A DNA stretch of 64,000 nucleotides from Bacteroidales bacterium (GTDB lineage Bacteria > Bacteroidota > Bacteroidia > Bacteroidales > WCHB1-69): NCBI GenBank assembly GCA_045616665.1, contig JAZLHE010000098.1, positions 8,034 to 72,033 of the forward strand, given 5' to 3'. Below are positions 1 through 64,000 of this stretch, in pieces (positions within the stretch are counted from its first letter, which is position 1; the number at the start of each line of letters is the position of its first letter). The notes under the pieces are model-generated. The model saw only the letters and a program-made list of their open reading frames with translations, had not been told where the DNA came from and ran no database searches. The position numbers and the translations under genes were made by a program.

Positions 1-637
1 GAGTAACCATCAGCAAAGTGACGTTGGCAGCGCGGAGGTAATTTTCCAGCCATTCAATCATTTCCACATCCAGATGGTTGGTCGGTTCATCCAAAATAAG
101 CAGATCAGTATCCGAAATCAAAGTCTTGGCCAAAGCCGCCTTTTTCCGCTGACCACCAGATAGCTCATTGATATTTTTTAAGATATCGTGGATTCCGAAA
201 CGCGATAATATCTCCTTAACCCTTGATTCAAAATCCCAAGCCTGCAATCGGTCCATTTCCATAATGGCCTTTTGCATACGCTCGTGAATGGCAGTGGAAT
301 TCTTATCCTGTTCGGACCATAGCAGGCAGGCTTCGTATTCTTTAATTGCCTGAATGGTAGGTGTTTGCGCATCGAAAATAGCATCAAGGACAGAGTAGTT
401 ATCGCTGAAATTATCCATTTGTGGCAAATATGCCACGCGAATGTCATTCCGAATCACCACTTGTCCATCATCAGGCAATTCTCGTCCCGCGATGATATTC
501 AACAACGTACTTTTCCCAGTTCCGTTTCGGGCAATCAAAGCCGTTTTCTGGCCTTTTTCCAAGCCAAAGGTAATGTCGGAGAATAACTCTTTCTCCCCGA
601 TGCTTTTGGAAAGTTTTTCAACAGTCAGGTAATTCAT
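1..637 (-). CDS. ABC-F family ATP-binding cassette protein, N-terminal part (gene runs off the left window edge)
   Basis: Absent from the ORF track because it is open at the window edge. Reverse-strand translation from ATG 637..635 gives MNYLTVEKLSKSIGEKELFSDITF... It has Walker A ARNGTGKST, ABC signature LSGGQRKKAALA and Walker B LLILDEPTNHLD, with no TM segment. Track ORFs 178..447, 365..586 and 441..632 are out-of-frame shadows. Confidence 0.85.
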   Translation of the reverse strand, partial: MNYLTVEKLSKSIGEKELFSDITFGLEKGQKTALIARNGTGKSTLLNIIAGRELPDDGQVVIRNDIRVAYLPQMDNFSDNYSVLDAIFDAQTPTIQAIKEYEACLLWSEQDKNSTAIHERMQKAIMEMDRLQAWDFESRVKEILSRFGIHDILKNINELSGGQRKKAALAKTLISDTDLLILDEPTNHLDVEMIEWLENYLRAANVTLLMVT

Positions 638-676
638 CAAAAGATGAAATAAAATCAGAAATATAGTCTAAGATGA

Positions 677-1051
677 CTATTTTGCGGCAATAGTCTCAAT
701 TTCAACCAATGCTCCGAGAGGAAGGTCTTTCACGGCGAAAGCGGCTCTTGCAGGAGGATTGGATGTATAATATTTGGCATAAACTTCATTCATCGGTTTG
801 AAGAATGCGATATCGCTCAAGAGACAAGTCGATTTGATGACATTGTCGAAAGTATAGCCGGCTTCTTTAAGGATAGCAGCAATATTTTTCATTACCTGTT
901 CAGTTTGAGCTTCAATGCCTTCGGGCATTTTACCGGTAGCCGGGTCAACCGGAATTTGACCTGAAATGAACAACATTCCGTTGGCTTCAATGGCTTGGCT
1001 GTATGGTCCCACTGCTTTGGGGGCATTGTCGGTATGGATAACTTTCTTCAT
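677..1051 (-). CDS. ridA: RidA/YjgF/TdcF family enamine/imine deaminase
   Basis: 124-aa ORF with the family hallmark blocks APKAVGPYSQAI, GMLFISGQIP and PARAAFAVKDLPLGALVEIE. Confidence 0.9.
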   Translation of the reverse strand: MKKVIHTDNAPKAVGPYSQAIEANGMLFISGQIPVDPATGKMPEGIEAQTEQVMKNIAAILKEAGYTFDNVIKSTCLLSDIAFFKPMNEVYAKYYTSNPPARAAFAVKDLPLGALVEIETIAAK

Positions 1052-1083
1052 AGTAAATTTGATTTTTTAAGTTAATGATTTTG

Positions 1084-1091
1084 CAAAGATA
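1084..1091 (-). promoter_or_regulatory. Bacteroidota-type -7 promoter box (TATCTTTG on minus strand) for ridA
   Basis: The reverse complement of caaagata matches TAnnTTTG, 33 nt upstream of the ridA ATG. Confidence 0.45.
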
Positions 1092-1155
1092 CGATTTTTT
1101 TTGATGTATAATTACTTTATTCAGCACGAAAAGTCATTCTATTTTTATCAGGAAC

Positions 1156-2142
1156 TCATAAATGACACAAGGAAAAATATTTCTGCATCACGCGCAAGGC
1201 AATATAGCGTTCTCTTCGTTCATCGCGGAATTGTGCAACATATTTCTGCGCATTTTGTGACATTTGTTCTGCTTCTTTGGGATGGGCAGTGTAATAATCC
1301 AATTGCTGATGCAAATCACTGTAGTCATCTTTGATTTCAACATAATGCACGCCGCCTTGAAGACGACCTTCCATAAACCAGGTTTCGCAGGTGGGGCGGG
1401 GCATTACCGCCAAAGAATTGCTCGACATCACCCACTTTAAATTACTGGCCACATCATTGCCTTCCAAGGCCATAATATACTTGTAATCAAGATGTTCATA
1501 TAGAGACATTCGCGGAACGATGGTTTTTCCGTCGGGATTGTCGGCCAGAAGACCGCCATTGGCCAGAGTGTTGGCGGCATCCACGCGCGGATCACTGGCA
1601 AATTGTTGTATAAATCGAATACGGTTTTTGCGCGTGCCCACTTGTCCTCTAAAAATAACGCGGTCTTGTTTATCGGCAAATGGAATCCGGTCATTGACAT
1701 AAACAAAATGCCGACATTTGTCTAATTTCAGCAGTACCGCATTGGCATTATCTGGCGTAAGACTGCGGCTTTTGACAATCGTAGGATAGGGTGGAATGTC
1801 CCGAATATCTCCAAACAGATAATTCCACGGCAAATCGGGATTAAACCAACGGATAATTTCGCGACTGTCATAATAATAGGTGCTATTATGGCCTTTTTTG
1901 TGCAAATCACCGATTCGCGAAGCGGCAGGTCCCAAATCCGAGGATGTCATCAGCTTGCAATAATAGTCAACCCGATCAGCGATATATTTTTCATCGTAAA
2001 GGCGTGCGCAAATTTCCATTTCTTTCTGCAGTTGTTGACGCGTCCACGAATCCGGAACAAGTTCCCGAGCCACGGCTTTCAGATAAAATAGAAATTTGGA
2101 ATTTTTACCGCTATGAAATATGTATTTTAAAGAAGCGTTCAT
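1156..2142 (-). CDS. Glycosyltransferase family 90 / CAP10-domain (LPS-modifying type) protein
   Basis: The ORF track starts at a TTG (2154); the first ATG (2142) gives MNASLKYIF... The C-terminal half (FRGQVGTRKNRIRFIQQF..., YKYIMALEGNDVASNLKWVMSSNSLAVMPRPTCETWFMEGRLQGGVHYVEI) resembles the CAP10/GT90 domain from memory. No HMM was run. Confidence 0.65.
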   Translation of the reverse strand: MNASLKYIFHSGKNSKFLFYLKAVARELVPDSWTRQQLQKEMEICARLYDEKYIADRVDYYCKLMTSSDLGPAASRIGDLHKKGHNSTYYYDSREIIRWFNPDLPWNYLFGDIRDIPPYPTIVKSRSLTPDNANAVLLKLDKCRHFVYVNDRIPFADKQDRVIFRGQVGTRKNRIRFIQQFASDPRVDAANTLANGGLLADNPDGKTIVPRMSLYEHLDYKYIMALEGNDVASNLKWVMSSNSLAVMPRPTCETWFMEGRLQGGVHYVEIKDDYSDLHQQLDYYTAHPKEAEQMSQNAQKYVAQFRDERRERYIALRVMQKYFSLCHL

Positions 2143-2195
2143 CACGAAGGACAATAATGATTTTGAGTGGCAAAATTACGCATTTTTCGGCAAAC

Positions 2196-2227
2196 AAAAA
2201 AACCCCTGACAAACAGGGGCTTTTTTA
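2196..2227 (-). terminator. Rho-independent terminator downstream of gdhA
   Basis: Stem cccctg (2203..2208) / cagggg (2214..2219) with a 5-nt loop, flanked by an A-run on plus strand, which is a T-run on the minus strand after the hairpin. Confidence 0.7.
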
Positions 2228-2254
2228 TAAAGAAGACCAAAAGGTCTAAAAGTA

Positions 2255-3598
2255 TTAGTAAGCAATACCTTGAGCGATCATAGCGTTGGCAACCTTGATG
2301 AAACCAGCGATATTGGCACCCTTAACGTAGTTGATGTAACCGTTCTTTTCGGTACCATATTTAACGCAGTTTTCGTGGATGTTGTTCATGATGCCGTGTA
2401 ATTTTTCATCAACTTCGGCAGCAGTCCAAGAAAGGTGCATAGCGTTTTGGCTCATTTCAAGACCTGAAGTAGCAACGCCACCAGCGTTAGCAGCTTTACC
2501 AGGAGCGAAAGAAACTTTCTTCTTCTGTAATGCGGCAACAGCGTCAGCGGTACAACCCATATTAGAAACTTCAACAACGTATTTAACCTTGTTGGCGATC
2601 AACATCTTGGCATCGTCACCGTTCAATTCGTTCTGGATAGCGCAAGTCATAGCGATTTCGCAAGGAACTTCCCATACTTTGTGACCCTTAACGAATTTAG
2701 CTGATTTGAACTTCTTGGCGAAAGGTTCAACAACGTTGTTACGTGTTGCGTTCAATTCGTTCATATAAGCGATCTTTTCAGGAGTGCTGATACCTTCTTC
2801 GTCAATGATGTAACCATCAGGACCAGAGATAGCAACTAACTTAGCGCCGAGTTCGGCAAGTTTAAGAGCCGTACCCCAAGCAACGTTACCGAAACCAGAG
2901 ATGATGCAGCGTTTGCCTTTCAGTTTGTCTTTCTTAGCAGCCAACATACCTTCCAAGAAATAAACAGCACCGAAACCGGTAGCTTCTGGACGAATCAAAG
3001 AACCGCCCCATTCAAGACCTTTACCAGTGAGAACGCCAACGTGTTCGCCACGGAGTCTCTTATATTGACCATACATGAAACCGATTTCACGACCGCCAAC
3101 ACCGATATCACCAGCAGGAACGTCAGTATCAGCACCGATATATTTCTGTAATTCAGTCATGAAAGCTTGGCAGAAACGCATAACTTCGCCTTCTGATTTG
3201 CCCTTAGGATCGAAGTCAGAACCACCTTTGCCACCACCCATTGGGAGAGTAGTCAAAGAGTTTTTGAAAGTCTGTTCGAAAGCCAAGAATTTCATTGTGT
3301 CTTCAGTTACTGTAGGATGGAAACGGATACCGCCCTTGTAAGGTCCGATAGCCATATTGTGTTGTACACGGTAACCACGGTTTACTTGGATATTACCCTT
3401 ATCGTCAACCCAGGTAACTTTGAATTTGATAATTCTTTCAGGTTCAAGAATTCTTTCTACGATTTTGTAATTGTCATAGATAGGATTTTCGTTCACGAAA
3501 TCACAAATGGTTTCCAAAACTTCGGTAGCAGCCTGAATGTACAGAGGTTGTCCCGGATTCTTAGCCGTTACGTCGGCAACTAATTTTTTAAGATCCAT
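2255..3598 (-). CDS. gdhA: NAD(P)-specific glutamate dehydrogenase
   Basis: 447 aa. Carries the Glu/Leu/Phe/Val dehydrogenase catalytic block PMGGGKGGSDFDPKGKS, plus KGGIRFHP and the dinucleotide fold ISGFGNVAWG. Confidence 0.95.
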   Translation of the reverse strand: MDLKKLVADVTAKNPGQPLYIQAATEVLETICDFVNENPIYDNYKIVERILEPERIIKFKVTWVDDKGNIQVNRGYRVQHNMAIGPYKGGIRFHPTVTEDTMKFLAFEQTFKNSLTTLPMGGGKGGSDFDPKGKSEGEVMRFCQAFMTELQKYIGADTDVPAGDIGVGGREIGFMYGQYKRLRGEHVGVLTGKGLEWGGSLIRPEATGFGAVYFLEGMLAAKKDKLKGKRCIISGFGNVAWGTALKLAELGAKLVAISGPDGYIIDEEGISTPEKIAYMNELNATRNNVVEPFAKKFKSAKFVKGHKVWEVPCEIAMTCAIQNELNGDDAKMLIANKVKYVVEVSNMGCTADAVAALQKKKVSFAPGKAANAGGVATSGLEMSQNAMHLSWTAAEVDEKLHGIMNNIHENCVKYGTEKNGYINYVKGANIAGFIKVANAMIAQGIAY

Positions 3599-3642
3599 AG
3601 TATATGTTTTTTAAAAGGTTTGTGTTAATCTTTTTTCGTGTG

Positions 3643-3650
3643 CAAAGGTA
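3643..3650 (-). promoter_or_regulatory. -7 promoter box (TACCTTTG on minus strand) for gdhA
   Basis: The reverse complement of caaaggta matches TAnnTTTG, 45 nt upstream of the gdhA ATG. Confidence 0.45.
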
Positions 3651-3695
3651 TGAATTTTTTTCGAATTTTATTCGTTTCTTATAAAATATTTTTCC

Positions 3696-4061
3696 TCATT
3701 TAAATATGAAGTAAACGGCCAACACCAAAAATGTGAATCCAATCAAATGGTTATACGTAAGATGTTGATTTTTAAACACTAACAAAGTGAATACAGTGAA
3801 CACCGTCAAGGTAATCGCTTCTTGAATGACCTTCAATTGCCACAAATTAAAAGGACCCCCGTTATCGACAAAGCCGATTTTGTTGGCAGGAACTTGAAAG
3901 CAATATTCAATGAAGGCAATACCCCAGCTGATTACGATCGTGAGGGGCAAACTTAAATTGCTTAGCCAACTGACATCCTTGAATTTCAGGTGTCCATACC
4001 AAGCACAAGTCATAAAAACGTTAGCAATAATTAGAAGAACTATAGTATAAACAGCTTTCAT
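3696..4061 (-). CDS. Small DMT-superfamily membrane protein (DUF486-like)
   Basis: 121 aa with four hydrophobic helices. The start MKAVYTIVLLIIANVFMTCAWYGHLKF is typical of the DUF486 family as I recall it. Its ATG overlaps the recJ TGA (ATGA at 4061..4058). Confidence 0.7.
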   Translation of the reverse strand: MKAVYTIVLLIIANVFMTCAWYGHLKFKDVSWLSNLSLPLTIVISWGIAFIEYCFQVPANKIGFVDNGGPFNLWQLKVIQEAITLTVFTVFTLLVFKNQHLTYNHLIGFTFLVLAVYFIFK

Positions 4062-5833
4062 AAGTTTTCGTTGGCACGAATATCTTTAATGTTGAGTTGT
4101 ATGGTAGTTTTATTATTCCAATTGTTTTCTTCCACGTGATAGACGATATCAAATTTCTTCTTGTTGGTAATCAAGTCGAATTTTTCGTGAAGATTATAAC
4201 CAATGCCGTCCAACGGTTGCGTTGACTTGTCAGGATACAGCACCCTCATTTTGACGTGTTTTCCCTTGTTTCCAACGACTTTTCCGTTACCTTCTTCAAC
4301 GACACCATTCGATTGAAAAACAGGAGCCATATTGCCCGGTCCAAAGGGTGCAAAGCGATTGAGATTGGCAACAAAATTGGTTGTAATGTCCGACAGGTCC
4401 AAGGCCAAATCCACATTGATTTCAGGAACGTATGCGTCTTCCTCGAGATTTTCTGCCACATATTGTTCAAAGCGTTCCTTAAACTCTTCCAGATTTTCTT
4501 CTTTCATAGACAATCCGGCCGCAAATTTATGGCCGCCGAAATCTTCCAACAAGTCCGAGCAGCTGTCGATACCGTCATAAATGTTGAATTCTTTGACGGA
4601 GCGTGCCGAGCCGGTAATCAAGCCGTTGGAAGAACGCGTCAGCACGATGGTCGGCTTGTAAAATTCCTCCACCAGACGAGATGCCACGATTCCGATAATA
4701 CCCTTAAACCAGTTGGGATTGTATATCACAATGCTCTTCCGGTTGATATATTCGTGGGTGTTTTTGATCATATTGACGGCCTCTTCGGTCGCATTTCTGT
4801 CTTGTTCTTTTCGTTGCTCGTTCTGGTTATTGATATTGTCGCCAATGTCGGACGACTTGTCCTCGTCTTCACAAATAAACAAGCGGACAGATTCCTTACC
4901 GCTTTTCATTCTGCCGGCGGCATTAATGCGCGGTCCCACATAAAACACCAGGTCGGTAATGGAAATCACGCGGTTGAAAATCGTTTCTTCTTTGAAAGGA
5001 TAATGGACTTTGATTCCTGATTTTTCCAAAATTGACTTGATTCCCACACGCGGGAAACGATTGATCATTTCAAGTCCATAATGGGCTAAAATTCGATTTT
5101 CTCCAGTAATGGCCACGATGTCGGAAGCGATACTCACCGCCACCAAATCCATTCGTGACAACCACAACTGGTCAGGGAGGTCAAATTTTTTGCAATATCC
5201 CTGAATCAGTTTAAAACCAACGCCGCAACCTGACAATTCCTTGTAAGGGTAGGGGCAATCACTGCGCTTGGGGTCCAACACGGCAACGGCGTGCGGTAAC
5301 TCATCACCTTCCAAATGATGATCGCAAACAATCACATCAATGCCATACTTGTTGGCAATGTCGATTTTGTCGTTGGCTTTGATGCCGCAATCTAATGAGA
5401 TAAGCAGGTTGATGCCACGCTCGTAGCAATATTCGACACCTTCTTCGGAAATACCATAACCTTCGCTGTAACGGTCTGGAATGTAAAATTCTACAAATTT
5501 ATCCGAATCCGTACCGATGATTTCACAAAGGAACGAGTAAAACAATGCCACAGCCGAAGTTCCATCCACATCATAGTCGCCATAAACCATTATTTTTTCG
5601 TTATTAATAATAGCTTTGGACAAGCGTTCAACGGCCTTGTCCATATCTTTCATTAGAAAAGGATCGTGTAGTTTATTGATGTCTGGATTGAAGAACTCGT
5701 CGGCCTGATCAACCGTCGTGATGCCGCGAGAAATAAGCAAAGAGGCTAAAGGTCGCTCAATCTTCAGTTTCTCGCTCAACTCTTCAACGGCTTTGTCGTC
5801 AGGTTGTTCCGAATTAATCCATCTTTTATTCAT
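4058..5833 (-). CDS. recJ: Single-stranded-DNA-specific exonuclease RecJ
   Basis: DHH motifs (VYGDYDVDGTSA, DCGI, VCDHH) and DHHA1 (GGHKFAAG). The start was moved to the ATG at 5833 (MNKRWINSEQP...), because the 15 extra residues in the track ORF look non-native. Confidence 0.93.
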   Translation of the reverse strand: MNKRWINSEQPDDKAVEELSEKLKIERPLASLLISRGITTVDQADEFFNPDINKLHDPFLMKDMDKAVERLSKAIINNEKIMVYGDYDVDGTSAVALFYSFLCEIIGTDSDKFVEFYIPDRYSEGYGISEEGVEYCYERGINLLISLDCGIKANDKIDIANKYGIDVIVCDHHLEGDELPHAVAVLDPKRSDCPYPYKELSGCGVGFKLIQGYCKKFDLPDQLWLSRMDLVAVSIASDIVAITGENRILAHYGLEMINRFPRVGIKSILEKSGIKVHYPFKEETIFNRVISITDLVFYVGPRINAAGRMKSGKESVRLFICEDEDKSSDIGDNINNQNEQRKEQDRNATEEAVNMIKNTHEYINRKSIVIYNPNWFKGIIGIVASRLVEEFYKPTIVLTRSSNGLITGSARSVKEFNIYDGIDSCSDLLEDFGGHKFAAGLSMKEENLEEFKERFEQYVAENLEEDAYVPEINVDLALDLSDITTNFVANLNRFAPFGPGNMAPVFQSNGVVEEGNGKVVGNKGKHVKMRVLYPDKSTQPLDGIGYNLHEKFDLITNKKKFDIVYHVEENNWNNKTTIQLNIKDIRANENL

Positions 5834-5885
5834 TTTGTATATTATATATTTAGGTCGCAAATATATAAAAAAAATCAATAAGTTG

Positions 5886-7334
5886 CTACAATTTCATCTT
5901 TTTTTCTATTTCATCTATGGCAAGTCTGATTTTTTTGTCGGTTTCGTAAAGGTTATTGATGGTTCTACAGGCATGCAAAACGGTGGCGTGATCCTTGTTT
6001 CCGCAATATGCGCCAATGGTTGACAAAGGCAATTTGGTATATTTTTTCGCAAAATACATACTCAATTGGCGTGCCTGCACAATCTCACGCTTACGCGTTT
6101 TGGCATTAATCATATCAATGGAGATGTGGAATTGATCACATATCACCTTCTGAATGTATTCGATGGAAATCTCCTTGGCCGTACTCTTGACATACTTGTC
6201 AATCATTTCCTTGGCCAAATCAACGGTAATGGCTTTGCGATTCAGTGACGCCTGGGCCAAAATAGCAATCATAGCACCCTCTAACTCTCTGGTATTCGAA
6301 GTGATACGTAGTGACAGATAATCTATTACTTCAGGTGGAAATTCAATGCCGTTGTTTTCCAATTTTTTGCGCAAAATGGCTATTCTCGTCTCCAGGTCCG
6401 GCACTTGCAAATCGGCCGTCAAGCCCCATTTGAAACGAGAAAGCAGGCGAGGTTCAAATCCCGCAATTTCAACCGGTGACTTATCCGCCGTGATGACAAT
6501 TTGCTTTCCTTTCTGGTGCAGATGGTTGAAGATATGGAAGAACGCCTCCTGCGTTTTGCCTTTTCCACCGGAAATAAATTGAATATCGTCAATAATCAAC
6601 ACATCCACTGACTGATAAAAGAAAATGAAGTCATTGACATTGCCGTTTTTCACGGATTCGACATATTGCTGGAAAAACAAGTCCGAATTAACGTACAAAA
6701 CGGTTTTATCAGGATGGAACACCTTGGTTTGCAAGCCGATGGCGTGAGCAAGGTGTGTTTTTCCCAAACCCACTTCAGAATAAATGAACAAAGGATTGAA
6801 AGCAGTTCCACCCGGATCTTTGGCTACAGCCCAACCAGCTGAACGAGCTAAACGGTTACAATCTCCTTCAATATAATTGTCAAAATTCAAGGATTCAATC
6901 AGGTTGGAATTGATTTTCTGCTTTTTCAGCCCTGGTGCGACGAAAGGATTGGGAATGACCTTGTTAGGCGCATTATACACGTCAATTGGCGGTTTTACGG
7001 CCGGATTGTTCACAGCGGGACGATAACTGGAAGGCAGGGTGATGGTCTTGGACTGTTCAGGTACGTTTTGCTTTTCCATCAGCACCTTGTATTGCAATTT
7101 TCCATTGACACCGAGTTCCCTTTTTATTACCTTTTTCAATAAGTTGACATAATGTTCTTCTAACCATTCGTAGAACAAGTGACTGGGTAGTTGGATAATT
7201 AATGTGGAATTTTCTATCGCAACTGGAACAATGGGGACAAACCAGGTATTGTAAGCGTCAGCCTCAATATTGTCCTTGATGATTGCCAGACAATTCTTCC
7301 AAACCGCATTGTAATCCTTTGTAATCGTATTCAT
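5886..7334 (-). CDS. dnaA: Chromosomal replication initiator DnaA
   Basis: 482 aa. AAA+ Walker A (SEVGLGKTHLAHAIG), Walker B (LIIDDIQF), sensor and box VII regions, and the C-terminal DNA-binding domain (ARQLSMYFAKKYT...IGAYCGNKDHATVLHACR). Confidence 0.97.
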   Translation of the reverse strand: MNTITKDYNAVWKNCLAIIKDNIEADAYNTWFVPIVPVAIENSTLIIQLPSHLFYEWLEEHYVNLLKKVIKRELGVNGKLQYKVLMEKQNVPEQSKTITLPSSYRPAVNNPAVKPPIDVYNAPNKVIPNPFVAPGLKKQKINSNLIESLNFDNYIEGDCNRLARSAGWAVAKDPGGTAFNPLFIYSEVGLGKTHLAHAIGLQTKVFHPDKTVLYVNSDLFFQQYVESVKNGNVNDFIFFYQSVDVLIIDDIQFISGGKGKTQEAFFHIFNHLHQKGKQIVITADKSPVEIAGFEPRLLSRFKWGLTADLQVPDLETRIAILRKKLENNGIEFPPEVIDYLSLRITSNTRELEGAMIAILAQASLNRKAITVDLAKEMIDKYVKSTAKEISIEYIQKVICDQFHISIDMINAKTRKREIVQARQLSMYFAKKYTKLPLSTIGAYCGNKDHATVLHACRTINNLYETDKKIRLAIDEIEKKMKL

Positions 7335-7637
7335 CGTTTCCGAAATTCTTTTTTAGTCGTAATTACTTGTATTTGAATAAATTAACAGAAATAACTTTCT
7401 CGTTTTTTGATGATACAAAAATGAACAAAAAAAAGTTGAAAAAATGCAAATATGATGCTTGATTTTTAAAAAACTTTGTATATAGTGAAATGAGGGTTTT
7501 CGCCACCTCAAAAATATAAGTTGTTTGATTTCAGCATTATATGTTTTCAACAATATGAAATAATCACTTAAGTGATTCAAAATCAATATAATACATATTT
7601 ATTTATTAACAATTCCGGATTTAATTTAAAAAAGATG

Positions 7638-7645
7638 TATTTTTG
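7638..7645 (+). promoter_or_regulatory. -7 promoter box TATTTTTG for the 7713 lipoprotein gene
   Basis: Exact TAnnTTTG match 68 nt upstream of the ATG at 7713. Confidence 0.4.
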
Positions 7646-7712
7646 CACTCCAAAAGGTAAACATAAAGATATATACATTAATTTATTCTATAAACCTAAA
7701 AATTATTTTATT

Positions 7713-8174
7713 ATGAAAAAAGCACTATTTATCATTGCCGCAGTAGCTATGGTGTTCTCACTGAATTCTTGTAACAAGCAAAATTCTACATACGGTGGAA
7801 CATACGTAGGCTCTTATCAATTTTTCAAACAAAATTCACCCAATGTTGATTCAGTTAGAAACAACAAAAAACTTCCCGTTCTTCAATTAACCGACAACAG
7901 CGTTTCTGTTTTTGACGTTATTCCATTGTCAAAAGCATCAGAAGGCATTTATGAAACCAGCGAAGAAGGAACTTCATTCTTGACCACTATTTTGAGTACA
8001 TTTGGCGTAGGTGCCGGTGTGAATGAAAGTATCAAGGCGGTTAAGTTGCGTGCCGATTTCACGGTTTCCCAACACCTTACTTTCACGATGGCATACGAAG
8101 TAAGTCTTTTGCAAGGTCTTGCCAATACCGAAATCCGTATTCTTCAGTTTGATGGCGACAAACAGGTCAAATAG
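7713..8174 (+). CDS. Hypothetical lipoprotein
   Basis: The track ORF starts at 7572, but the internal ATG at 7713 yields a clean lipoprotein signal, MKKALFIIAAVAMVFSLNSC. No recognisable domain. Confidence 0.55.
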   Translation: MKKALFIIAAVAMVFSLNSCNKQNSTYGGTYVGSYQFFKQNSPNVDSVRNNKKLPVLQLTDNSVSVFDVIPLSKASEGIYETSEEGTSFLTTILSTFGVGAGVNESIKAVKLRADFTVSQHLTFTMAYEVSLLQGLANTEIRILQFDGDKQVK

Positions 8175-8199
8175 TTAGTAATCCTAAAGATTCAATTTT

Positions 8200-10017
8200 A
8201 TGAAAAAAGTATTATTGTCTTTTGTGGCCATTATTGCCTCTTTGGGGTTGTTTGCCCAGGATCCTGTCAATTTGGCCTATTTCCCGTTCTCTACCATCGA
8301 CTCTGCCCCCAATACACAGACCATTATCCAAGCGGAAGCCGGATTATTGATGGAATACGCTACATTATATATGGACGGAAGCAACGGCTCTTCTTCCTAC
8401 GATCCAGCTACCGAATTAAATCGTTTTTCCGGGAATGCCGTCAACCTTATGGAAGGCTTTACCAACAGTTATGATTTGGCCATTAGAAACACTACTGCCA
8501 ACGGCAAGTCTGTCGTTTTTAAGATTTCCACCGAAGGTTTTCAAGACCTTACAATCTCATACGCATACAGAAGAACAGCAACAGGTTTCAACCACTGCGT
8601 ATGGTCATATAGCGTTAACGGTACCGACTTTACAGAAGCCGTTACCAAAACATACAACGGGACTATTTCTCCTGCACAATTGGAAACGGTAGATCTCTCC
8701 GGCATTAACGCTTTGGATGACCAGGAAAACGTATATTTGCGACTGACACTTTCTGGCTGCTCTTCCGCTTCCGGAAACAACCGTATCGATAACGTTCAGT
8801 TTAATGCCAATCCTGGTGGTCCCGACATTTATCCACCCCGCATCCTGAGTGCGACCGCTGTTGATTCGTCAACTATTTCTCTTGTGTTCAATGAAGAATT
8901 AGACGAAACTACAGCCACTGACGTGAATAATTACACCATTGATGGCGGATATGAAATCACCGGTATCGAATTGATCGTGAATGTCGTTGAATTAACCGTT
9001 AGTCCTGCACTTGCTGACGGAAGCATCTGTCAAATTTTGATTGAAAACATTGAAGACTTATTTGGAAATGTGATGCTTCCTGACACACAATATGTAGAAT
9101 ATGGTATAAATCCTGAATTCCAATGCAATAGTATCGCCGAATTGAGAACAAAGTTGGATTTCAGCGACCATTCCGGCAGAGTAGTCGATAATGTTGAATA
9201 CAGATTAAACAACAGTGTTATTATCACGGCAAAAGCCGCCTATAATAACCAAAAAGTCATTCAAGACGAGACGGGTGCCATTTTGATTTTTGATGAACAC
9301 AACATCTTGGATCCAAACAACAACCTGGAAATTGGTGATAAAATCAGCGGACTTTACGGTACATTGACAAATTATTTCGGATTCCTTGAATTTGTCCCGA
9401 CACGTACTTACGAATCATTTGACGGATTTATGCAAACAGTTGATCCAATGGTGATTGCTTTAAGCCAACTCAACGATGAGAACTTCATGTCTGCTCACCA
9501 AGCTGAACTTATCACATTGGAAAACGCTTCCATCACCTCTACGGGTGTTTTCTCCAAACTCACTCGCTACGACGTGGCTCAGGAAGGTGTTACCGCTCCA
9601 GCTTTGTACCCTTATTTCCAAGATGTTGACTACTTGTCACAAGGTATTCCTACCGGTGTAACTCAGAATATTACGGGAATAAATTTTGCCACCTCGAAAA
9701 TAGGAAGCAACAATTACGATTTCAGATATTATATCGTTCCTCGTTCAAGTAGTGATATGACCGCGATGACCGGCATTTTGGATATGGGCGGACAAGAGAT
9801 CAGCATTTATCCAAATCCAACTACCGACTTTATCAATATTAATATTGATAATGCCAACAGAATTGAAATTTATGATATGAACGGCAGGCAAATAGCATCT
9901 CAAAACATTACGAACAATGGCACGATTTCTATGTTGAATTTCGCCAATGGTGCGTACATTTTAAGAGTAATGCAAGACAATACGGTGCTTGGTTCAACCA
10001 AAATCATTAAAAGATAG
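8200..10017 (+). CDS. Secreted multidomain protein with a type IX secretion C-terminal sorting domain
   Basis: Signal peptide MKKVLLSFVAIIASLGLFAQ. Ig-like SbsA-type segment (STISLVFNEELDETTATDVNNYTI). A central module resembles the OB-like modules of the 17414 and 18672 proteins (SIAELR..., VIQDETGAILIF..., RSSSDM). The C-terminal T9SS tail reads ISIYPNPTTDFININ...IEIYDMNGRQI...GAYILRV. Confidence 0.8.
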   Translation: MKKVLLSFVAIIASLGLFAQDPVNLAYFPFSTIDSAPNTQTIIQAEAGLLMEYATLYMDGSNGSSSYDPATELNRFSGNAVNLMEGFTNSYDLAIRNTTANGKSVVFKISTEGFQDLTISYAYRRTATGFNHCVWSYSVNGTDFTEAVTKTYNGTISPAQLETVDLSGINALDDQENVYLRLTLSGCSSASGNNRIDNVQFNANPGGPDIYPPRILSATAVDSSTISLVFNEELDETTATDVNNYTIDGGYEITGIELIVNVVELTVSPALADGSICQILIENIEDLFGNVMLPDTQYVEYGINPEFQCNSIAELRTKLDFSDHSGRVVDNVEYRLNNSVIITAKAAYNNQKVIQDETGAILIFDEHNILDPNNNLEIGDKISGLYGTLTNYFGFLEFVPTRTYESFDGFMQTVDPMVIALSQLNDENFMSAHQAELITLENASITSTGVFSKLTRYDVAQEGVTAPALYPYFQDVDYLSQGIPTGVTQNITGINFATSKIGSNNYDFRYYIVPRSSSDMTAMTGILDMGGQEISIYPNPTTDFININIDNANRIEIYDMNGRQIASQNITNNGTISMLNFANGAYILRVMQDNTVLGSTKIIKR

Positions 10018-10046
10018 GGTAGTATCATTTATATCTGAAAAAGCAA

Positions 10047-10080
10047 AAACGGGGTTGAAATTTCAATCCCGTTTTCTTTT
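10047..10080 (+). terminator. Rho-independent terminator after the T9SS cargo gene
   Basis: Stem cggggttgaaa / tttcaatcccg with one G-U pair, followed by ttttctttt. Confidence 0.7.
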
Positions 10081-10220
10081 GTGATCAGTGATCCGTGAAC
10101 AGATTTATTTGCTTGTGCGAGTGTAAAGACGTATCTCTCCACGGCTCTACTGGCGAACTCTTAATTTCTTAATTATTATAATGTCTCCCCATCAGCTCAC
10201 CGATCACTGCTCACTGTTCA
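10081..10220. repeat. Inverted arrays of TGANCNG heptamers flanking a 90-bp core
   Basis: The left arm on plus strand is TGATCAG TGATCCG TGAACAG (10082..10102). The right arm read on the minus strand is TGAACAG TGAGCAG TGATCGG TGAGCTG (10220..10193) and starts directly after the TAG stop of the LOG-family gene. The arms can pair at 16 of 19 positions. Confidence 0.7.
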
Positions 10221-10811
10221 CTACTTTTTAATCTTATCCAACCAATGTCTGTCGTTAGAATTTTCGTAATGATCTAACTTGTAGAACAAATCGTCCAAAT
10301 CTCGAGCCACAATCAGCAAATCGTAATGGAATGGCCTCAGGAAACCGTCTTGACGAAAACGGTCGAGTTGAGCCACCAAGTGATCGTAGTAACCATCCGC
10401 ATTCAACAAGGCCACTGGTTTTTGATGCAAGCCCAACTGGGCATCTGTCATCATCTCGAAGAATTCATCCATAGTGCCATACGAACCGGGAAGTATTACA
10501 AAGCCATCGGCTTTTTCTTCAAGCATTTGTTTTCTTTCACTCATTGAATTGACTAAAATCAGATTTTCTCCCAGCGACATATCCAACACGGTTCCATTGG
10601 AAAAGAAATTTGGTGCAATACCTACCACACGACCTCCGTTGGCACGGGCAGCCTCTGATGCCGCCACCATTAAACCAATGGAAGCTCCGCCGTAATACAA
10701 CGTGAGATTTTTTTCCGCACATCGCTTTCCGAACTCGGCTGCCAACTCAACAAAAAAAGGATTATTTCCCTGCGAAGATCCGCAATACAATGCCAAAGAC
10801 GAATATTTCAT
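10221..10811 (-). CDS. LOG family protein (TIGR00730-type nucleotide 5'-monophosphate nucleosidase)
   Basis: 196 aa with the PGSYGTMDEFFE (PGGxGTxxE) motif and GGASIGLM. The start overlaps the pssA stop by 4 nt. Confidence 0.85.
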   Translation of the reverse strand: MKYSSLALYCGSSQGNNPFFVELAAEFGKRCAEKNLTLYYGGASIGLMVAASEAARANGGRVVGIAPNFFSNGTVLDMSLGENLILVNSMSERKQMLEEKADGFVILPGSYGTMDEFFEMMTDAQLGLHQKPVALLNADGYYDHLVAQLDRFRQDGFLRPFHYDLLIVARDLDDLFYKLDHYENSNDRHWLDKIKK

Positions 10812-11524
10812 AGCAATTGGATTTTACTTATGGCGAACATAGATACAGAAATAAGTATATATAATAATATAATGATAGGGAAGGCTCCCAGACGGAAAAT
10901 AACGAACAAAATTGCCGCCAATATCAGGAATATAAAACGAACTTGATTGCCTTTCCAGTGAAAATGTTTGAATTTCAATGAAAACATCGGCAACTCACTT
11001 ATCAAGAGTACGCAAAACACCAACACCAACGCCAAAACAATCCAGAAATTATTCACAAAGGTAAGATTGTCGGCGGAAAGTGGCAAAAAACCAAGAAACA
11101 AAGCGTTGGCTGGGGTAGGGAGGCCCAAAAATTCGGTGTGTTGCCGCTCATCGTGATTGAATTTTGCCAGACGATATGCCGAAAAGGCTGGAATCAAAAA
11201 CGCCAAAAATGGCAAAAAACGAACTACGGGATGGAGTTGGGCGGGCGGCAGATATTGCATACAGTTTTCTAACCATACATATATAATCATCGCAGGTGCG
11301 CCGCCAAAAGAAAACACATCTGCCAAGGAATCCAAATCTACACCCAATGGAGATTGAACTTTCAGCAAACGTGCTGTAAATCCGTCCAGAAAATCAAACA
11401 GTGCCGCCGCGATGATCATCAATGCGGCAAATTTAAGAAAGCCATAATGCAAGGACAAAACTATGGAAATGGCTCCACAGATAATGTTCATACAAGTAAT
11501 GCAATTAGGTATATGTTTCTTCAT
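10808..11524 (-). CDS. pssA: CDP-diacylglycerol--serine O-phosphatidyltransferase (CDP-alcohol phosphatidyltransferase family)
   Basis: 238-aa polytopic membrane protein with the motif DFLDGFTARLLKVQSPLGVDLDSLADVFSFG (DG..AR...G...D...D). Confidence 0.85.
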   Translation of the reverse strand: MKKHIPNCITCMNIICGAISIVLSLHYGFLKFAALMIIAAALFDFLDGFTARLLKVQSPLGVDLDSLADVFSFGGAPAMIIYVWLENCMQYLPPAQLHPVVRFLPFLAFLIPAFSAYRLAKFNHDERQHTEFLGLPTPANALFLGFLPLSADNLTFVNNFWIVLALVLVFCVLLISELPMFSLKFKHFHWKGNQVRFIFLILAAILFVIFRLGAFPIIILLYILISVSMFAISKIQLL

Positions 11525-12879
11525 CAGGATAATTTTTTCACGAACAATTGAGCATTTTCAAAACGTGTCACTTCTACCTGTTCGTCTTTTTCTATAAAGC
11601 CGATTTCCGAAGTGGCATCCAACATTTCCCCATCAATTTCAATTTTCCCGACCGGGCGAAGCAGGGTGGCGGCCACCGCGGTGCGTCCCACATATTGAGT
11701 CAGATTCATATCCTGAGCCACGTATCCCTTATCGGCATTCATTTGCGTTTTCAAAGCAAGCGAACCGTAACGGGTGTCTGCGCTAATGAGTTTTTTCCCA
11801 AGCCATAATGAAAGGATAAAACCGGCAAAGCAGGCGGCCAACACCAAGAACAAATACTTGACAAAAAGTCCGGGAGCTGCCATACTGAAATTAAATCCCA
11901 CATTAAAAATCATCGTCAAAACCAAAGATCCCACCATCAGTATAATCCCGGAAATTCCTGTGACGCCAAAGCCCGGGACAACGAAAATCTCCAACATCAG
12001 CAAGCCAAAACCGACAAGGAAAATAATAATTTCCCAATGGGCGGCCAAACCTTCCAAATAATGAGGCGCAAAATAGAGTAGTGCGGCAAGAATGGCCACC
12101 AGCAACGCAAAACCAATGCCCGGAGCCTGCATTTCAAAGTAGATGCCACCAATGATAAACATAATCAGAATGCCGCTCACGATAGGGTTTATCAAGAATG
12201 AAATGACTTTGTCAATCCAAGTAACTTTTTGATTTATAAACTGGTATGAGCCGATATTCATCTTGTGCATTACATCGTTTTTATCCCTGGCTTCCGCATT
12301 GCAAAAATGATGGCCGATGGCTTCGGATGTTGTAAATGTCAACACTTTTCCTTTGACCGAAATCCCCGGAATTTCAACATCTGGATCGACCATCGCTTGC
12401 GCAATGTCCGGATCACGACCGTTCATTTCTGCCGTGGAACGCATCAGCGAACGCATATATGACTGGTATTTGTCAGGCATAATTTCACCAGTTTGATTTA
12501 CCACGGAAGCGGCTCCAATCGAACTTCCTGGAGCCATATAAATGGAATCGCAAGCCAGGGAAATCAGAGCACCGGCTGATGCCGCATTTTTATTTATGAA
12601 AACAATGGTCGGAATTTTACATTCCAGCAATGCCGTACGCATTTTGTCTGCCGCATCCAATTCACCGCCAAAAGTATTTAATTCCATCAGAAGATAATCT
12701 GCATTTACTTCCTGTGCCTGACGAATGGCTTGCGTCAGTTTTCTTTCCGAAGGCTTGGAAATATTGTCGTCAATTTGAAAATAGAAAATTTTATTCATTT
12801 TCTGCTGCGCAAAAACACAACCCAACGATAAAGCCATCAACAAGGATATTAACGCAAATTTTCTAAAAATCACCTCCAT
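11524..12879 (-). CDS. NfeD-family membrane-bound ClpP-class serine protease
   Basis: 451 aa. Signal peptide, then a ClpP-like domain (NTFGGELDAADKM...NKNAASAGALISLACDSIYMAPGSSIGAA), a hydrophobic core and a C-terminal OB-like NfeD domain. Confidence 0.8.
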   Translation of the reverse strand: MEVIFRKFALISLLMALSLGCVFAQQKMNKIFYFQIDDNISKPSERKLTQAIRQAQEVNADYLLMELNTFGGELDAADKMRTALLECKIPTIVFINKNAASAGALISLACDSIYMAPGSSIGAASVVNQTGEIMPDKYQSYMRSLMRSTAEMNGRDPDIAQAMVDPDVEIPGISVKGKVLTFTTSEAIGHHFCNAEARDKNDVMHKMNIGSYQFINQKVTWIDKVISFLINPIVSGILIMFIIGGIYFEMQAPGIGFALLVAILAALLYFAPHYLEGLAAHWEIIIFLVGFGLLMLEIFVVPGFGVTGISGIILMVGSLVLTMIFNVGFNFSMAAPGLFVKYLFLVLAACFAGFILSLWLGKKLISADTRYGSLALKTQMNADKGYVAQDMNLTQYVGRTAVAATLLRPVGKIEIDGEMLDATSEIGFIEKDEQVEVTRFENAQLFVKKLS

Positions 12880-12938
12880 TTTCGGACAACATTTTATTCT
12901 TATAATTTATATTATGTTAAATAGGATTGTTGGCAACC

Positions 12939-13688
12939 CTAATTTTGTATAGTATTGTCGATGCGTTGCCATTTTCTGAACCAGCTGCGAAAACGCAAAC
13001 CGATAACGCCAAAAATGGCTTCTTTGAAAATTCCGCCAGACATTTTAGAAGTTCCCAATTTTCTGTCTTCAAAAATAATTGGCACTTCCACGATTTTGAA
13101 TCCCAACTTATAGACATTGAATTTCATTTCGATTTGGAATCCATAACCAACGTGATGAATCTGATCAAAATCTATCGCTTTAAGCGTGGTGGCACGATAA
13201 CACTTAAAACCGGCAGTCGTATCGTGAACTGGGATTCCCAACATAATTCTAACGTAGGCCGAGCCGTAATACGACATAAGCAAACGGGACATCGGCCAAT
13301 TCACGACATTAACGCCATTGCAATAACGTGAACCGATAGCCAAATCCGCATTTTGTTCCACGCAAGCCTGATACAAACGGGCCAAATCGTTCGGATTGTG
13401 AGAAAAATCGGCATCCATTTCAAACACAAAGTCATACTGATGAGCCAAAGCCCACTTAAAACCGTGAATATAGGCGGTTCCAAGTCCCAATTTTCCTTTT
13501 CTTTCCTCGATAAACAATCTTTCGGGGTACTCCCCTATCAAATTTTTCACAATTTGCGCGGTGCCGTCCGGAGAATTATCTTCAATCACCAAAATATGAT
13601 AATCTCCAAGGGAAAATACGGTACGAATGATATTTTCAATATTTTCCTTTTCGTTATAGGTCGGAATAATGACAAGTTTTTTATCCAT
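12939..13688 (-). CDS. GT2 polyprenol-phosphate mannosyltransferase (Dpm1-like)
   Basis: 249 aa with VIIPTYNEKENIENII, DDNSPDGTAQIV and the DAD motif (FEMDADFSHNP). Confidence 0.85.
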   Translation of the reverse strand: MDKKLVIIPTYNEKENIENIIRTVFSLGDYHILVIEDNSPDGTAQIVKNLIGEYPERLFIEERKGKLGLGTAYIHGFKWALAHQYDFVFEMDADFSHNPNDLARLYQACVEQNADLAIGSRYCNGVNVVNWPMSRLLMSYYGSAYVRIMLGIPVHDTTAGFKCYRATTLKAIDFDQIHHVGYGFQIEMKFNVYKLGFKIVEVPIIFEDRKLGTSKMSGGIFKEAIFGVIGLRFRSWFRKWQRIDNTIQN

Positions 13689-13702
13689 AATATGAAATTT
13701 TA

Positions 13703-14725
13703 TTACTTTTCAAGAATAATGTAAACGGGAAAATGGTCGCTATAGCCGCCTTGATACACTCCGGCCGCGTAGGTTCTTAACGGATATCCGATATAGGAAC
13801 CGGATTGAGACAGCATAAAATTCTTTCTAAACACCTTTGTTCCCACATATTTATAGGAATTTGGCCTTACCGGATAAATTAAATTAGAAGAAATGACAAT
13901 TTGGTCAATGACATCCCACACGTCGCGATAGGCGTATGTCCCCACGCCGTCTTGATACATTTTCCACATTGGATTAAACAAATCTCCTCGTTGAACATCT
14001 TTGATTTTAACCTTGGGTTGCAAATAATCCTTAAGGCTTTTTGCAGTTGGACTGTCGTTAAAGTCTCCCATAAAGACGATATTCGCATTGATGTTTTTCG
14101 CGAGAATTGAATCAGCGATATGGCGGGCCAATTGTGCGGCCGCAATTCGTTTGGGCATACTTCGTTTCTCGCCCCCCAATTTGGAAGGCCAGTGCATCAC
14201 AATACAATGAACGGTGTCCGTATGGTCAATTACGCCAGTCATTAAAAACTGATCACGCGTACGAAAGCTGGTATCCTCTGTTACCAATCTAAATGCTTTT
14301 GTGCTAAGCACTTGAAATCTATCTTGATCATACAGGAATGCGACATCCACGCCACGACGATCGGGTGAATCGTGATGAACCACGCCCAAATTCAACGGTT
14401 TAAGTTTTTCGGTGGCCACCAAGTCGTCTAAAACACGTTTGTTTTCGACTTCAGAAACGCCTAAAACCACTACTCCACCCTTTTCTTCGCCAATCAACGC
14501 GATGACGGAAGCCATATTGTTCAACTTGCGCTGATACCTTTCCGGTGTCCATTGATAGTCGCCCGTAGGCAAAAACTGTTCGTCATTGGTAGCGGGATCA
14601 TTTTCCGTATCAAAAAGATTTTCAAGGTTGTAAAAACCGATGATCGCAGATTTTCCGCTTTGTGCAAATACCGTCGTTCCTGCCCATATCAGAAACACAA
14701 GTAAGGTCAAAGTCTTAGTCCTCAT
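13703..14725 (-). CDS. Secreted endonuclease/exonuclease/phosphatase (EEP) family protein
   Basis: Signal peptide MRTKTLTLLVFLIWAGTTVFAQ. EEP blocks IGFYNLENLFD, LGVSEVEN, VVHHDSPDRRGVDVAFLY, MGDFND and GYSDHFPV. Confidence 0.85.
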   Translation of the reverse strand: MRTKTLTLLVFLIWAGTTVFAQSGKSAIIGFYNLENLFDTENDPATNDEQFLPTGDYQWTPERYQRKLNNMASVIALIGEEKGGVVVLGVSEVENKRVLDDLVATEKLKPLNLGVVHHDSPDRRGVDVAFLYDQDRFQVLSTKAFRLVTEDTSFRTRDQFLMTGVIDHTDTVHCIVMHWPSKLGGEKRSMPKRIAAAQLARHIADSILAKNINANIVFMGDFNDSPTAKSLKDYLQPKVKIKDVQRGDLFNPMWKMYQDGVGTYAYRDVWDVIDQIVISSNLIYPVRPNSYKYVGTKVFRKNFMLSQSGSYIGYPLRTYAAGVYQGGYSDHFPVYIILEK

Positions 14726-14810
14726 AACACATAATTATTAAACTGCAAAGATACATTATTTTTCATAGCAAAAAGCGAAAAAAACATATTAAAGCAAGCG
14801 TTTTTTTTTG

Positions 14811-14818
14811 TAATTTTG
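14811..14818 (+). promoter_or_regulatory. -7 promoter box TAATTTTG for the outer-membrane protein gene cluster
   Basis: Exact TAnnTTTG match 32 nt upstream of the ATG at 14850. Confidence 0.45.
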
Positions 14819-14849
14819 TCGTTTAATTTATTTGACTAAAAACGAGTCT

Positions 14850-17381
14850 ATGAAAAAACGATCACTTTTTATCGCTGCGTTCTTATCTACTTGTGTTATA
14901 GCTTATTCGCAAGACATTAACAATAAAGGGGGAAAGAAACAGCAAGGCAAACAGCAAACGGAAACAGTCGAAGATTTTCGAGACAATGACGAAATATCCG
15001 ATTCGAACTACGAATCGGACGACCTTGAAAGCGGAGATACCTATATTCCTGGACTGCTTCATTCAACAAAAGACGTATATGAAAACAACACATCATACGC
15101 TTTTAGCATAGCGCGTTTTAAGAACAGAGGTTACGACAGTCGTTTCCGCAAAGTCAATGTCAATAATTTTGAGCTCAACGATATGGTTACAGGGAATTCT
15201 CCATTCTATTTGTGGAGTGGTTTGAATCATACTTTCCGATATCCTGAAATCATAACAGGCTTAAACACAGGTACTTTCAGCTTTGGAGACATTGACGGAT
15301 CTTCCAACTTCAACACCAGGGCATCGGCATATCGCAAGCAAATCCGCGTCGGTTATTCGCTTACCAACCGTTCCTATACCAACAGACTTCAATTCACCTA
15401 CGCTTCCGGCGTCTTGAATAAGGGCTGGTCCGTGGCAGCCTCCCTGTCTGGTCGTTTTGGCAAGGGTTTGAATTACGTGGACGGTGTTTCAGCCCAAGGC
15501 ATCAGCTATTTTGTCGCATTGGAAAAGAAAATCAACACGGTTCACGCACTCAACCTCACTGCTTTCGGTGCCCCGTCGGTACGCGAGAGCCAATCCGCCT
15601 CCGTGCAGGAAGCCTTTGACATCACCGGCACCCACTATTACAATCCCAACTGGGGCTGGTATAACGGCAAGAAACGCAATGCCCGCGTTAGTAATTCCCA
15701 CACGCCGGTCATTCAGTTGACACACTATTATACGCCGGATCAAAAATTAAATATGACGACTACCCTTACCGCCACTTTCGGCAGCAACCACAGCACGTCT
15801 CTTAATTGGTACGACGCTCAAGATCCAAGACCTGACTACTACAGATATCTTCCAAGTTATCAGATTACCAACGGAGACACCGCTTCCACTTATTATGATG
15901 TATTATCTGCTTGGCAAAACAATGCCAACATTAGACAAATCAATTGGGACAATATGTACAATGTCAATCAACTCGCTGCCCAGCAAGGCAAGCGTGCCCA
16001 GTATATGGTGGAAGACAGAATCCGCGACCACTTTATGATTGGCGGTACGACCAACGCCGTTTATACGCTCAGCGACAATATTAAATTTGTCTATGGTGTT
16101 GACATCCGTGGAATGAAACAACACAACTACAAAACCATCAACGATTTGTTGGGTGGTTTATATTGGTTGGACGTGGACAAGTATTCAGAAGGCGATTTTC
16201 CCGATGACGCCAATGTTCAATATAACGACTTGGACAACAAAGACAAGGAATTGCACGAAGGAGATGTTTTCGGGTATGATTATGATTATGTCATCTTGAA
16301 ACAAAAAGCTTGGGCACAGGTATTATTCACCTATAACAAAATAGATTTCAATCTTGGTGCCAACATCGGTGCGACGGAATATTGGCGTAATGGCAACATG
16401 AAAAACGGACGTTTTCAGAATGAATCCAAAGGTAAATCTGACGTTAAGAGTTTCTGCGAATATGCTTTCCGTGGCGGAATCACCTATAAAATTACCGGTC
16501 GTCACTACTTGGTGTTGAACGGATTGTATGAAAACAACGCGCCAAGTATTATGAATGCTTTTGTCGCGCCCAACATTCGCAACAAATACGTGGATCGTCT
16601 CCAATGTGAGAAAATCGGTTCCGTCGATTTGTCCTACATTATGAAATATCCTATTGTGACCTTGCGCTTAACCGGATATTTTGCGCAAATGAACGATATG
16701 ACCAAACTCATTTCATTTTATCACGATGGAATGCAAAGTATGGTCAACTATTCAATTTCCGGCATTGACGAACGCCATCTCGGCTTGGAATTGGGTGCCG
16801 AAATCAAATTGGGTTCTATGTTTGCCCTTGTTCTGGCCGGCAACTATGGCGACTACCGTTATTCTGACAGAGCCAATGTGACTATGAATGCCGAAAACGG
16901 AAGCGACTTTGAAGGAGAAGTCAATAGTACGGTGTATTGGAAAAACTATCACGTGGCCAACTCTCCTCAGGCGGCAGGCACCATCGGACTGAAATTCAAC
17001 CACAAGAACTGGTGGGTGAATATCAATGCCAACTACTTTGACAAAATCTATTGTTCGTTGAATCCTGAAAGAAGAACCACTTCTGCCCGCGGAACCCTCG
17101 AAGAAACCTCTCCCCTATACCAAATGATGGCCAGCCAAACCAGAATGAAAGGCCAATTCACCCTTGATGCCTCTATCAGCAAATCGTGGAGAATCAAACA
17201 ATATACCATCGGATTCAATGTCAGTGTCACCAACATCACCAACAACAAGAATCTGATTACTACCGCTTGGGAACAATATAGATACGATTACACCGATTAC
17301 AATCCCAATAAATTTCAAAACAAATGCTTTTACGCATTGGGAACCACATTCTATGCCGGTATCAATTTCCAATTTAACTAA
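14850..17381 (+). CDS. TonB-dependent-receptor-like outer-membrane beta-barrel protein
   Basis: The start was moved to ATG 14850 (MKKRSLFIAAFLSTCVIAYSQ signal peptide). Plug-like segment FKNRGYDSRFRKVNVNNFELNDMVTG, long alternating beta-strand sequence, and an aromatic C-terminus (YAGINFQFN). An acidic low-complexity linker follows the signal. Confidence 0.7.
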   Translation: MKKRSLFIAAFLSTCVIAYSQDINNKGGKKQQGKQQTETVEDFRDNDEISDSNYESDDLESGDTYIPGLLHSTKDVYENNTSYAFSIARFKNRGYDSRFRKVNVNNFELNDMVTGNSPFYLWSGLNHTFRYPEIITGLNTGTFSFGDIDGSSNFNTRASAYRKQIRVGYSLTNRSYTNRLQFTYASGVLNKGWSVAASLSGRFGKGLNYVDGVSAQGISYFVALEKKINTVHALNLTAFGAPSVRESQSASVQEAFDITGTHYYNPNWGWYNGKKRNARVSNSHTPVIQLTHYYTPDQKLNMTTTLTATFGSNHSTSLNWYDAQDPRPDYYRYLPSYQITNGDTASTYYDVLSAWQNNANIRQINWDNMYNVNQLAAQQGKRAQYMVEDRIRDHFMIGGTTNAVYTLSDNIKFVYGVDIRGMKQHNYKTINDLLGGLYWLDVDKYSEGDFPDDANVQYNDLDNKDKELHEGDVFGYDYDYVILKQKAWAQVLFTYNKIDFNLGANIGATEYWRNGNMKNGRFQNESKGKSDVKSFCEYAFRGGITYKITGRHYLVLNGLYENNAPSIMNAFVAPNIRNKYVDRLQCEKIGSVDLSYIMKYPIVTLRLTGYFAQMNDMTKLISFYHDGMQSMVNYSISGIDERHLGLELGAEIKLGSMFALVLAGNYGDYRYSDRANVTMNAENGSDFEGEVNSTVYWKNYHVANSPQAAGTIGLKFNHKNWWVNINANYFDKIYCSLNPERRTTSARGTLEETSPLYQMMASQTRMKGQFTLDASISKSWRIKQYTIGFNVSVTNITNNKNLITTAWEQYRYDYTDYNPNKFQNKCFYALGTTFYAGINFQFN

Positions 17382-17413
17382 CAGCATTATTGTAATCTAA
17401 AAATAACGACAAT

Positions 17414-18661
17414 ATGAAATATACAAAAATAACTCTCGGATTATTATTATCAATCGTGATGATTTGTACTTCCGCCTGCAAAAAAGAATTGGATGTGGCT
17501 CCTTGCGCCACTTTTGACGGAAAAGCCACCCATACCATTGCGGAATTATTACAATTTCATCCGTTAACCGAAGGATTCACCTACGACACGATACCTCAAG
17601 GCGTTATTATCCAGGGTGTCGTCATCTCAAGCGACAAAGAAGGCAATTGCTACAAATACATTACCATTGACGACGGAACCGCCGGCGTGCAAATCAAAAT
17701 CAACAGCAGTTCGTTGTACACCAATTATCCATTGGGACAACGTGTTTTCGTAAAATGCGACGGATTGGTACTCGGAGACTACGGAATGCTTCACCAACTG
17801 GGATGGTGGGAAAATGGAAGTATGCAAGGCATCAACACTAACCGTATCTCCAAATACATATTCAGAGACGGTCTTCCAGGTGCTACCCCAGCCCCTATCG
17901 AACTCAATTCCGCCAACGATATCGAAGACAATATGTATAATCGTTTAGTCAAGATAAAGGATTGCCATTTCAAATATCCGGGCAGTGTCTTTGCCGAAAC
18001 GACATCCAGTGGCACTTCCAACGACATCGTCTTTGCCGATGGCAGCGAAATCGTTCTTTACACCAGCGCTTACGCCAAATTTGCCAGCCAACTCACTCCG
18101 GAAGGCAAATTTGATATGATAGCCATTCTGTCTCGTTTTAGAACTACCAAGCAGTTGGTTCTTCGTTCATTGGACGATTTGCATGTAGAGCCCGTCGTTC
18201 AAGAAAAAACCATTTATAATATGAACTTGTCTCAAAATCCACTTCTTAACGGTTGGAGTAATATCACTACCGCTGGAAGCAGCTGGGAATATTTGCCCTC
18301 AGCTTCGGCCTGTTTGATTCAAGGGATGCAAGGCAATAATGACAGTTGGTTGATTTCTCCAGTTGTCAATGCTGCTTCATACGACAATGTCACTTTATCA
18401 CTCACCCACCGCTCTATCAATGGCACCAATGGCCGCAAACTCTACTACTCGACCTCTTACAATGGAGAGTCCATTAATCCTTCAGATTGGACAGAAATTG
18501 ACTTAGGCACAATCGGACAGGGATACACCACTTTTACCCAAAATATTCCAACAGAAATTTTCACTCAACCCAATTTGAGATTTGCATTAAGATATACAGA
18601 TAACACCAATTCCACTTGGCTGATATCTTCTTTTAAATTAGTTTCTTACGTATTAGAATAA
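17414..18661 (+). CDS. Surface lipoprotein with an OB-like (DUF5689-like) N-terminal module and a choice-of-anchor-J-like C-terminal domain
   Basis: Lipoprotein signal (...MICTSAC). Block VVISSDKEGNCYKYITIDDGTAGVQIKI. C-terminal NGWSN...DSWLISPVV motif. Paralogous to the next gene. The family names are recollections and were not checked by HMM. Confidence 0.65.
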   Translation: MKYTKITLGLLLSIVMICTSACKKELDVAPCATFDGKATHTIAELLQFHPLTEGFTYDTIPQGVIIQGVVISSDKEGNCYKYITIDDGTAGVQIKINSSSLYTNYPLGQRVFVKCDGLVLGDYGMLHQLGWWENGSMQGINTNRISKYIFRDGLPGATPAPIELNSANDIEDNMYNRLVKIKDCHFKYPGSVFAETTSSGTSNDIVFADGSEIVLYTSAYAKFASQLTPEGKFDMIAILSRFRTTKQLVLRSLDDLHVEPVVQEKTIYNMNLSQNPLLNGWSNITTAGSSWEYLPSASACLIQGMQGNNDSWLISPVVNAASYDNVTLSLTHRSINGTNGRKLYYSTSYNGESINPSDWTEIDLGTIGQGYTTFTQNIPTEIFTQPNLRFALRYTDNTNSTWLISSFKLVSYVLE

Positions 18662-18671
18662 AAATTGCATT

Positions 18672-19961
18672 ATGAAAAAAATATTCAATCTGATATTTGC
18701 ATTATCATTGATGGCCGTTATCATTCCGTCTTGTCAAAAATGGACGGCTCCCAAATTTGAAGCCCCGGTTTATACGGGTCCCAAGGCCAATAAAACCATT
18801 GCCGACATCAAAGCACGCCATCTTGTGCTTGATCAAAACATCCAGGATTCCATTTGTCGCGCCTCATCCGAGAAATTTATCGTCAAGGCAGTGGTGGTCA
18901 GTTCCGATGAAGGTGGAAACTGTTACAAATATCTTACCGTTCAAGACGCAACGGGTGGCATCGAAATCGCCATCGACAAAAACAGCCTTTTCAACGACTA
19001 CCCTGTAGGACAAATCGTATATATAAACTGTCAGGGCTTAGTGGTTGGCGACTACAACAATAAATATCAAATCGGATGGATTTATGAAAACAGCATTGGA
19101 CGTATCAACGCTATGATGTTGGGTAATTATTTGTCCAAAGATGGACTTCCCGACATGAAAAATATTGAAGAACTTTCGCCTTGCGGTGGAATTTGCGAGA
19201 TTAATTCCAATGTTGATCTTGATCCGGTAAAAGTCAATTGCCTTTGTCGTATTTCAAAAGCCAAATTCAAAGCAGAATGTCACGGTTTGCAATTGGCCAC
19301 CAACGACCTCACTTGTGACCGCGAACTCGAAAATTACAACATCACCGTGAGGACTTCCAACTATGCGAAATTCAGAAATTTTGTTATTGATGCCACCAAG
19401 GAATACGATTTGACGGGTATTTTGACCATTTACAACAACAATTACCAATTCACCATTCGCACCATTGACGACATCAAAATCGCTCCGAAAGAAGAAGAAA
19501 TACTGGTGAAACAACTGACTTTTGATGCCAGTTCTTTCACCACCGGAGGATGGTCTCAAAACAATGCAAACGGCTGGCAGTTTTCAGACAATTATATGTA
19601 CCACATGTTTGTCAATGCCACTTGTGACGACTGGATGGTTTCTCCCGAAATCACCATTCATGATAATGACAGCTATCTTAAAATCGAGCATCATATCAAC
19701 GAAGTTACCGACCCTGATTTTTACCAGGTTTATTATTCCACCGCTTCATTTGACGGAACCATTCACGAAAGCGACTGGACACCTTATAACTTAACAGAAT
19801 ATCCATCCTCCTCCTACTTTGGATACAGCAATGAATTGACACCTGTTCCGCAAGGCGTTCCTTTTAGAATTGCGATCAGATACAATAAACACACCAGCTC
19901 AATAGCATCACACAGATGGTATATTAAATCATTAAACTTTTATAAGAAAGAATGGAGATAA
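18672..19961 (+). CDS. Paralogous surface lipoprotein (OB-like module plus choice-of-anchor-J-like domain)
   Basis: Lipoprotein signal (...AVIIPSC). Block [28 protein letters not shown] is nearly identical to that of its neighbour. C-terminal GGWSQ...DDWMVSPEI motif. Confidence 0.65.
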
Positions 19962-21163
19962 AACTAAACACGATTGAAGAAGCCATTGAAGATTTCAAGC
20001 AAGGCAAATTTTTAATAGTTGTTGATGATGAAGATCGTGAAAACGAAGGCGATTTTATCATAGCGGCCGAGCACATTACACCGGAAAAAGTCAATTTTAT
20101 GCTTCAAAATGGTCGTGGGGTTCTTTGTACACCGATGTCGGAAGAACGCTGCAGCCAGTTGAAATTAAATATGCAGGTTGACCTTAACACGTCACTGTTG
20201 GGCACACCTTTTACCGTCACCGTTGACCTCTTGGGACACGGCTGCACGACGGGAGTTTCCATGCGCGACAGAGCCCTTACCATCAAGGCCTTGTCAGATC
20301 CCAATGCCAAAGCCGAACATTTTGGCCGCCCAGGTCACGTCAACCCCTTACGTGCCAGAGATGGCGGTGTGTTGGTACGCGCCGGCCACACGGAAGCCAC
20401 GGTTGACTTAACCAAATTGGCAGGCCTCCAACCCGTTGGATGTCTTATTGAGATCATCAATCCCGACGGCACGATGGCTCGTCTTCCACAACTGATGGAA
20501 GTGGCTAAAAAATACGACATCAAGATTATTACCATTCAGGATCTGATTGCCTATCGTATCAAAACCGAGAAATTCATCCGCAAGGAACAGGAAGTGAACC
20601 TGCCCACTCAATGGGGAAATTTCAAACTCATTGCCTACACCCAGCTTAACAACAACAGCACGCATTTGGTGCTCAAGAAAGGCGATTGGAAAGACGGCGA
20701 CCCTGTGTTGGTCCGCGTACACTCCTCTTGCGCCACAGGCGACATTTTCGGCTCGTGCAAGTGCGATTGCGGAGCCCAGTTGCATCGCTCGATGGAAATG
20801 ATTGAAAAGGAAGGAAAAGGAATGGTACTTTATATGAGTCAGGAAGGAAGAGGCATTGGATTGGTTAACAAACTCAAGGCCTACCATTTACAGGAATTAG
20901 GTCGCGACACCGTGGAAGCCAATCTCGAATTGGGTTTCAAAGCCGATGAACGCGACTACGGCATTGGCGCGCAAATCCTCAAGGACCAAAACGCCAGCAA
21001 AATCCGCCTCATCACCAACAATCCAGCCAAGCGAGTTGGCCTCAACGGCTATGGCATTGAAATTCAGGAAACCGTTCCCATCATTATTGAGCCCAACGAT
21101 ATCAACAGAAACTACCTAAAGACCAAACAGGAGAAGATGGGACATAAGTTGAATTTGAAGTAA
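19952..21163 (+). CDS. ribBA: Bifunctional 3,4-dihydroxy-2-butanone-4-phosphate synthase / GTP cyclohydrolase II
   Basis: 403 aa. RibB part ([27 protein letters not shown]) and RibA part ([31 protein letters not shown]). The ATG overlaps the preceding gene by 10 nt. Confidence 0.95.
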
Positions 21164-21181
21164 ATATATATTACCCAAACG

Positions 21182-21211
21182 AAAAGAGGCACTCGTTTGA
21201 GTGCCTCTTTT
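21182..21211. terminator. Bidirectional rho-independent terminator between convergent genes
   Basis: Perfect 13-bp stem aaaagaggcactc / gagtgcctctttt with a gttt loop. A/T runs lie on both sides. Confidence 0.8.
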
Positions 21212-21240
21212 CGTTTTATTACAAACTTAAAATGTTTTGA

Positions 21241-21948
21241 TTATTCTTCTTCCTCATCTCCACCCATTCCCAACATTTTCATCAAGTCAGGATTGGTTTT
21301 AATGTCTTGGGCATCAGAAGGAAGCATAAAGTCAACCACTTTGATTTTCTTGTTGGCAACAACTTCGGTAGCTTCAACAACCACCGTCACGGGAGTTCCG
21401 TCAACATCTGTTTGGCTTTCACTTCTCATAGGATAACCTGCCAAACCTGGATATTGTTGGAAGTTGATGGCATCACCTGCATTGATGGCCTTAGAAACGT
21501 AAACAACCATATTTTCACTTTCGTCGGTTTCAAGATCGGTAGCCGTAACATTAATTTTTTCGCATTCATAACCGGCAATAGTCATTTTTTCTCCCGTATT
21601 CTTGTATTCCATTTTGATGTTTTTTAATCTTTCCTGGATTTTGTCAGCAGGGGTTTCAATGAAATACTTGCCCATTCCCATAATGTCCAACAAAACGGTA
21701 ACGGTTTTGGCGTCGCCATTGCTAATGGTGGTAATGCCAAAACCTTCTTGTGGAGAAATGACGGTTTTGGTATAGTTGCCAAAAAGTGTGATACTATAAT
21801 CACTTTCGCCTTGAGAAGTGATATTGGGATCGTCGGTACCTTCAATATGCGTGTGCATCTTAATGGTACCCGCAAATGGTTTTTGAGCAGAAACAAGTGC
21901 TGTAAATCCCATCATTACAACAACTAAAACTAATGCAATTTTTTTCAT
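21241..21948 (-). CDS. Hypothetical secreted protein (possibly DUF4412-like)
   Basis: 235 aa with signal peptide MKKIALVLVVVMMGFTALVSAQ and an acidic tail GGDEEEE. No catalytic motif recognised. Confidence 0.5.
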   Translation of the reverse strand: MKKIALVLVVVMMGFTALVSAQKPFAGTIKMHTHIEGTDDPNITSQGESDYSITLFGNYTKTVISPQEGFGITTISNGDAKTVTVLLDIMGMGKYFIETPADKIQERLKNIKMEYKNTGEKMTIAGYECEKINVTATDLETDESENMVVYVSKAINAGDAINFQQYPGLAGYPMRSESQTDVDGTPVTVVVEATEVVANKKIKVVDFMLPSDAQDIKTNPDLMKMLGMGGDEEEE

Positions 21949-21990
21949 AGATTTATTTTTTTGATTAATATTTCATTTCTAATACAAATG

Positions 21991-21998
21991 CAAAAATA
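21991..21998 (-). promoter_or_regulatory. -7 promoter box (TATTTTTG on minus strand)
   Basis: The reverse complement of caaaaata matches TAnnTTTG, 43 nt upstream of the ATG at 21948. Confidence 0.4.
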
Positions 21999-22110
21999 CA
22001 TTATTTTCTTTTACAAAACATAATCTTAATATATTAGACTCTGAATTTTCAAATTTGCTACAAAGAACATCCATATTTCAATTCAATAGACGACAAAATC
22101 ATTAAAAAGT

Positions 22111-23745
22111 TTATTGGATGCTCTTGAACATCTTGCTCCAACGGATTTTGCCATCGCCAAAGTCCTTGAATTTATCCAATGACAACCAAACAAACAAAGT
22201 TCTTCCAACGATATGGTTTTCAGGAACAAAGCCCCAGAATCTCGAATCTGCGGAATTGTGTCGGTTATCGCCCATCATAAAGTAATAATTCATCTTGAAA
22301 GTATATTCGTGGGCTTCCTTTCCGTTGATATATACTTTATCGCCCACAACTTTTAAGTCGTTCAATTCATAATTCTTGATAATTTGAGCATACAATACGA
22401 TAGTCGAATCGTTAATTTCAACGGTTTCGCCTTTTTTAGGAACGGTCAGTTCGCCAAAATTGTCCTTGTTCCAAGCATAACGAGCATCGTGAGGAAAGAT
22501 ATTGGGATCTCCAACGCCTTCCTTGTCCACGATTTTTTCAACCAGCAGTCCCAGTTTTTCAATCTTCTTTTTCTGTTCTTCGTTAATCCAGTAAACCGTA
22601 GTGATAGCATCAATCTTTTGAATATCTTCTTCGTTAATATTCAACTCTTTACGTTTTTTTGGAGTTAAGCCGATTCCAGCGGGGTCGGTAACAAAATAGG
22701 AATACTGCATCCGTTCGGGCTTAAAAGCTGTTTTCCCATTGATAAACAACTCGCTATTGACGATTTTGATTTTATCGCCCGGCATTGCCACGCAGCGTTT
22801 CACATAGTTTTCCCGTTTATCCACGGGACGCGACACCACCTTGTATTCTTTCTTCACGGCTTCCCTGCCCTTACCTTCGTAATAAGGTCCTGGGTATTTT
22901 GCCTGATAATGTGCCACCATTTCGGGCGAGTATTTGTAATACAGACTTTCCATAATCTGCTTAGGCGTTTGCGGGTTGAGCATATACTCAAACTCGCGTA
23001 CGATGGCATAATAGCTTTCGCTTTGACGTTCAATGGCCACCGTGTCACCATCGGGATAATTGAAAACCACGATGTCGTATCTACGCAGAGGTCGCAGGGC
23101 CGGGAATTTCATATACGGCAATTCGACACATTCAGAATAAGACTTCACTGTTTTGGTTCCGGGAAGCGTATGATGAACAAAGGGAACTGCGATTGGCGTC
23201 ATTGGGACACGAGCACCGAAATCCATTTTTCCCACGGCCAAATAATCGCCCACCATCAATGTACTTTCCATAGAAGACGTGGGGATGGCGTAAAATTCCA
23301 CCAGAAACATTCTGATAATATAGGCGGCGGCCACGGCAAAAATAATCGCATCGCCCCACTCTCTGGCCTTGCTTTTCACAAACGGCTTCAAATCGGTAAA
23401 ATGAGTGAACTGTTCTTTCTTTGACCAACCCAAATAAGGCAGATAGATAAAGAAAAACGCCGTCCCAAAAATCAAAGGCAAATAACTTGTTTTTCCAAAC
23501 AGACGTATGGTCTTCCATATCATCATAAAAAACATAAACACCCCGATGAAAGGGAAAATGATGAAAATCATCCACCACCAGGGACGGGAAAGCACTTTCC
23601 GCAACCAAATCCAATAATCGTAAATCGGGATGATGGATAAGACGGGGTTGACCCCAGCCTTTTTGAAAATGCCCCACAAGCCAATATGGAAGCCCAAATA
23701 TGAAATAATCAGAATAACATAAACAGCTGCAACGGAAAGAGTCAT
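22111..23745 (-). CDS. lepB: Signal peptidase I (long Bacteroidota form)
   Basis: 544 aa with N-terminal TM helices, the S26 catalytic serine box IPTSSMESTLMVGDY, the lysine box YVKRCVAMPGD and GDNRHNSADSRFWGFVPENHIVG. Confidence 0.9.
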   Translation of the reverse strand: MTLSVAAVYVILIISYLGFHIGLWGIFKKAGVNPVLSIIPIYDYWIWLRKVLSRPWWWMIFIIFPFIGVFMFFMMIWKTIRLFGKTSYLPLIFGTAFFFIYLPYLGWSKKEQFTHFTDLKPFVKSKAREWGDAIIFAVAAAYIIRMFLVEFYAIPTSSMESTLMVGDYLAVGKMDFGARVPMTPIAVPFVHHTLPGTKTVKSYSECVELPYMKFPALRPLRRYDIVVFNYPDGDTVAIERQSESYYAIVREFEYMLNPQTPKQIMESLYYKYSPEMVAHYQAKYPGPYYEGKGREAVKKEYKVVSRPVDKRENYVKRCVAMPGDKIKIVNSELFINGKTAFKPERMQYSYFVTDPAGIGLTPKKRKELNINEEDIQKIDAITTVYWINEEQKKKIEKLGLLVEKIVDKEGVGDPNIFPHDARYAWNKDNFGELTVPKKGETVEINDSTIVLYAQIIKNYELNDLKVVGDKVYINGKEAHEYTFKMNYYFMMGDNRHNSADSRFWGFVPENHIVGRTLFVWLSLDKFKDFGDGKIRWSKMFKSIQ

Positions 23746-23800
23746 TTTTTACAATTTAATTTTTATAAAAGAACGAGACATATCGTTATAAAAGATATAT

Positions 23801-24493
23801 CTAATTAATATTCAATGCAATATCTTTAAAATTATATATTCCAGGATGATTGACCAACCACAATGCGGCTTTCACGGCACCTCTGGCTAATTCCACCCTA
23901 TTCTTGGCGGTATGAGTCAATTCAATGGTTTCATTTTCAGACTGATACGTCACTTTATGAATACCGGGAACATCGGTTAAGCGGAATGACTGAATAGGTA
24001 TTTCGAGCGATTTGTCGTATTGATTTTCGATGATTTTAGCCAGTTGGATGGCGGTTCCACTCGGTGCATCCTTCTTGGTTATGTGATGGGTTTCTTCAAT
24101 AGAAGGAAGAAATTGAGACTGATGATTCATTATCTCAGCCATCAGTTCATTGATTTTGAAGAAAACATTTACGCCAATGCTAAAATTAGAGCCAAAAACA
24201 AACGACGCTGATTGGTTTTGGCAATAGGCCAACACTTCGTCCATTTGCTCATACCAGCCGGTAGTTCCAGCTACCAACGGAATATGGTTTTCGAAACATT
24301 TTTTGAAATTGGCCACGGCCACGGTCGGCATTGAAAATTCCACGGCGACATCGGCTGTAAGGAATAGTGTCCATTGGTTTTTCCAATCTTCTTCGTTATC
24401 GATTTTGGCCACTATTTCATCGTGACGGGCAAGAATAATCTTCTCCACTTCCTTGCCCATTTTTCCATAGCCCAATATTGCAAATTTCGTCAT
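23801..24493 (-). CDS. dapB: 4-hydroxy-tetrahydrodipicolinate reductase
   Basis: 230 aa with the Rossmann start FAILGYGKMGKEV and the signature EETHHITKKDAPSGTA. Confidence 0.92.
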   Translation of the reverse strand: MTKFAILGYGKMGKEVEKIILARHDEIVAKIDNEEDWKNQWTLFLTADVAVEFSMPTVAVANFKKCFENHIPLVAGTTGWYEQMDEVLAYCQNQSASFVFGSNFSIGVNVFFKINELMAEIMNHQSQFLPSIEETHHITKKDAPSGTAIQLAKIIENQYDKSLEIPIQSFRLTDVPGIHKVTYQSENETIELTHTAKNRVELARGAVKAALWLVNHPGIYNFKDIALNIN

Positions 24494-25212
24494 TATTTAA
24501 AATTTAATGTGAGTCCGACACCGTAACTTAACGATGTTTTCTGATGATTAAACGAAATTCCCAGATAATTAGTATTCACCTGGGGTGAAATGTGCATAGA
24601 AAGATCGTCGGAGATGTCAAAATAATACAAATGGGCATCCACGTAGGCATCCAGAATATTGAGGCAATACAAGACGGTTGTGACAGCAATGGCGATTTCC
24701 ATATTTCTACGGTAATAGTTTTTCATTGCCAACACGTTTTCATCCGTGTACATCGTATAATTCGGATTCAGTTTTTCCGTATGTCCATCACGACGATTGA
24801 TAAATTCGTTTTTAAACAAGTTCATCTGATGGGCAAAATTATAGACAAAATAACCGGAAATTCCCAGTGAGCCGTAAACGATAGGGAGTTTCCAGTATTT
24901 TTTGTTATAAATCTGACCAGCGCCAGGGATAATGGCCAAGCAGGCTGCCACATTTGGATTGTGTTTTTTACGCAATACGGAATCCGGCACATTGATATCT
25001 TCCACGGGTTTGTTCGTAGAGGCTTTTATTCCGTTTGCCTTTTTCCCCGTAACGATACGAGGAGGCTGTTTCATCCTCGCATACCCGCGGGGATTGTGCA
25101 TTTGTGAAGTATCCGTTTCGTTTTTCACTTGATTGGTGTCAACAGTCTGTGCCAGCACGCTGCCTAACGACAAGCAGAAAAAAACAAGCATACAAGAGAT
25201 TATTTTTTTCAT
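24493..25212 (-). CDS. Hypothetical membrane-associated protein (DUF5683-like)
   Basis: The start was moved to ATG 25212 (MKKIISCMLVFFCLSLGSVLAQ). The conserved segment AACLAIIPGAGQIYNKKYWKLPIVYG and its position between parB and dapB are typical of Bacteroidota as I recall. Confidence 0.6.
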   Translation of the reverse strand: MKKIISCMLVFFCLSLGSVLAQTVDTNQVKNETDTSQMHNPRGYARMKQPPRIVTGKKANGIKASTNKPVEDINVPDSVLRKKHNPNVAACLAIIPGAGQIYNKKYWKLPIVYGSLGISGYFVYNFAHQMNLFKNEFINRRDGHTEKLNPNYTMYTDENVLAMKNYYRRNMEIAIAVTTVLYCLNILDAYVDAHLYYFDISDDLSMHISPQVNTNYLGISFNHQKTSLSYGVGLTLNFK

Positions 25213-25233
25213 AGAACACAGACTATAAACCAA

Positions 25234-26124
25234 TTACATCAGTTTGCTAATAATTTGCTTCAAGTCTTCGTCAGAAACAAAAGGAATAGTAATTTTACCT
25301 TTTCCCGACAAGTCTTTGGAGACATTCACCTTGGCGTTAAGTTTTTTGGAAAGCGATGTGGTGAAGTTGTTCACTTCATCGGACAGCGTGATTTTGATTT
25401 TGGTCTTTTGCGGTTTGTATTCGCTGGAATATTTCTTAACCAGGGCTTCGGTCTGGCGAACTGAAAGTCCACCGTCGAGCACTTGTTTTAATACTTTTTC
25501 CTGCACTTTGTCATTTTCAAGAACCACCAAGGCACGGGCGTGGCCCATAGTAATTTGGTTGTCACGGACAGCGATTTGGGTATTTCTTGAAAGCTTGAGC
25601 AATCTCAGGTAATTGGTAATCGTGGATCTGTTTTTACCCACTTTAGTGCTAATTTCTTCCTGAGAGAAGCCACATTCTTCGATTAATCGTTGGTAAGAAA
25701 GAGCGATTTCAAGTGCATTGAGATCTTCGCGTTGAATGTTTTCAACGAGTGCCATTTGAATGGACAGCAAGTCATCAATGGTGCGGACGTATGCCGGAAC
25801 TTCCTGCAATCCCGCCATTTTACAAGCGCGGAGACGTCTTTCCCCTGAAATCAGTTGATACTTGCCGTTGGCTACTGGGCGAACGGTGATGGGCTGAATG
25901 AGCCCATACGACTTGATTGATTCGGCCAATTCCCGCAAAGATTCTTCATCAAAGACGGTGCGGGGCTGATTGGGATTTACCTCAATGGATTCGACACGGA
26001 TGGTGCCGTTAGAATCCTGTTTAATACGAGCCACGGAATTGGATGCGATGGGAAGGTCTCCCCCACCGAGTAACGCGCCCAATCCTTTGCCCAATTTTTT
26101 TGCATCTTTATCCATAACATTCAA
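25234..26124 (-). CDS. parB: Chromosome partitioning protein ParB
   Basis: 296 aa with ParB box GLIQPITVRP...YQLISGERRLRA and an HTH (SQEEISTKVGKNRSTITNYLRLL). Confidence 0.93.
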   Translation of the reverse strand: MNVMDKDAKKLGKGLGALLGGGDLPIASNSVARIKQDSNGTIRVESIEVNPNQPRTVFDEESLRELAESIKSYGLIQPITVRPVANGKYQLISGERRLRACKMAGLQEVPAYVRTIDDLLSIQMALVENIQREDLNALEIALSYQRLIEECGFSQEEISTKVGKNRSTITNYLRLLKLSRNTQIAVRDNQITMGHARALVVLENDKVQEKVLKQVLDGGLSVRQTEALVKKYSSEYKPQKTKIKITLSDEVNNFTTSLSKKLNAKVNVSKDLSGKGKITIPFVSDEDLKQIISKLM

Positions 26125-26126
26125 TT

Positions 26127-26900
26127 TTAAAAGGTGTAACCGTTATTTACCAATACTTCCTTAGCCAAATTCAAGTAATTGATATTTCCCTTGGACTGTA
26201 CGTCATACAGAACGATGGGCTGTCCATAACTTGGGGCCTCGCTCAAACGCACATTTCGTACGATAATCGTATCAAAGACAATACCTTTACAGTGCTGTCT
26301 AACGTCTTCCACGACTGCGTTATTGTGTTTCAAACGAGCGGAATACATCGTCAGCAGAATACCTTCGATTGACAATTGAGGATTCATATTTGACTGAACC
26401 AGGCGTACGGTATTCAACAACTTGCCAAGGCCTTCGAGAGCGTAGTATTCACATTGCACAGGAATGATTACCGAATCGGAAGCGACCAGTGCGTTAAGGG
26501 TTATCAAGCCCAAGGAAGGCGCGCAGTCTATCAATATAAATTCATATTGGTCCTTGATAGAGCTCAATGCGTCACGCATTCTATATTCGCGGCGGTCAAA
26601 GGAAATCATTTCCAACTCGGCGCCTACCAAGTCAATGGTGGCGGGCATCAGGTCAAGGTTGGGTGTAGTCGTTGAGACAATGGCTTCAGAAGCGAATTTA
26701 TTGCCGAGCATGCAATCATAGACGCTGCTTTCCACCTGATCGGCATCCACGCCCACGCCAGAGGTGGCGTTGGCTTGCGGGTCGGCATCGATGAGCAGTG
26801 TCTTATGTTCCAGAACAGCCAACGAAGCAGCCAGGTTGACCGCTGTCGTGGTCTTGCCGACTCCTCCTTTCTGATTAACTACAGCAATAATTTTTCCCAT
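26127..26900 (-). CDS. parA: Chromosome partitioning ATPase ParA/Soj
   Basis: 257 aa with the deviant Walker A NQKGGVGKTTTAVNLA and IDCAPSLG. Confidence 0.95.
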   Translation of the reverse strand: MGKIIAVVNQKGGVGKTTTAVNLAASLAVLEHKTLLIDADPQANATSGVGVDADQVESSVYDCMLGNKFASEAIVSTTTPNLDLMPATIDLVGAELEMISFDRREYRMRDALSSIKDQYEFILIDCAPSLGLITLNALVASDSVIIPVQCEYYALEGLGKLLNTVRLVQSNMNPQLSIEGILLTMYSARLKHNNAVVEDVRQHCKGIVFDTIIVRNVRLSEAPSYGQPIVLYDVQSKGNINYLNLAKEVLVNNGYTF

Positions 26901-27223
26901 TAGGCCTCCAAGTCTTCAAAGTTAATGTCGTCGGATTTGGGTTCATTGGCATCAAAAAGCATATCGTCAGGCATTTTTCCTGTTTCAATGAAATCCAAAA
27001 CAGCGGCTAACGCATTTTGAAATTTTGAGAAATCTTCCTTATAAAGGAACAATTTATGTTTTTCATAGAAGAAAGTGCCATTGTCGGCGTTGAATTTCCG
27101 CTTGCTTTCGGTAATGGTCAAATACTTTTCTTCATTTTTAGTAGTCTTTACATCGAAAAAGTAGGTACGCTTCCCTGCTCTAACTGCTCTTGACAACACT
27201 TCATTTTTTTCTAAATTTTCCAT
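26900..27223 (-). CDS. PUR-alpha-like nucleic-acid-binding protein (DUF3276)
   Basis: 107 aa. The segment SRAVRAGKRTYFFDVKTTKNEEKYLTITESKRKF...YEKHKLFLYKEDF matches the PUR-repeat pattern I recall for this family. Confidence 0.65.
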   Translation of the reverse strand: MENLEKNEVLSRAVRAGKRTYFFDVKTTKNEEKYLTITESKRKFNADNGTFFYEKHKLFLYKEDFSKFQNALAAVLDFIETGKMPDDMLFDANEPKSDDINFEDLEA

Positions 27224-27304
27224 CTCTAATCTTTTTCGTTAATAATTTTGTGAATTATATTTGGCAATATATTTTTTTCTTTGAACGATTAACTATCGGA
27301 TTTA

Positions 27305-29269
27305 TTATTTACGACCTTGTTGTTTGGCCATTTGCTGTTGTTTCTTCACCATCTCTTCCATTCTTGCCTGCCATTTGGACTTTTTCGCAGGTTTCTTCAT
27401 ATTTTCGAGCAATTTGGCACGGAGTTTGTCCTGATTGACCGCCAACATAAAAATACCGTTTTGGGCGAAGGTAATCAGGTTGATTAACAAATAGTAATAC
27501 GTCAATCCCGAAGAGAAGCTGTTGAACATAAAGAGGAACATAATCGGCATAAGGTACATCATCCACTTCATCATCTTCTGCTGAGGATCATCGCTGTTGG
27601 CATTAGGCGACATCAGCTTATTATTCATATAAGTATATAGAATCGTCGAAATCGTCATCAACAGCGTGAACAAGCTGACGTGATTGCCATACAAAGGAAT
27701 GTTGAAACTCAAGTCCAGGATTGAATCGTAGGCGGAAAGGTCGTCGGCCCATAGGAATGGCTGCTGACGCAACTCGTAAGCGGAGGGGAAGAAACGGTAC
27801 ATCGCAATGAGGATAGGCATCTGAATCAATGCGGGGAGGCAACCTGCCATTGGACTGGCGCCAGCGCTCTTGTACAGTGCCATCGTGGCCTGCTGCTTTT
27901 TCATCATTTCATCCTGATTGTCGGAATGCGGATAACGCTTGTTAATCATTTCGATTTCCGGCTTGAGGGCACGCATTTTTGCAGAAGACAAATAAGTCTT
28001 GTAGTTGAGCGGCGTCACCAGCAGCTTAATGAAAATGGAAAGAATCAGGATAATGATGCCGTAACTGATTCCATAGCTTTGCAACCAATTGAAAATTGGA
28101 ATCAGCACGCCGCGGTTAATCCATTGCAAGAGGAAGAAACCCCATCCCAGCGGAACCTGGCGTTCCAAATTCAAGTTGTATTCTTTCAGTAATTTATATT
28201 GGTTGGGGCCAACATACATCGTCATATCGAAAGAGCCATTGTCCACGTTTTCGACCGAAAAATCCAAATTGGCTTCCATCGTCTTCAAAATCGATTTCTC
28301 GTTTTTGTCGGGATTCGTCACTTTCAACGCCGCCGTGGCAAAATCATTAGACTTGGCAATAATGGTGGAAGTGAAGAATTGCTGTTTGAAAGACACCCAC
28401 TTCAACGGGGTTGAGAAGTCCTTCTTGTCATTTTTACGTTCATCCAAATTCTTCACGTCTTCAACGTTATCCATATAATATATGGTAGTGATGTCGTGAG
28501 CGATTTGGTAATTGCGTTCTTGGCAGGTAAGTTGGGCATTCCAATCCAATGAATATGTCAAATTGTTGGCATACAAGTAATTGGACATATTCACAAAATT
28601 AATCTTGTAATCGAAATGATAATCGTCGGCATAAAAAGTATAACGATATTCGATATAGCTTTCATTATTTTCGCCAGTTGTTGAGTCGCCTACGGTTGCT
28701 GTCGGGAAAACCTTCAATGACAATACGGCACTGTCCTTGGTGACGACAAGCGTGTCTTTCACATCACTTGAAAAAGTAAGGTCCTTGGTATGCACCGTTG
28801 CCTGATTTTTCAACATCAAATCGATATTGATACTGTTGGCCTCCCCATCATATAAAACCACCTGAGGTTTCGGTTCACCTTTGGGGGCATATTTGTACAC
28901 ATTTTTCAGTTCAATACGTTTCAAATACCCGCCCTTGCGAGCAAAAGAATAGACAGCTTTATTGGTAACCACCTGGAAATCACCATTTTTTGCATCTTTC
29001 GGCATTTGAAAAGCGGTAGCATAAACAGGCAATTTCTTTTTTGCCACCTGAGTGGAATCATTTCCTTCCGTTGGACTACTCGAGTCTTGCGCTTCGGCCT
29101 GCTCCATCATCGCCGTTGAAATCGAATCCTGCATAGCCTTGATTTGCTGATCGGCCATTTCCCTTTCCTGCTGATCTCTTTGTTTGGCATTCTGATGGGA
29201 AGTATAAAAACTAAAACCCATAAAGAGTGCGAAAATAAGAATCAGTCCAATAATCGTATTTTTATCCAT
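27305..29269 (-). CDS. yidC: Membrane protein insertase YidC
   Basis: 654 aa. N-terminal TM, large periplasmic domain, and the C-terminal 60-kDa insertase core (PLNYKTYLSSAKMRALKPEIEMINKRY...GCLPALIQMPILIAMYRFF). Confidence 0.93.
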   Translation of the reverse strand: MDKNTIIGLILIFALFMGFSFYTSHQNAKQRDQQEREMADQQIKAMQDSISTAMMEQAEAQDSSSPTEGNDSTQVAKKKLPVYATAFQMPKDAKNGDFQVVTNKAVYSFARKGGYLKRIELKNVYKYAPKGEPKPQVVLYDGEANSINIDLMLKNQATVHTKDLTFSSDVKDTLVVTKDSAVLSLKVFPTATVGDSTTGENNESYIEYRYTFYADDYHFDYKINFVNMSNYLYANNLTYSLDWNAQLTCQERNYQIAHDITTIYYMDNVEDVKNLDERKNDKKDFSTPLKWVSFKQQFFTSTIIAKSNDFATAALKVTNPDKNEKSILKTMEANLDFSVENVDNGSFDMTMYVGPNQYKLLKEYNLNLERQVPLGWGFFLLQWINRGVLIPIFNWLQSYGISYGIIILILSIFIKLLVTPLNYKTYLSSAKMRALKPEIEMINKRYPHSDNQDEMMKKQQATMALYKSAGASPMAGCLPALIQMPILIAMYRFFPSAYELRQQPFLWADDLSAYDSILDLSFNIPLYGNHVSLFTLLMTISTILYTYMNNKLMSPNANSDDPQQKMMKWMMYLMPIMFLFMFNSFSSGLTYYYLLINLITFAQNGIFMLAVNQDKLRAKLLENMKKPAKKSKWQARMEEMVKKQQQMAKQQGRK

Positions 29270-29290
29270 TCTATAATTTTAATTAGCTTG

Positions 29291-29298
29291 CAAAAATA
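29291..29298 (-). promoter_or_regulatory. -7 promoter box (TATTTTTG on minus strand) for yidC
   Basis: The reverse complement of caaaaata matches TAnnTTTG, 22 nt upstream of the yidC ATG. Confidence 0.45.
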
Positions 29299-29397
29299 CA
29301 AAAAAAAGATTTACTGCTAACGACTGTCCGCAAAGATTTTTCAGTTTTAACATAAACATTTGTAACACAATACTTAACCCGATGACAGCACAAAAAA

Positions 29398-29416
29398 CAC
29401 TGACAAATTGTCAGTG
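29398..29416. promoter_or_regulatory. Perfect 19-bp palindrome cactgacaAATtgtcagtg in the yidC/htpG divergent region
   Basis: 8-bp arms with a 3-nt centre. An A6 run lies on the plus side before it, which is a T6 run after it on the minus strand. Either an operator candidate or an orphan minus-strand hairpin terminator. Confidence 0.4.
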
Positions 29417-29424
29417 ACTCTTAT

Positions 29425-29440
29425 TGGCACACATTTTGCT
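29425..29440 (+). promoter_or_regulatory. Candidate sigma-54 (-24/-12) promoter upstream of htpG
   Basis: TGGCACacattTTGCT has GG and GC at the canonical 12-nt register (consensus TGGCAC-N5-TTGC). It is correctly oriented, 53 nt before the htpG ATG. A sigma-54 activator with GAFTGA is encoded in this window. Confidence 0.4.
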
Positions 29441-29492
29441 TATAAAGGTCATTATCAGATTATGATTTTTTAGAAATTTAAATAAAAAAACT

Positions 29493-31355
29493 ATGTCAAC
29501 AGGTAAAATTCACGTACAGACGGAAAATATCTTTCCGGTAATTAAAAAGTTCTTGTATTCCGATCAGGAAATATTTCTTAGAGAGTTGATTTCCAATGCT
29601 GTAGATGCTTCACAAAAGATCAAGACACTGGTAAGTCTCGGCAAGGCGAGCAGCGAATTGGGCGATTTGACCATTGACGTAAAAGTGGATAAAGATGCCA
29701 AAACGCTGAGCGTCATTGATCACGGAATCGGAATGAGTGGTGAAGAAGTAAAAAAATACATCAATCAGATTGCCTTTTCCAGTGCGGAAGAATTTGTGGA
29801 GAAATACAAGGGAACCGATGCTGCCAACATTATCGGGCACTTTGGACTTGGCTTTTATTCCGCATTTATGGTGTCGTCACTGGTGGAAATCAAAACGAAA
29901 TCTTATCAGGACGAAATGCCTGCGGTACATTGGACTTGCGACGGTTCCACAGAATATTCGATGAAGGAGATCGACAAGAGCGAACGCGGAACCGAAATCA
30001 TCCTGCACATTGCTGAAGACTCGGAAGAATTTTTGGATGAAAGCCGCATTGTGAGCTTATTGCATAAATATTGCAGTTTTCTACCGATTCCAATCCGTTG
30101 CGGCAACGAAAAAGTCTGGGAAAAACCCGAAGGGAAAGATAAGGAGGAAGAAGTCGAAAAACCTCGTATCATCAACAATACCAATCCTTTATGGAAACAG
30201 CAGCCATCTGCGCTCACAGATGAAGACTACAAGAAATTCTATCGCGAACTTTATCCGATGGTCTTTGAAGAACCCCTGTTCCAAATTCACCTCAACGTGG
30301 ATTATCCTTTCAACTTGACAGGCGTTCTCTATTTCCCGAAGGTAAAAAACCAATTGGAATTACAAAAAAACAAAGTACAACTTTATTGTAATCAAGTATT
30401 TATAACCGACCAGTTGGAAGGCATCATTCCTGAATTCATGATGTTGCTGCACGGTGTCATCGACTCGCCCGACATCCCGTTGAATGTTTCGCGCTCGTAC
30501 CTGCAGTCGGACAGCAATGTCAAGAAGATTTCCAACCACATCACCAAGAAAGTGGCGGAAAAGTTGGAGGAAATGTTCAAAAACGACCGTGCCGATTTTG
30601 AGAAGAAATGGGATGACATCAAAATCTTTATTGAATACGGATCTTTGGCAGACGAGAAATTTTTCGAGAAAGCCCAAAAATTCTTCTTGCTGAAGAATAC
30701 CGACGGTAAATATTTCACTTTAGATGAATACAAGACTCAGATTGAGACCTTGCAAAAGGACAAAAACGACACTTTGGTCTATCTTTATGCCGCCGATGTC
30801 AACACGCAACACGTTTATATTGAAAATGCAAAGGCCAAAGGTTATGACGTCTTGTTGATGGACGGCTTTTTGGACACCCACTTCATCAATATGCTGGAAC
30901 AGAAAATCGAAAAGAGCAAATTCACGCGTGTTGATGCCGATATTATCGACAAACTGATTGAAAAAGACGAGATTCTTCCTTCAAAACTGTCTGACGATGA
31001 AAAAGAAAAACTGAAAGGTCTTTTCGAAACCAACGTAGAAAAAGAAAAATTCACGGTTCAAATCGAGAATCTCAGCGAAGAAGACCTCCCCGTGATGATT
31101 ACGCAAAACGAATTTATGAGACGTTATCAGGATATGGGCAAGATTTCCGGACAGCCAAGCTTTGGCAATTTCGAGCACTACAACCTCATTGTCAACGGAA
31201 ATCACAGTCTGGCACAACGTATTTTGTCGGAAACTGACGAAGAAAAGAAAAACACACTGACACAACAACTTATCGACTTGGCACTGCTTTCGCAAAACAT
31301 TTTGACAGGCAAAAAACTGAGCGATTTTGTCAAACGAAGCGTTGATTTGTTATAG
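29493..31355 (+). CDS. htpG: Molecular chaperone HtpG (Hsp90)
   Basis: 620 aa with the GHKL N-domain (YSDQEIFLRELISNAVDA, DHGIGM, GHFGLGFYSAFMV) and Hsp90 middle and C-terminal domains. Confidence 0.95.
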   Translation: MSTGKIHVQTENIFPVIKKFLYSDQEIFLRELISNAVDASQKIKTLVSLGKASSELGDLTIDVKVDKDAKTLSVIDHGIGMSGEEVKKYINQIAFSSAEEFVEKYKGTDAANIIGHFGLGFYSAFMVSSLVEIKTKSYQDEMPAVHWTCDGSTEYSMKEIDKSERGTEIILHIAEDSEEFLDESRIVSLLHKYCSFLPIPIRCGNEKVWEKPEGKDKEEEVEKPRIINNTNPLWKQQPSALTDEDYKKFYRELYPMVFEEPLFQIHLNVDYPFNLTGVLYFPKVKNQLELQKNKVQLYCNQVFITDQLEGIIPEFMMLLHGVIDSPDIPLNVSRSYLQSDSNVKKISNHITKKVAEKLEEMFKNDRADFEKKWDDIKIFIEYGSLADEKFFEKAQKFFLLKNTDGKYFTLDEYKTQIETLQKDKNDTLVYLYAADVNTQHVYIENAKAKGYDVLLMDGFLDTHFINMLEQKIEKSKFTRVDADIIDKLIEKDEILPSKLSDDEKEKLKGLFETNVEKEKFTVQIENLSEEDLPVMITQNEFMRRYQDMGKISGQPSFGNFEHYNLIVNGNHSLAQRILSETDEEKKNTLTQQLIDLALLSQNILTGKKLSDFVKRSVDLL

Positions 31356-31357
31356 TT

Positions 31358-32045
31358 TTAACCGTTTTCCATAATTTTTTTATCCCCATTCCGATTTTCA
31401 GAATGGGGAATTTTTTCGGAATATAGTGAAGGGCTTATAATTACTCGCCAACTTCCATCTACCGGATTCTTCTCAATATAGTTTTTTGCCACAAGCTGAT
31501 TGATAAGTTTCTGTATCGCGGTAATACTTATGCCAAGTTCTTCATGCAACTCTTTTTGCGTCACAGAAGGCATAGTACGCATCAGTCTCAGCATCTTGGC
31601 ATAATTTGGAGAGCGGAAACGTACCATCTCGCCATCATACCACCAATAATTCTCTTTGCGTTCTGTAACAAAAAGATAGTCTCCCCATACTTCATCAGCG
31701 ACAAGACGATTGAAGTACTTCAAGAAGTTTTCTATTTCCTTGATGTTTGCATGTGCACCATCGCCTGGTGCAAAACCCACCACTTGATCTGTTGCATGAA
31801 GAGCTTCCAAATACTCATTTTTCTTGCGACTTCTCACAACAATCATCGGATAGTTATGACGAGACAGGATATAATTAACCATCAATCGTGCGATACGCCC
31901 GTTGCCATCTTCAAAAGGAATGGTTATTGCTTTCCAAACTTTGATAGTGCAAAATTACAAAATTCATTTGAATTATCACCAAAAATTCATCAAAAAGGTT
32001 ATTGCACACCAACCTTTTTGCTACGATTCGAATAATAACATCCAT
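31358..32045 (-). pseudogene. Disrupted, N-terminally truncated Fic/DOC family gene
   Basis: The intact ORF 31358..31885 holds only the post-motif part (RLMVNYILSRHNYPMIVV...) and a C-terminal winged-helix (TQKELHEELGISITAIQKLINQLVAKNYI). Just upstream, PFEDGNGRIARL lies in the same frame, but the catalytic His codon (..LHYQSLESNNH) is in another frame. A single extra T near 31919..31920 separates them, and removing it restores HPFEDGNGRIAR. Only about 43 codons precede the motif, whereas a Fic fold needs roughly 100. Confidence 0.6.
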
Positions 32046-32295
32046 TTATCCAATGGCAATCTAAATGTAAACCATCACTTCGACATCATCTATTACCATA
32101 GGAATTGTCGCCGCCGCACCAGTAATGTGTCAACTCCCACTCACCCTTACAATTGCACGGCACGTCGCCGTCCTGATGTCTCCGACGTATGGAGAAAACA
32201 AAGGAATCTTTACAAGATTAAGCGGAAATTAGTATGAAGTATAAGAAAAAAACATCAAGCATAATTTTAAATAATAAAGATATCAATGTTTTTAG

Positions 32296-32303
32296 TATAT
32301 TTG
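32296..32303 (+). promoter_or_regulatory. -7 promoter box TATATTTG for the GAPDH/dikinase-like operon
   Basis: Exact TAnnTTTG match 32 nt upstream of the ATG at 32335. It is the only such box I see before the gene set 32335..41113. Confidence 0.45.
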
Positions 32304-32334
32304 CAGCAAAATTCAAATTACTACAGGACTACAA

Positions 32335-33336
32335 ATGACGACTAAAATTGGGATTAACGGATTTGGGCGAATAGGAAAGATGGTTTTTCGATTGGCCGAA
32401 GGCGACCAAGACATTGAGATCACCCACATTAACGACAAAATGGACACGCGGCTGATGGCGCATCTGTTGAAATACGACAGCATTCACGGGCGTTTTAACG
32501 CAGAAGTTGATTTTGATCAGGAACATTTAATTGTGAATGGACGAAAAATACTGGTTACCAACGAGATGCAACCAGGAGACATTCCTTGGGGCAAAACCGG
32601 CGTAGAAGTTGTAATAGACTCGTCCGGGCGTTTCAAAACGGCTGCCCTACTCACTCCGCACCTTCGCGACAGCGTAAAAAGGGTAATTCTAAGTTGTCCT
32701 CCTGGAGATTCGAGCATTGAACGCACCATCGTTATGGGCGTTAATCACAGCACGATACAGGAAACGGACCGCATTATTTCCAACGCTTCCTGCACGACCA
32801 ACTGCATCGCCGTGGCCATCAAGGTGGTAAACGACGAATTCGGAATGGTTCGCGGTTTTATGAACACGGTTCATCCTACGACCAACAACCAGAACTTGCA
32901 GGACGGATTTCATTCCGACTACCGGCGGGCACGTTCTGCGATGGCCAACATCATCCCCACCACCTCGAGTGCCGTAAGAACCACTCAATTGGTCATTCCT
33001 GAAATGGCCAACATCTTCGATGGTTTTGCCACACGCGTGCCGGTTGCAGACTGTTCCTTTGTGGAACTGACTGCCGAATTGCACCGGCAGGTCACCACGC
33101 GCGACATCAAAGACGCTTTTCAAAGGCACGCCAACGGTGATTTAAAACCCTATTTGGAATACACGGAAGATCCTATCGTCAGCAGCGACGTTACCAACAA
33201 TCCGCATTCTGCCATTTTTGACGCGATGGCCACTAAGGTCATCGGCGGCAACTTCATCCAGTTGTTAGTCTGGTACGACAACGAATACGGTTATTCATCA
33301 CGCATCATCGACCTAATTAAATATTGCAACAAATGA
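32335..33336 (+). CDS. gap: Glyceraldehyde-3-phosphate dehydrogenase family protein (type I size, divergent)
   Basis: 333 aa with GINGFGRIGK, catalytic SNASCTTNC, TVHPTTNNQ and WYDNEYGYS. The canonical IIP(T/S)STGAAKAV block is replaced by IIPTTSSAVRTT. The TGA overlaps the next ATG (ATGA, 33333..33336). Confidence 0.85.
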   Translation: MTTKIGINGFGRIGKMVFRLAEGDQDIEITHINDKMDTRLMAHLLKYDSIHGRFNAEVDFDQEHLIVNGRKILVTNEMQPGDIPWGKTGVEVVIDSSGRFKTAALLTPHLRDSVKRVILSCPPGDSSIERTIVMGVNHSTIQETDRIISNASCTTNCIAVAIKVVNDEFGMVRGFMNTVHPTTNNQNLQDGFHSDYRRARSAMANIIPTTSSAVRTTQLVIPEMANIFDGFATRVPVADCSFVELTAELHRQVTTRDIKDAFQRHANGDLKPYLEYTEDPIVSSDVTNNPHSAIFDAMATKVIGGNFIQLLVWYDNEYGYSSRIIDLIKYCNK

Positions 33337-36300
33337 ATGAGATGATTAAATCACAAGCGCTGGAAGCCAATCTTTCACGCACACAGAATATTCCCTACAC
33401 CATTCCTGATCATCACCAATGGTTTATGTCGCTTTCCGACAATTATTGGGGAATCCATAAGAGAATCACGGATTTCTTCAACGAATACCACCATCCTTTT
33501 TCAAACAGGAAAGAGATTGTAAATCAATTGGTTAGCGTTACGATTTCTGATTTCTGGCTATATAAGGAATTGGCGGAAGAAGACAAGGAAAAAGCCCTGC
33601 AAATGATCTTTGACATTTACAAGGAACTATTGCAGAAACAGTTGCCCGATGATCTGTGCAAACAACTGATTTACACATTTTTGGATTTCTTCAACAACAG
33701 TTACGAAACCATAGAAAGCACCCATTTCGTCAATGATTTCATACGAATTCTGATCGACAATTTTGATGGGAACCGCTTCAGTTTCCTGTATAATGTCGGA
33801 CATTTCAAGAAAAAACTTCGGAAAGCCGTTGAAAACGAGCAATGTAAAGACGAAGCTTTCAGTTTTATGAAAGATTTGCTCAAGTCCAACGTGCAATTTT
33901 GGGAAGAAAGCACCCAAATTGAAGACTGGTACGAAAAAAACAAGGAAAAAATGTCCAAGGATTATAGTGAAGCCCTAAAACCGTTGGGGAAAGCACTATA
34001 CGCCGACTATTATTCCAACATTGACGAGGCGAAAGATTTTGACGAATTGAGCCAATATGCGTTTACCTTTGCCGACATCATCGAGGCCTACAAGAAAGAA
34101 ATCGACATTTTTGAAAAAGCCAGTGAACAATTCTGCTATATTTTCTACCTGCTTCATTTACCGGGAGTTAAGTATCACAGAGAGTATTTGCTGATTGAGT
34201 TGAACAAGGTCATCAAGAAAATCAGCAACGAATTGGATGAAGAACAGTGCATCGCGTCAATGAACGAATTGTTCGACCAATTCAATGATTTTAAAGAGAA
34301 TCACATCAATCTGATTTTAGATTCCATTCTTACATTAGGAAAGGAAATCATTAATACAAAGAACAATACGCTCATTCATTATCTTGAAAAGAAGATTATT
34401 GATTTCGGCTTTGTCACTCCGGGCATTACCTATATGACCAATGATTGGGAATTGAAGGTGAATCCTTGTCACGTCAAGAACATTCGTGTATGGCTTGAAT
34501 TGATCGAACACGATCCTGAAACGATGCAACGCTTGTTGGCGGCACTGATCATCAACTTGCGGGTGGGCGGCATTTTCATTTTCGATACCGATTTTTTCCA
34601 AAAAGACATCACGAAGCTGCTGAATGCCAAAATTTCTCCTATCTACAAGCAGACCAAGCAATTGGCAAGAATATTCCCAGTCTATTTTAACGAAATCGGG
34701 GCTGAAGGCGTATTGCGAGACGTTTCTACCAAAATTGACGAACTTTCGCACCGCAACGACAAACTGATTCATTTTCTCCGAAAACAAATTCATACGGAAG
34801 GAAACAACTCGCATATTCAAATCACTTTGGATGTTATTCATTTCTGGAAAGATTTGAACAAGAGTCATTTGGAAAAAATCCTTCCACAAAATGTTTACTG
34901 TCTGGTTGATCCTGACGGGATTTGGGTGAAAGGCGTTCACGAAGTCTTGATTAAATTATTAGAGACCAACGATTTAACTGTAGAACAACTGATTGAAAAG
35001 AATAAGGAAGAAGTTGAGGAACTGGTCAAGAACATTCATCACGACAACGAAACAGATGTCAAGCGTGTATGCCTGATTATTGAACTTTATCAGTTGCTGA
35101 AGGAAAAATACATTTTCGACTCCACCGACATCATCAACATTCTCAAGAAATACTATTTTGTTGATAAAGAAGACATTGACAAATTAGAGCTTTTGTTGGA
35201 GAAAGACGAACCCGTGGCCACCCTGAAGCACATTTTCTCCTTGATGAAGAAACTGAACGACATCATTTTTGACGAAAAGAAAAGCGAAGGATGGGAAAAT
35301 GTATTCTACAAGAGACACATTGCCTTTGGCATTCCATCGATGTACGGCTATTACAAAGAAGTCAAATTTGATGCCTTAGGATTGACATTTCGTTTGGAAC
35401 GTATCGCCTCCGTATTGGTGAAGCGTATCATTATGGGAATCAACACGGAATTTTTCACGCTGAAAGTGTTCAAGGAAATCTGTGATATGATCAAATTGCT
35501 TAGGGACGGTTTGAGTTTGGACGGCATTCACGACCAGAGTTTCGACTCCAATCTCAAGATGCTTGAATACAGCTTGACTTCAGGATGCTTCACTATTGAT
35601 CAGTATATCAACATTTTCCAATTTATGGAAGGAAGCATTAAGGAAATCATCAACAACTACTTCATTCGTCCGTACGATATGTTGTTGAAGATTATCATTC
35701 CGCAGCAAAATCCAGAAATTAACGATAAATATCTGATTAAAAAGACAATAGCACAGAAATCTGAAATTTTCTATCGCGAACTTCTTTCTTCAGCGTTTAT
35801 CATTCAGCAATTGGACAATTTTATGGGCGAGATTCTGAACAATCTTCGCAAGCAGGTCAACGTCCTGACATCGGAAGAAGCCCAGAACATTATGACTTAC
35901 GACCAGAAGATGGCCATTAGTCCGTTATATCACGAAACGCCGACGATAGACAATCAGGTGTTCATTGGTTCGAAGGCCTATTATCTGAAGAAATTATACT
36001 TGAATGACTATCCCGTACCGCCCGGATTCATCATCACCACTGAAATTTTTCGCAGGATCAAATCCATTCTCAAGGTGGATTCCATCAACAACGAACTGGA
36101 CCAGATGATCAAGTCTCATTTATCTAAGATTGAGAAGATTACGGGTTGCAAATATGGAGATCCGCACAATCCATTGCTGTTGAGTGTCCGGTCCGGTTCG
36201 GCCATTTCGATGCCAGGAGCAATGAGCACGTTTTTGAATGTTGGTTTGAATGACGAGATAACCGAAGAATTGAGCAAGCAGGACAATTACGCGTGGACTT

Positions 36301-37430
36301 CTTGGGATTGTTATCGTCGTTTATTGCAGACTTGGGGGATGTCATACGGCTTGGAACGTGATGATTTCGACAAAATCATCTTGGATTACAAGAAAAAGTA
36401 CAATGTGGCGCAAAAAATCGGCTTCACGCCGGCCAATATGCGCGAGATTGCCTTTGCATACAAGCAATTACTCATTGACAACGGCATCCATTTTGAAGAA
36501 GATCCGTTTATGCAGTTGAAAATTGCCGTCATTTCCGTTTTTGACTCCTGGAATTCGCCCCGTGCCAAGGTATATCGTGAGCACATGCACATTGCCAACG
36601 AATGGGGAACGGCCGTCATCGTTCAAAAAATGGTATTCGGCAACATTCACCGTGAATCCGGTTCAGGAGTATTGTTTACCCGCGACATCAAGAGCAACCG
36701 TTCCGCCATCAACCTCAATGGCGACTTTTCGTTCCTCAGCCAAGGAGAAGACATTGTGGGCGGCTTGGTCAACACGCTGCCCATCAGCGAGGCACAACGC
36801 GAACGCAGTTACCAGAAAGCACCATTCTCGTTGGAAAGCCATTATCCTGACATTTTCAACAAATTGAAAGAAGTTGCCAAGAGGATGATTGAAAAAGACG
36901 GATTCATCCATCAGGAAATTGAATTTACCTTTGAAACCGCAGACGCTGACGGCTTGTTCATTTTGCAAACTCGAAATATGGCCGTGGTGAAGCAAAGCGG
37001 TGTAGAAGTTTTTGCCACCGCACGTGAAGATATGCAGAAAGTCGGTTCCGGCATCGGCATCGGCAAGGGCGTGCTCAACGGCATTATTGTATTTGACAAG
37101 GAAGACATCGAAAAGATTAAAAACAATCCGCAAAATGACAAACAACTGGTATTGGTACGACCCGATACCGTTCCTGACGACATTGAGTTGATTTTTGAAT
37201 GTGACGGTTTGTTAACCGCACGTGGAGGTGCCACCTCTCACGCTGCTGTAACCGCTTCGTCGTTAGGAAAGATTTGCGTGGTCAACTGCGTTGACTTGAT
37301 GGTGAACGACCAGGAGAAGACCTGTTCTATCAATGGCACACAATTCAAATTATTTGACGAAATTGCCATTGACGGTCAAAACGGCATTATCTACAAAGGG
37401 AACTACCCCATTATGGTGGATGAGGCGTAA
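33333..37430 (+). CDS. 1365-aa protein: unknown N-terminal region plus PPDK-type ATP-grasp and phosphohistidine (swivel) domains, with no PEP/pyruvate domain
   Basis: The track ORF starts at TTG 33324; I use ATG 33333. From about nt 35955 it reads [92 protein letters not shown]...LFILQTRN, then [25 protein letters not shown] (His codon 37239..37241). The ORF ends about 60 aa later. Confidence 0.8.
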   Translation: [1365 protein letters not shown]

Positions 37431-37484
37431 TTTTTCGAAATAAAAAATAAATCAATTAATTATTCACATAAAAAAACACAAATT

Positions 37485-38732
37485 ATGATTAGTATCAACG
37501 AAAAGAAAATCCTGGGAATCAACGGTTCAGGTAGAATTGGAAAATTAACCATTTGGCATCACCTGCTTTCTCGCAAAGTTGACGGTTTGGTTGTTAACGT
37601 AGGTCGTGAAGTCGGCAAGCATTTGGAAGATTACATCCAACAGCTCTGTACGGATTCCACATACGGTAATTTAAGTTACTTTCTCTACGGACGCGCAGGC
37701 AAACAAGTTGATGTTAAAATCATTGATCACGATCAAAATATGATTGAAGTTGATGGTTTTCCCATCAAATTATTAATCACTGAACGTAATCCACGCAATA
37801 TCAATTGGAAGGCTGAAGGCGTGCGTGTAGTCGTTGACTGTACGGGCAAGTTTTTGGATCCGTCACTTCCCGACAACGAAGGCAAAGGCAGTATTTTAGG
37901 GCACTTGACCGCGGGTGCGGAACACGTCATTGCCAGTGCGCCTTTCAAAATCAAGCAGAGCGATTTCAATGCTGAAAACACCCCTACTTTGATTTACGGC
38001 ATCAACCATCACTGCTTTGACCCACAGAAACATCACGTCATTTCCGCCGCCAGCTGTACCACCACGGGGTTGGCACACATGATCAAACCTTTATTGGATG
38101 ACAAGGAAACCTGCAATGTCTTAACCGCCTCATTATCAACCGTTCACGCAGCAACCAACACTCAAAATGTATTGGATGGCGTTCCCAAAGAAGGTGCGAC
38201 CGACTTAAGAAAGAACCGTTCGGTGCTCAACAACATCATTTTGTCCACCACCGGCGCAGCCAAGACTTTGGAAAAAGTCATTCCAGAAACACAGCATTTT
38301 GGATTTATGGCTGATTCCATTCGAATCCCCACGCCGACCGTGTCATTGATTGCCCTGAACATCACCTTCAATTCCAGATTAAATGAAAATGGTGTTCCTT
38401 ACATCAGTGGCGACTATATTCGCAACATTTACAAGAAAGTGTCAGAAGGCGAACAAAAGAGCCTGGTGAAATTCTCTATGCAGCAGAATGTTTCTATGGA
38501 CCTTCTGGGTATGCCGGCAGCCATTGTCATTGAAGGGAAGGAAATCCACACGAGAACTGGATTTATCAAAGTTCCTACGGAAATCTTGGCAGGAATGGGA
38601 ATTCACGATATTCCAGAAATCAACATTCCGGTTACCCACGCCAAGATTATGGGTTGGTATGACAATGAATTTGGCAGCTATGTTTCCTGTTTAGGACGCC
38701 TAACTGAACACGTAATCTCAAGTATTGACTAA
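37485..38732 (+). CDS. Long-form (415-aa) glyceraldehyde-3-phosphate dehydrogenase family protein
   Basis: GINGSGRIGK, SAASCTTTGLAH (Cys retained, SCTTT instead of SCTTN), STVHAATNTQ, STTGAAKTLEKVIPE, IRIPTPTVS and WYDNEFGSY, with about 80 extra residues relative to classical GAPDH. Confidence 0.8.
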   Translation: MISINEKKILGINGSGRIGKLTIWHHLLSRKVDGLVVNVGREVGKHLEDYIQQLCTDSTYGNLSYFLYGRAGKQVDVKIIDHDQNMIEVDGFPIKLLITERNPRNINWKAEGVRVVVDCTGKFLDPSLPDNEGKGSILGHLTAGAEHVIASAPFKIKQSDFNAENTPTLIYGINHHCFDPQKHHVISAASCTTTGLAHMIKPLLDDKETCNVLTASLSTVHAATNTQNVLDGVPKEGATDLRKNRSVLNNIILSTTGAAKTLEKVIPETQHFGFMADSIRIPTPTVSLIALNITFNSRLNENGVPYISGDYIRNIYKKVSEGEQKSLVKFSMQQNVSMDLLGMPAAIVIEGKEIHTRTGFIKVPTEILAGMGIHDIPEINIPVTHAKIMGWYDNEFGSYVSCLGRLTEHVISSID

Positions 38733-38734
38733 TA

Positions 38735-41113
38735 ATGACGCTAAAAGATCTGCAGATTGGCAAAAGCGGCAAGGTTACCCAAATTGGCAACAACGGCATC
38801 CATCGTCAGCATTTTTTAGATATGGGAATTATTCCCAATGCCGTTGTTACTATGGTAAAGCATGCCCCTTTAGGAGATCCTGTAGAAATTCTGATTCACG
38901 GCTATTCTCTGACTTTACGCTTGGCAGACGCGGAACAAATTGAAATTGAGCCCTATCAGGTTAGAGAGGATAATAGTTCAAATGGACAAGCCGAAGAATC
39001 AACCTTCCAGCAACCCGAAGCCCGTGTGGCCGAAACGTTACACGAACACAACAGCCACCCGGGCTTTGGTGAAGCAGGAAAATACCACGACAAGGAAAAA
39101 GAACACGCTCTTCCCAAAGACACTTTGCTGACTTTTGCATTGATTGGCCAGCAAAATTGCGGGAAAACCACGCTTTTCAACCAACTTACCGGTTCGAAGC
39201 AGCACGTGGGCAACTTTCCAGGCGTAACCGTTGACCGCAAGGATGGCGTCATTCGGGGTTATCCGAACACGCAAGTCACGGATTTGCCAGGACTATACTC
39301 TCTTTCGCCCTACACAACGGAAGAAGAAGTATCCAAGCAGTTTATAATCAATGAAAAGCCCAAAGGCATCATTAATATTGTGGATGCTTCCAACATTGAG
39401 CGCAATCTCTATCTCACAATGCAACTTATGGAATTGAATATTCCAATTGTATTGGCATTGAATATGATGGATGAAGTCCGTAAAAACGGTGGAACGATCC
39501 GTGTCAACGAGATGGAGAAGTTTTTAGGCATTCCCGTTGTTCCCATTTCGGCAGCGAATAACGAAGGCATTGAAGAATTGGTGGAACACGCCGTTCACAT
39601 TGCCCAGTATCAAGAACTTCCCGCCATCCAAGATTTTTGTGACAAAGAAAATCACGGGGGTGCCGTACACCGCTGTCTTCACGGCATTATGCACTTAGTG
39701 GAAGATCACGCGGAAAAAGCAGGATTACCCATACGATTTGTAGCCAGCAAATTGGTTGAAGGAGATCAAGACATTTTGGAAAGATTGCAACTGAGCCAGA
39801 ATGAGAAAGAAACCCTGGAGCATATCATTCTTCAAATGGAAGAAGAGCGACAACTTGACCGTGCGGCTGCCATAGCCGATATGCGCTACGGCTTCATTCA
39901 AAAATTAAGCCAAAAAGCTGTTGTCAAACCGAAAGAAAACGCTGAATATATCAGAAGTAAGAAGATTGACCAGGTAATTACGGGAAAATGGACTGCCATT
40001 CCGATTTTTGTCATCACCTTATGCTCAATTATTTGGCTTTCCATTGATGTTCTTGGCCGACCACTTCAAGAATGGCTGGGGCAAGGCATCGACTGGCTTG
40101 CGGAAATTTGTGGACAAGGATTAGCCAGATTGGGATTCAGCACCACCCTACAATCGCTGGTTGTTGACGGAATTTTCGGAGGTGTGGGCTGCGTCGTCAG
40201 TTTCGTTCCCATCATCATTTTGTTGTTCTTCTTCCTGAGTATGTTGGAAGACAGCGGATATATGGCAAGAGTGGCCTTTGTCACCGACAACCTTTTGCGA
40301 AAATTCGGTTTATCCGGACGAAGCATTGTACCGTTGCTCATTGGATTTGGATGCTCTGTACCAGCCATAATGGCCGCGCGTACCCTACCCTCAACACGAG
40401 ACCGTCGCTTGACAATCCTACTGACACCCTTTATGAGTTGTAGCGCGAAAATTCCTATTTACGCATTCTTCACCGCCTACTTTTTTCCACGTCACGGAGG
40501 ATTAGTCCTTGTCGGATTGTATTTATTAGGAATTTTGGTCGGCGCGATGGTGGCCATTGCCAAGAAAATCATCACCAAACAGACCTCCGCGACACCTTTT
40601 GTAATGGAACTGCCCAATTACAGATTACCCCGACTCAAAAATGTGATGCATTTACTTTGGGATAAAATTAGAGATTTCCTTGAAAAAGCATTTACAATTA
40701 TATTTATTGCCTCCATTGTCATCTGGTTTTTGCAATCCTTTGATTTTCGTTTTCACCTTGTGGAAAATGGCGAAAACAGTATGTTGGCCTGGATTGCGGG
40801 ATTGATATCCCCAATTTTTCAACCAATGGGTTTAGGCGACTGGCGAATTGTAACATCGTTGTTTAGTGGCTTGATAGCCAAGGAAAGCGTGGTTGCCACC
40901 ATTGACGTTTTGGGAGGTGTAAACATTTTCACCCCACTTACCGCAATACCGATGTTGGTATTTTGCCTGCTTTACACTCCTTGTGTTGCAGCCGTTACCG
41001 CCGTAAAGAGAGAATTAGGATGGAAATGGGCAGTATTTGTCATATTATTTCAATGTGCCCTTGCCTGGGTCTTGGCTTGGGGAGCATACCTTATCGCTGG
41101 AACAATCTTATAA
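38735..41113 (+). CDS. feoB: Ferrous iron transporter, fused FeoA-FeoB
   Basis: 792 aa. N-terminal FeoA SH3-like part (LKDLQIGKSGKVTQI...), a linker, the G domain (ALIGQQNCGKTTLFNQLTG, DLPGLYS, NMMD), then the polytopic gate domains. The ATG lies 2 nt after the preceding stop. Confidence 0.93.
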   Translation: MTLKDLQIGKSGKVTQIGNNGIHRQHFLDMGIIPNAVVTMVKHAPLGDPVEILIHGYSLTLRLADAEQIEIEPYQVREDNSSNGQAEESTFQQPEARVAETLHEHNSHPGFGEAGKYHDKEKEHALPKDTLLTFALIGQQNCGKTTLFNQLTGSKQHVGNFPGVTVDRKDGVIRGYPNTQVTDLPGLYSLSPYTTEEEVSKQFIINEKPKGIINIVDASNIERNLYLTMQLMELNIPIVLALNMMDEVRKNGGTIRVNEMEKFLGIPVVPISAANNEGIEELVEHAVHIAQYQELPAIQDFCDKENHGGAVHRCLHGIMHLVEDHAEKAGLPIRFVASKLVEGDQDILERLQLSQNEKETLEHIILQMEEERQLDRAAAIADMRYGFIQKLSQKAVVKPKENAEYIRSKKIDQVITGKWTAIPIFVITLCSIIWLSIDVLGRPLQEWLGQGIDWLAEICGQGLARLGFSTTLQSLVVDGIFGGVGCVVSFVPIIILLFFFLSMLEDSGYMARVAFVTDNLLRKFGLSGRSIVPLLIGFGCSVPAIMAARTLPSTRDRRLTILLTPFMSCSAKIPIYAFFTAYFFPRHGGLVLVGLYLLGILVGAMVAIAKKIITKQTSATPFVMELPNYRLPRLKNVMHLLWDKIRDFLEKAFTIIFIASIVIWFLQSFDFRFHLVENGENSMLAWIAGLISPIFQPMGLGDWRIVTSLFSGLIAKESVVATIDVLGGVNIFTPLTAIPMLVFCLLYTPCVAAVTAVKRELGWKWAVFVILFQCALAWVLAWGAYLIAGTIL

Positions 41114-41275
41114 TCAATATCAATCTAAAACAATTAAAAATAAAAAAATTAATATCATTCGACCTTGTAACAATTTTACTTTTAGGTTGGCTTTCTTGTG
41201 AGAATGACGTGGTAAAAAAATGCAATACGACCGCGATGTCCGCTACATCAAGAACGAATGATATCCGCATTTAAT

Positions 41276-42130
41276 ATGGCAGTACACGGAATTTATTTCA
41301 GTGCGACACAAACCACTGCCAAAATTGTGAAAGCAGTGGCCACATCAGTAGCGAACGCTTTATCGCAGACTGTTGAATTTCACGACATCACAACTCCTAA
41401 GCAGCGATGGGATGCAGGTCTGGTTGACACAACCAACGGCGAAAACCCATCACCGCTTTCTTTTTCTGCTGCAGACATTGTCATTTTTGGAGTTCCCGTC
41501 TATATCGGGCGTGTACCCAATCTGATTAAACCTTTTTTAGTTAAAATCAACGGAGGCGGAGCCACTGGCATTCCCATTGTCGTATATGGAAACAGACACT
41601 ACGACGATGCCCTTTTGGAGTTAAGGGATTTGATGGAAGAAAATCAATTCAGATGTGATCTTGCCGCTGCCGCTTTCATTGGAGAACACAGTTTCTCCAG
41701 CATTTTAGGCACTGGCCGTCCCGATCTGGAGGATTTGACGATTGCCGAAAATTTTGGAAAAATCATCGCAAAATCCATCACTATGGGAAAACGTGAAAAG
41801 CTAACACTTCCAGGAAATGCCCCCTATAGATTTTTCAGTGCCGTTGACGAGCAAGGCAAACCCTTCGACATCAGGAAAGTCAAACCTCAAACGAACACTA
41901 CTTTGTGTAACGGATGTGGTCATTGTGCTCAAATTTGTCCAATGGGTGCCGTTAATCCACAAAATTTGACAGAAATAACGGGAATTTGCATCAAGTGTAA
42001 TGCCTGCGTCAAACGTTGTCCACGTTCCGCCAAATATTTTGATGACGATCGGTACTTGGAGCATTTGGGAATTTTGGAACGCAAATTTGCTTCAAAACGA
42101 TGTCAACCAACGATTTGGACGGCAGAATAG
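41276..42130 (+). CDS. Flavodoxin-like domain fused to a 2x[4Fe-4S] ferredoxin domain
   Basis: The start was moved to ATG 41276 (MAVHGIYFSATQTTAKIV, a flavodoxin-like start). Two cluster motifs are present: CNGCGHCAQICP and CIKCNACVKRCP. Confidence 0.75.
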   Translation: MAVHGIYFSATQTTAKIVKAVATSVANALSQTVEFHDITTPKQRWDAGLVDTTNGENPSPLSFSAADIVIFGVPVYIGRVPNLIKPFLVKINGGGATGIPIVVYGNRHYDDALLELRDLMEENQFRCDLAAAAFIGEHSFSSILGTGRPDLEDLTIAENFGKIIAKSITMGKREKLTLPGNAPYRFFSAVDEQGKPFDIRKVKPQTNTTLCNGCGHCAQICPMGAVNPQNLTEITGICIKCNACVKRCPRSAKYFDDDRYLEHLGILERKFASKRCQPTIWTAE

Positions 42131-42131
42131 A

Positions 42132-43484
42132 CTATTTGCTCAATTCCACGGCTTGAGATACCGAAATCTTATTTTCCCCATCAAAAGCGACGATAAACGC
42201 GTCTTTGTATTGTGGCTGAACAGCTTTCAAAATTTCCCGAGCTTCTTCCAAAGTTTTGGTGTTGCCCGTAGTATATTTCCAGAATTTTCCGTCACGGTAT
42301 TTGCGAACCTCTTTCAATTTGGCAAAACGGCTATCGGTAATGGAAATGTTTTCCAAAATTGCGGCAAATTGAACTCTAAAACGCACATTGTGAGCATTTT
42401 GAGTTTTTGAAGATGGATTTTCCGTGGTTGCTTTGGCTTGGGGTGTTACAGAGGCATTGGCCACCGGTTGATCTTTGTCAGTCTTGGCATTTTCAGATGA
42501 AACATTCTGCGGATGGTTTTGTTCTTTGACAACGGGCTCGGCTGCGACATCGGCATCTTTGGCCAGTTGAACGCGGGATGGCTCCGTAGCCACACCGTCA
42601 TCCGTGGCATGGCGAACCTTGGACGGTTCTGCCGCCACGCCATCATCAACAGTTTGTGCTTGAGGCACTTGTGTTGAAGTGGATTTCGGCATAGGCAATC
42701 CCGCCTTGTTGGTTCCATCCAGCGCATTTCTATAATCCACAAAGGCATTATAGATAGAAACCGCCATCAAGTCCTGAGATGCAGGTTTAATCATAAAATC
42801 CTCTTCCGTAGGATTGGTTAAAAAGCCCAATTCTACCAAGATACTGGGCATAGCGACTTTGTACAGCACCCAAAAACCTCCAGGATTTACCAATCTGTCT
42901 GTAAAATGGGTTGCTTTGACCAGATTTTTCTGCACTTTATCCGCCAAAAGAATAGAATGATTCATATAGGCCGAAGTATGAAGGGAGAAAATGACATTGG
43001 CTTCTGGCGAATTGGGATTAAAGCCGTCGTAATTGTTCTCAAAATTCTTTTCTTTGAGAATCGCAGCATTTTCTTTGCGGACCACTTCCGTATTGGCCCC
43101 CGTTTTCGCCAGACCCATCACCCAGGTTTCCACTCCGTGGGCAGCGTGGTTTTCGGCCGCGTTGCAATGGATGGAAATAAACAGATCGGCGTGGTTGTTA
43201 TTGGCAATCACGGCTCGTTTATAAACTTCCACAAACACATCTGTCTTACGCGTATAGATAACCTGAACATCATCATAATTATCATTAATCAGCTTACCCA
43301 ACTTCAATGCAACATTCAGATTGACAGTCTTTTCCTGCATCCTTTTTCCCAAACAGCCCGGATCTTCCCCACCATGACCGGCATCGATAACGATCTTAAA
43401 TTTCTTATCTTTTTGCTGGCAAAAAGCCATTCCATTCAAAAAAGTCAAGCCGAGAAATAATAAAAAGAAATTTTTTATGTTCAT
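42132..43484 (-). CDS. N-acetylmuramoyl-L-alanine amidase (Amidase_3) with a C-terminal SPOR domain
   Basis: Signal peptide. IVIDAGHGGEDPG, ADLFISIHCNA and LVELGFLTN. A Pro/Ala/Glu-rich repeat linker is followed by a SPOR-like end (VRFRVQFAA...YKDAFIVAFDG). Confidence 0.88.
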   Translation of the reverse strand: MNIKNFFLLFLGLTFLNGMAFCQQKDKKFKIVIDAGHGGEDPGCLGKRMQEKTVNLNVALKLGKLINDNYDDVQVIYTRKTDVFVEVYKRAVIANNNHADLFISIHCNAAENHAAHGVETWVMGLAKTGANTEVVRKENAAILKEKNFENNYDGFNPNSPEANVIFSLHTSAYMNHSILLADKVQKNLVKATHFTDRLVNPGGFWVLYKVAMPSILVELGFLTNPTEEDFMIKPASQDLMAVSIYNAFVDYRNALDGTNKAGLPMPKSTSTQVPQAQTVDDGVAAEPSKVRHATDDGVATEPSRVQLAKDADVAAEPVVKEQNHPQNVSSENAKTDKDQPVANASVTPQAKATTENPSSKTQNAHNVRFRVQFAAILENISITDSRFAKLKEVRKYRDGKFWKYTTGNTKTLEEAREILKAVQPQYKDAFIVAFDGENKISVSQAVELSK

Positions 43485-43557
43485 TACTAAAAATATTTAA
43501 TTATCTTTGTATCTTTTAAAAAGCAAAAATATTATAAATAGATAAATTAATAGACAG

Positions 43558-46272
43558 TTGGCGAAAAAATTATACACAATCAATTTTTCATATTTATTAT
43601 GCTTTAGCATCGTGCTAATATTCAGCATAATAAGCAATTGTGTATATTCGCAAAATGTTGACACCACGAAAAATACCGACAATTTATATCTCACCGTGGA
43701 TTCGGTTTTTCAACTTTCGGAGATTGCAAAAACAGACACGATTTCTGCGGACAGCGTCAAAATCGACAGTATTTTGCCGAAAAAAAGAATCTCGCAAAGC
43801 GGTTTGGAACACATTGTTGACTATGACGCCAAGGATTCCATTCATTTCAGCATCAAAAACAAAGTGGCTTATCTATTCAATGATGCCTACGTCGTTTATG
43901 AGGATATGAGTCTGTATGCCTATTACATTGAAATAGACTTTGCCCACAACGAGTTATACGCCAGTGGAGCCATTGACGAAAACGGCCATATTGTGGGAAG
44001 TCCTATTTTGAAGCAAGGAGAAGGTGAATATCGCGCCCAGGAAATCAAGTATAACTTTGAAACCAAGAAAGGCAAGATATCGCACGTGATCACCGAGGAA
44101 GGGGAAGGTTATATTCACGGAGAACAGATCAAGAAATTGGCAGACAACACCACCTACATCAAAAAAGGGAAATACACCACCTGCGAATTGGAAGATCCTC
44201 ACTTTGAGATTTCCTTCACCAAGGCCAAAGTCCTCCCTGACGATAAGATTTTGATGGGTCCTGCTTACGTCAGTTTTGCGGACGTGCCGGTTCCCTTGGC
44301 TATTCCCTTCGGTCTGTTTCCGTTGAAAAAAGGAAGAAGTTCCGGTTTGATCATGCCCACCTTCGGAGAAACGCAAAGTCTGGGTTTTTATTTGCAAAAC
44401 CTTGGATATTATTTCGGCATTAGCGACAATTTCGACTTGCTCATCGCTGGAGATATTTACACGCGAGGAAGTTGGGCTCTCAAGGCCGAATCAAACTACA
44501 TCTTCCGATACAAATGCGCCGGTAAGGTTCGAGTGGAATATGGACAGAAATACATCGGTGAAAAACTCATCGACTCTACCTACTATCATTCCAACGACTT
44601 TAAAATTTACTGGGACCACAAACAGGATTCCAAATCACATCCCTACACCCGTTTTTCAGCCCACATCGACATCGTCAGCAGCAATTACAACAAGCACAAC
44701 TTGTCCAGCGTAAACGACTATTTATCAAACCAATACACATCTTCCATCAACTTTTCCACCAGTGCGAAAGGTATTTTCTACTTAGATGCCGCCATTTCCT
44801 ATTCACAAAATACCCAAACCAAGTTGGTGGATCTGAAATTCCCCTCCCTGAATATGTCTGTGACACAGTTTTATCCTTTCAGAAAGAAAAACAAATCGGG
44901 AGCATTGAAATGGTATGACAACATCGCGATGAAATGGAGTTCCGAAATGAGTTCGCAAATCAATGCCACCGACAGTCTGTTTTTCAAAAAAGAAACCTGG
45001 AAAGACATCGCCTTGGGCATCAAGCATAACATTCCCATCACCATCCCCATCAAGATTGCCAAACTTATCAACTGGAACACCAACATCAACTTCACGGAGC
45101 GATGGTATCTTCAACGTTATGGCAAGACCTTCGTTACCGACACGGTGGGCGAAAACATCATTGCCACCACTCAGAACCAATTCCAGCGTGGCTTTTATGC
45201 CTTACACGATTTGAGTCTCAGCACGGCATTGACCACCAAGATCTACTTTATGTACCAGTTTAAGAAAGGCGGATTGAATGCCATCAGACACGTCATCACC
45301 CCAAACTTGAATTTCACCTATAGTCCCAATTTCAACAAAAACACCACCGGGACCTATTTTAACACCATCACCGGAGAATACGTCAACTATTCCTACTACG
45401 ACAACTCCATTTACGGCGGTGCCAACGGACAAACCCGGGCTTTGGCGCAATTATCCTTCGACAACAACATTGAGATCAAGGTCCGCTCGAAGAAAGACAC
45501 CATCACGGGGATGAAGAAAATTGCCATTTTCGACAACATCCAAATTTCAATGGGTTACGATTTCGCCGCGGATTCGCTAAGATGGCAGCCCTTACGGATT
45601 TCGGGACGAAGCACGATTTGGAAACAACTCAACATCACCTTCAGCTTATCCTTTGACCCCTACGTCATCGAAAACGGCGTAAGGGTAAACAAGACCGAGC
45701 TCAAAACCAACAAACGACTGCTTCGTTTTTCCAACGCCAACGTCAACGTCGGCTTGAATCTGGTCATCAACAGGGACTTATTCAAAGGAAAGCAAAAAGA
45801 AGATAAGAATATAACCGAACAACAAAATAAAAACAACGAATCCGTTTTGGATCAGAATTTGCAGGGAATGCCCAATACGCGACCGGATTTCAACAATCCC
45901 TGGTCACTTACCCTCAACTACACCTTCGCCTACACCACCAACGACAATTACGGCTACTATATGATTTATCAGCCCGATCATAACGTCAAACCCTACACCC
46001 ATAGATTCGTGCAAACCCTGAATGTAATCGGGGAATTCAGCATAACGAAAAAATGGAAGATCGGATTCACTACCGGTTATGACTTTGTCCAAAAAGAAAT
46101 GTCCTACACCTCTATCGACATTTACCGAGACTTGCACTGCTGGGAAATGCGTTTCAACTGGATACCTTTCGGCTATCGAAAGGGTTGGAGTTTCACCATC
46201 AACATCAAGGCATCGGTATTGAAAGACGTTAAATATGAAATGAAGAAAGACTTCCGAGATAATTTATACTAA
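43558..46272 (+). CDS. lptD: LptD/OstA-like LPS-assembly outer-membrane protein
   Basis: 904 aa with a TTG start and signal-like N-terminus. An OstA-like N-terminal beta-jellyroll segment (HIVDYDAKDSIHFSIKNKVAYLFNDAYVVYEDMSL) precedes a long beta-barrel-type sequence. Size and position next to the amidase are as in many Bacteroidota. Confidence 0.6.
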   Translation: MAKKLYTINFSYLLCFSIVLIFSIISNCVYSQNVDTTKNTDNLYLTVDSVFQLSEIAKTDTISADSVKIDSILPKKRISQSGLEHIVDYDAKDSIHFSIKNKVAYLFNDAYVVYEDMSLYAYYIEIDFAHNELYASGAIDENGHIVGSPILKQGEGEYRAQEIKYNFETKKGKISHVITEEGEGYIHGEQIKKLADNTTYIKKGKYTTCELEDPHFEISFTKAKVLPDDKILMGPAYVSFADVPVPLAIPFGLFPLKKGRSSGLIMPTFGETQSLGFYLQNLGYYFGISDNFDLLIAGDIYTRGSWALKAESNYIFRYKCAGKVRVEYGQKYIGEKLIDSTYYHSNDFKIYWDHKQDSKSHPYTRFSAHIDIVSSNYNKHNLSSVNDYLSNQYTSSINFSTSAKGIFYLDAAISYSQNTQTKLVDLKFPSLNMSVTQFYPFRKKNKSGALKWYDNIAMKWSSEMSSQINATDSLFFKKETWKDIALGIKHNIPITIPIKIAKLINWNTNINFTERWYLQRYGKTFVTDTVGENIIATTQNQFQRGFYALHDLSLSTALTTKIYFMYQFKKGGLNAIRHVITPNLNFTYSPNFNKNTTGTYFNTITGEYVNYSYYDNSIYGGANGQTRALAQLSFDNNIEIKVRSKKDTITGMKKIAIFDNIQISMGYDFAADSLRWQPLRISGRSTIWKQLNITFSLSFDPYVIENGVRVNKTELKTNKRLLRFSNANVNVGLNLVINRDLFKGKQKEDKNITEQQNKNNESVLDQNLQGMPNTRPDFNNPWSLTLNYTFAYTTNDNYGYYMIYQPDHNVKPYTHRFVQTLNVIGEFSITKKWKIGFTTGYDFVQKEMSYTSIDIYRDLHCWEMRFNWIPFGYRKGWSFTINIKASVLKDVKYEMKKDFRDNLY

Positions 46273-46322
46273 AAAAATTACTATCACACCCAAGATTTTA
46301 CGATTTAATTACGTTATAGATA

Positions 46323-46883
46323 ATGAACAAGATGACGCAGGAAGATGTTAGGCAGTTGATTGAGGGCTGCAACAAAGGCAAACGCCTGGCCCAACACCGA
46401 TTGTTTAAAACATATTATGGTCTGATGTTCTCTGTCTGTATGCGCTACGCCAACAACTACGAGGACGCACAGGATATGGTTAATGAGGGCTTTGTAAAGA
46501 TTTTTGCCGGCCTTAAAACCTACGAATCGTCAGGATCGTTTGAAGCGTGGATGAAGACCGTGATGGTGAATGCGGCTTTGGATTATCTCAGAAAATACCG
46601 CACCCCTGCCGACCTAATCCAATACGACGACATCACAGACGACGTTCTTAACCAATATAGCGAAAACGAGGCCCTGGACAAAATTTCAACCGACGAACTC
46701 ATACAACTCATCCAACAACTTCCCCCAATGAGCCGCACCGTCTTCAATATGTATATCTTTGAAGATATGTCTCATACGGAAATAGCGAAAGCGCTCAATA
46801 TCAAGGAAGGAACCTCCCACTGGCACCTCAATTTCGCCAGAACAAAATTAAAAGAAGAAATACAAAAAAGTCAACTCAAATGA
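46323..46883 (+). CDS. ECF-type RNA polymerase sigma-70 factor
   Basis: 186 aa with region 2 (YEDAQDMVNEGFVKIF...FEAWMKTVMVNAALDYLRK) and a region 4 HTH (MSHTEIAKALNIKEGTSHWHLNFARTKL). Confidence 0.88.
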   Translation: MNKMTQEDVRQLIEGCNKGKRLAQHRLFKTYYGLMFSVCMRYANNYEDAQDMVNEGFVKIFAGLKTYESSGSFEAWMKTVMVNAALDYLRKYRTPADLIQYDDITDDVLNQYSENEALDKISTDELIQLIQQLPPMSRTVFNMYIFEDMSHTEIAKALNIKEGTSHWHLNFARTKLKEEIQKSQLK

Positions 46884-47416
46884 ATCAGTTTGACCAAAAT
46901 ATCAAGGAAAAAATAAATGCCAAAAACTATCCATACAAAGCAAAGTATTGGAAAGCGTTCAAACGGCACAGCGGAATGTCCTTGCTGGGCACGGGAGCCA
47001 AAGTCGCCCTATTGGGCGGTATAGGTGCTACCGTTTTGGGAACGGTGCTCTTTTTTGCCCTGCAACGACCTGCCAACGAAGCAGTTTTCAAAACACAAAA
47101 CCAGCCGGTCGTCGTTGAAGAAATGATTTCTGACAGCATTTCGGAAATTGAAGTAACCGTTATTGAAAAACCTAAAGTAAAAGACGAGCAAACGTCTGTA
47201 TCAAACAAAATATCAGCAAATAACGAAAAGAAAGAAAAAGATGTGTTGATTGAAGTGCCAGCCTTTTCGGAAGAAGCCGTTACCAAAGCTTTGCCATCCC
47301 AAAAACCTGTCATCAAACCCATCCACTATGGCAAACCCCTGCAAATTTTGGTGGACACCATTTCTTCCAACGATTTTCCAGATTACAAGACAAAACCAGC
47401 CGACGAACTTTTCTAA
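46880..47416 (+). CDS. Hypothetical single-pass membrane protein, possible anti-sigma factor
   Basis: The ATG overlaps the sigma factor TGA (ATGA). One TM helix (VALLGGIGATVLGTVLFFAL). No conserved motif recognised, so the role is inferred from position only. Confidence 0.45.
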   Translation: MNQFDQNIKEKINAKNYPYKAKYWKAFKRHSGMSLLGTGAKVALLGGIGATVLGTVLFFALQRPANEAVFKTQNQPVVVEEMISDSISEIEVTVIEKPKVKDEQTSVSNKISANNEKKEKDVLIEVPAFSEEAVTKALPSQKPVIKPIHYGKPLQILVDTISSNDFPDYKTKPADELF

Positions 47417-47517
47417 ATCCACCACGCCAGTCAACGAATGCCAACACATTTGTACGTTTTAACGTGCAAATGTTGATATTTTCGTCACAAGCATATCGTG
47501 CGTATTGAATTTATCCC

Positions 47518-47525
47518 TATTTTTG
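47518..47525 (+). promoter_or_regulatory. -7 promoter box TATTTTTG
   Basis: Exact TAnnTTTG match 41 nt upstream of the ATG at 47566. Confidence 0.4.
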
Positions 47526-47565
47526 CAGTGAATATATTTATACATCTAATTAAATAATAAAAAAA

Positions 47566-48447
47566 ATGAAACGTTTAAGCACCTTAATTTTAGCAATTGT
47601 ACTTGTCGCTTTTGCTGGCACTTCTTGCAAAAAAAATTTAGAAGGCAATTTCAATCCCAAGAAAAAAATTTCATCCGTCACCGTGTCACAGAACGGTTAT
47701 GAAGCACGAAAAACGACCTACAAATGGGACAAAAACTTATTGGTAGAAGAAACTGTCATTGCAGGAGAAAACAATTACATTCTTCAATATTCATACGACA
47801 ATAAAAACCGCATCTCTGAAGTAAAATGCACATCGGAAAACATACTTTATAAATATATTTATAATGGAGACAAGCTCGTCAAAATTGAGGGATACCACAA
47901 CAGCGTTTTAGGTACCACCTACGATTTCATCCATCCAAATGGAAAAATTCCCTATATTATTGAAATTATTCTAAAGGTATATGAAGAATCCTCCGCAAAA
48001 AAAATCAACGCATCTCCCATCAACCCATTTTTCTTTTTGCCCAACGAAATTGCCAATAACATTAGCAAAGCTATTCGTAACTCCAAAGATCAAAATGAAA
48101 TTTCATATAATTTAATTTACGACAACAATAAAAACATTTCGGAAATACGTTCCCAATCGATAGTTTACGAATTCAAGTACGACAACAAATGCAATCCATT
48201 CTCTGGCTTTTATAACGCATTTGATTCCGAAATCGATTATTTTTCAATACAATACGACCGTACATTCAATTTCATAAACACCAACAACATTGTGGAATGC
48301 ACAATGTCAGTGCCATCAAGTAGCGGTCAAATTGCCCCTGTTGTCATCAAATATGAATATACCTATTCTAACGACTACCCAACCACTCAAACTTTAACAG
48401 ACGATTATAACGGAACTGTCATCAAGACCACTTATACCTATCTCTAA
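47566..48447 (+). CDS. Hypothetical lipoprotein, paralogue A (YD-repeat-like pattern)
   Basis: Lipoprotein signal MKRLSTLILAIVLVAFAGTSC. Shares long blocks with 49897..50733 (YKWDKNLLVEETV, YDNKNRISE, NPFFFLPNEIA, KYEYTYSNDYP). Confidence 0.6.
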   Translation: MKRLSTLILAIVLVAFAGTSCKKNLEGNFNPKKKISSVTVSQNGYEARKTTYKWDKNLLVEETVIAGENNYILQYSYDNKNRISEVKCTSENILYKYIYNGDKLVKIEGYHNSVLGTTYDFIHPNGKIPYIIEIILKVYEESSAKKINASPINPFFFLPNEIANNISKAIRNSKDQNEISYNLIYDNNKNISEIRSQSIVYEFKYDNKCNPFSGFYNAFDSEIDYFSIQYDRTFNFINTNNIVECTMSVPSSSGQIAPVVIKYEYTYSNDYPTTQTLTDDYNGTVIKTTYTYL

Positions 48448-48468
48448 AATTCAAAACTTCACCATATC

Positions 48469-48497
48469 AAAGGCGGTTTTCTCACCGCCTTTTTTTG
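48469..48497 (+). terminator. Rho-independent terminator
   Basis: Stem aaaggcggt / accgccttt with a 6-nt loop, followed by a T-run. Confidence 0.75.
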
Positions 48498-48566
48498 TAT
48501 CGTTTTTGAACAAATTGATGTTTATATTTGTATTATGCAAAATTCATTGCGTATTATTTATATTAA

Positions 48567-48574
48567 TAATTTTG
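48567..48574 (+). promoter_or_regulatory. -7 promoter box TAATTTTG for the MFS transporter gene
   Basis: Exact TAnnTTTG match 21 nt upstream of the ATG at 48595. Confidence 0.4.
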
Positions 48575-48594
48575 CATAATTAAAGTAATAGTAT

Positions 48595-49854
48595 ATGCAA
48601 CCAAACAAAAAACAACATTTCAGCATGTTCGTCATCGGAGCCTTATTCTTTGTCTTCGGTTTCGTAACCTGGCTTAACAGCATTTTGATGCCTTATCTGG
48701 AACTAACTTGCAATTTAAACAAATTTCAAACCTCTTTTGTTCCTTTTGCATTCTACATTGCCTATTTCGTCACGGCGATTCCATCGTCTATGGTGTTGAA
48801 AAAGACTGGTTTCAGCAACGGAATGGCATTGGGATTGATCGTTATGGCCGTAGGCACGATTTTATTCATTCCCGCCGCCCTTTCCCGCACCTTCATTCTC
48901 TTCCTGATCGCACTGTTCATTCAAGGCATAGGCTTGTCATTACTGCAAACCGCCTCCAATCCTTACGTCACCATCTTAGGACCAGTAGAATCTGCCGCGA
49001 GAAGGATGAGCATTATGGGTATCTGCAACAAATTGGCAGGCATCACCGGTGTTTTGATCTTGGCCAACACACTCTTTTCCACCACCGACGGTTTAGTGGA
49101 ACAAATCAAAAATATGGGGTTGATGGACCCGCAGCGAGACATTCTGCTTCAGCAACTTTCCAACAAAGTCATCGTTCCCTATTTGATTATGACCATGGCT
49201 TTGATTGCCTTGGTTGTATTTATCAGAGCCGCCAAATTGCCCGAAATCAATGAAGAAGAGGATGATACGACATCTGAAAGCCGCAAATCCGTTTTCTCTT
49301 ACCCATACTTGTGGTTAGGCGTTTTAGCCATCTTTTTTTATGTTGGCGCCGAAGTCATTGCCATAGATTACTTGAAAATCTACGGCAACTCCATCAACCT
49401 GCCTGAAAACATCACCAACACCCTACCAGCATACGCCTTGACCGCATTAATCATTGGTTACCTACTGGGAATCGTATTGGTTCCGCGCTTCATTTCCCAA
49501 CGCAGAGCCCTCATCATCCAGCTTTTGTTGGCTATTACGTTAGTCATTATCGCCTTATGCACACAAGGTATCGTTTCCGTTTTGGCCATCATCTGTCTGA
49601 GTTTTGCCCACGCCATTATGTGGCCTGCCATTTGGCCATTGTCCATCCACGATTTGGGCAAATACACCAAATTGGGTTCTGCCTTCCTCATTATGGCCAT
49701 TGCCGGAGGAGCCATTATGCCACTCATTTATGGAAAGTTATCCTTGATTTTCTCACCACAATCATCCTACGCCCTGCTCTTTGTTTCCTACGCATACATT
49801 CTTTTCTTTGCTCTCGTGGGATGCAAAATCGGATGCAGGCAACAAAACAAGTAA
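48595..49854 (+). CDS. MFS sugar transporter (glucose/galactose or fucose permease type)
   Basis: 419 aa with 12 predicted TM segments. The N-terminus FVIGALFFVFGFVTWLNSILMPYLE is typical of the GluP/FucP subfamily as I recall. Confidence 0.8.
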   Translation: MQPNKKQHFSMFVIGALFFVFGFVTWLNSILMPYLELTCNLNKFQTSFVPFAFYIAYFVTAIPSSMVLKKTGFSNGMALGLIVMAVGTILFIPAALSRTFILFLIALFIQGIGLSLLQTASNPYVTILGPVESAARRMSIMGICNKLAGITGVLILANTLFSTTDGLVEQIKNMGLMDPQRDILLQQLSNKVIVPYLIMTMALIALVVFIRAAKLPEINEEEDDTTSESRKSVFSYPYLWLGVLAIFFYVGAEVIAIDYLKIYGNSINLPENITNTLPAYALTALIIGYLLGIVLVPRFISQRRALIIQLLLAITLVIIALCTQGIVSVLAIICLSFAHAIMWPAIWPLSIHDLGKYTKLGSAFLIMAIAGGAIMPLIYGKLSLIFSPQSSYALLFVSYAYILFFALVGCKIGCRQQNK

Positions 49855-49896
49855 TTTGCAGATATTTTTTTAAATTATAATTATTAATCAAAAAAA

Positions 49897-50733
49897 ATGA
49901 AACGTTTATCAATTTTAGTTTTAGCCGTTGCGACTATCGCATTTGTGGCATCATCCTGCCAAAAGGAAGGACAATTCAATCCTTCAAAAAAAATCACCTC
50001 TGCCGTTGTTGAAAGATTGAACGATGCCGGCAACATGGAAATTTCCAGAAAAATCAACTATAAATGGGAAAAGAATTTACTTGTTGAAGAAACTGTTGAT
50101 AATGGAAGCGTCGTCACTTCTCGCTTCACTTACGACAATAAAAAGCGCATCTCCGAAATCAACACCAGCAATGATATTAGATTAGTTTATACTTATAATG
50201 GAAATAAAATAGCCACCATTGAAGAATCTCATAATGGAAACTTAAATAGAACATACGTTTTTAATCACGACGATTTTGGTTATATCACCAGTATTGACGT
50301 TAATGTTCCCGAATACAAAGGCACAGAGCCATATACCAACTGCACCGTCAACCCATTGTTTTTCCTGCCAACGGAAATTGCCGCTGATATCCAGACCACA
50401 ATGCTCAAATACAAAGCAACCGAATACTTTTATGCTTTTGTATATGACATCAACAACAACGTTGAACAAATGCAAATCAACCAAGTTATTTACAAATATA
50501 AGTATGACAACAAAAGGAATCCATTATATGGTTTTTACGATATTTTGTCAATCGATTTTGACTGGATCTTTGCCAAGCATAATGTTATTGAAAGAACTGT
50601 CACTAATTCAGACTATCCAGATGACAAGCAAATTGTAAAATATGAATACACTTATTCGGGTAATTACCCTTTAAAACAAATTGTCAGAGACGACAAAGGT
50701 GCTATTCGTGAAAGAACCACATTTAATTATTAA
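49897..50733 (+). CDS. Hypothetical lipoprotein, paralogue B
   Basis: Lipoprotein signal MKRLSILVLAVATIAFVASSC. Collinear similarity to 47566..48447 includes the region around the start codon (aaaaaaaatgaaacgttta). Confidence 0.6.
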   Translation: MKRLSILVLAVATIAFVASSCQKEGQFNPSKKITSAVVERLNDAGNMEISRKINYKWEKNLLVEETVDNGSVVTSRFTYDNKKRISEINTSNDIRLVYTYNGNKIATIEESHNGNLNRTYVFNHDDFGYITSIDVNVPEYKGTEPYTNCTVNPLFFLPTEIAADIQTTMLKYKATEYFYAFVYDINNNVEQMQINQVIYKYKYDNKRNPLYGFYDILSIDFDWIFAKHNVIERTVTNSDYPDDKQIVKYEYTYSGNYPLKQIVRDDKGAIRERTTFNY

Positions 50734-50744
50734 AAACAGCCATT

Positions 50745-51233
<489 letters not shown>

Positions 51234-51244
51234 CTATTTTTCAC

Positions 51245-51275
51245 TTTGCAAAAATACTAAATTTTCGTATTTTTG
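51245..51275 (+). promoter_or_regulatory. Bacteroidota promoter (-33 TTTG / -7 TATTTTTG) for glmM
   Basis: TTTG at 51245..51248 and TATTTTTG at 51268..51275 are separated by 19 nt. The ATG follows at 51301. Confidence 0.55.
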
Positions 51276-51300
51276 CAGCATAGAATCAACTCAATTTACT

Positions 51301-52692
51301 ATGTCGTTAATTAAATCTATATCAGGAATCAGAGGCACCATCGGTGGCAAAGTCGGTGAAAACCTCACCCCCGTTGACATTGTCAATTTCACATCTGCAT
51401 TTGTCACTTTTCTAAGAAAGGATAATCGGGAAAAAGAATTGAAAATCGTTGTCGGTCGTGACGCAAGAATTTCAGGTGATAAAATCAACCATTTGGTTTG
51501 CAGCACGTTGCAATTTATGGGCGTTCAGGTCATTGACTTGGGACTTTCTACCACACCAACGGTTGAGATGGCTGTAATCCAACAGCATAGCGATGCGGGA
51601 ATCATCATTACCGCCAGTCATAATCCTATGCAATGGAATGCATTAAAACTCCTTAACGACAAAGGTGAGTTTATTTCCGGAGCAGAAGGCAAAGAATTAT
51701 TGGACATTATTGAGAAACAGGATTTCACTTACGCCGACATAAAGAATCTCGGAACCTATACTTTTTATGACCACGCCATTCAAGACCATATCGACGCCAT
51801 TATGCGGTTGCCGCTTGTGGATGTGAAAGCCATTCGCGAAGCCAACTTTTCCGTTATCATTGATTGTGTAAATTCAACGGGAGGCATTGCCCTGAAACCT
51901 TTATTGGAACAGTTGGGTGTTAACAAAGTCACGTTATTATACGGTGAACCGACTGGTATTTTCCCACACAATCCGGAACCCATTCCAGAACATTTGTCGG
52001 AAATTTCCAACGAAATGAAACGGCACAACTACGATGTCGGCTTTGTCGTTGACCCGGACGTGGATCGCTTGGCCATTGTCAAAGACGACGGCGAAATGTT
52101 TGTTGAAGAATACACGCTGGTTGCCGTGGCCGACTATATTTTGCAAAACAAGAAAGGGAATACCGTTTCCAACCTTTCTTCCTCCAGAGCACTGCGAGAT
52201 ATTAGTCAACAATATGGCGTTGAATACAATGCCGCTGCCGTAGGCGAAGTGAATGTAGTGGCCAAGATGAAGGAAACCAACGCCATCATTGGCGGCGAAG
52301 GCAACGGAGGTGTCATTTATCCGGAACTGCATTATGGGCGTGACGCATTGGTGGGCATTGCCTTGTTCTTAAGCTATATGGCCAAAAGCAAAAAAAGCTG
52401 TTCCGAAATCCGTGCTCAGTACCCCGCCTACTTCATTTCGAAGAACAAAATCGAATTGCAAGCCAATATGAATGTCAAAAAGATATTGGATATCATTGCC
52501 GAAAGCTACAGTCAATACGAGGTTAACCGTATCGACGGCGTGAAAATCGATTTTGAAAACAGCTGGGTTCACTTGCGCACTTCCAACACCGAACCGATTA
52601 TTCGTATCTATGCCGAAGCTGGTACGGAAATTCAAGCCGAACATCTGGCTCAAAAAATCATTGCAGACATTCGCGAAGCAATGAAAGCTTAG
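51301..52692 (+). CDS. glmM: Phosphoglucosamine mutase (alpha-D-phosphohexomutase family)
   Basis: 463 aa with the Bacteroidota-type start MSLIKSISGIRGTIGG, the phosphoserine loop ITASHNP, the metal loop VDPDVDRL and GGEGNGG. Confidence 0.88.
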   Translation: MSLIKSISGIRGTIGGKVGENLTPVDIVNFTSAFVTFLRKDNREKELKIVVGRDARISGDKINHLVCSTLQFMGVQVIDLGLSTTPTVEMAVIQQHSDAGIIITASHNPMQWNALKLLNDKGEFISGAEGKELLDIIEKQDFTYADIKNLGTYTFYDHAIQDHIDAIMRLPLVDVKAIREANFSVIIDCVNSTGGIALKPLLEQLGVNKVTLLYGEPTGIFPHNPEPIPEHLSEISNEMKRHNYDVGFVVDPDVDRLAIVKDDGEMFVEEYTLVAVADYILQNKKGNTVSNLSSSRALRDISQQYGVEYNAAAVGEVNVVAKMKETNAIIGGEGNGGVIYPELHYGRDALVGIALFLSYMAKSKKSCSEIRAQYPAYFISKNKIELQANMNVKKILDIIAESYSQYEVNRIDGVKIDFENSWVHLRTSNTEPIIRIYAEAGTEIQAEHLAQKIIADIREAMKA

Positions 52693-52696
52693 ACTG

Positions 52697-54214
52697 TTAG
52701 AAACCGATCTTTACGCCAAAATGGATTTTCCCACTCTTGAACGAGATGGGGTTGTTAAATTGTTTACCTAAGGCATAACTCAAATAAAACATTCCCGCCT
52801 TGGTATCAAACGACAAACCCAAGCCAAATCCGAAAGGAATATCACGCAAATAGCTGTCTATCAACACCCTTTCGTACCACGCCGCATTGAAAAACGCATT
52901 GATGTAGGAACGTTTGGCAAATAGGAAACGAACTTCGGCCAAGGCAATGGCATACGAAGAACAATAAATGGCCTTTTCGTCAAAACCCTGAAGTGAATTC
53001 ACGCCTCCGATTCGATACAACTCATTCATATAATGCTTATTACCGAACAAAGTTCCGCCATTGGCACCTAAAACGAACACCCACCTTTTATATAGAGGAA
53101 TGAACCCTTGAATCGTTACATTCAAGCGATAATTGACCTGACTCATCGGCAAACCTTCATAGAGAGCATCACCTGCCTTGGCATTCTTGACAATTTTTCG
53201 ATTTCCCACACTGCCGTTCACCACCAAAGAGAACCCCTTTCGAGGATTAAAAACATAATCCAATTTTCTGATATTAAACTCAATACCATACATTGACTTT
53301 CGATAGTCAATACATTGGAAAGACGTGTCTGCCACAAGCAACGAAGGGGACAAAACATTGGACGATGTGTAATCAAAATACGCTTTCACATAACTGTTTC
53401 CCAGCATAGAATACTGCAAGCCGATCTCGTAATTCATCGACAAATAAGAAGTATCCTTTTTGTCCAAAACAAATTGTCCATCCACACCCAACGGAGTTTT
53501 AAACAAATACGGAAAATTCAAGTGCACATTCAAATACTGCGAAAAACGCTCTGTGCTACGCCATTGCAAATCAATCTGTTCGCCGATTTTGAACAGATTT
53601 TTCAGATTCAGATTCACTTCGCCATTTACCGAAACCTTTCCTGTTCGTTCATCAACCGGAACCAAACCGACATACCCGTCGAACTGACAAGTTTTTCGTT
53701 TATCCAAATATAGATATAGATAACACTTGTCATTGATGAACTCAATGGCCGAAGGCTTGATTTCGCTCACGAAAGGCAGTTCCGCCAAGCGCGAAGGAAT
53801 GTCTTCAACCACACGCTCACGATAGGGTTTCTTTCGCCGCCAACCCAAATACGGATAAATATAACTGTTTGAAAGTTTGGCCGTTCCAGCGACAATAATA
53901 GAATCAAAAACCACATATTCGTGTTTATCTATCGTCAGGCGGGCACTGGCCGAATCGGCATCCATTTTCAAACTGTCCAACTTAACCTCCACAAACGGGA
54001 AACCATTATTTTCATAATACGAGACAATCTGCTGGGATAATTTTTGATAATCTTCCAAAAGCAAGAGATTATTTTTGCAAAAAGACTGTGTATTTGATTC
54101 TTTAAGCAGCATTTTCGTCGTCGAATCCATTGATATGGAAGCATAATAAGAAACTTTTTTCTTGTTTTGTCCGAAAAGAAAATTCGAACATAAGGCAAGA
54201 AAAATCACGACCAT
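52697..54214 (-). CDS. Outer-membrane beta-barrel protein (BamA/ShlB-like, POTRA-like N-terminus), function unknown
   Basis: The track start is a TTG at 54238; the ATG at 54214 gives MVVIFLALCSNFLFGQ. The C-terminal half shows alternating beta-strand patterning and ends in an aromatic residue (GVKIGF). Confidence 0.5.
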   Translation of the reverse strand: MVVIFLALCSNFLFGQNKKKVSYYASISMDSTTKMLLKESNTQSFCKNNLLLLEDYQKLSQQIVSYYENNGFPFVEVKLDSLKMDADSASARLTIDKHEYVVFDSIIVAGTAKLSNSYIYPYLGWRRKKPYRERVVEDIPSRLAELPFVSEIKPSAIEFINDKCYLYLYLDKRKTCQFDGYVGLVPVDERTGKVSVNGEVNLNLKNLFKIGEQIDLQWRSTERFSQYLNVHLNFPYLFKTPLGVDGQFVLDKKDTSYLSMNYEIGLQYSMLGNSYVKAYFDYTSSNVLSPSLLVADTSFQCIDYRKSMYGIEFNIRKLDYVFNPRKGFSLVVNGSVGNRKIVKNAKAGDALYEGLPMSQVNYRLNVTIQGFIPLYKRWVFVLGANGGTLFGNKHYMNELYRIGGVNSLQGFDEKAIYCSSYAIALAEVRFLFAKRSYINAFFNAAWYERVLIDSYLRDIPFGFGLGLSFDTKAGMFYLSYALGKQFNNPISFKSGKIHFGVKIGF

Positions 54215-54294
54215 TAATAACTGATTTATTTTCAACAACTTAATACTAATAATATTTTATCTATAATATAAAACTAAAAAAAACGTTTTTTTAT

Positions 54295-54302
54295 TATATT
54301 TG
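54295..54302 (+). promoter_or_regulatory. -7 promoter box TATATTTG
   Basis: Exact TAnnTTTG match 24 nt upstream of the small ORF at 54326. Confidence 0.4.
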
Positions 54303-54325
54303 CAAAATTAAAAAAAATAGATAAC

Positions 54326-54466
54326 ATGAAGAAAATTGTAGTCATTTTAAGTCTTGTTTTGGCTGGTTTATTTGTATTTTCGGCTTGTGACACACAGAAA
54401 AAATGTGCCGCATACGGACATTATTCGGAGAACATCGAATTAAATAGCGAAAGCAATCAAATATAA
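54326..54466 (+). CDS. 46-aa candidate lipoprotein (below the ORF-track length cut-off)
   Basis: Hand translation gives MKKIVVILSLVLAGLFVFSACDTQKKCAAYGHYSENIELNSESNQI. It has a lipobox-like FSAC, its own promoter box, and a stop 7 nt before the next ATG. Confidence 0.45.
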   Translation: MKKIVVILSLVLAGLFVFSACDTQKKCAAYGHYSENIELNSESNQI

Positions 54467-54473
54467 GTCCGCG

Positions 54474-55244
54474 ATGGATGGTAAGTGTGAGGCCTATAAT
54501 CTGTGCAGGAAAGTTCTGTTAACGGGACTGATTTGCCTGTTGGCTTGGCACGTGCAGTCCCAAGACGTTGGCGACTCGATTCAGCAAAGTGTGACGGTAA
54601 AAGAATGGAATTTCAACATTGAGATTAACACTGCCGGGGCGGGCTTATGGTTTCAACACGGTTGGACACCTGACTATTACAACAAGCACTTTATCGAGGC
54701 AAGTTTTGTGTACAACAAGCATCCGAAAGCCGTACGGGTCAAAAACACTTACTATTCAGGAGCGACCTCGTTTTGTTATGGAAAACTCTGCGACTTGTTC
54801 TTTCTTCGTTTGGGATATGGGTACCAACGCACCTTACACCACAAGCCCTATTGGGGCGGTGTCGGCATTCGCTACACCTTGTCGGCAGGCTTGTCGTTGG
54901 GACTGGTTTTTCCAACCTATTTACGCGTTATTGACTATTACGGCGCTGTGCGGACGGAGAAATACGATCCGGAGTTATATGACCAAGTGGACATATTAGG
55001 TCACGCGCCTTTTTGGACCAACTTGTCACATATGAGTTACCCGCATCCGGGGTTTTATGGCAAAACGGGGTTTATTTTCGACTTCAGCAAAAATGAGAAA
55101 GCCATTCACGCGATAGAAATTGGGGTTTGTGTCGATATGATCTTCCCCTTCGTACAGCAAATGGCTTACAACAAGGCAAAACCAGCCTACTTCGCTTTTT
55201 ACATTTCTTACGACGTTGGAAAGAAAAAAGGCGTTTATGAATAA
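54474..55244 (+). CDS. Hypothetical protein (probable outer-membrane or periplasmic, beta-rich)
   Basis: 256 aa with a hydrophobic N-terminus (VLLTGLICLLAWHVQSQ) and Gly/Tyr-rich beta-strand-like composition. No motif recognised. Confidence 0.5.
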   Translation: MDGKCEAYNLCRKVLLTGLICLLAWHVQSQDVGDSIQQSVTVKEWNFNIEINTAGAGLWFQHGWTPDYYNKHFIEASFVYNKHPKAVRVKNTYYSGATSFCYGKLCDLFFLRLGYGYQRTLHHKPYWGGVGIRYTLSAGLSLGLVFPTYLRVIDYYGAVRTEKYDPELYDQVDILGHAPFWTNLSHMSYPHPGFYGKTGFIFDFSKNEKAIHAIEIGVCVDMIFPFVQQMAYNKAKPAYFAFYISYDVGKKKGVYE

Positions 55245-55245
55245 C

Positions 55246-55434
55246 GAGATGAGAGATGAAAGTTGAAAGATGAAAGATGAAAGATGAAAGATGAAAGATG
55301 AAAGATGAGAGATGAAAGATGAGAGATGAAAGATGAAAGTTGAAAGATGAAAGATGAGAGATGAGAGATGAAAGATGAGAGATGAAAGATGAGAGATGAG
55401 AGATGAAAGATGAAAGATGAAAGTTGAAATTTGA
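55246..55434 (+). repeat. 27-unit perfectly phased heptanucleotide tandem repeat (RAGWTGA)
   Basis: Hand count: 14 aagatga, 9 gagatga, 3 aagttga and 1 aatttga, with no indel over 189 bp. It starts 2 nt after the TAA of 54474..55244 and ends 69 nt before the glyA ATG. Confidence 0.95.
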
Positions 55435-55503
55435 ATTTATCATATTATAAAAAGACAAATTAGTTAAACAAACATATCAATAATCAAAAAAAATAAAAAA
55501 AAA

Positions 55504-56784
55504 ATGACAAGAGACACTCAGATTTTTGATCTTATTCAAAAAGAAAGAATCCGTCAGACGAACGGTATCGAATTGATTGCTTCTGAAAACTTTGTCAGCG
55601 AACAAGTTATGGAAGCTATGGGTTCTGTGATGACCAACAAATATGCCGAAGGTTATCCTGGCAAGCGTTATTATGGTGGTTGCCAAGTGGTTGACCAGAG
55701 CGAAACCATCGCCATTGAAAGAGCCAAACAGCTTTATGGTGCCTGCTGGGCCAACGTTCAACCTCACAGTGGTGCCCAAGCCAACATGGCCGTTTTTATG
55801 GCTTGCCTGAAAGCCGGTGACACTTTTATGGGAATGAACCTCAATCACGGTGGCCACTTGAGCCACGGCAGTGCCGTCAACTTCTCCGGAATTATGTTCA
55901 ATGTTGTGGATTACAGCGTTGAAGAAGAAACCGGTATGATTGATTATGACAAAATGGAAGCCCGTGCTTTGGAAACCAAGCCAAAACTCATCATCGGTGG
56001 TGCTTCTGCCTATAGCCGCGACTGGGATTGGGCACGTATGCGTCAAATTGCCGACAAAATCGGTGCCATTCTGATGGGCGACATCAGCCACCCCAGCGGT
56101 TTGATTGCCAAGGGTTATCTGAACGATGCCGTTAAATATTGTCACATCGTGACCACCACCACCCACAAGACCCTTCGTGGACCTCGTGGCGGTATGATCC
56201 TGATGGGTGAAGATTTTGACAATCCTTGGGGCAAGACCACTCCTAAGGGTGAAATCAAAAAAATGAGTGCCTTGCTTGACAGCGCCGTATTCCCAGGCGT
56301 TCAAGGTGGACCACTCGAACACGTTATCGCTGCCAAGGCCGTAGCTTTGGGCGAAGCTTTAACTGATGATTACGACAGATATATCCAACAGGTGATGAAG
56401 AATGCCAAGACGATGTGCTCCGCATTCATTGACAAAGGTTACAAAGTCATCAGCAACGGTACCGACAACCACTTGATGCTCATCGACCTCCGCACCAAAT
56501 TCCCAGAAATGACCGGTAAGGAAGCCGAAAACGCATTGGTATCAGCCGACATCACCGTTAACAAGAATATGGTTCCATTCGACAGCCGCAGTGCATTCAA
56601 AACCAGCGGTTTGCGTATTGGTACACCAGCTATTACCACTCGTGGCCTGAAAGAAGACGAAATGGGCGTTATCGTTGACTTGATTGACGACGTTTTGAGT
56701 CATCTTGGTGACGACAGTGTGGTTGCCAAAGTTAGAAGCAAAGTAAATTCAATGATGTCTAACCGTCCATTGAATGCTTGGTAA
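55504..56784 (+). CDS. glyA: Serine hydroxymethyltransferase
   Basis: 426 aa with [22 protein letters not shown] and the PLP-lysine block [15 protein letters not shown]. Confidence 0.96.
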
Positions 56785-56805
56785 CAAGTAATTTCCACAA
56801 TAAAA

Positions 56806-56835
56806 GGAACACGTTTCGGCGTGTTTCTTTTATTG
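56806..56835 (+). terminator. Rho-independent terminator after glyA
   Basis: Stem ggaacacg / cgtgtttc with one G-U pair and a 6-nt loop, followed by tttattgttttt. Confidence 0.65.
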
Positions 56836-56871
56836 TTTTTATAAAAAGAATAATCATAAAAAATCCGTATT

Positions 56872-58116
56872 GTGGCCAACGACATTAGAGCAATCAAGCA
56901 ACGCTTTGGAATCATCGGCTTTGACGAAGAATTAGACCGAGCCCTTGACATCGCCGTACAAGTGGGTCCCACCGACTTGTCTGTTCTCGTTACGGGTGAA
57001 AGTGGCGTTGGCAAAGAGAATATTCCCAAGATCATTCACGAATTCAGTCCCCGCAAACACAATCCCTACATTGCCGTCAACTGCGGTGCCATTCCTGAAG
57101 GGACCATTGATTCCGAACTTTTCGGTCACGTCAAGGGGGCTTTTACCGGTGCTTTGGAAGACCACAAGGGCTACTTCGAAATGGCCGACAAAGGAACCAT
57201 CTTCCTTGATGAAGTCGGCGAGTTGCCATTATCCACACAAGTTCGGCTACTGCGTGTGTTGGAAACCGGCGAATTTATGAAAGTGGGATCATCGAAAGTT
57301 CAAAAGACCGATGTCAGGATTGTATCCGCCACCAACATCAAATTTGCCAACCACATTGCCCAGGGAAAATTCAGAGAAGATCTTTTTTACCGTCTCAATA
57401 CGGTTCCCATTCACGTTCCCGCATTAAGGGAAAGGAAAGACGACATCATCCTTCTTTTTACCAAATTTGCCGCTGATTTTGCCGAAAAATACCATTTTCC
57501 GCAAATTTTCCTTACCGAAGAAGCCGAACACGCCTTGGTCAATTACAGTTGGCCAGGCAACATCAGACAGCTTAAAAACGTGACAGAGCAAATGTCGCTC
57601 ATCGAACAAAAACGACTCATTGATGAAAACACTATCGTAAAATACCTTGTCAGTCCCGCATCACCACAACTTCCCGCCCTACTCCCCAACGAGAACGCCA
57701 AACACGAGCAATTTGAACACGAAATCATCTTCAAGGTTTTGGCAGATATGAAACGAGAGGTGGCCGAACTCAAAGAGCTGGTTCACCACATCATTGGAGG
57801 AGACATCAAGGTGGCGGAATTACAGCAGGCCTATAATCAAATCCACGACAATGTGTCTCCTGTCCTATATGATTTTCCTCAGGAAGAGGGAAGTATTTCC
57901 ATCAGCAAGGACAATATCGACAAATCGGAGCCGTTTCAAGAGTCGGAGGTCATAGAAGACAGTCGTTTCTCCTTAGAAGAAAACGAAAAGGATATGATTT
58001 TCAAATCCTTGCAAAAGCACAATAGAAATCGTGCCGCTGCCGCCAAAGAACTCGGTATTTCAGAACGCACGCTCTATAGGAAACTGAAAGAATACAACAT
58101 TCAACAAAACAAATAA
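56872..58116 (+). CDS. Sigma-54-dependent transcriptional activator (bEBP) without a receiver or sensor domain
   Basis: GTG start. AAA+ sigma-54 interaction domain (VTGESGVGKE, GAFTGA, FLDEVGEL, RLNTV) and a C-terminal Fis-type HTH (AAAKELGISERTLYRKLKEY). Confidence 0.88.
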   Translation: MANDIRAIKQRFGIIGFDEELDRALDIAVQVGPTDLSVLVTGESGVGKENIPKIIHEFSPRKHNPYIAVNCGAIPEGTIDSELFGHVKGAFTGALEDHKGYFEMADKGTIFLDEVGELPLSTQVRLLRVLETGEFMKVGSSKVQKTDVRIVSATNIKFANHIAQGKFREDLFYRLNTVPIHVPALRERKDDIILLFTKFAADFAEKYHFPQIFLTEEAEHALVNYSWPGNIRQLKNVTEQMSLIEQKRLIDENTIVKYLVSPASPQLPALLPNENAKHEQFEHEIIFKVLADMKREVAELKELVHHIIGGDIKVAELQQAYNQIHDNVSPVLYDFPQEEGSISISKDNIDKSEPFQESEVIEDSRFSLEENEKDMIFKSLQKHNRNRAAAAKELGISERTLYRKLKEYNIQQNK

Positions 58117-58132
58117 CCAAACACAGATAACG

Positions 58133-58636
58133 ATGAAGAAATTCTTAATATTTATGGTGACTTGCATGCTATTGAGTTCTTGTCGTCTCAGTGTTTCCTT
58201 GACGGGTGGCAACATCAATCCCAATGCCAAAACCGTTTATGTTCAGACCTTCACCAACAATTCAACCCTGGTAAATCCCTCCTTAAGTCAGGATTTCACC
58301 ACCGCGTTAAAAAACAAAATACAAAACCAGACTCCGCTAACCATCATCAACAACGGAAACGGAGACTATAGTCTGGAAGGGGAAATCACCAATTACACCA
58401 TCACCCCAGTAGCCATCCAAGGCAACGACCAGGCAGCCATGAACAGACTGACCATATCGGTTCGGGTACGTTTCACCAATTCCTTTGATGAAACGCAAAA
58501 CTTTGAACAAACGTTTTCCCGCTATGCCGATTATTTAAGCACGCAAAATTTCACATCGGTGGAAGGCACTTTGGTTGAAGAAATCAACGAAGCCCTCTCC
58601 GACGACATATTCAATAAATCCTTTGTAAACTGGTAA
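58133..58636 (+). CDS. LptE-like lipoprotein
   Basis: Lipoprotein signal MKKFLIFMVTCMLLSSC. Size and the pattern YVQTFTNNS...GEITNYTITPVAIQ resemble Bacteroidota LptE-family proteins from memory. Confidence 0.55.
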   Translation: MKKFLIFMVTCMLLSSCRLSVSLTGGNINPNAKTVYVQTFTNNSTLVNPSLSQDFTTALKNKIQNQTPLTIINNGNGDYSLEGEITNYTITPVAIQGNDQAAMNRLTISVRVRFTNSFDETQNFEQTFSRYADYLSTQNFTSVEGTLVEEINEALSDDIFNKSFVNW

Positions 58637-58640
58637 TGCA

Positions 58641-59306
58641 ATGGAAAAAATCATTCTCAGCAATTATTTAGGTTCATCCATACAGCCCAATATTGGCAAA
58701 GTATTGACGCAATATCAGCAAAAATATCCTTGCTCTAACGTTCTTGCGCTTCTTTATTTAAAAATGTTGCAAGAAAAACGTCCAAAAGAATACGAAAAGG
58801 CAAAATCAAGATTGTTGTTGGCCATTTACGACAGACAACGATTTCAACAATATCAAATCAGTCAAGAACGTACCATCGACCATCTGATTGAAGAGCAACC
58901 GACCAAAGCAACGACTGCCGCGACGCCAATGGCATCCCCATCCCCAATCACGCCCATAGAGGAAGATGTTGTCGAGAAGTCTTTTGAAGCTCCCACCATT
59001 CATCTCGAAGAAAATCAGCAACCCGTCATCGACTCATTGATTGCAAAATTCAGCAACGATCCTCCCACAATTAAGAAAACACCGGAGAATCACGACCCGT
59101 TAGCCAATTACTCGGAAGGCAGCCTTGACGAAGACGGAGAACTCATAAGTGAAACATTAGCAATGATTTACGCAGAACAAGGATACTCTGGCAAAGCCAT
59201 TAAAATGTTGAAAAAATTAAGTTTGCTTTATCCAGAAAAAAGTAGTATCTTTGCAAGTCAAATTGAGAAAATAAAAATTGAAAAAAATAATAATCAAATA
59301 AATTAA
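58641..59306 (+). CDS. Hypothetical protein (TPR-like C-terminus)
   Basis: 221-aa ORF in an operon-like position between the LptE-like gene and secG. No motif recognised. Confidence 0.5.
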   Translation: MEKIILSNYLGSSIQPNIGKVLTQYQQKYPCSNVLALLYLKMLQEKRPKEYEKAKSRLLLAIYDRQRFQQYQISQERTIDHLIEEQPTKATTAATPMASPSPITPIEEDVVEKSFEAPTIHLEENQQPVIDSLIAKFSNDPPTIKKTPENHDPLANYSEGSLDEDGELISETLAMIYAEQGYSGKAIKMLKKLSLLYPEKSSIFASQIEKIKIEKNNNQIN

Positions 59307-59311
59307 AGACA

Positions 59312-59605
59312 ATGTTGACATTAGTAGTTGTATTAGTAATTATCGCTTGTATCATTTTAGCATTCATCGTTCTGATTCAGAACTCAAAAGGTGGTGGTTT
59401 GGCTTCCAACTTCGCAGCTTCCAATCAGATTATGGGTGTTAGAAAAACCACGGACTTTTTAGAGAAAGCCTCTTGGGGATTGGCGGCATTCATTATGGTT
59501 ATGTGCTTCGTATGTGCATTTTTAGTCAAAAACGAATTTAAGGCTAACGACCCGTACGCAGGACAGCAGACCGAACAAGTTGAAGAAACGGCTGCTGAAG
59601 AATAA
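59312..59605 (+). CDS. secG: Preprotein translocase subunit SecG
   Basis: 97 aa with two TM helices joined by the loop LIQNSKGGGLASNF, which is typical of SecG. Confidence 0.88.
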   Translation: MLTLVVVLVIIACIILAFIVLIQNSKGGGLASNFAASNQIMGVRKTTDFLEKASWGLAAFIMVMCFVCAFLVKNEFKANDPYAGQQTEQVEETAAEE

Positions 59606-59627
59606 TTACAATAAAGAAGACACACAA

Positions 59628-59658
59628 AAAAGAGGGTTACAAATCCTCTTTTTTTTTG
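59628..59658 (+). terminator. Rho-independent terminator after secG
   Basis: Stem aaaagagg / cctctttt with a 9-nt loop and a long T-run. Confidence 0.75.
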
Positions 59659-59667
59659 CATTAGGGA

Positions 59668-60579
59668 ATGAGAAAAGACTGGTTTTATTATCTGTTATTG
59701 GTTATTGCCGCATCATTATGGGGAAGTTCCTTTATTTTCACCAAGCAATTACTCATTGATGCCTCCCCTATTACCATCATTTTTTCAAGAGTTTTAATCG
59801 CCAGTGTCGTTTTTCTTTGCATTTGCTTTCTGTTTTTTAGAGAAAAGATGAAAATTGCGAAGAAAGACATTCCCATCATCATTGCCTTCAGTTGCTTTGA
59901 GCCTTTTTTATACTTTATTTTCGAAACCTACAGTCTCACCTACTGCGACGCATCCGTCGTATCGGTCATCGTGGCCACCATTCCCATTGGAACCGCCTTT
60001 TTGTCTTTATTTTACTTCAAGGAAAACTTCTCGCTCATCAATTTGTCAGGTGTATTTATCACTTTCTTAGGCATCTTCACAATGCTATTTCCTTCATTTG
60101 CAAACGCTTCCGTAAGTGTAAAGGGTATTTTATTGGCATTCGGCGCAGTAACGGCTTCTATGGGCTACACCTTCTTCGTCAGAAAATTTCCCGAACACTA
60201 TCACCCGACAGTTGTCATCACCTATCAAAACCTGATCGGCTTAATGCTGTTCACCCCACTGATGTTGATTCTTTACGACAATCAAGTCGTTATCAGTGAA
60301 TTGAGCACCTTATTTTTAACATCCGACCTCTATTATCTGAGTGCTTTGGCCATTTTATGTTCCGCCCTTGCCTTTATGTTTTACTTACAGGGCATTCGGC
60401 GTTTTGGCATCGGAAAATCAAGTATTTTCACAAATTTCATTCCCATTGTAACAGCCGTTTTATCATTCATCATACTGGGGGAATCTTTCCCGCATTACAA
60501 AATTCTCGGCATAATCATCGTTATTGTTGGAATTTTCCTGGTACAACAAAAGAAGAAACCAGAAAGACAAAGACAATAA
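59668..60579 (+). CDS. DMT superfamily (EamA-type) transporter
   Basis: 303 aa with 10 hydrophobic segments arranged as two EamA-like halves. Confidence 0.8.
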   Translation: MRKDWFYYLLLVIAASLWGSSFIFTKQLLIDASPITIIFSRVLIASVVFLCICFLFFREKMKIAKKDIPIIIAFSCFEPFLYFIFETYSLTYCDASVVSVIVATIPIGTAFLSLFYFKENFSLINLSGVFITFLGIFTMLFPSFANASVSVKGILLAFGAVTASMGYTFFVRKFPEHYHPTVVITYQNLIGLMLFTPLMLILYDNQVVISELSTLFLTSDLYYLSALAILCSALAFMFYLQGIRRFGIGKSSIFTNFIPIVTAVLSFIILGESFPHYKILGIIIVIVGIFLVQQKKKPERQRQ

Positions 60580-60586
60580 CAACACT

Positions 60587-61225
60587 ATGCTTCGTACCTT
60601 ATTGATTGCCTCCAATGCCATCACATTGGTCCTGTTTCACTATGAACGAATTCACGCACGTCATTTAGAAGGCAAAGTACTGAGGATGAAATTATCGCCT
60701 CATTTCTTATTCAACCGACTGTCTGATCTTCACAGCCTGTACTACCCTCTTGACGTCAAAGCAAGCGAAATCATTTTGGATATTGCCACTCACACGCGTT
60801 ATCAGATACGGCATATCGACAGTCCCAAAGTTCCTTTATCTATTGAAATGGAGCACATCCGACAAAGTATCAATTTTTTCTCAAAGAACCTTGATCCAAG
60901 CACCGAAATTCAATTCAACTATTCTAGTACCGCAACGGAAAAGCCATCCATTTTACCTTGCCTGTTTGACGATGTGCTATACAATTGTTTCAAATACGCG
61001 AAAAGGAGAAACGGATACATTTTTATAAATATAAGCATTAACTCTCAGCATAAACTGTGTTTACACTGCATTAATAATTACGAATACGACAATGTCCATT
61101 CCACGCAAAATGGAATGGACATTCTGGTAAGATTATTGCACATCTACTATCCTCATCGGCATTCCGTCAAAACCAGTCACGATGACGAATACCACACGAT
61201 AGCGATATCGCTTCAACTCAATTAA
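60587..61225 (+). CDS. LytS/YehU-type histidine-kinase-like protein, short and apparently degenerate
   Basis: The start was moved to ATG 60587 (MLRTLLIASNAITLVLF, one TM). It has the His_kinase H-box LSPHFLFNRLSDL. The ATP-lid region lacks clear DxGxG/GxG boxes (NNYEYD..., NGMDILVRLLHIY). No LytTR regulator lies adjacent. Confidence 0.55.
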   Translation: MLRTLLIASNAITLVLFHYERIHARHLEGKVLRMKLSPHFLFNRLSDLHSLYYPLDVKASEIILDIATHTRYQIRHIDSPKVPLSIEMEHIRQSINFFSKNLDPSTEIQFNYSSTATEKPSILPCLFDDVLYNCFKYAKRRNGYIFINISINSQHKLCLHCINNYEYDNVHSTQNGMDILVRLLHIYYPHRHSVKTSHDDEYHTIAISLQLN

Positions 61226-62376
61226 TTTTTTATTGCGGCAATTTCCTTGATAGCCGTAATCGCCGTATCGATGTCTGCTTCGGTATTGAAAGCGCCAATA
61301 CTCAAGCGAACCGTACCGTGAATGTCAATAGTGCCGAGTCCAACGTGAACCTTGGGAGCGCATTGCAAGCCCGTACGACAAGCGATGTCGTAATCCACGT
61401 CGAGCATCGTGCCCACGTCGCCCGCCTCGAAACCGTTGATATTGATTGACATCACCGGATTGTGATTTTCCACAGATTCAGCGCAATATAAGGTTACGCC
61501 TGGCACATCCTTGATACCCAGACGCAATTTTTCCCACAGCTTCATTTCCTGGTTATGCAGATTTTCAACACCCTGCTCCATTACCCACTTCACACCTGCG
61601 TGCAAGCCGGCCACGCCCAGGAGATTCATTGTTCCGGCTTCCAAACGATAAGGATATTCTTCCAAATGGCCGGGGAATGCAGAACGGACACCCGTACCGC
61701 CGAAACGCGTATGGTTGATGGTGACACCTTCCCGAACGTATGAACCGCCGATACCTGTAGGTCCCATCAGGCATTTATGACCTGTAAACGCATAGCAATC
61801 CACGCCAAAATTGACCATATCCATTGTATTGGCACCGGCACCCTGGCTTCCGTCAACGACAAAGACAATACCGTTTTCCTTGCAGACCTTACCAATTTCG
61901 GCAATAGGCTGCACGGTACCAATTACATTGGAGCATTGCGTGCAAACCGCAAATTTTGTATTGGGTTTAATCGCTTTCTTGAAATCATCGGGATCGACAT
62001 AGCCGTGCTTGTCAAAAGGCAGATAAGTCACCTCGATCAATCCTTTCTGTTCCATTGCATACAAGGGACGCAGTACCGAATTGTGTTCCAGCATCGTCGT
62101 GATGACGTGGGCGCCTTTTTCCACCAACCCCTGAATCAGGATATTCAACGAATCGGTAGCGTTATAACTGAAAGTCAAACGATTGGGATCACCGCCACCG
62201 TTGAACAATTGGGTCAGCATTTTTCTGGTATTTTCAACCAACTCACCCGTTTCGATAGCCGCATCGAAACCCGAACGTCCGGGACTAACCCCGTGGGTAC
62301 GGTAATACGTGTTCATAAAATCATAAACCACATCGGGTTTTGGATAAGTTGTAGCTGAATTGTCTAAGTAAATCAT
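61222..62376 (-). CDS. Cysteine desulfurase family class-V aminotransferase
   Basis: 384 aa with IYLDNSATTYP, the PLP lysine FTGHKCLMGPTGIGG and the active-site Cys loop RTGLQCAP. Confidence 0.88.
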   Translation of the reverse strand: MIYLDNSATTYPKPDVVYDFMNTYYRTHGVSPGRSGFDAAIETGELVENTRKMLTQLFNGGGDPNRLTFSYNATDSLNILIQGLVEKGAHVITTMLEHNSVLRPLYAMEQKGLIEVTYLPFDKHGYVDPDDFKKAIKPNTKFAVCTQCSNVIGTVQPIAEIGKVCKENGIVFVVDGSQGAGANTMDMVNFGVDCYAFTGHKCLMGPTGIGGSYVREGVTINHTRFGGTGVRSAFPGHLEEYPYRLEAGTMNLLGVAGLHAGVKWVMEQGVENLHNQEMKLWEKLRLGIKDVPGVTLYCAESVENHNPVMSININGFEAGDVGTMLDVDYDIACRTGLQCAPKVHVGLGTIDIHGTVRLSIGAFNTEADIDTAITAIKEIAAIKN

Positions 62377-62455
62377 ATCTTTCTTTTTTCAATCTATTCT
62401 ATGATGCTTAAATCAACGTCTTTTCTTGAATTATGACCGCTAATTTTTGTAGCGG

Positions 62456-62463
62456 CAAAGATA
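62456..62463 (-). promoter_or_regulatory. -7 promoter box (TATCTTTG on minus strand) for the cysteine desulfurase gene
   Basis: The reverse complement of caaagata matches TAnnTTTG, 80 nt upstream of the ATG at 62376. Confidence 0.4.
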
Positions 62464-62750
62464 CTAAAAATATATCAATTTCTGCATTACTTAAAAATGG
62501 TTTTTCAAAAGGGCAAATTCAACTAACAATTCCTCAAAAAAATTCGGAATTACCCCGTTTAGTCTTGTAAGGAGATTTCGCCTTTGCTTCGCGTCGGCAG
62601 AATGGCAACGAAGCGTCGGTCTCAAGAAGTGCGGCGACGGAAAGCAAGTGCGATATTGTTTCAAGGTGTCGCCGCAAACAGCTCCACGACAAAAAATCGC
62701 CCTTCACCAATCACTTGATTGGCGGAGGATAGAATGTGCCGCGGAAAGAC

Positions 62751-62852
62751 CACCCCGCGCTTGCCTCTCGCCGCCCGCCGCGCGGGTTATATTAGCCGTA
62801 AGTGTCTTAAAAGCAATTCTAAACCCTAATCCCTACACCCTATACCCTAATT
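62751..62852 (-). repeat. Conserved 3'-flank element, copy 1 (period-7 TAGGGNN units plus GC-rich segment)
   Basis: Starts at the FISUMP stop codon. The minus strand reads TAA aat TAGGGTA TAGGGTG TAGGGAT TAGGGTT TAGAATT ..., then cggctaatataacccgcgcggcgggcgg...gcgcggggtg. About 90 of 102 positions are identical to copy 2 by hand alignment. Confidence 0.85.

Positions 62853-64000: not shown

Follow-up and report, generated by a model that had tools for sequence, protein, structure and literature searches.

To our knowledge, the phosphoryl acceptors used in the superfamily of pyruvate phosphate dikinase (PPDK) are hydroxyl or enolate oxygens or a protein histidine, never a carboxylate. The characterised relatives with a swapped third domain that we know of (rifampin phosphotransferase, glucan water dikinase and phenylphosphate synthase) all phosphorylate hydroxyls, and Enzyme I illustrates that a protein acceptor is possible. 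Succinyl-CoA synthetase and ATP-citrate lyase couple an ATP-grasp site to phosphoryl transfer between a phosphohistidine and an acyl-phosphate. Here, we describe a giant PPDK-derived dikinase encoded between two GAPDH paralogues, gapS and gapL, in a window of 64,000 nucleotides (the whole stretch of DNA analysed). Its family is undescribed: the searchable literature yielded no account of it, in line with the initial annotation, which knew of no system with this architecture.

The features of the locus are listed in Table 1. The gene coordinates, the ATGA overlap, the giant protein's length, the gap before gapL, the position of the His codon and the peptide blocks quoted in that annotation were all confirmed. 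The promoter box that it placed ahead of gapS is present and compatible with a Bacteroidota promoter; however, TAnnTTTG matches 69 times in the window, where chance alone would give 64 ± 9 (no enrichment), and two further plus-strand copies lie within the giant ORF, so that the box has no statistical weight and alone is no evidence. Neither a promoter box nor a terminator was found in the A/T-rich spacer between the giant gene and gapL. The feoA-feoB fusion gene probably shares the gapL transcript in this lineage; beyond this locus, it was seen next to gapL only in L007, L024 and L042, the nearest relatives, and is outside the conserved unit described below.

Table 1. Features of the giant dikinase locus, numbered from the first nucleotide of the window
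Feature	Position	Strand	Basis or remark
Candidate Bacteroidota -7 promoter box TATATTTG	32296..32303	+	32 nt 5' of first ATG; weak evidence
gapS, short GAPDH paralogue, 333 aa	32335..33336	+	PF00044/PF02800, TIGR01534
Giant PPDK-derived dikinase gene, 1,365 aa	33333..37430	+	Start (ATG 33333..33335) overlaps gapS stop (TGA 33334..33336)
N-terminal all-α module, residues 1 to ~860	33333..35912	+	Without known relatives
Motif GIFIFDTD, residues 413-420	34569..34592	+	Invariant G413, D418
Motif FNEIGAEG, residues 452-459	34686..34709	+	Invariant G456, A457, G459
Invariant motif, residues 480-494	34770..34814	+	F481, R483, K484, Q485, H487 invariant family-wide
Invariant motif, residues 660-672	35310..35348	+	K660, H662, A664, S669, G672 invariant
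PPDK-type ATP-grasp domain, residues ~861-1217	35913..36983	+	PF01326, TIGR01828, 1KBL alignment
Swivelling phosphohistidine domain, residues ~1235-1358	37035..37406	+	PF00391; alignment to 1KBL, 2FM4
Catalytic His1303 codon CAC, within GGATSHAAV	37239..37241	+	S and H invariant in family alignment
A/T-rich spacer, 54 nt, giant gene to gapL	37431..37484	+	Neither promoter box nor terminator
gapL, long GAPDH paralogue, 415 aa	37485..38732	+	PF00044/PF02800, TIGR01534
feoA-feoB fusion gene	38735..41113	+	Pfam FeoA/FeoB_N/Gate/FeoB_C; 2 nt past gapL stop

The C-terminal third of the giant protein (residues ~861-1358) consists of a PPDK-type ATP-grasp domain and a swivelling His domain (PF01326, E 3e-31; PF00391, E 2e-15). 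The PEP/pyruvate domain PF02896 was absent from it in the Pfam search, and the ORF stops 7 residues after the His domain, where the PEP/pyruvate barrel of PPDK would begin. This is the composition predicted when the protein was first called a 'two-thirds dikinase', and the match of its last ~490 aa to PPDK, then seen by eye, was reproduced by alignment with residues 17-509 of the Clostridium symbiosum enzyme. The ATP-grasp domain corresponds to PPDK 1-339, covering TIGR01828 positions 13-337, and the His domain to PPDK 389-509. All the catalytic residues checked (K22, R92, the SMPG loop, R135, E323, Q335, R337 and TSH) are kept in the 1KBL alignment; the PPDK catalytic machinery is retained. 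Foldseek superposed the model on 1KBL, the PPDK state with the His turned to the nucleotide site, with an rmsd of 2.9 Å over 544 columns. PPDK was the nearest family by NCBIfam score (356 bits, against 82 for PEP synthase and 36 for rifampin phosphotransferase), by PDB phmmer, well ahead of the same two families (E 3e-72 vs 1e-14), and by Foldseek (E 2e-29, against 1e-6 and 6e-5, respectively).

The N-terminal module proved as unrecognisable as initially reported. Residues 1-860 had zero Pfam matches at E<=10, including no likeness to PEP-utilizers_N, and no match in NCBIfam or in a PDB sequence search; Foldseek returned only HEAT/karyopherin-like matches with TM 0.1-0.2, none of which was accepted as a relative. 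The module is confidently modelled (pLDDT 82 with AF2, 82-84 over two models) as an almost wholly helical, solenoid-like all-α fold; a scaffold for binding proteins could look just the same. Among 33 sequences, ~150 positions of the module are invariant, rich in D/E/K/R/H/N/Q, and its motifs, the charged ones of which are placed in flexible loops, persist in family members at 24-35% identity. Even at that distance, G413 and D418 of GIFIFDTD, a low-confidence loop in the model, do not vary. FNEIGAEG and residues 660-672, the latter forming the sole β-hairpin of the module, have pLDDT <50 in both models. Disorder in the monomer is predicted for the three loops with the highest conservation. The module was found only fused to dikinase domains; this and its charged invariant motifs fit a catalytic or binding site serving the His domain, and it may be the replacement substrate module that the initial annotation proposed.

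Homologues of the giant protein were found at no fewer than 504 loci in a one-genome-per-species collection, nearly all of them in MAGs of anaerobes. They are 1,335-1,540 aa long, have intact ORFs and group into 632 clusters at 50% identity, and the mean column identity of 66% across phyla indicates strong purifying selection. gapL lies directly downstream in 54 out of 65 evaluable species loci (median spacer 35 nt over 55 loci), and, in a reverse look-up, the giant gene was upstream of all three independently picked gapL genes. This linkage extends over Bacteroidota, Ignavibacteria, Cloacimonadota, Aminicenantes, Clostridia/Bacillota, Geobacteraceae and Acidobacteria (~7 phylum-level labels). 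gapS precedes the giant gene in 35 out of 69 loci, mainly in Bacteroidota, Ignavibacteria and Cloacimonadota, with overlapping stop and start codons in 23 of 37. The giant gene and gapL make up the conserved unit, and gapS, found at about half of the loci, is an addition confined to certain lineages. The genes occur together in related genomes and in distant ones, as the initial annotation implied; more distant family members lack GAPDH neighbours altogether. No neighbour other than the GAPDHs recurs in more than six loci. No PEP-utilizers_C gene is among the recurrent neighbours, consistent with the initial annotation, nor does any kinase, mutase or transporter that might serve another substrate recur nearby. 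A PfkB kinase adjoins the triad in one locus only.

In some sources, the protein is called 'pyruvate, orthophosphate dikinase' or 'ppdk2', which would suit a PPDK with its missing domain supplied in trans, a decayed or misannotated gene, or a chance adjacency to GAPDHs. Such a lack of dedicated function is highly improbable and already contradicted by the conserved length and intact ORFs across the clusters, the purifying selection, the lack of a recurrent PEP-utilizers_C neighbour, the gapL adjacency seen in both directions and across phyla, and a TIGR01828 score far below the cut-off for PPDK (356 vs 843 bits).

Both flanking genes match PF00044 and PF02800, as predicted. They had been described as two divergent GAPDHs, but strong divergence is seen in gapL only. 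gapS scores 375 bits against the TIGR01534 cut-off of 367, is ~50% identical to Geobacillus stearothermophilus GAPDH (1GD1) and is a type I GAPDH, near canonical overall but with a family-specifically altered Pi-site loop. Its signature (NIIPTTSSAVR, HPTTNNQ and RVPVADCSF) is shared across 37 operonic orthologues and distinct from the canonical GAPDHs co-occurring in L023 and L070, whose presence marks the operonic copies as dedicated paralogues. gapL falls under the same cut-off (288 bits) and carries ~80 extra residues in three family-specific insertions, with its phosphate-site residues kept; its SCTT, VHAATNTQ, LRKNR, STTGAAK and RIPT motifs are conserved in 57 orthologues. Cys149, His176, Thr179, Arg195 and Arg231 are present in both proteins, and gapL also has the STGAAK Pi loop. 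With these catalytic residues kept, the two intact-looking enzymes should act on a phosphorylated aldehyde and make or use up an acyl-phosphate, which may in turn be the substrate of the giant protein.

The GAPDH-less distant members share the same N-terminal motifs, indicating that the chemistry does not in itself depend on a neighbouring GAPDH. Some have a fused hemerythrin sensor domain, and some adjoin PTS-Ntr genes, Crp/Fnr regulators, PAS kinases or GGDEF genes, hinting at a regulatory role; one directly follows rpoN-hpf-ptsN-rapZ-EIIA(Man), which we take to be the usual ptsH/ptsI position in other bacteria. In Cloacimonadota, the operon is preceded by a PTS_EIIA_2-fused antiporter. These contexts, with Enzyme I as a precedent, would suit protein-directed phosphotransfer, in which the giant protein is an ATP-driven analogue of PTS Enzyme I: its α-solenoid scaffold would bind a protein partner, either the gapL tetramer or one of the EIIA/NPr type, whose phosphorylation or regulation by His1303~P would follow energy or redox state. 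The exclusive resemblance of the N-terminal fold to HEAT/karyopherin-type solenoids, the loops disordered in the monomer model, the gapL insertions (a possible docking surface) and the two-way gapL pairing are also consistent with it. However, we consider it unlikely, given that genes for PTS, EIIA and HPr proteins do not recur (PTS_EIIA_2 in 3 of ~85 loci), that the invariant residues, most of them charged or polar, lie in short, active-site-like motifs and persist without gapL, that gapS and gapL look like ordinary active enzymes rather than regulatory targets, and that similarity to PEP-utilizers_N is lacking.

We favour a PPDK-type three-site phosphotransferase. The ATP-grasp domain would handle ATP/AMP and, being closer to PPDK than to PEP synthase, probably Pi/PPi; His1303, on the swivelling domain tethered at the C-terminus, would carry the phosphoryl group; and invariant charged loops of the ~860-residue module (DTD, GAEG, RKQ.H.E.N and the KRH-containing motif) would supply the third site, replacing the lost PEP/pyruvate barrel. 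In the GAPDH-linked clade, this site would most probably act on 3-phosphoglycerate (3-PG) and 1,3-bisphosphoglycerate (1,3-BPG), in the reaction 3-PG + ATP + Pi <-> 1,3-BPG + AMP + PPi, with gapL, and gapS where present, making or consuming 1,3-BPG and phosphoglycerate kinase (PGK) being bypassed. Substrate identity, reaction direction and Pi/PPi use are inferred, and this His1303 phosphate shuttle is a tentative best guess. Several observations weaken it: the absence of carboxylate acceptors in the superfamily, a module fold that matches nothing and resembles α-solenoids, which usually bind proteins, the very large size of 860 residues for a C3-acid site, conserved loops disordered in the monomer, as expected for partner-induced folding, distant members whose motifs persist with no GAPDH alongside, and the regulatory-type domains and neighbours of some distant members.

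With the swivelling-His chemistry unchanged, a different small molecule or polymer might instead be the hydroxyl-type acceptor at the third site, its product feeding or draining the reaction of the GAPDHs. The acceptor might be glyceraldehyde or glycerate (yielding their phosphates), 3-PG (yielding 2,3-BPG), another aldose phosphate or polyphosphate; we know of no gene for the 1,3-BPG:polyphosphate phosphotransferase activity, EC 2.7.4.17. The dikinase architecture and retained catalytic residues fit this proposal equally, all the characterised third-domain-swapped relatives act on hydroxyl groups, motifs kept without a GAPDH neighbour suit a substrate other than a GAPDH product, and the basic clusters (KRH, RKQ and R687/K678) would suit a polyanionic ligand. 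Nevertheless, phosphorylating-type GAPDHs are the sole recurrent neighbours, and no alternative-substrate kinase, mutase or transporter recurs, the PfkB kinase being confined to its single locus, which leaves this a somewhat doubtful alternative.

If the 3-PG/1,3-BPG shuttle operates, 3-PG would be pulled towards triose phosphate at low energy charge or, alternatively, ATP would be recovered from AMP and PPi in the glycolytic direction. From textbook standard free energies, we estimate that 3-PG to 1,3-BPG would come at about +4 kJ/mol by the dikinase route, against +19 kJ/mol by PGK. The operon with specialised GAPDHs in hundreds of anaerobic species points to an undescribed phosphate-transfer step beside central sugar metabolism. 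In many bacterial operons, gap is followed by pgk, and the giant gene fills the pgk slot here. Its product retains the ATP-binding and phosphate-carrying parts of PPDK, whereas the pyruvate-binding part is replaced by a large helical module.

The three open reading frames of the operon, namely gapS (the short, upstream GAPDH paralogue), the gene for the PPDK-derived dikinase (hereafter the giant gene) and gapL (the long, downstream GAPDH paralogue), were recovered by ORF listing where the initial annotation had placed them. Direct reading of the sequence confirmed that the TGA of gapS (33334..33336) overlaps the ATG of the giant gene, that 54 nt separate the latter from gapL, and that the histidine of the TSH motif is residue 1303. 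All peptide blocks quoted previously are present in the giant product, whose N-terminus (11 residues) fits the family consensus MxxxIxSKALE. The TAnnTTTG box taken for a promoter carries no statistical weight, with 69 matches to the motif in the window and 64 +/- 9 expected. No sigma-70-like site, terminator or Rfam element was found between the operon genes. No riboswitch or leader naming a ligand was detected by Rfam at E<=1 in 31300..38800, nor was there any Rfam match upstream of the operon in eight other loci. None of the three proteins had a PADLOC match to known anti-phage defence systems, and a defence-system reading was rejected on this basis.

In the window's lineage, the dikinase operon probably continues into a feoA-feoB fusion gene, since this gene starts 2 nt past the gapL stop codon. 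As a neighbour, feoA-feoB is restricted to the closest relatives (L007, L024 and L042), a lineage-specific link between the dikinase operon and ferrous iron uptake. Divergent from the operon, across an intergenic region of ~450 nt, lies a 175-aa ORF with weak domain matches, possibly a local regulator; by eye, its N-terminal part appears to resemble the tail of a larger protein. No pgk or other glycolytic gene was present among the ten ORFs of 380-460 aa scanned in the window, a result that is uninformative for a 64-kb stretch. Two tandem paralogues of the uncharacterised DUF5689 family, preceded by an 843-aa ORF and followed by ribBA, were also observed.

Positions of features in the window, in the giant protein and in homologous loci of other genomes
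Sequence	Feature	Position	Strand	Remark
Window	Two DUF5689 paralogues	17414-19961	+	415 and 429 aa
Window	175-aa ORF	31358-31885	-	weak winged-helix/MarR_2 matches, E 2e-6
Window	TATATTTG, TAnnTTTG box	32296..32303	+	motif match
Window	gapS ORF	32335..33336	+	333 aa
Window	giant ORF	33333..37430	+	1,365 aa; ATG at 33333..33335
Window	His1303 codon	37239..37241	+	CAC
Window	gapL ORF	37485..38732	+	415 aa
Window	feoA-feoB fusion gene	38735-41113	+	792 aa
Giant protein	motif GIFIFDTD	residues 413-420		N-terminal module
Giant protein	motif FNEIGAEG	residues 452-459		N-terminal module
Giant protein	15-residue motif	residues 480-494		N-terminal module
Giant protein	motif ending.E.KF	residues 660-679		N-terminal module
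L003	exchanger-PTS_EIIA_2 fusion	4779-6536		Cloacimonadota
L004	exchanger-PTS_EIIA_2 fusion	883-2640		Cloacimonadota
L051	flavodiiron gene	11477-12700		
L060	c-di-GMP-I riboswitch	13779-13855	-	41 bits, above gathering score
L071	Crp/Fnr-type regulator	22-711		
L087	P0180, hemerythrin fusion	1166-5788		
L090 and L091	rpoN-ptsN locus with 1,425-aa family member	1-12680		

Pfam searches placed PF01326 (PPDK_N, E 3e-31) and PF00391 (the mobile PEP-utilizers domain, E 2e-15) in the last third of the giant protein, detected no PF02896 (PEP-utilizers_C) in it and assigned Gp_dh_N and Gp_dh_C to both flanking genes, all as predicted. By every measure, true PPDKs are the nearest relatives of the dikinase part. 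They were matched with 356 bits in NCBIfam, E 3e-72 in a phmmer search of the PDB and E 2e-29 in Foldseek; the corresponding values were 82 bits, 1e-14 and 1e-6 for PEP synthase, and 36 bits and (Foldseek) 6e-5 for rifampin phosphotransferase, which was not listed by phmmer. The match to TIGR01828 (PPDK) spans model positions 13-337, and its score lies far below the whole-protein equivalog cut-off of 843 bits. The alignment to the Clostridium symbiosum PPDK covers PPDK residues 17-339 and 389-509 at ~30% identity, and equivalents of K22, R92, the SMPG loop, R135, E323, Q335 and R337 are kept. So is the phosphohistidine motif GG.TSHAAV, in the form GGATSHAAV with His1303, and the ORF ends seven residues past the His domain. 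Given these retained residues and this end point, the protein has all the parts needed to carry phosphate and to catalyse the partial reactions with ATP and Pi/PPi, and lacks the third PPDK domain. An AF2 model of residues 166-1365 (1,200 residues, pLDDT 84) fits 1KBL, 1DIK and 2DIK with deviations of 2.9-3.4 Å over ~540 columns, and 2R82 and the maize enzyme with 13-14 Å. These superposition statistics predict that the His domain sits in the nucleotide-proximal state, which, from published structure descriptions, we take to be that of 1KBL, 1DIK and 2DIK.

With an ATP-grasp and a phospho-His carrier in one polypeptide, the giant protein falls among the His-swivel dikinases in the broad sense. 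Since it lacks PF02896 and scores below the equivalog cut-off, its domain content identifies it as a PPDK-superfamily dikinase that shares two of the three defining domains, yet is no PPDK. Nor is it a rifampin phosphotransferase, an enzyme with its rifampin-binding domain between the ATP-grasp and His domains and thus another domain order (Foldseek TM 0.16), or an Enzyme I: neither PEP-utilizers_N (the HPr-binding domain, PF05524) nor PEP-utilizers_C was found, even at E<=10 on the N-terminal pieces.

The presumed location of the third substrate site is the N-terminal module (residues 1 to ~860), seen only in fusion with the dikinase. Searched against Pfam in three overlapping pieces, these 860 residues gave only noise at E<=10, and phmmer found no PDB sequence relative below E 0.09. 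A confident AF2 model built from 33 sequences (pLDDT 82, pTM 0.70) is almost purely α-helical, with one β-hairpin; Foldseek comparison of this model with the PDB returned nothing below E 1e-3, the only matches being karyopherin/HEAT-type solenoids at TM 0.1-0.2. The module described earlier as unrecognisable is indeed without a relative in all three kinds of search, and its predicted structure has neither a hidden barrel nor a known enzyme fold. A PEP/pyruvate or PEPC-like barrel concealed in this region was ruled out on these grounds. The initial description of a 'two-thirds dikinase' devoid of a PEP/pyruvate domain therefore stands, as PF02896 is absent, the ORF stops past the His domain and the N-terminus is all-α.

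About 150 positions of the module are invariant among 33 sequences from several phyla, a mark of strong constraint. They are concentrated in four motifs, whose cores are kept in members of only 24-35% identity. Two of the four motifs stay below pLDDT 50 in both AF2 models; such behaviour is typical of lids or of segments that fold upon binding a ligand or partner. In an exhaustive profile search, the module turned up in 632 clusters (50% identity) and was found neither alone nor otherwise fused. Full-length carriers are all 1,335-1,540 aa long, and shorter matches look like fragments. PPDK_N was present in all six distant carriers tested and PEP-utilizers in five of them, the exception being P0172, whose C-terminal third looks frameshifted. 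This distribution indicates that the module has no purpose apart from the dikinase core. Under any reading, it is a new domain, which would accept phosphate from, or donate it to, the swivelling phospho-His.

The giant family comprises at least 504 loci, counting one genome per species. Gene context was evaluated in the best 80 of these, all from MAGs, labelled as Bacteroidales/Bacteroidota, Ignavibacteria, Cloacimonadota, Aminicenantes, Calditrichota, Clostridia/Bacillota, Geobacteraceae/'Deltaproteobacteria' and a few Alphaproteobacteria, the last probably mis-binned. In these best 80 of at least 504 loci, a gapL-type gene lies directly downstream of the giant gene in 54 of 65 evaluable cases and a gapS-type gene directly upstream in 35 of 69. 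Where both sides could be compared (58 loci), 24 had both genes, 23 gapL alone, six gapS alone and five neither. In 23 of 37 loci, the stop codon of gapS overlaps the start of the giant gene (median -4 nt), and the median spacer between the giant gene and gapL is 35 nt. Found mainly in the clade of at least 50% identity (Bacteroidota, Ignavibacteria and Cloacimonadota), gapS is missing from the loci of Clostridia and Geobacteraceae. In a reverse look-up, three gapL proteins were picked from a search for that family, one each from gut Bacteroidales, a 3.3-Mb assembly and an Acidobacteria MAG, and in all three cases a giant gene lies immediately upstream. The expected co-occurrence of the triad thus holds for gapL, whereas gapS is lineage-restricted.

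Loci without gapL had lepA, dnaN, an amidohydrolase and similar genes as neighbours. No fusion of a GAPDH with the giant protein was found in the best 120 matches of either family. Among distant members, P0161 (whose contig ends at the 3' end of the gene), P0180 and P0264 had no GAPDH neighbour in the DNA covered, and P0144 had a 453-aa GAPDH-like gene 1 kb downstream. All-against-all clustering of 668 neighbouring ORFs from ~85 loci yielded no other family present in more than six loci; the minor clusters were PAS kinase, MatE, HydF/radical SAM, DUF3810, flavodiiron protein, Crp/Fnr and GGDEF. With only the GAPDHs recurring, a PEP domain supplied by a neighbouring gene was ruled out. It is also highly improbable that the giant protein is a degenerate or split PPDK, or that its adjacency to GAPDH genes is due to chance, as both are contradicted by the conservation and synteny data.

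Several less frequent associations were observed. In L090 and L091, the family member directly follows lptB-rpoN-hpf-ptsN(EIIA-Ntr)-rapZ-EIIA(Man)-acetyltransferase, and is itself followed, 1 kb further on, by a 453-aa GAPDH-like gene; in some bacteria, the place of this family member is taken by HPr and Enzyme I genes. In L003 and L004, a gene for a Na+/H+ exchanger fused to PTS_EIIA_2 immediately precedes gapS-giant-gapL. An additional hemerythrin HHE domain, typically a sensor of O2, redox or iron, is present at the N-terminus of P0172 and P0180 (1,455-1,540 aa), which suggests that such signals regulate at least some family members. Sporadic neighbours related to O2, NO or redox are flavodiiron genes (ODP + flavodoxin), at most ~6 kb from the giant gene in L020, L051 (directly after gapL), L065 and L069, and Crp/Fnr-type regulators, which precede it in four Geobacteraceae loci (L052, L060, L067 and L071). 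HydF and radical-SAM hydrogenase maturases are encoded nearby in another 4-5 loci. The riboswitch in L060, a Desulfobacterota-type MAG, is located ~0.8 kb beyond a HAMP-GGDEF gene and ~2.4 kb downstream of gapL.

The gapS product narrowly passes the TIGR01534 cut-off for type I GAPDH (375.3 versus 367.2 bits), is ~50% identical to the Geobacillus stearothermophilus enzyme and keeps the catalytic Cys149 and His176 (SCTTN and VH conserved). All 37 operonic gapS orthologues have NIIPTT[ST]SA[VI][KR], HPTTNNQ and RVP..DCSF, the canonical counterparts being NIIPSSTGAAKAV, H[ST].T..Q and RVPT.NVS. The Thr208-Gly209 phosphate loop is therefore altered from the canonical Pi-site S-S/T-T-G-A-A-K, reading TT[ST]SA[VI][KR] in every operonic gapS versus SSTGAA in the non-operonic GAPDH of L023. 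The gapL product, 27% identical to that of gapS, scores 287.6 bits with TIGR01534, below the cut-off, and its family (413-419 aa) has ~80 extra residues and three family-specific insertions. Its 57 orthologues conserve SCTT, VHAATNTQ, LRKNR, S[ST]TGAAK and RIPT, which contain Cys149, His176, Thr179, Arg195, Thr208-Gly209 and Arg231 in standard numbering. By residue content, both enzymes should be active, and gapL should be phosphorylating, making or consuming an acyl-phosphate on a phosphorylated aldehyde. A preference of gapL for NADP through loss of Asp32 was considered and dropped, because the alignment of the NVGRE region is ambiguous and Glu might replace Asp. Because canonical-type GAPDH genes coexist in L023 and L070, within 2 kb of the giant gene, the operonic copies are additional, dedicated paralogues.

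A complete PPDK-type ATP-grasp and phospho-His carrier is, thus, fused to a new, strongly constrained module, and its gene shares a tight operon with those of dedicated GAPDHs. In this arrangement, the N-terminal module would be a third phosphotransfer site, with a substrate connected to the reaction of the GAPDHs. Most economically, the giant enzyme would catalyse 3-PG + ATP + Pi <-> 1,3-BPG + AMP + PPi, a reaction that we tentatively propose. Three considerations support it. Succinyl-CoA synthetase and ATP-citrate lyase couple transfer between phospho-His and an acyl-phosphate to an ATP-grasp site. In many bacteria, pgk follows gap, and the giant gene fills that position. Finally, we estimate from textbook standard free energies that the dikinase route would require ~+4 kJ/mol in the gluconeogenic direction, against +19 for PGK, and would come to ~-15 kJ/mol with PPi hydrolysed; run backwards, it would regenerate ATP from AMP and PPi. 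With greater reserve still, the enzyme might be a new enzyme of central metabolism, a 'phosphoglycerate, phosphate dikinase', in which the all-α domain moves phosphate between His1303 and the carboxylate or acyl-phosphate of 3-PG/1,3-BPG and which, with the GAPDHs, replaces the GAPDH-PGK step of glycolysis and gluconeogenesis by a PGK-independent, AMP/PPi-linked version in many anaerobes (among them rumen/gut Bacteroidales, Cloacimonadota, Ignavibacteria, Geobacteraceae and Clostridia).

Several observations count against a reaction on 3-PG/1,3-BPG. The N-terminal fold is similar to that of solenoids that bind proteins, monomer models show the conserved loops as disordered, 860 residues are very many for a C3-acid site, and members that have no GAPDH neighbour retain the motifs. 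Moreover, we know of no member of the superfamily that phosphorylates a carboxylate. That the third site serves another small-molecule or polyanionic acceptor seems doubtful. A protein-directed phosphotransfer or regulatory role, akin to that of Enzyme I, we consider unlikely; it is supported by the solenoid fold, the gapL insertions, the member placed right after rpoN-hpf-ptsN-rapZ-EIIA(Man), the PTS_EIIA_2-fused antiporter upstream in Cloacimonadota, the hemerythrin fusions and the sporadic Crp/Fnr, PAS-kinase, GGDEF and flavodiiron neighbours.

A full-text literature search found no description of this architecture, in agreement with the initial annotation, which knew of no such system. Phosphate is carried by a familiar mechanism; what is new is the third module, where it lies in the protein and how it is coupled to GAPDH. 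The family represents a large annotation gap, being widespread, strongly conserved and, in uncultured anaerobes of rumen, gut, digesters and sediments, adjacent to core glycolysis. It is absent from curated libraries, and no Pfam or NCBIfam model covers two-thirds of the protein's length. Database names are 'hypothetical', 'PEP/pyruvate-binding domain-containing protein', 'pyruvate, orthophosphate dikinase', 'pyruvate phosphate dikinase' and 'ppdk2', the PPDK-type ones coming from JGI and some NCBI records. As some pipelines use such names, reconstructions that count PPDK in MAGs (e.g. of Cloacimonadota) may include the giant protein and credit a PEP/pyruvate interconversion that it cannot perform. 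Surveys inferring PPDK-dependent glycolysis in MAGs may likewise count this protein, which has no PEP/pyruvate domain. If the GAPDH-coupled reading is true, the most studied pathway of biochemistry would gain a new enzyme, and there would be a new answer to how energy-limited anaerobes meet the energetics of the GAPDH/PGK step.

Among known systems, PPDK (EC 2.7.9.1; C. symbiosum 1KBL/1DIK) shares the ATP-grasp and the swivelling His domain, ~30% identical and superposing at 2.9 Å. Unlike PPDK, the giant protein ends at the equivalent of PPDK residue ~510, without linker 2 and the PEP/pyruvate TIM barrel (PF02896), has an 860-residue all-α module before the ATP-grasp, tethers its His domain once rather than twice and is encoded in an operon with GAPDH paralogues. 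Rifampin phosphotransferase, the glucan/phosphoglucan water dikinases, phenylphosphate synthase and PigC/RedH also combine an ATP-grasp and a phospho-His carrier with a non-PEP third domain. Rifampin phosphotransferase (5HV1/5HV3), whose His domain is likewise C-terminal with a single tether, gave a weak Foldseek match. However, these enzymes are far less similar in sequence to the giant protein than PPDK is (NF041857, 36 bits against a cut-off of 999), and its third module is unrelated in fold and N-terminal to the ATP-grasp. They use water, not Pi, as second acceptor.

The mobile His domain of PTS Enzyme I (PtsI/PtsP) belongs to the same family (PF00391), and the N-terminal domain of Enzyme I is likewise helical and docks a protein acceptor; one distant member of the giant family lies at a PTS-Ntr locus. 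Enzyme I, however, is charged by PEP via PF02896, absent here, and lacks an ATP-grasp, while the giant protein lacks PF05524. Succinyl-CoA synthetase and ATP-citrate lyase are mechanistic analogues only: their phospho-His shuttle between an acyl-phosphate site and an ATP-grasp is what we propose for 1,3-BPG, but they have no sequence or fold kinship with the N-terminal module and are NDP/NTP enzymes rather than AMP/PPi dikinases. Like Bacillus subtilis with GapA and GapB, these genomes have two GAPDH paralogues with presumably different roles, although gapS and gapL share one operon, gapL (413-419 aa) has three insertions and scores below the TIGR01534 cut-off, and the Pi-site loop of gapS is altered. 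As in gap-pgk operons, the gene after gap would encode an enzyme handling 1,3-BPG, but here the pgk slot is occupied by a giant dikinase.

Follow-up and report, generated by a model that had tools for sequence, protein, structure and literature searches.

Introduction

The STRR heptamers of heterocystous cyanobacteria, reported by Mazel et al. in 1990, are said to comprise several families of 7-nt units, which lie as dispersed tandem arrays in non-coding DNA. About 90% of the heptamers of Xanthomonas (GGGAATC) and Nostoc PCC 7120 (GGGGA(C/T)T) are intergenic, mostly between co-oriented ORFs, at 28 nt from the end of the upstream ORF and 160 nt from the next ORF (Rehm et al. 2015, PMC4692102). 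TAACTGA repeats are found in Beggiatoaceae, in cyanobacteria and in five Bacteroidetes, and reach up to 43 copies in some Bacteroidetes (MacGregor 2015, PMC4679880). As cited in that paper, Mrazek et al. (2007) described a heptamer excess and attributed it, as a proposal, to slippage of the polymerase in steps of about 7 nt. In the 5'-UTRs of the adhesin genes hmw1A and hmw2A of H. influenzae, an (ATCTTTC)n tract of 11 to more than 20 units is phase-variable; in hmw1A the mRNA carries the pyrimidine strand, which base-pairs with a G-rich arm and undergoes RNase III cleavage (PMC12721329). The heptamer copy number of the S23p IVS of Coxiella burnetii varies between strains (PMC4990558).

Here we describe a heptamer array that lies upstream of glyA in an uncultured rumen Bacteroidales bacterium. 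The window, by which we mean the whole stretch of DNA that was analysed (64,000 nucleotides), is part of contig C98 of a 2.82-Mb metagenome-assembled genome (MAG; label G000) that consists of 114 contigs and is 99% complete. Coordinates given without a contig are positions in the window. The relatives used for comparison are likewise represented by MAGs of uncultured Bacteroidales, obtained from rumen and horse faeces.

Structure of the array and its immediate setting

The array occupies positions 55246-55434 on the plus strand. By direct count its 189 nt are made up of 27 heptamers in a single 7-nt register with no indels, and TRF reports the repeat at 55247-55429 (period 7, 26.1 copies, 0% indels). 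Fourteen of the units read AAGATGA, nine GAGATGA, three AAGTTGA and one AATTTGA, and the base composition of the plus strand is A 95, G 62, T 32 and C 0. Written as RAGWTGA, the unit varies at position 1 (A/G) and position 4 (A/T), and the final unit, AATTTGA, deviates at position 3 as well. The unit count and single phase given in a preliminary description of this DNA were thus reproduced exactly. Its statement that only positions 1 and 4 vary is right for those two positions, but has to be amended for position 3 of the last unit.

The array starts 1 nt past the TAA of a 256-aa gene and stops 70 nt short of the glyA ATG (55504). It takes up 189 of the 259 bases of the spacer upstream of glyA, which bears out the earlier remark that it fills most of this region. 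The remainder (55435-55503) is an A-rich, non-repeat leader, and no riboswitch or other known RNA was found before glyA by comparison with Rfam families. Each of the 23 ATG triplets in the array opens a mini-frame of five codons (MKDER and similar), the TGA of which overlaps the next ATG.

Stop codons number nine in each frame of the plus strand and zero on the minus strand, so the plus strand is closed and the minus strand open in all frames, as had been described. Because the minus strand is stop-free, a 124-aa ORF can be called across it (55084-55458, minus strand). That this ORF is an artefact had already been proposed, and we agree, since it has no Pfam match and the stretch encoded by the repeat lacks conservation in relatives. 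The candidate of a real minus-strand protein was rejected on the same grounds, the relatives' spacers holding other units. The artefactual ORF begins with TTG, and a short way upstream of this codon the minus strand at 55469-55476 reads TATGTTTG, a match to the Bacteroidetes -7 box that is directed leftwards into the array. Antisense transcription could start from this sequence, but the window contains 69 boxes of this kind and the match may be due to chance.

Transcription context

TAnnTTTG is the -7 consensus of Bacteroides promoters. A sigma-70-type promoter scan is uninformative for Bacteroidetes, and our own scan for TAnnTTTG was used instead. The plus strand from 54071 to the glyA ATG contains this motif a single time, as the canonical box TATATTTG at 54295-54302. 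The box lies 24 nt before a 46-aa ORF (54326-54466, plus strand) that resembles a lipoprotein signal peptide, has no Pfam match and is probably the first gene of the unit. This ORF is followed on the same strand by the 256-aa gene (54474-55244), a hypothetical gene that is conserved in 107 of the 121 family genomes searched. Beyond the array lies glyA (55504-56784, plus strand), which encodes serine hydroxymethyltransferase (SHMT; PF00464, E = 1.2e-164). In a terminator scan, the interval from the upstream gene to glyA yielded no hairpin of terminator type. The first terminator-like site downstream of the 54295 promoter is a hairpin of the intrinsic type, with an 18-bp stem followed by a T run, at 56797-56836 (plus strand), directly after glyA.

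Given the lone box at 54295, no terminator before glyA and a terminator after it, one transcription unit is the simplest reading. TATATTTG is likely to be the promoter of the small ORF, the 256-aa gene and glyA, and co-transcription of the 46-aa ORF, the 256-aa gene, the array and glyA is proposed here from these motifs. No TAnnTTTG was found by the plus-strand motif scan between the array and the ATG, in agreement with the preliminary description. Of the two possibilities raised there, we prefer transcription of glyA by read-through from upstream, with TATATTTG at 54295, no intervening terminator and a strong terminator at 56797-56836. The other possibility, that array length sets the distance of a glyA promoter, is not borne out: no -33/-7 pair straddles the array, and the only canonical box upstream is the one at 54295. 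Note that the sole TTTG of the spacer sits in GAAATTTG (55426-55433, plus strand), a 7-of-8 match to the -7 box that is formed from the last two, degenerate units and that is possibly a weak promoter of glyA's own.

The spacer RNA is predicted to be nearly free of structure (MFE -9.4 kcal/mol over 281 nt, z = +1.56, empty centroid) and is less structured than 193 of 200 shuffles. A second folding comparison, in which mononucleotide shuffles were used, gave z of about 0.

Reliability of the assembly

Short-read metagenome assembly might have created the array, or its unit number and order. The genome is a MAG of 114 contigs, and the 189-nt array exceeds a typical short read. In addition, pure (AAGTTGA)n arrays run to contig ends in two other places, G000:C9:11207-11332 and G000:C43:42468-42583. 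These two stand in opposite orientations and are probably a single array that broke the assembly. The focal array differs in that its interspersed variants hold exact repeats to 38 nt internally and hold the longest stretch common to any other locus to 51 nt, so that an assembly with k of at least 55 could resolve it. Independent MAGs of at least eight congeners assemble heptamer mosaics at the same spacer, and the genes on both flanks are intact. An assembly artefact is therefore most improbable.

Heptamer arrays in the genome and lineage

Period-7 arrays characterise the genome as a whole and, beyond it, the entire lineage in this rumen Bacteroidales family. An autocorrelation detector found 60 of them in the 2.82-Mb genome, 4.2 kb in total; the same detector set to periods of 5, 6, 8, 9, 10 and 11 returned 7, 3, 5, 1, 0 and 2 arrays, respectively. 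This difference (60 versus 0-7) excludes a chance origin. About 20 arrays at about 12 loci are built from the unit family RAGWKGA (AAGATGA, GAGATGA, AAGTTGA, AAGTGGA and GAGTGGA), in which the core GA-R-AG is constant (positions 2, 3, 6 and 7) and the variable sites match those of the focal array. The nine longest arrays of the genome (127-399 nt) all belong to this family, the members of which have unrelated flanks and lie next to unrelated genes. Several of these sister arrays carry higher-order repeats of 14-35 nt, which are a signature of multi-unit slippage or unequal exchange. A mobile element with conserved ends was considered and rejected, the flanks of about 18 RAGWKGA arrays being unrelated. 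The window itself contains shorter heptamer arrays at 10081-10222, 62819-62850 and 63843-63874 (GTGATCA/GCTCACT and CTAAACC), which are other unit families of the same genome-wide class.

Arrays occupy the spacers that follow the 3' ends of genes, usually from the stop codon or just beyond it. Placement was determined against rough gene calls (2,104 genes, 88% coding). Among the 39 arrays placed, 35 are in co-oriented spacers, 2 in convergent and 2 in divergent ones, although divergent spacers make up 24% of intergenic bases (p = 0.004). Arrays in the co-oriented spacers lie at medians of 30 nt from the preceding stop and 166 nt from the start that follows, with 25 of the 35 nearer the stop. 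The deficit in divergent spacers and the proximity to stops mark the arrays as gene-end elements, not promoter elements.

Array densities in relatives, in which period 7 is likewise in excess, were estimated from samples of 14-140 kb per genome. Within the same genus, we counted 27.5 period-7 arrays per 100 kb in G009, 29 in G002, 13 in G004 and 2 in G005; G014, from another genus, has 7.5 per 100 kb and G027, from another family, has 6. None was seen in 140 kb sampled from G026, nor in small samples from G011 (20 kb), G012 and G013. RAGWKGA arrays of at least five perfect units occur in 18 of the 121 family genomes and in 8 of the 22 genera, with the focal genome the richest. Note that the reversed-pattern control for this search is not independent, since the reversal of an AAGTTGA-type unit is a rotation of itself.

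Outside the Type I R-M locus on contig C95, the purine strand is the sense strand in all eight orientable RAGWKGA arrays (p = 0.008), and arrays in co-oriented spacers of relatives are A-rich on the sense strand. A stop-codon fence was rejected as a general rule: AAGTGGA and GAGTGGA are free of stops in every frame. Among the arrays of the genome, 24 are closed by stops on the sense strand versus 17 on the antisense strand, and the relatives show no sense-strand bias.

The orthologous spacer in relatives

Arrays change by whole units between close relatives. Within the genus, and also in two others (g4 and g6), the 256-aa gene directly neighbours glyA; in most other genera, glyA is not adjacent to the 256-aa gene. 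Congener spacers are 51-279 nt long and are mosaics of other heptamers, beginning at the stop codon. Their units include GTGATCA, GGGGTCA, GGGGATA, ATAGTTA and AATTCAY, plus a 14-mer in one spacer (L046). The most informative pair is L019 and L054, from near-identical strains of a sister species, in which the flanks are 99-100% identical and the spacers are 215 and 279 nt long. They differ by +3 GTGATCA, +1 GGGGTCA, -1 GGGGATA, +5 AATTCAY and one 8-nt unit. These whole-unit differences support slippage-type turnover at the spacer upstream of glyA in sister lineages. Conspecific sequence was sought by way of the exact upstream protein and the exact GlyA, both of which are absent from the records, and scans of genome and metagenome contigs reached at most 78% protein identity. 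We infer the variability of the focal array itself from sister species only. In g4 and g6 the spacer is 37-89 nt long and contains no heptamers, and that of g4 bears a canonical TAATTTTG box.

Several further features of these spacers were noted. In L019-L023, L054 and L020, the last ~50 nt before the glyA ATG form an A/C-rich leader with a period of 8 nt, (ACAAWTMA)n. L018, L049, L022 and L020 have the conserved motif ATTAGCACAT in common, in one orientation or the other; of the focal spacer this holds only for AAATTAGTTAAAC. In the spacer L022 (G002:C18), (AAGAATT)n and ATTCTTAACTCTTAATTC form inverted heptamer arms, and the spacer is more strongly folded than shuffles (z = -3.1). It is a gene-less foldback at the site of the focal array.

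PF05635 (S23p) cassettes

The genome contains five genes for PF05635 (the 23S-rRNA-IVS protein, S23p), four of which are bracketed by inverted arrays with arms of period 7 or, in one case, period 8. In six genomes of the family, 13 of the 17 PF05635 copies examined are bracketed in this way by inverted period-7/8 arrays, the left arm starting at the upstream stop (nrdD/nrdG, serC/serA, hsdS and others). The copy on C95 (E = 1.6e-28) has RAGWKGA arms and lies within the Type I R-M locus. Cassettes and foldbacks of the genome fold with z values of -4.6 to -11.6, the spacers upstream of glyA with -3.1 to +3.0 and the focal spacer with about 0 to +1.6.

Two cassettes are described in more detail. 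Between serC and serA, a PF05635 cassette is found in three genera (G000:C103:3818-3979, L106 on G043:C86 and L108 on G121:C41) with arms that differ among them, those of G000 having period 8. It would seem that the site of insertion persists over long times and that turnover affects the arms. At G000:C99:12837-13451, a PF05635 gene has foldback arms, (CCAGTKA)n then (GGAAACT)n, on both sides, and this cassette appears to split an ORF that resembles an R-M methyltransferase.

The focal array matches the arms of the C95 cassette in unit family, in its position abutting a stop and in its purine-sense polarity. Tentatively, and with about even odds, it may be an orphan or decayed arm of a PF05635 cassette that was later expanded. 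Against this origin, 52 of the 60 arrays in the genome, all the long ones and the focal array included, are without an inverted partner. Within 700 nt of the focal array no inverted partner and no hairpin were found; none of the five PF05635 matches falls in its spacer, where only 70 nt follow the array. Nor was a PF05635 cassette present among the spacers upstream of glyA that were recovered from relatives, of which only that of the congener L022 is foldback-like.

In the Type I R-M locus (G000:C95:98906-111138; hsdM, hsdS and hsdR), RAGWKGA arrays lie in almost every spacer. Within hsdS (PF01420, C95:102985-104445), an in-frame 21-nt higher-order heptamer repeat encodes about eight GEMKVEN/S copies in the central conserved region. 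A change of 21 nt would make this region longer or shorter and one of 7 nt would cut the S subunit short, which makes hsdS a better candidate for a contingency locus than glyA.

Discussion

We consider the focal array to be an ordinary heptanucleotide SSR of the gene-end type (long SSR or STRR-like repeat in other terminologies), which changes by whole units and has little or no specific effect on glyA, and assign this reading a probability of about 0.62. Tandem 7-nt units, the period-7 excess, a 3'-end position and variation in sister lineages are the features that place it among heptanucleotide SSRs. The array would have grown in place and been resized by slipped-strand mispairing or unequal recombination, a proposal that fits the 14-35-nt sub-repeats of the sister arrays. 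It would lie inside a unit that extends from the promoter at 54295 through the small ORF, the 256-aa gene, the array and glyA to the terminator at 56797. As RNA it would form an intercistronic stretch free of both C and structure, the length of which should matter little or not at all to glyA. Two observations weigh against this account. One unit family with an invariant GA-R-AG core recurs in 8 genera, which could mean selection for a binding motif, and the near-consensus GAAATTTG at the 3' end of the array could be glyA's own promoter. The neutral reading nevertheless has the highest probability, with RNA-level and protein-binding readings as less likely alternatives.

Among the alternatives that give the repeats a cause or a function, solo RAGWKGA arrays, the focal one among them, might be made or maintained by the PF05635 cassette system (S23p, an Avd-like pentamer) and not by passive slippage. 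The S23p protein, or RNase III processing of transcribed arms, would then set the 7-nt step and seed arrays at stops; if true, this would explain the long-puzzling excess of heptamers in bacteria. We judge it unlikely. In another reading, the GA-R-AG core, recurring every 7 nt, is a multivalent ssDNA/RNA site for an oligomeric protein. Pentameric, Avd-like S23p or a cold-shock-domain protein (footprint of 6-7 nt) could bind there and could set the 7-nt step. The constancy of positions 2, 3, 6 and 7 in about 20 arrays with unrelated flanks, in a family spread over 8 of 22 genera, favours such binding. At each PF05635 copy the arms are built from a particular unit family, of which further arrays cluster in the vicinity (at 100-108 kb on C95 and at 32-38 kb on C108). 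S23p has been reported to be a toroidal homopentamer (PMC4990558), and Csp and S1 have been proposed to bind TAACTGA repeats (PMC4679880). Many unrelated units share the period of 7, however, which points to a cause that is independent of sequence. PF05635 copy number, too, is only loosely related to array density: G011 has 10 copies and an array-free sample of 20 kb, and in both G000 and G005 five copies go with a low density. We regard a protein-binding array as decidedly improbable. A functional RNA spacer is quite unlikely as well. Such a spacer, C-free, structure-free and dense in AUG, would act on the polycistronic mRNA: it could block the loading of Rho between the two genes, or could carry or hold ribosomes by way of the 23 AUGA-linked five-codon frames and so couple or damp translation of glyA. 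Zero C in 189 nt, the 23 ATG with their overlapping TGA, the unstructured RNA, the uniform sense polarity of the eight orientable arrays outside the R-M locus and the A-rich sense strands of relatives' arrays in co-oriented spacers would all suit this role. The sister units AAGTGGA and GAGTGGA contain neither ATG nor stop, however, congeners have unrelated units at the same spacer, and sense-strand stops show no general bias (24 sense versus 17 antisense, and none in relatives). The polarity could equally result from a replication or insertion bias.

The preliminary description had pointed to a contingency locus. In such a reading, slippage alters the length of the array and thereby promoter distance or 5'-UTR length, so that glyA is graded or switched. 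With hmw1A as the model, this reading can draw on the whole-unit changes at the orthologous spacer of sister strains, on the 7-of-8 -7 box at the array end and on the heptamer itself: ATCTTTC of hmw1A, once reverse-complemented and rotated, gives AAGATGA, and hmw1A expression falls with rising unit number (PMC12721329). The hmw mechanism requires, however, that the pyrimidine strand be in the mRNA together with a complementary G-rich arm and a hairpin for RNase III, and a mutant with the tract inverted (GAAAGAT-sense) lost both regulation and variation (PMC12721329). In the focal array the sense strand is the purine one, a complementary arm is absent, and nearly all shuffles of the RNA are more structured than the RNA itself. 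The array lies outside ORFs and is far longer than a promoter, without a -33/-7 pair straddling it, so that gain or loss of units leaves promoter-proximal positions unchanged even if glyA starts at GAAATTTG. The gene downstream, for SHMT (PF00464), is a housekeeping gene and not a surface, antigenic, restriction or niche-adaptive one. Moreover, the array is one of 60 that adjoin unrelated genes, about 20 of them with the same unit family, and these arrays avoid divergent, promoter-only spacers. A contingency function is therefore very doubtful. Expansion and contraction by slippage, also part of the earlier proposal, are supported by the turnover between L019 and L054; their role as a contingency device specific to glyA is not.

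Comparison with known heptamer systems

The arrays described here resemble those of Xanthomonas and Nostoc in their period-7 excess, in their placement (medians of 30 and 166 nt versus 28 and 160 nt) and in having conserved loci at which length and sequence vary between close relatives. They differ in host, an uncultured rumen Bacteroidales bacterium, and in unit, which is A/G-rich without G runs and thus cannot form a G-quadruplex; the focal array is also long, at 27 units. With TAACTGA arrays they share an intergenic position, the presence of other heptamers in the same spacers, and relatives in which orthologous spacers are short and repeat-free. The unit is a different one, however, and the short sets of Beggiatoaceae lie a few nt before starts, whereas the focal array abuts a stop and is 70 nt from the start. 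The STRR heptamers differ in phylum and in unit sequences.

In hmw1A, the DNA heptamer is the same (GAAAGAT is a rotation of AAGATGA) and the tract is of similar size and likewise upstream of a gene. The focal array nonetheless lacks the defining features of the hmw1A mechanism: it is purine-sense and has no partner arm within 700 nt and no RNA fold. It also precedes a housekeeping gene and has dozens of sister arrays. The resemblance to the S23p-ORF IVS of 23S rRNA (Coxiella burnetii, Leptospira) lies in the RAGWKGA arms of a PF05635 cassette and in starts at stop codons; what sets the focal array apart from such cassettes is that it has no PF05635 gene, inverted arm or hairpin.

By these comparisons, the focal array is an unremarkable case within a class of repeats that has been known since 1990-2007, and for this reason should not be annotated as a regulator of glyA or as coding sequence. 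Its interest lies in the lineage, an uncultured family of rumen and hind-gut Bacteroidales in which heptamer arrays at the ends of genes are dense and evolve fast. Whole-unit turnover is seen at one conserved spacer in many of its closely related MAGs, and PF05635 cassettes of these genomes are flanked by the same units. The lineage can thus be used to ask why a step of 7 nt is favoured, the question posed for the TAACTGA repeats (PMC4679880) and for the heptamers of Xanthomonas and Nostoc (PMC4692102). It could also serve to test roles for the cassette protein or for RNase III, the latter having recently been shown to act on the identical heptamer of hmw1A (PMC12721329).

Follow-up and report, generated by a model that had tools for sequence, protein, structure and literature searches.

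A composite repeat tail behind DGR-type hypervariable FISUMP lipoprotein genes of a Bacteroidales bacterium

REP/BIME elements of Enterobacteriaceae are short, dispersed, structure-forming repeats of the 3'-UTR that shield the upstream mRNA from 3' exonucleases. Other short tandem repeats are the cyanobacterial STRR heptanucleotide family and, in prokaryotes, long simple-sequence repeats with units of 5-11 nt. Quadruplex-forming heptamers of the type GGGAATC or GGGGA(C/T)T have been described in Xanthomonas and in Nostoc PCC 7120 (Rehm et al. 2015, PMC4692102). No function has been demonstrated for this G-rich class even in the species studied (PMC4692102). In Neisseria, a G4 motif promotes pilin antigenic variation (cited in PMC4692102).

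Proteins of the Fib_succ_major/DUF1566 type are a published class of DGR targets (category 'd', CLec2; Wu et al. 2018, PMC5758913). For BPP-1, the IMH and a hairpin/cruciform located 4-34 bp downstream of the variable region (VR) are needed for efficient homing and suffice to direct it to a foreign gene (Guo et al. 2011, PMC3240598). This downstream hairpin is GC-rich and carries a GRNA tetraloop (PMC3240598).

The element considered here lies at 62751..62852 of a window of 64,000 nt, i.e., the whole stretch of DNA analysed (C98:8034-72033), from a Bacteroidales genome of 2.82 Mb (114 contigs, 42.8% G+C). It is a lineage-specific composite, a known repeat class placed on a family of lipoprotein genes with DGR-type hypervariability, and neither a new RNA element nor a telomere-like sequence.

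Anatomy of the element and its repeat modules

Two copies of the element are present in the window. FISUMP (PF09603) frames of the minus strand end directly before them, with stop codons at 62853..62855 and 63876..63878. The features of the locus are as follows.

62691..62725, minus strand: terminator-like hairpin with T6, 30-60 nt downstream of copy 1 and outside the repeated unit
62754..62786, minus strand: module A2 of copy 1, a GC-rich hairpin whose stem is predicted in every fold
62787..62823, minus strand: module A1 of copy 1 (TTTAGAATTGCTTTTAAGACACTTACGGCTAATATAA), showing partial complementarity to the array that involves many G-U pairs
62824..62847, minus strand: heptamer array of copy 1, GGGTATA GGGTGTA GGGATTA GGG, G4Hunter 1.54
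62853..63656, minus strand: FISUMP lipoprotein gene, 267 aa, signal ...VVMGSC, PF09603 with E = 4e-39
62856..62887, minus strand: conserved final ~30 coding nt (GG. TT. AG. GTC CG. TGT.TT CGG GAC), 87-100% identical including synonymous sites
62888..63024, minus strand: DGR-type variable region, hypervariable NNC/NNT codons on an invariant scaffold, ending 30 nt before the stop codon
63778..63810, minus strand: module A2 of copy 2, CCTGCGG ... GCGCGGG, loop core GGCGGTGAAAGGCAAGCGC
63811..63847, minus strand: module A1 of copy 2
63848..63871, minus strand: heptamer array of copy 2, GGGTTGA GGGTGTA GGGATTA GGG
63876..64000, minus strand: second FISUMP gene (C98b), 3' end only; the gene leaves the window, and the contig ends 197 nt further on

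The first-pass annotation had reported two closely similar copies, and alignment of 62751..62852 with 63775..63875 confirmed 90 identical positions out of 102, with one gap. Both copies show the pattern G3N4G3N4G3N4G3 on the minus strand, as GGGTATAGGGTGTAGGGATTAGGG at 62824..62847 and as GGGTTGAGGGTGTAGGGATTAGGG at 63848..63871. The expectation for this pattern is 0.01 per 64-kb window, and two or more matches were obtained in none of 100 shuffles. The four G3 tracts with 4-nt spacers recognised at that stage are of the canonical G4 type and non-random (G4Hunter 1.54-1.58). The array starts 5 nt after the FISUMP stop codon in copy 1 and 4 nt after it in copy 2. Counted from its first G, the array occupies positions 0-23, A1 positions 24-60 (37 nt) and A2 positions 61-93.

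The GC-rich segment with the inverted repeat CCCGCGC/GCGCGGG, also described earlier, is present and has 78% G+C against 42% in the whole window. In copy 1, the arms CCCGCGC (62780..62786) and GCGCGGG (62754..62760) enclose a 19-nt loop with the conserved core GGCGGCGAGAGGCAAGCGC. An intrinsic terminator was not found inside 62751..62852, where A2 is followed only by GGTGGTCTTTCC. The missing T-run was thus correctly noted for these bounds, while copy 1 has its hairpin with T6 further downstream. The latter (62691..62725) was not flagged by a simple terminator scan and was seen from the sequence and folds. An 81-aa plus-strand ORF spanning the element (62648..62893) was considered spurious, as its frame runs across the C-rich array and the other copies lack its flanking sequences.

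BLAST against the genome itself revealed five full copies (C98a and C98b in the window, C60, C106 and C57) and one partial copy (C16), all of which adjoin FISUMP stop codons; the ORFs upstream end in ...SVRC[LV]RD. The similarity between the copies stops at about +97 from the array start and falls to ~47%, the random level, past that point. A1 is about 90% identical across the five full copies. The full element was found in none of the 40 relatives searched, only in its own genome, and an Rfam covariance-model scan of 60000..64000 with E up to 10 gave no family matching it.

The element is modular, with the array, A1 and A2 occurring as independent units. A1 has eight occurrences in the genome, each directly after a G3 array. 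Two of the array and A1 pairs stand behind non-FISUMP genes (C95:112479, C85:13339), again starting at the stop codon, and C16 consists of the array and A1 without A2. The expected recurrence after FISUMP paralogues holds for the five full copies and the partial one, but the array with A1 is not confined to this family. In C8, C79, C90 and C112, the array is followed by other sequences, and C96 has A2 without array or A1. The A2 core was found seven times in the own genome, twice in G008 and once in G005, in each case downstream of a FISUMP gene. It was absent from the remaining genomes of the 152 in the family, save one match with two mismatches in G118. The element is restricted to its own species and two congeners.

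The genome contains 38 arrays with at least four G3 tracts, all of period 7. For spacings from 1 to 9 nt, the numbers of four-tract arrays are 0, 0, 0, 38, 0, 0, 0, 0 and 2. Exactly four tracts are present in 27 of the 38. The array start lies within 29 nt after a co-oriented stop codon in 13/38 (within 13 nt in 12 of those), this placement relative to genes resting on crude ORF calls. The array cannot be regarded as a FISUMP feature, as it had been initially, since 38 such heptamer arrays are dispersed over the genome, most of them beside unrelated genes. The G3 arrays are themselves one sub-class of 229 period-7 tandem arrays detected by TRF in this genome, which have many unit types and in some cases 20-36 units. 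Relatives in the order have patchily distributed arrays with lineage-specific units, e.g., GGGACAA, GGGTATC, GGGATTA and GGGTTTC. Other arrays of the genome precede four further recurrent modules, which makes the intergenic DNA a mosaic of small repeats. Stand-alone PF05635 genes in the genome are bracketed by heptamer arrays.

The resemblance to plant telomeres that had been remarked on concerns only the unit sequence of a bacterial heptamer class, whose units in relatives are GGGACAA, GGGTATC or GGGATTA. A telomere- or telomerase-like origin was rejected, the unit being variable between lineages and the arrays being short, interstitial and located at gene ends. A stop codon in each unit, serving as a three-frame translation barrier, was considered as well. 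This is true of the units found here but not of GGGACAA and GGGTATC of the relatives, and it was dropped as a general explanation.

[quoted passage not shown] Unlike those heptamers, they come from another phylum (rumen-type Bacteroidales), have the unit GGGTTNA/GGGTRTA and are fewer; the array is fused to A1/A2 and stands beside DGR-type variable regions, and the G4 is here a predicted one. At present, it is clear that the four-tract motif is one instance of an already described kind of G-rich heptamer repeat at gene ends. The STRR repeats are of period 7 like the arrays of this genome, but their units are not G3-based.

Hypervariable 3' ends of the FISUMP genes

The product of the gene at 62853..63656 is 72-82% identical to those of the paralogues C57, C60 and C106, and the full-length paralogues (267, 268 and 285 aa) share 76-82% protein identity. 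In a sliding nucleotide comparison of C98a, C60 and C57, the identity is 80-100% from ~28 nt before the ATG across most of the gene, dips to 50-80% from about -185 to -35 and is again ~90% from -34 to +65. Homology among the paralogues extends from ~28 nt before the ATG to about +97 from the array start; the repeated unit thus carries the coding sequence and the tail without a promoter. The conserved final ~30 coding nt match the 3' end of the TR-VR homology (the IMH position) in related DGRs.

According to the first-pass annotation, the coding sequences were alike only over the last ~24 nt. This is valid for the visible stretch of copy 2 and not for the family, in which the likeness of 80-100% covers most of the gene. 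The impression that the flank is better conserved than the genes has a similar status. In close paralogues, it is largely due to DGR-type hypermutation, since the ~140 nt before the final 30 coding nt are a DGR-type variable region. Copy 2 is a genuine exception. Its gene, C98b, is a more distant paralogue (dS 0.8-1.3, protein identity 54-60% over the 105 available codons), whereas the other copies match it at 86-95% over the last 30 coding nt, the array and A1. With such a flank beside such a coding dS, simple co-inheritance is inadequate, and constraint, gene conversion or a spread of the module on its own must be invoked for the C98b flank. This mismatch keeps alive the readings of the element as a mobile module and as a target site, both considered below.

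A search outside the genome for strain variants of the FISUMP protein gave a closest match of 75% identity and nothing near-identical. The earlier annotation had itself held that equally similar coding regions would speak against its proposal, and the hypermutation account of the conserved flank comes near this case.

The variable region was characterised by codon alignment. About 22 codons have three to four different bases at positions 1 and 2, with the third base restricted to C or T; the intervening codons are invariant, synonymous sites included. In the region as a whole, 49 columns vary, nearly all of them at codon positions 1 and 2. An alignment of 11 VRs has 44 hypervariable columns, split 25/16/3 over codon positions 1/2/3, as compared with 14/10/20 in the upstream half. 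The scaffold of 137 columns shows 2-14 deviations per copy among the 11 domains. Judging by the sequences, this codon pattern fits adenine-directed DGR mutagenesis, with AAC/AAT codons in the putative template. When the TR-like copy C90i is taken as the reference, A columns differ ~5 times per column and those of other bases 0.7-1.8 times. Template repeats of foreign genomes (L042 and L043, not the genome's own) show 28-39 mismatches at A and 17-26 elsewhere when compared with the VRs found here.

At least 11 DGR-type variable FISUMP domains are encoded in the genome, some of them internal to multi-domain proteins. The internal domains lack a flank of the kind described above; they are as diversified as the terminal ones, and their scaffold is as homogeneous. 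In every one of the ten terminal VR-type FISUMP genes, the stop codon is followed at 3-13 nt by a G3 array. Among about ten terminal FISUMP ends with a more diverged 3' sequence (C51, C91, C99, C30, C28, C54, C19, C96 and others), a G3 unit was found in C70:2281 only, as a single GGGTTGA followed by non-G3 heptamer arrays.

The FISUMP-type TR is predicted to have the form TTCTGGTCGGCTACCCAG followed by AAC/AAT codons. An exact search of genome contigs for the predicted TR segment retrieved two Bacteroidales MAG contigs with complete cassettes, both foreign, one of them belonging to the same-genus genome G009. The cassette consists, in this order, of a FISUMP target, a non-coding AAC-rich TR, a protein of 229-230 aa with a weak bAvd-like match and a reverse transcriptase (RT). 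In the same-genus cassette (L043/L044), the TR has AAC/AAT at the hypervariable codons, and the TR-VR mismatches of L043 number 28 at adenines vs. 1 elsewhere. The corresponding values for L042 are 28 and 10, its alignment extending past the stop codon into unrelated flank. In both L042 and L043, the TR-VR homology reaches the stop codon. Hairpins of the CCGCC-N4-GGCGG type and no arrays follow the VR in the related cassettes. In G009, a remote FISUMP gene and the DGR-adjacent target share a conserved 3' flank of ~70 nt composed of GC hairpins, and the scaffold of the remote gene is diverged. The FISUMP-type RT occurs in 17 of the 152 genomes of the family (the same-genus genome and 16 others).

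The assembly itself contains neither a FISUMP-type TR nor a cognate RT, and an accessory homologue is likewise absent. Its sole RT, on C13, is part of another, clean DGR, which has a TR of its own and an FGE-sulfatase-like target; this RT is 31% identical to the FISUMP-type RT. It was rejected as the FISUMP diversifier, since its TR matches only the neighbouring target, with all mismatches at adenines. The only TR-like sequence of the assembly, C90i, is AAC-rich over ~95 nt and was likewise rejected as a template repeat. It is an in-frame domain of a two-domain lipoprotein with no RT nearby and shows mutations of its own at either end, so that it probably represents a variable region with few mutations. 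Exact-pattern scans of metagenome and viral contigs for a cognate lineage-specific TR gave no match. Several of the 114 contigs break inside FISUMP genes, so the diversifier may be unassembled, unbinned or lost.

The FISUMP genes thus resemble the published Fib_succ_major DGR targets (PMC5758913) in the C-terminal VR of a lipoprotein with a Fib_succ_major domain, the NNC/NNT codons and the fixed scaffold. As in DGR targets, the conserved block starts where the VR ends, and the TR of the same-genus cassette fits the VRs found here. Unlike known DGR targets, they occur without a cognate TR/RT in the assembly and include at least 11 VRs, internal domains among them.

Role and origin of the shared flank

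In RNA folding by ViennaRNA with G-quadruplex energies, a G4 is part of the minimum-energy fold of three of the five copies. In an alternative fold given by RNAalifold, the array pairs with A1 in a hairpin of 25 pairs rich in G-U. The 7-bp GC stem of A2 is predicted in every fold and is kept between copies by U-G wobbles; on the other strand these would be C-A mismatches, and a structure of the sense strand (RNA) is therefore mildly favoured. Compensatory changes among the five copies were absent from all 31 predicted pairs (RNAalifold). The folding z-scores relative to shuffles are -1.7 for the sense RNA, -0.7 for the antisense RNA and -1.4 for DNA, none of them significant. A dedicated structured RNA was rejected in view of the lack of compensatory pairs and the weak z-scores.

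Hairpins with a T-run (T6-T7) are located 30-60 nt past the element in copy 1, C106 and C85, those behind C106 and C85 being canonical terminators at 35-60 nt; this places the element probably inside the transcript. The proposal of a structured 3'-UTR element thus retains plausibility from the position of the array, which lies on the sense strand with the stop codon before it and terminator-like hairpins behind it, but the proposal finds neither covariation nor a significant folding energy. The location between stop codon and terminator, as well as the short, dispersed and structure-forming nature of the repeats, is shared with REP/BIME elements. There is no sequence relationship between the two, REPs being imperfect palindromes and not tandem heptamers.

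The best explanation, to which we assign roughly even chances, is that a family of small FISUMP surface-lipoprotein genes expanded recently and that its members share this element as their 3'-untranslated flank, built of three repeat modules and having a structural role in the 3'-UTR. This explanation draws on the observed anatomy, copy distribution, modularity, paralogy and hypermutation pattern. The first module would be the four-tract array, a member of the genome-wide class of 7-nt repeats that form quadruplexes and take up positions immediately behind stop codons, on the sense strand. The second would be the 37-nt A1, which always travels with such an array, and the third A2, a GC-rich hairpin confined to the region behind FISUMP genes and to the species itself and two congeners. 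DGR-type writing would randomise the adenine-templated codon positions and keep the scaffold. The tail would be transcribed as a 3'-UTR upstream of the terminator; the array could fold as an RNA G-quadruplex or as a G-U-rich hairpin with A1, and A2 would form a GC stem. Together, the array, A1 and A2 might act as a roadblock at the mRNA 3' end, either against 3'-to-5' exonucleases or by polymerase pausing, by analogy with the REP-type elements of enterobacteria. Transcription of the tail, its folding in vivo and any effect on the mRNA are inferred from the DNA.

Other readings treat the flank as a unit that moves, recombines or is recognised. The array and A1, with or without A2, could be a small non-autonomous MITE/REP-like module that is mobile or recombinogenic, enters gene 3' ends by insertion or copying and has no host function; the reading frame would end at the module edge because each heptamer unit carries a stop codon. 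We consider this unlikely, though it accounts for several observations: three unrelated gene families are followed by a total of eight dispersed copies of the array with A1, none starting more than 12 nt from a stop codon, in C95 the array has the stop codon TAG as its first unit, copy 2 resembles the other copies far more in its flank than in its gene, and arrays elsewhere are followed by the four other modules of the mosaic intergenic DNA. However, terminal inverted repeats, target-site duplications and empty sites were sought and not found, no transposase is associated with the copies, and duplication of the FISUMP gene with its tail can explain 6/8 of them. The stop-codon property is not general either, as the units of relatives (GGGACAA, GGGTATC) often lack one. 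Homologous recombination or gene conversion among FISUMP paralogues, by which the variable 3' ends would be shuffled or homogenised at the element, appears very improbable. The sharp boundaries of identity at about -30 and +97, the tandem pair C98a/C98b together with several contig breaks inside FISUMP genes, and the precedent of the G4 at Neisseria pilin (cited in PMC4692102) agree with it. Yet paralogues differ by single-site changes at codon positions 1 and 2 and not in mosaic blocks of the kind expected from recombination, the window has no recombinase gene nearby, and the flank of copy 2 resembles distant copies more than the adjacent tandem copy. An integron attC-like site, brought to mind by the promoterless ORF with a 3' element, was set aside after inspection by eye, which showed no GTTRRRY/RYYYAAC pair and no integrase nearby.

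The position of the flank directly behind the VR gives rise to a further reading, in which the final ~30 coding nt, the array, A1 and A2 would be a cis-acting target of DGR retrohoming, i.e., an equivalent of the IMH with a structure-forming element. The G-quadruplex array or the A2 hairpin would then stand in for the GC-rich cruciform of canonical targets, and its conservation would reflect a need for the block in every target of one DGR. The requirement of BPP-1 for the IMH and a downstream hairpin (PMC3240598) serves as a precedent. The conserved block starts exactly at the end of the hypervariable region, the arrays accompany the terminal VR-type genes without exception as opposed to the single unit of C70:2281 among the diverged ends, and the hairpin flank shared by the remote and the DGR-adjacent genes of G009 parallels copy 2. 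We regard this reading as rather improbable, because the internal FISUMP domains are equally diversified and equally homogeneous in scaffold without the flank. The array and A1 also stand behind two non-FISUMP, non-DGR genes, the majority of the 38 arrays have no connection with DGR targets, and the assembly has no cognate TR or RT. The CCGCC-N4-GGCGG hairpins used by canonical cassettes of the same DGR lineage are absent here. At this locus, the stretch 4-34 bp behind the VR shows no GC stem of 7-10 bp closed by a 4-nt GRNA loop; the sole GC stem, A2 with 7 bp, has a 19-nt loop and starts ~66-70 nt after the stop codon. In distinction from a target site of the BPP-1 type, the G3 heptamer array occupies the usual hairpin position after the VR. 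A bolder form, which we think highly unlikely, supposes that in this genus the G-quadruplex array 3-13 nt after every terminal FISUMP VR replaces the GC-rich cruciform as the non-B DNA structure by which DGR targets are marked. The array might then recruit an Avd-like four-helix-bundle protein, for which the array-bracketed stand-alone PF05635 genes may be compared. If true, this would let one retroelement serve many remote targets.

With the structural 3'-UTR flank as the preferred explanation, the view of the element as a stand-alone structured RNA or a regulator of FISUMP genes dissolves into G-rich heptamer repeats and DGR hypervariation of Fib_succ_major lipoproteins. [quoted passage not shown] The presence of the array exactly at the usual cruciform position of DGR targets provides a target-recognition hypothesis that is cheap to test. 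Finally, the at least 11 variable FISUMP domains without template or RT raise the question of whether the diversifier of this bacterium resides on an unbinned mobile element or has been lost.

Variable FISUMP domains and the missing template repeat

DGR-type hypervariation, with NNC/NNT codons on a fixed scaffold, was observed in at least 11 FISUMP domains of the source genome, four of which are internal to multi-domain proteins. The relevant features are the following:

Window 62888..63024 (-): variable FISUMP domain of this type
Contigs C60, C57, C106, C16, C90 and C112: ten other such domains
C90:1700..1872: internal AAC/AAT-rich FISUMP domain, in frame in a two-domain lipoprotein
C13:1989..4837, outside the window: complete DGR, distinct from the FISUMP type

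The source assembly yielded no template repeat (TR) or reverse transcriptase (RT) matching the hypervariable FISUMP domains. The C90 domain carries an unmutated, in-frame run of AAC/AAT codons (QNNSNNAYNRNLNYNNANVNRNNNNK) of about 95 nt. This run has the look of the absent TR copied into a variable region (VR) nearly without mutagenesis.

The C13 element encodes a 338-aa target protein, with the VR ending in ...GFRLVLVP, a 154-aa ORF and an RT with a Pfam match at 2331..2912. Its TR, at about 1999..2132, overlaps the terminal part of the RT ORF. The 20-odd TR-VR mismatches are all at adenines, and the 24 nt located 3' of the VR recur, inverted, 3' of the TR.

The 5' boundary of the FISUMP paralogue unit

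Window 63657..63775, with equivalents on C60 and C57: 5' region of the unit

The unit starts about 28 nt 5' of the start codon (ATGAATCATCAAAAAA.TA.AGA.CT ATG). Further upstream, the window, C60 and C57 copies are unrelated in sequence, so each paralogue has come under a different promoter region.

Heptamer arrays, hairpins and recurrent modules

Period-7 arrays are not limited to the G-rich (G3) type. TRF reported 229 of them genome-wide, some having 20-36 units and some abutting arrays of different units.

Window 55247..55429 (+): AGATGAA array, 26 units, period 7
Window 10081..10102 and 10195..10222: pair of short period-7 arrays, GTGATCA / GCTCACT
C99:12998..13315, C108:32790..33104 and C95:104767..105081: stand-alone PF05635 genes
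C26:3137..3240 and C68:6625..6790: convergent (inverted) G3 array pairs
C106:1835..1948, C60:170..283 and C16:76860..76982: perfect GC hairpin (GTAGAGACG ... CGTCTCTAC)
C11, C23, C27, C41, C55, C56, C68, C91, C104, C112 and C90: GGAAGC.AAGATGCTGATAATTCCCCTCCTTTGGAGGGG module downstream of G3 arrays

By TRF coordinates, heptamer arrays lie on both sides of each of the three genes of PF05635, the 23S rRNA intervening-sequence/Avd-like four-helix-bundle family. The convergent pairs enclose a conserved 35-55-nt centre without a gene and may be 'empty' versions of array-bracketed cassettes.

At its three listed sites the GC hairpin lies close to FISUMP genes, within Asn-rich sequence that appears to be coding; it is also present 3' of several G3 arrays elsewhere and 3' of the TR in the complete FISUMP-type cassette of a same-genus genome (G009). 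The GGAAGC.AAGATGCTGATAATTCCCCTCCTTTGGAGGGG module, a second recurrent one, has a CCCCTCC/GGAGGGG hairpin and follows at least 10 G3 arrays, and three more module families are found downstream of such arrays. Intergenic stretches of the genome are mosaics built from a small set of short repeats.
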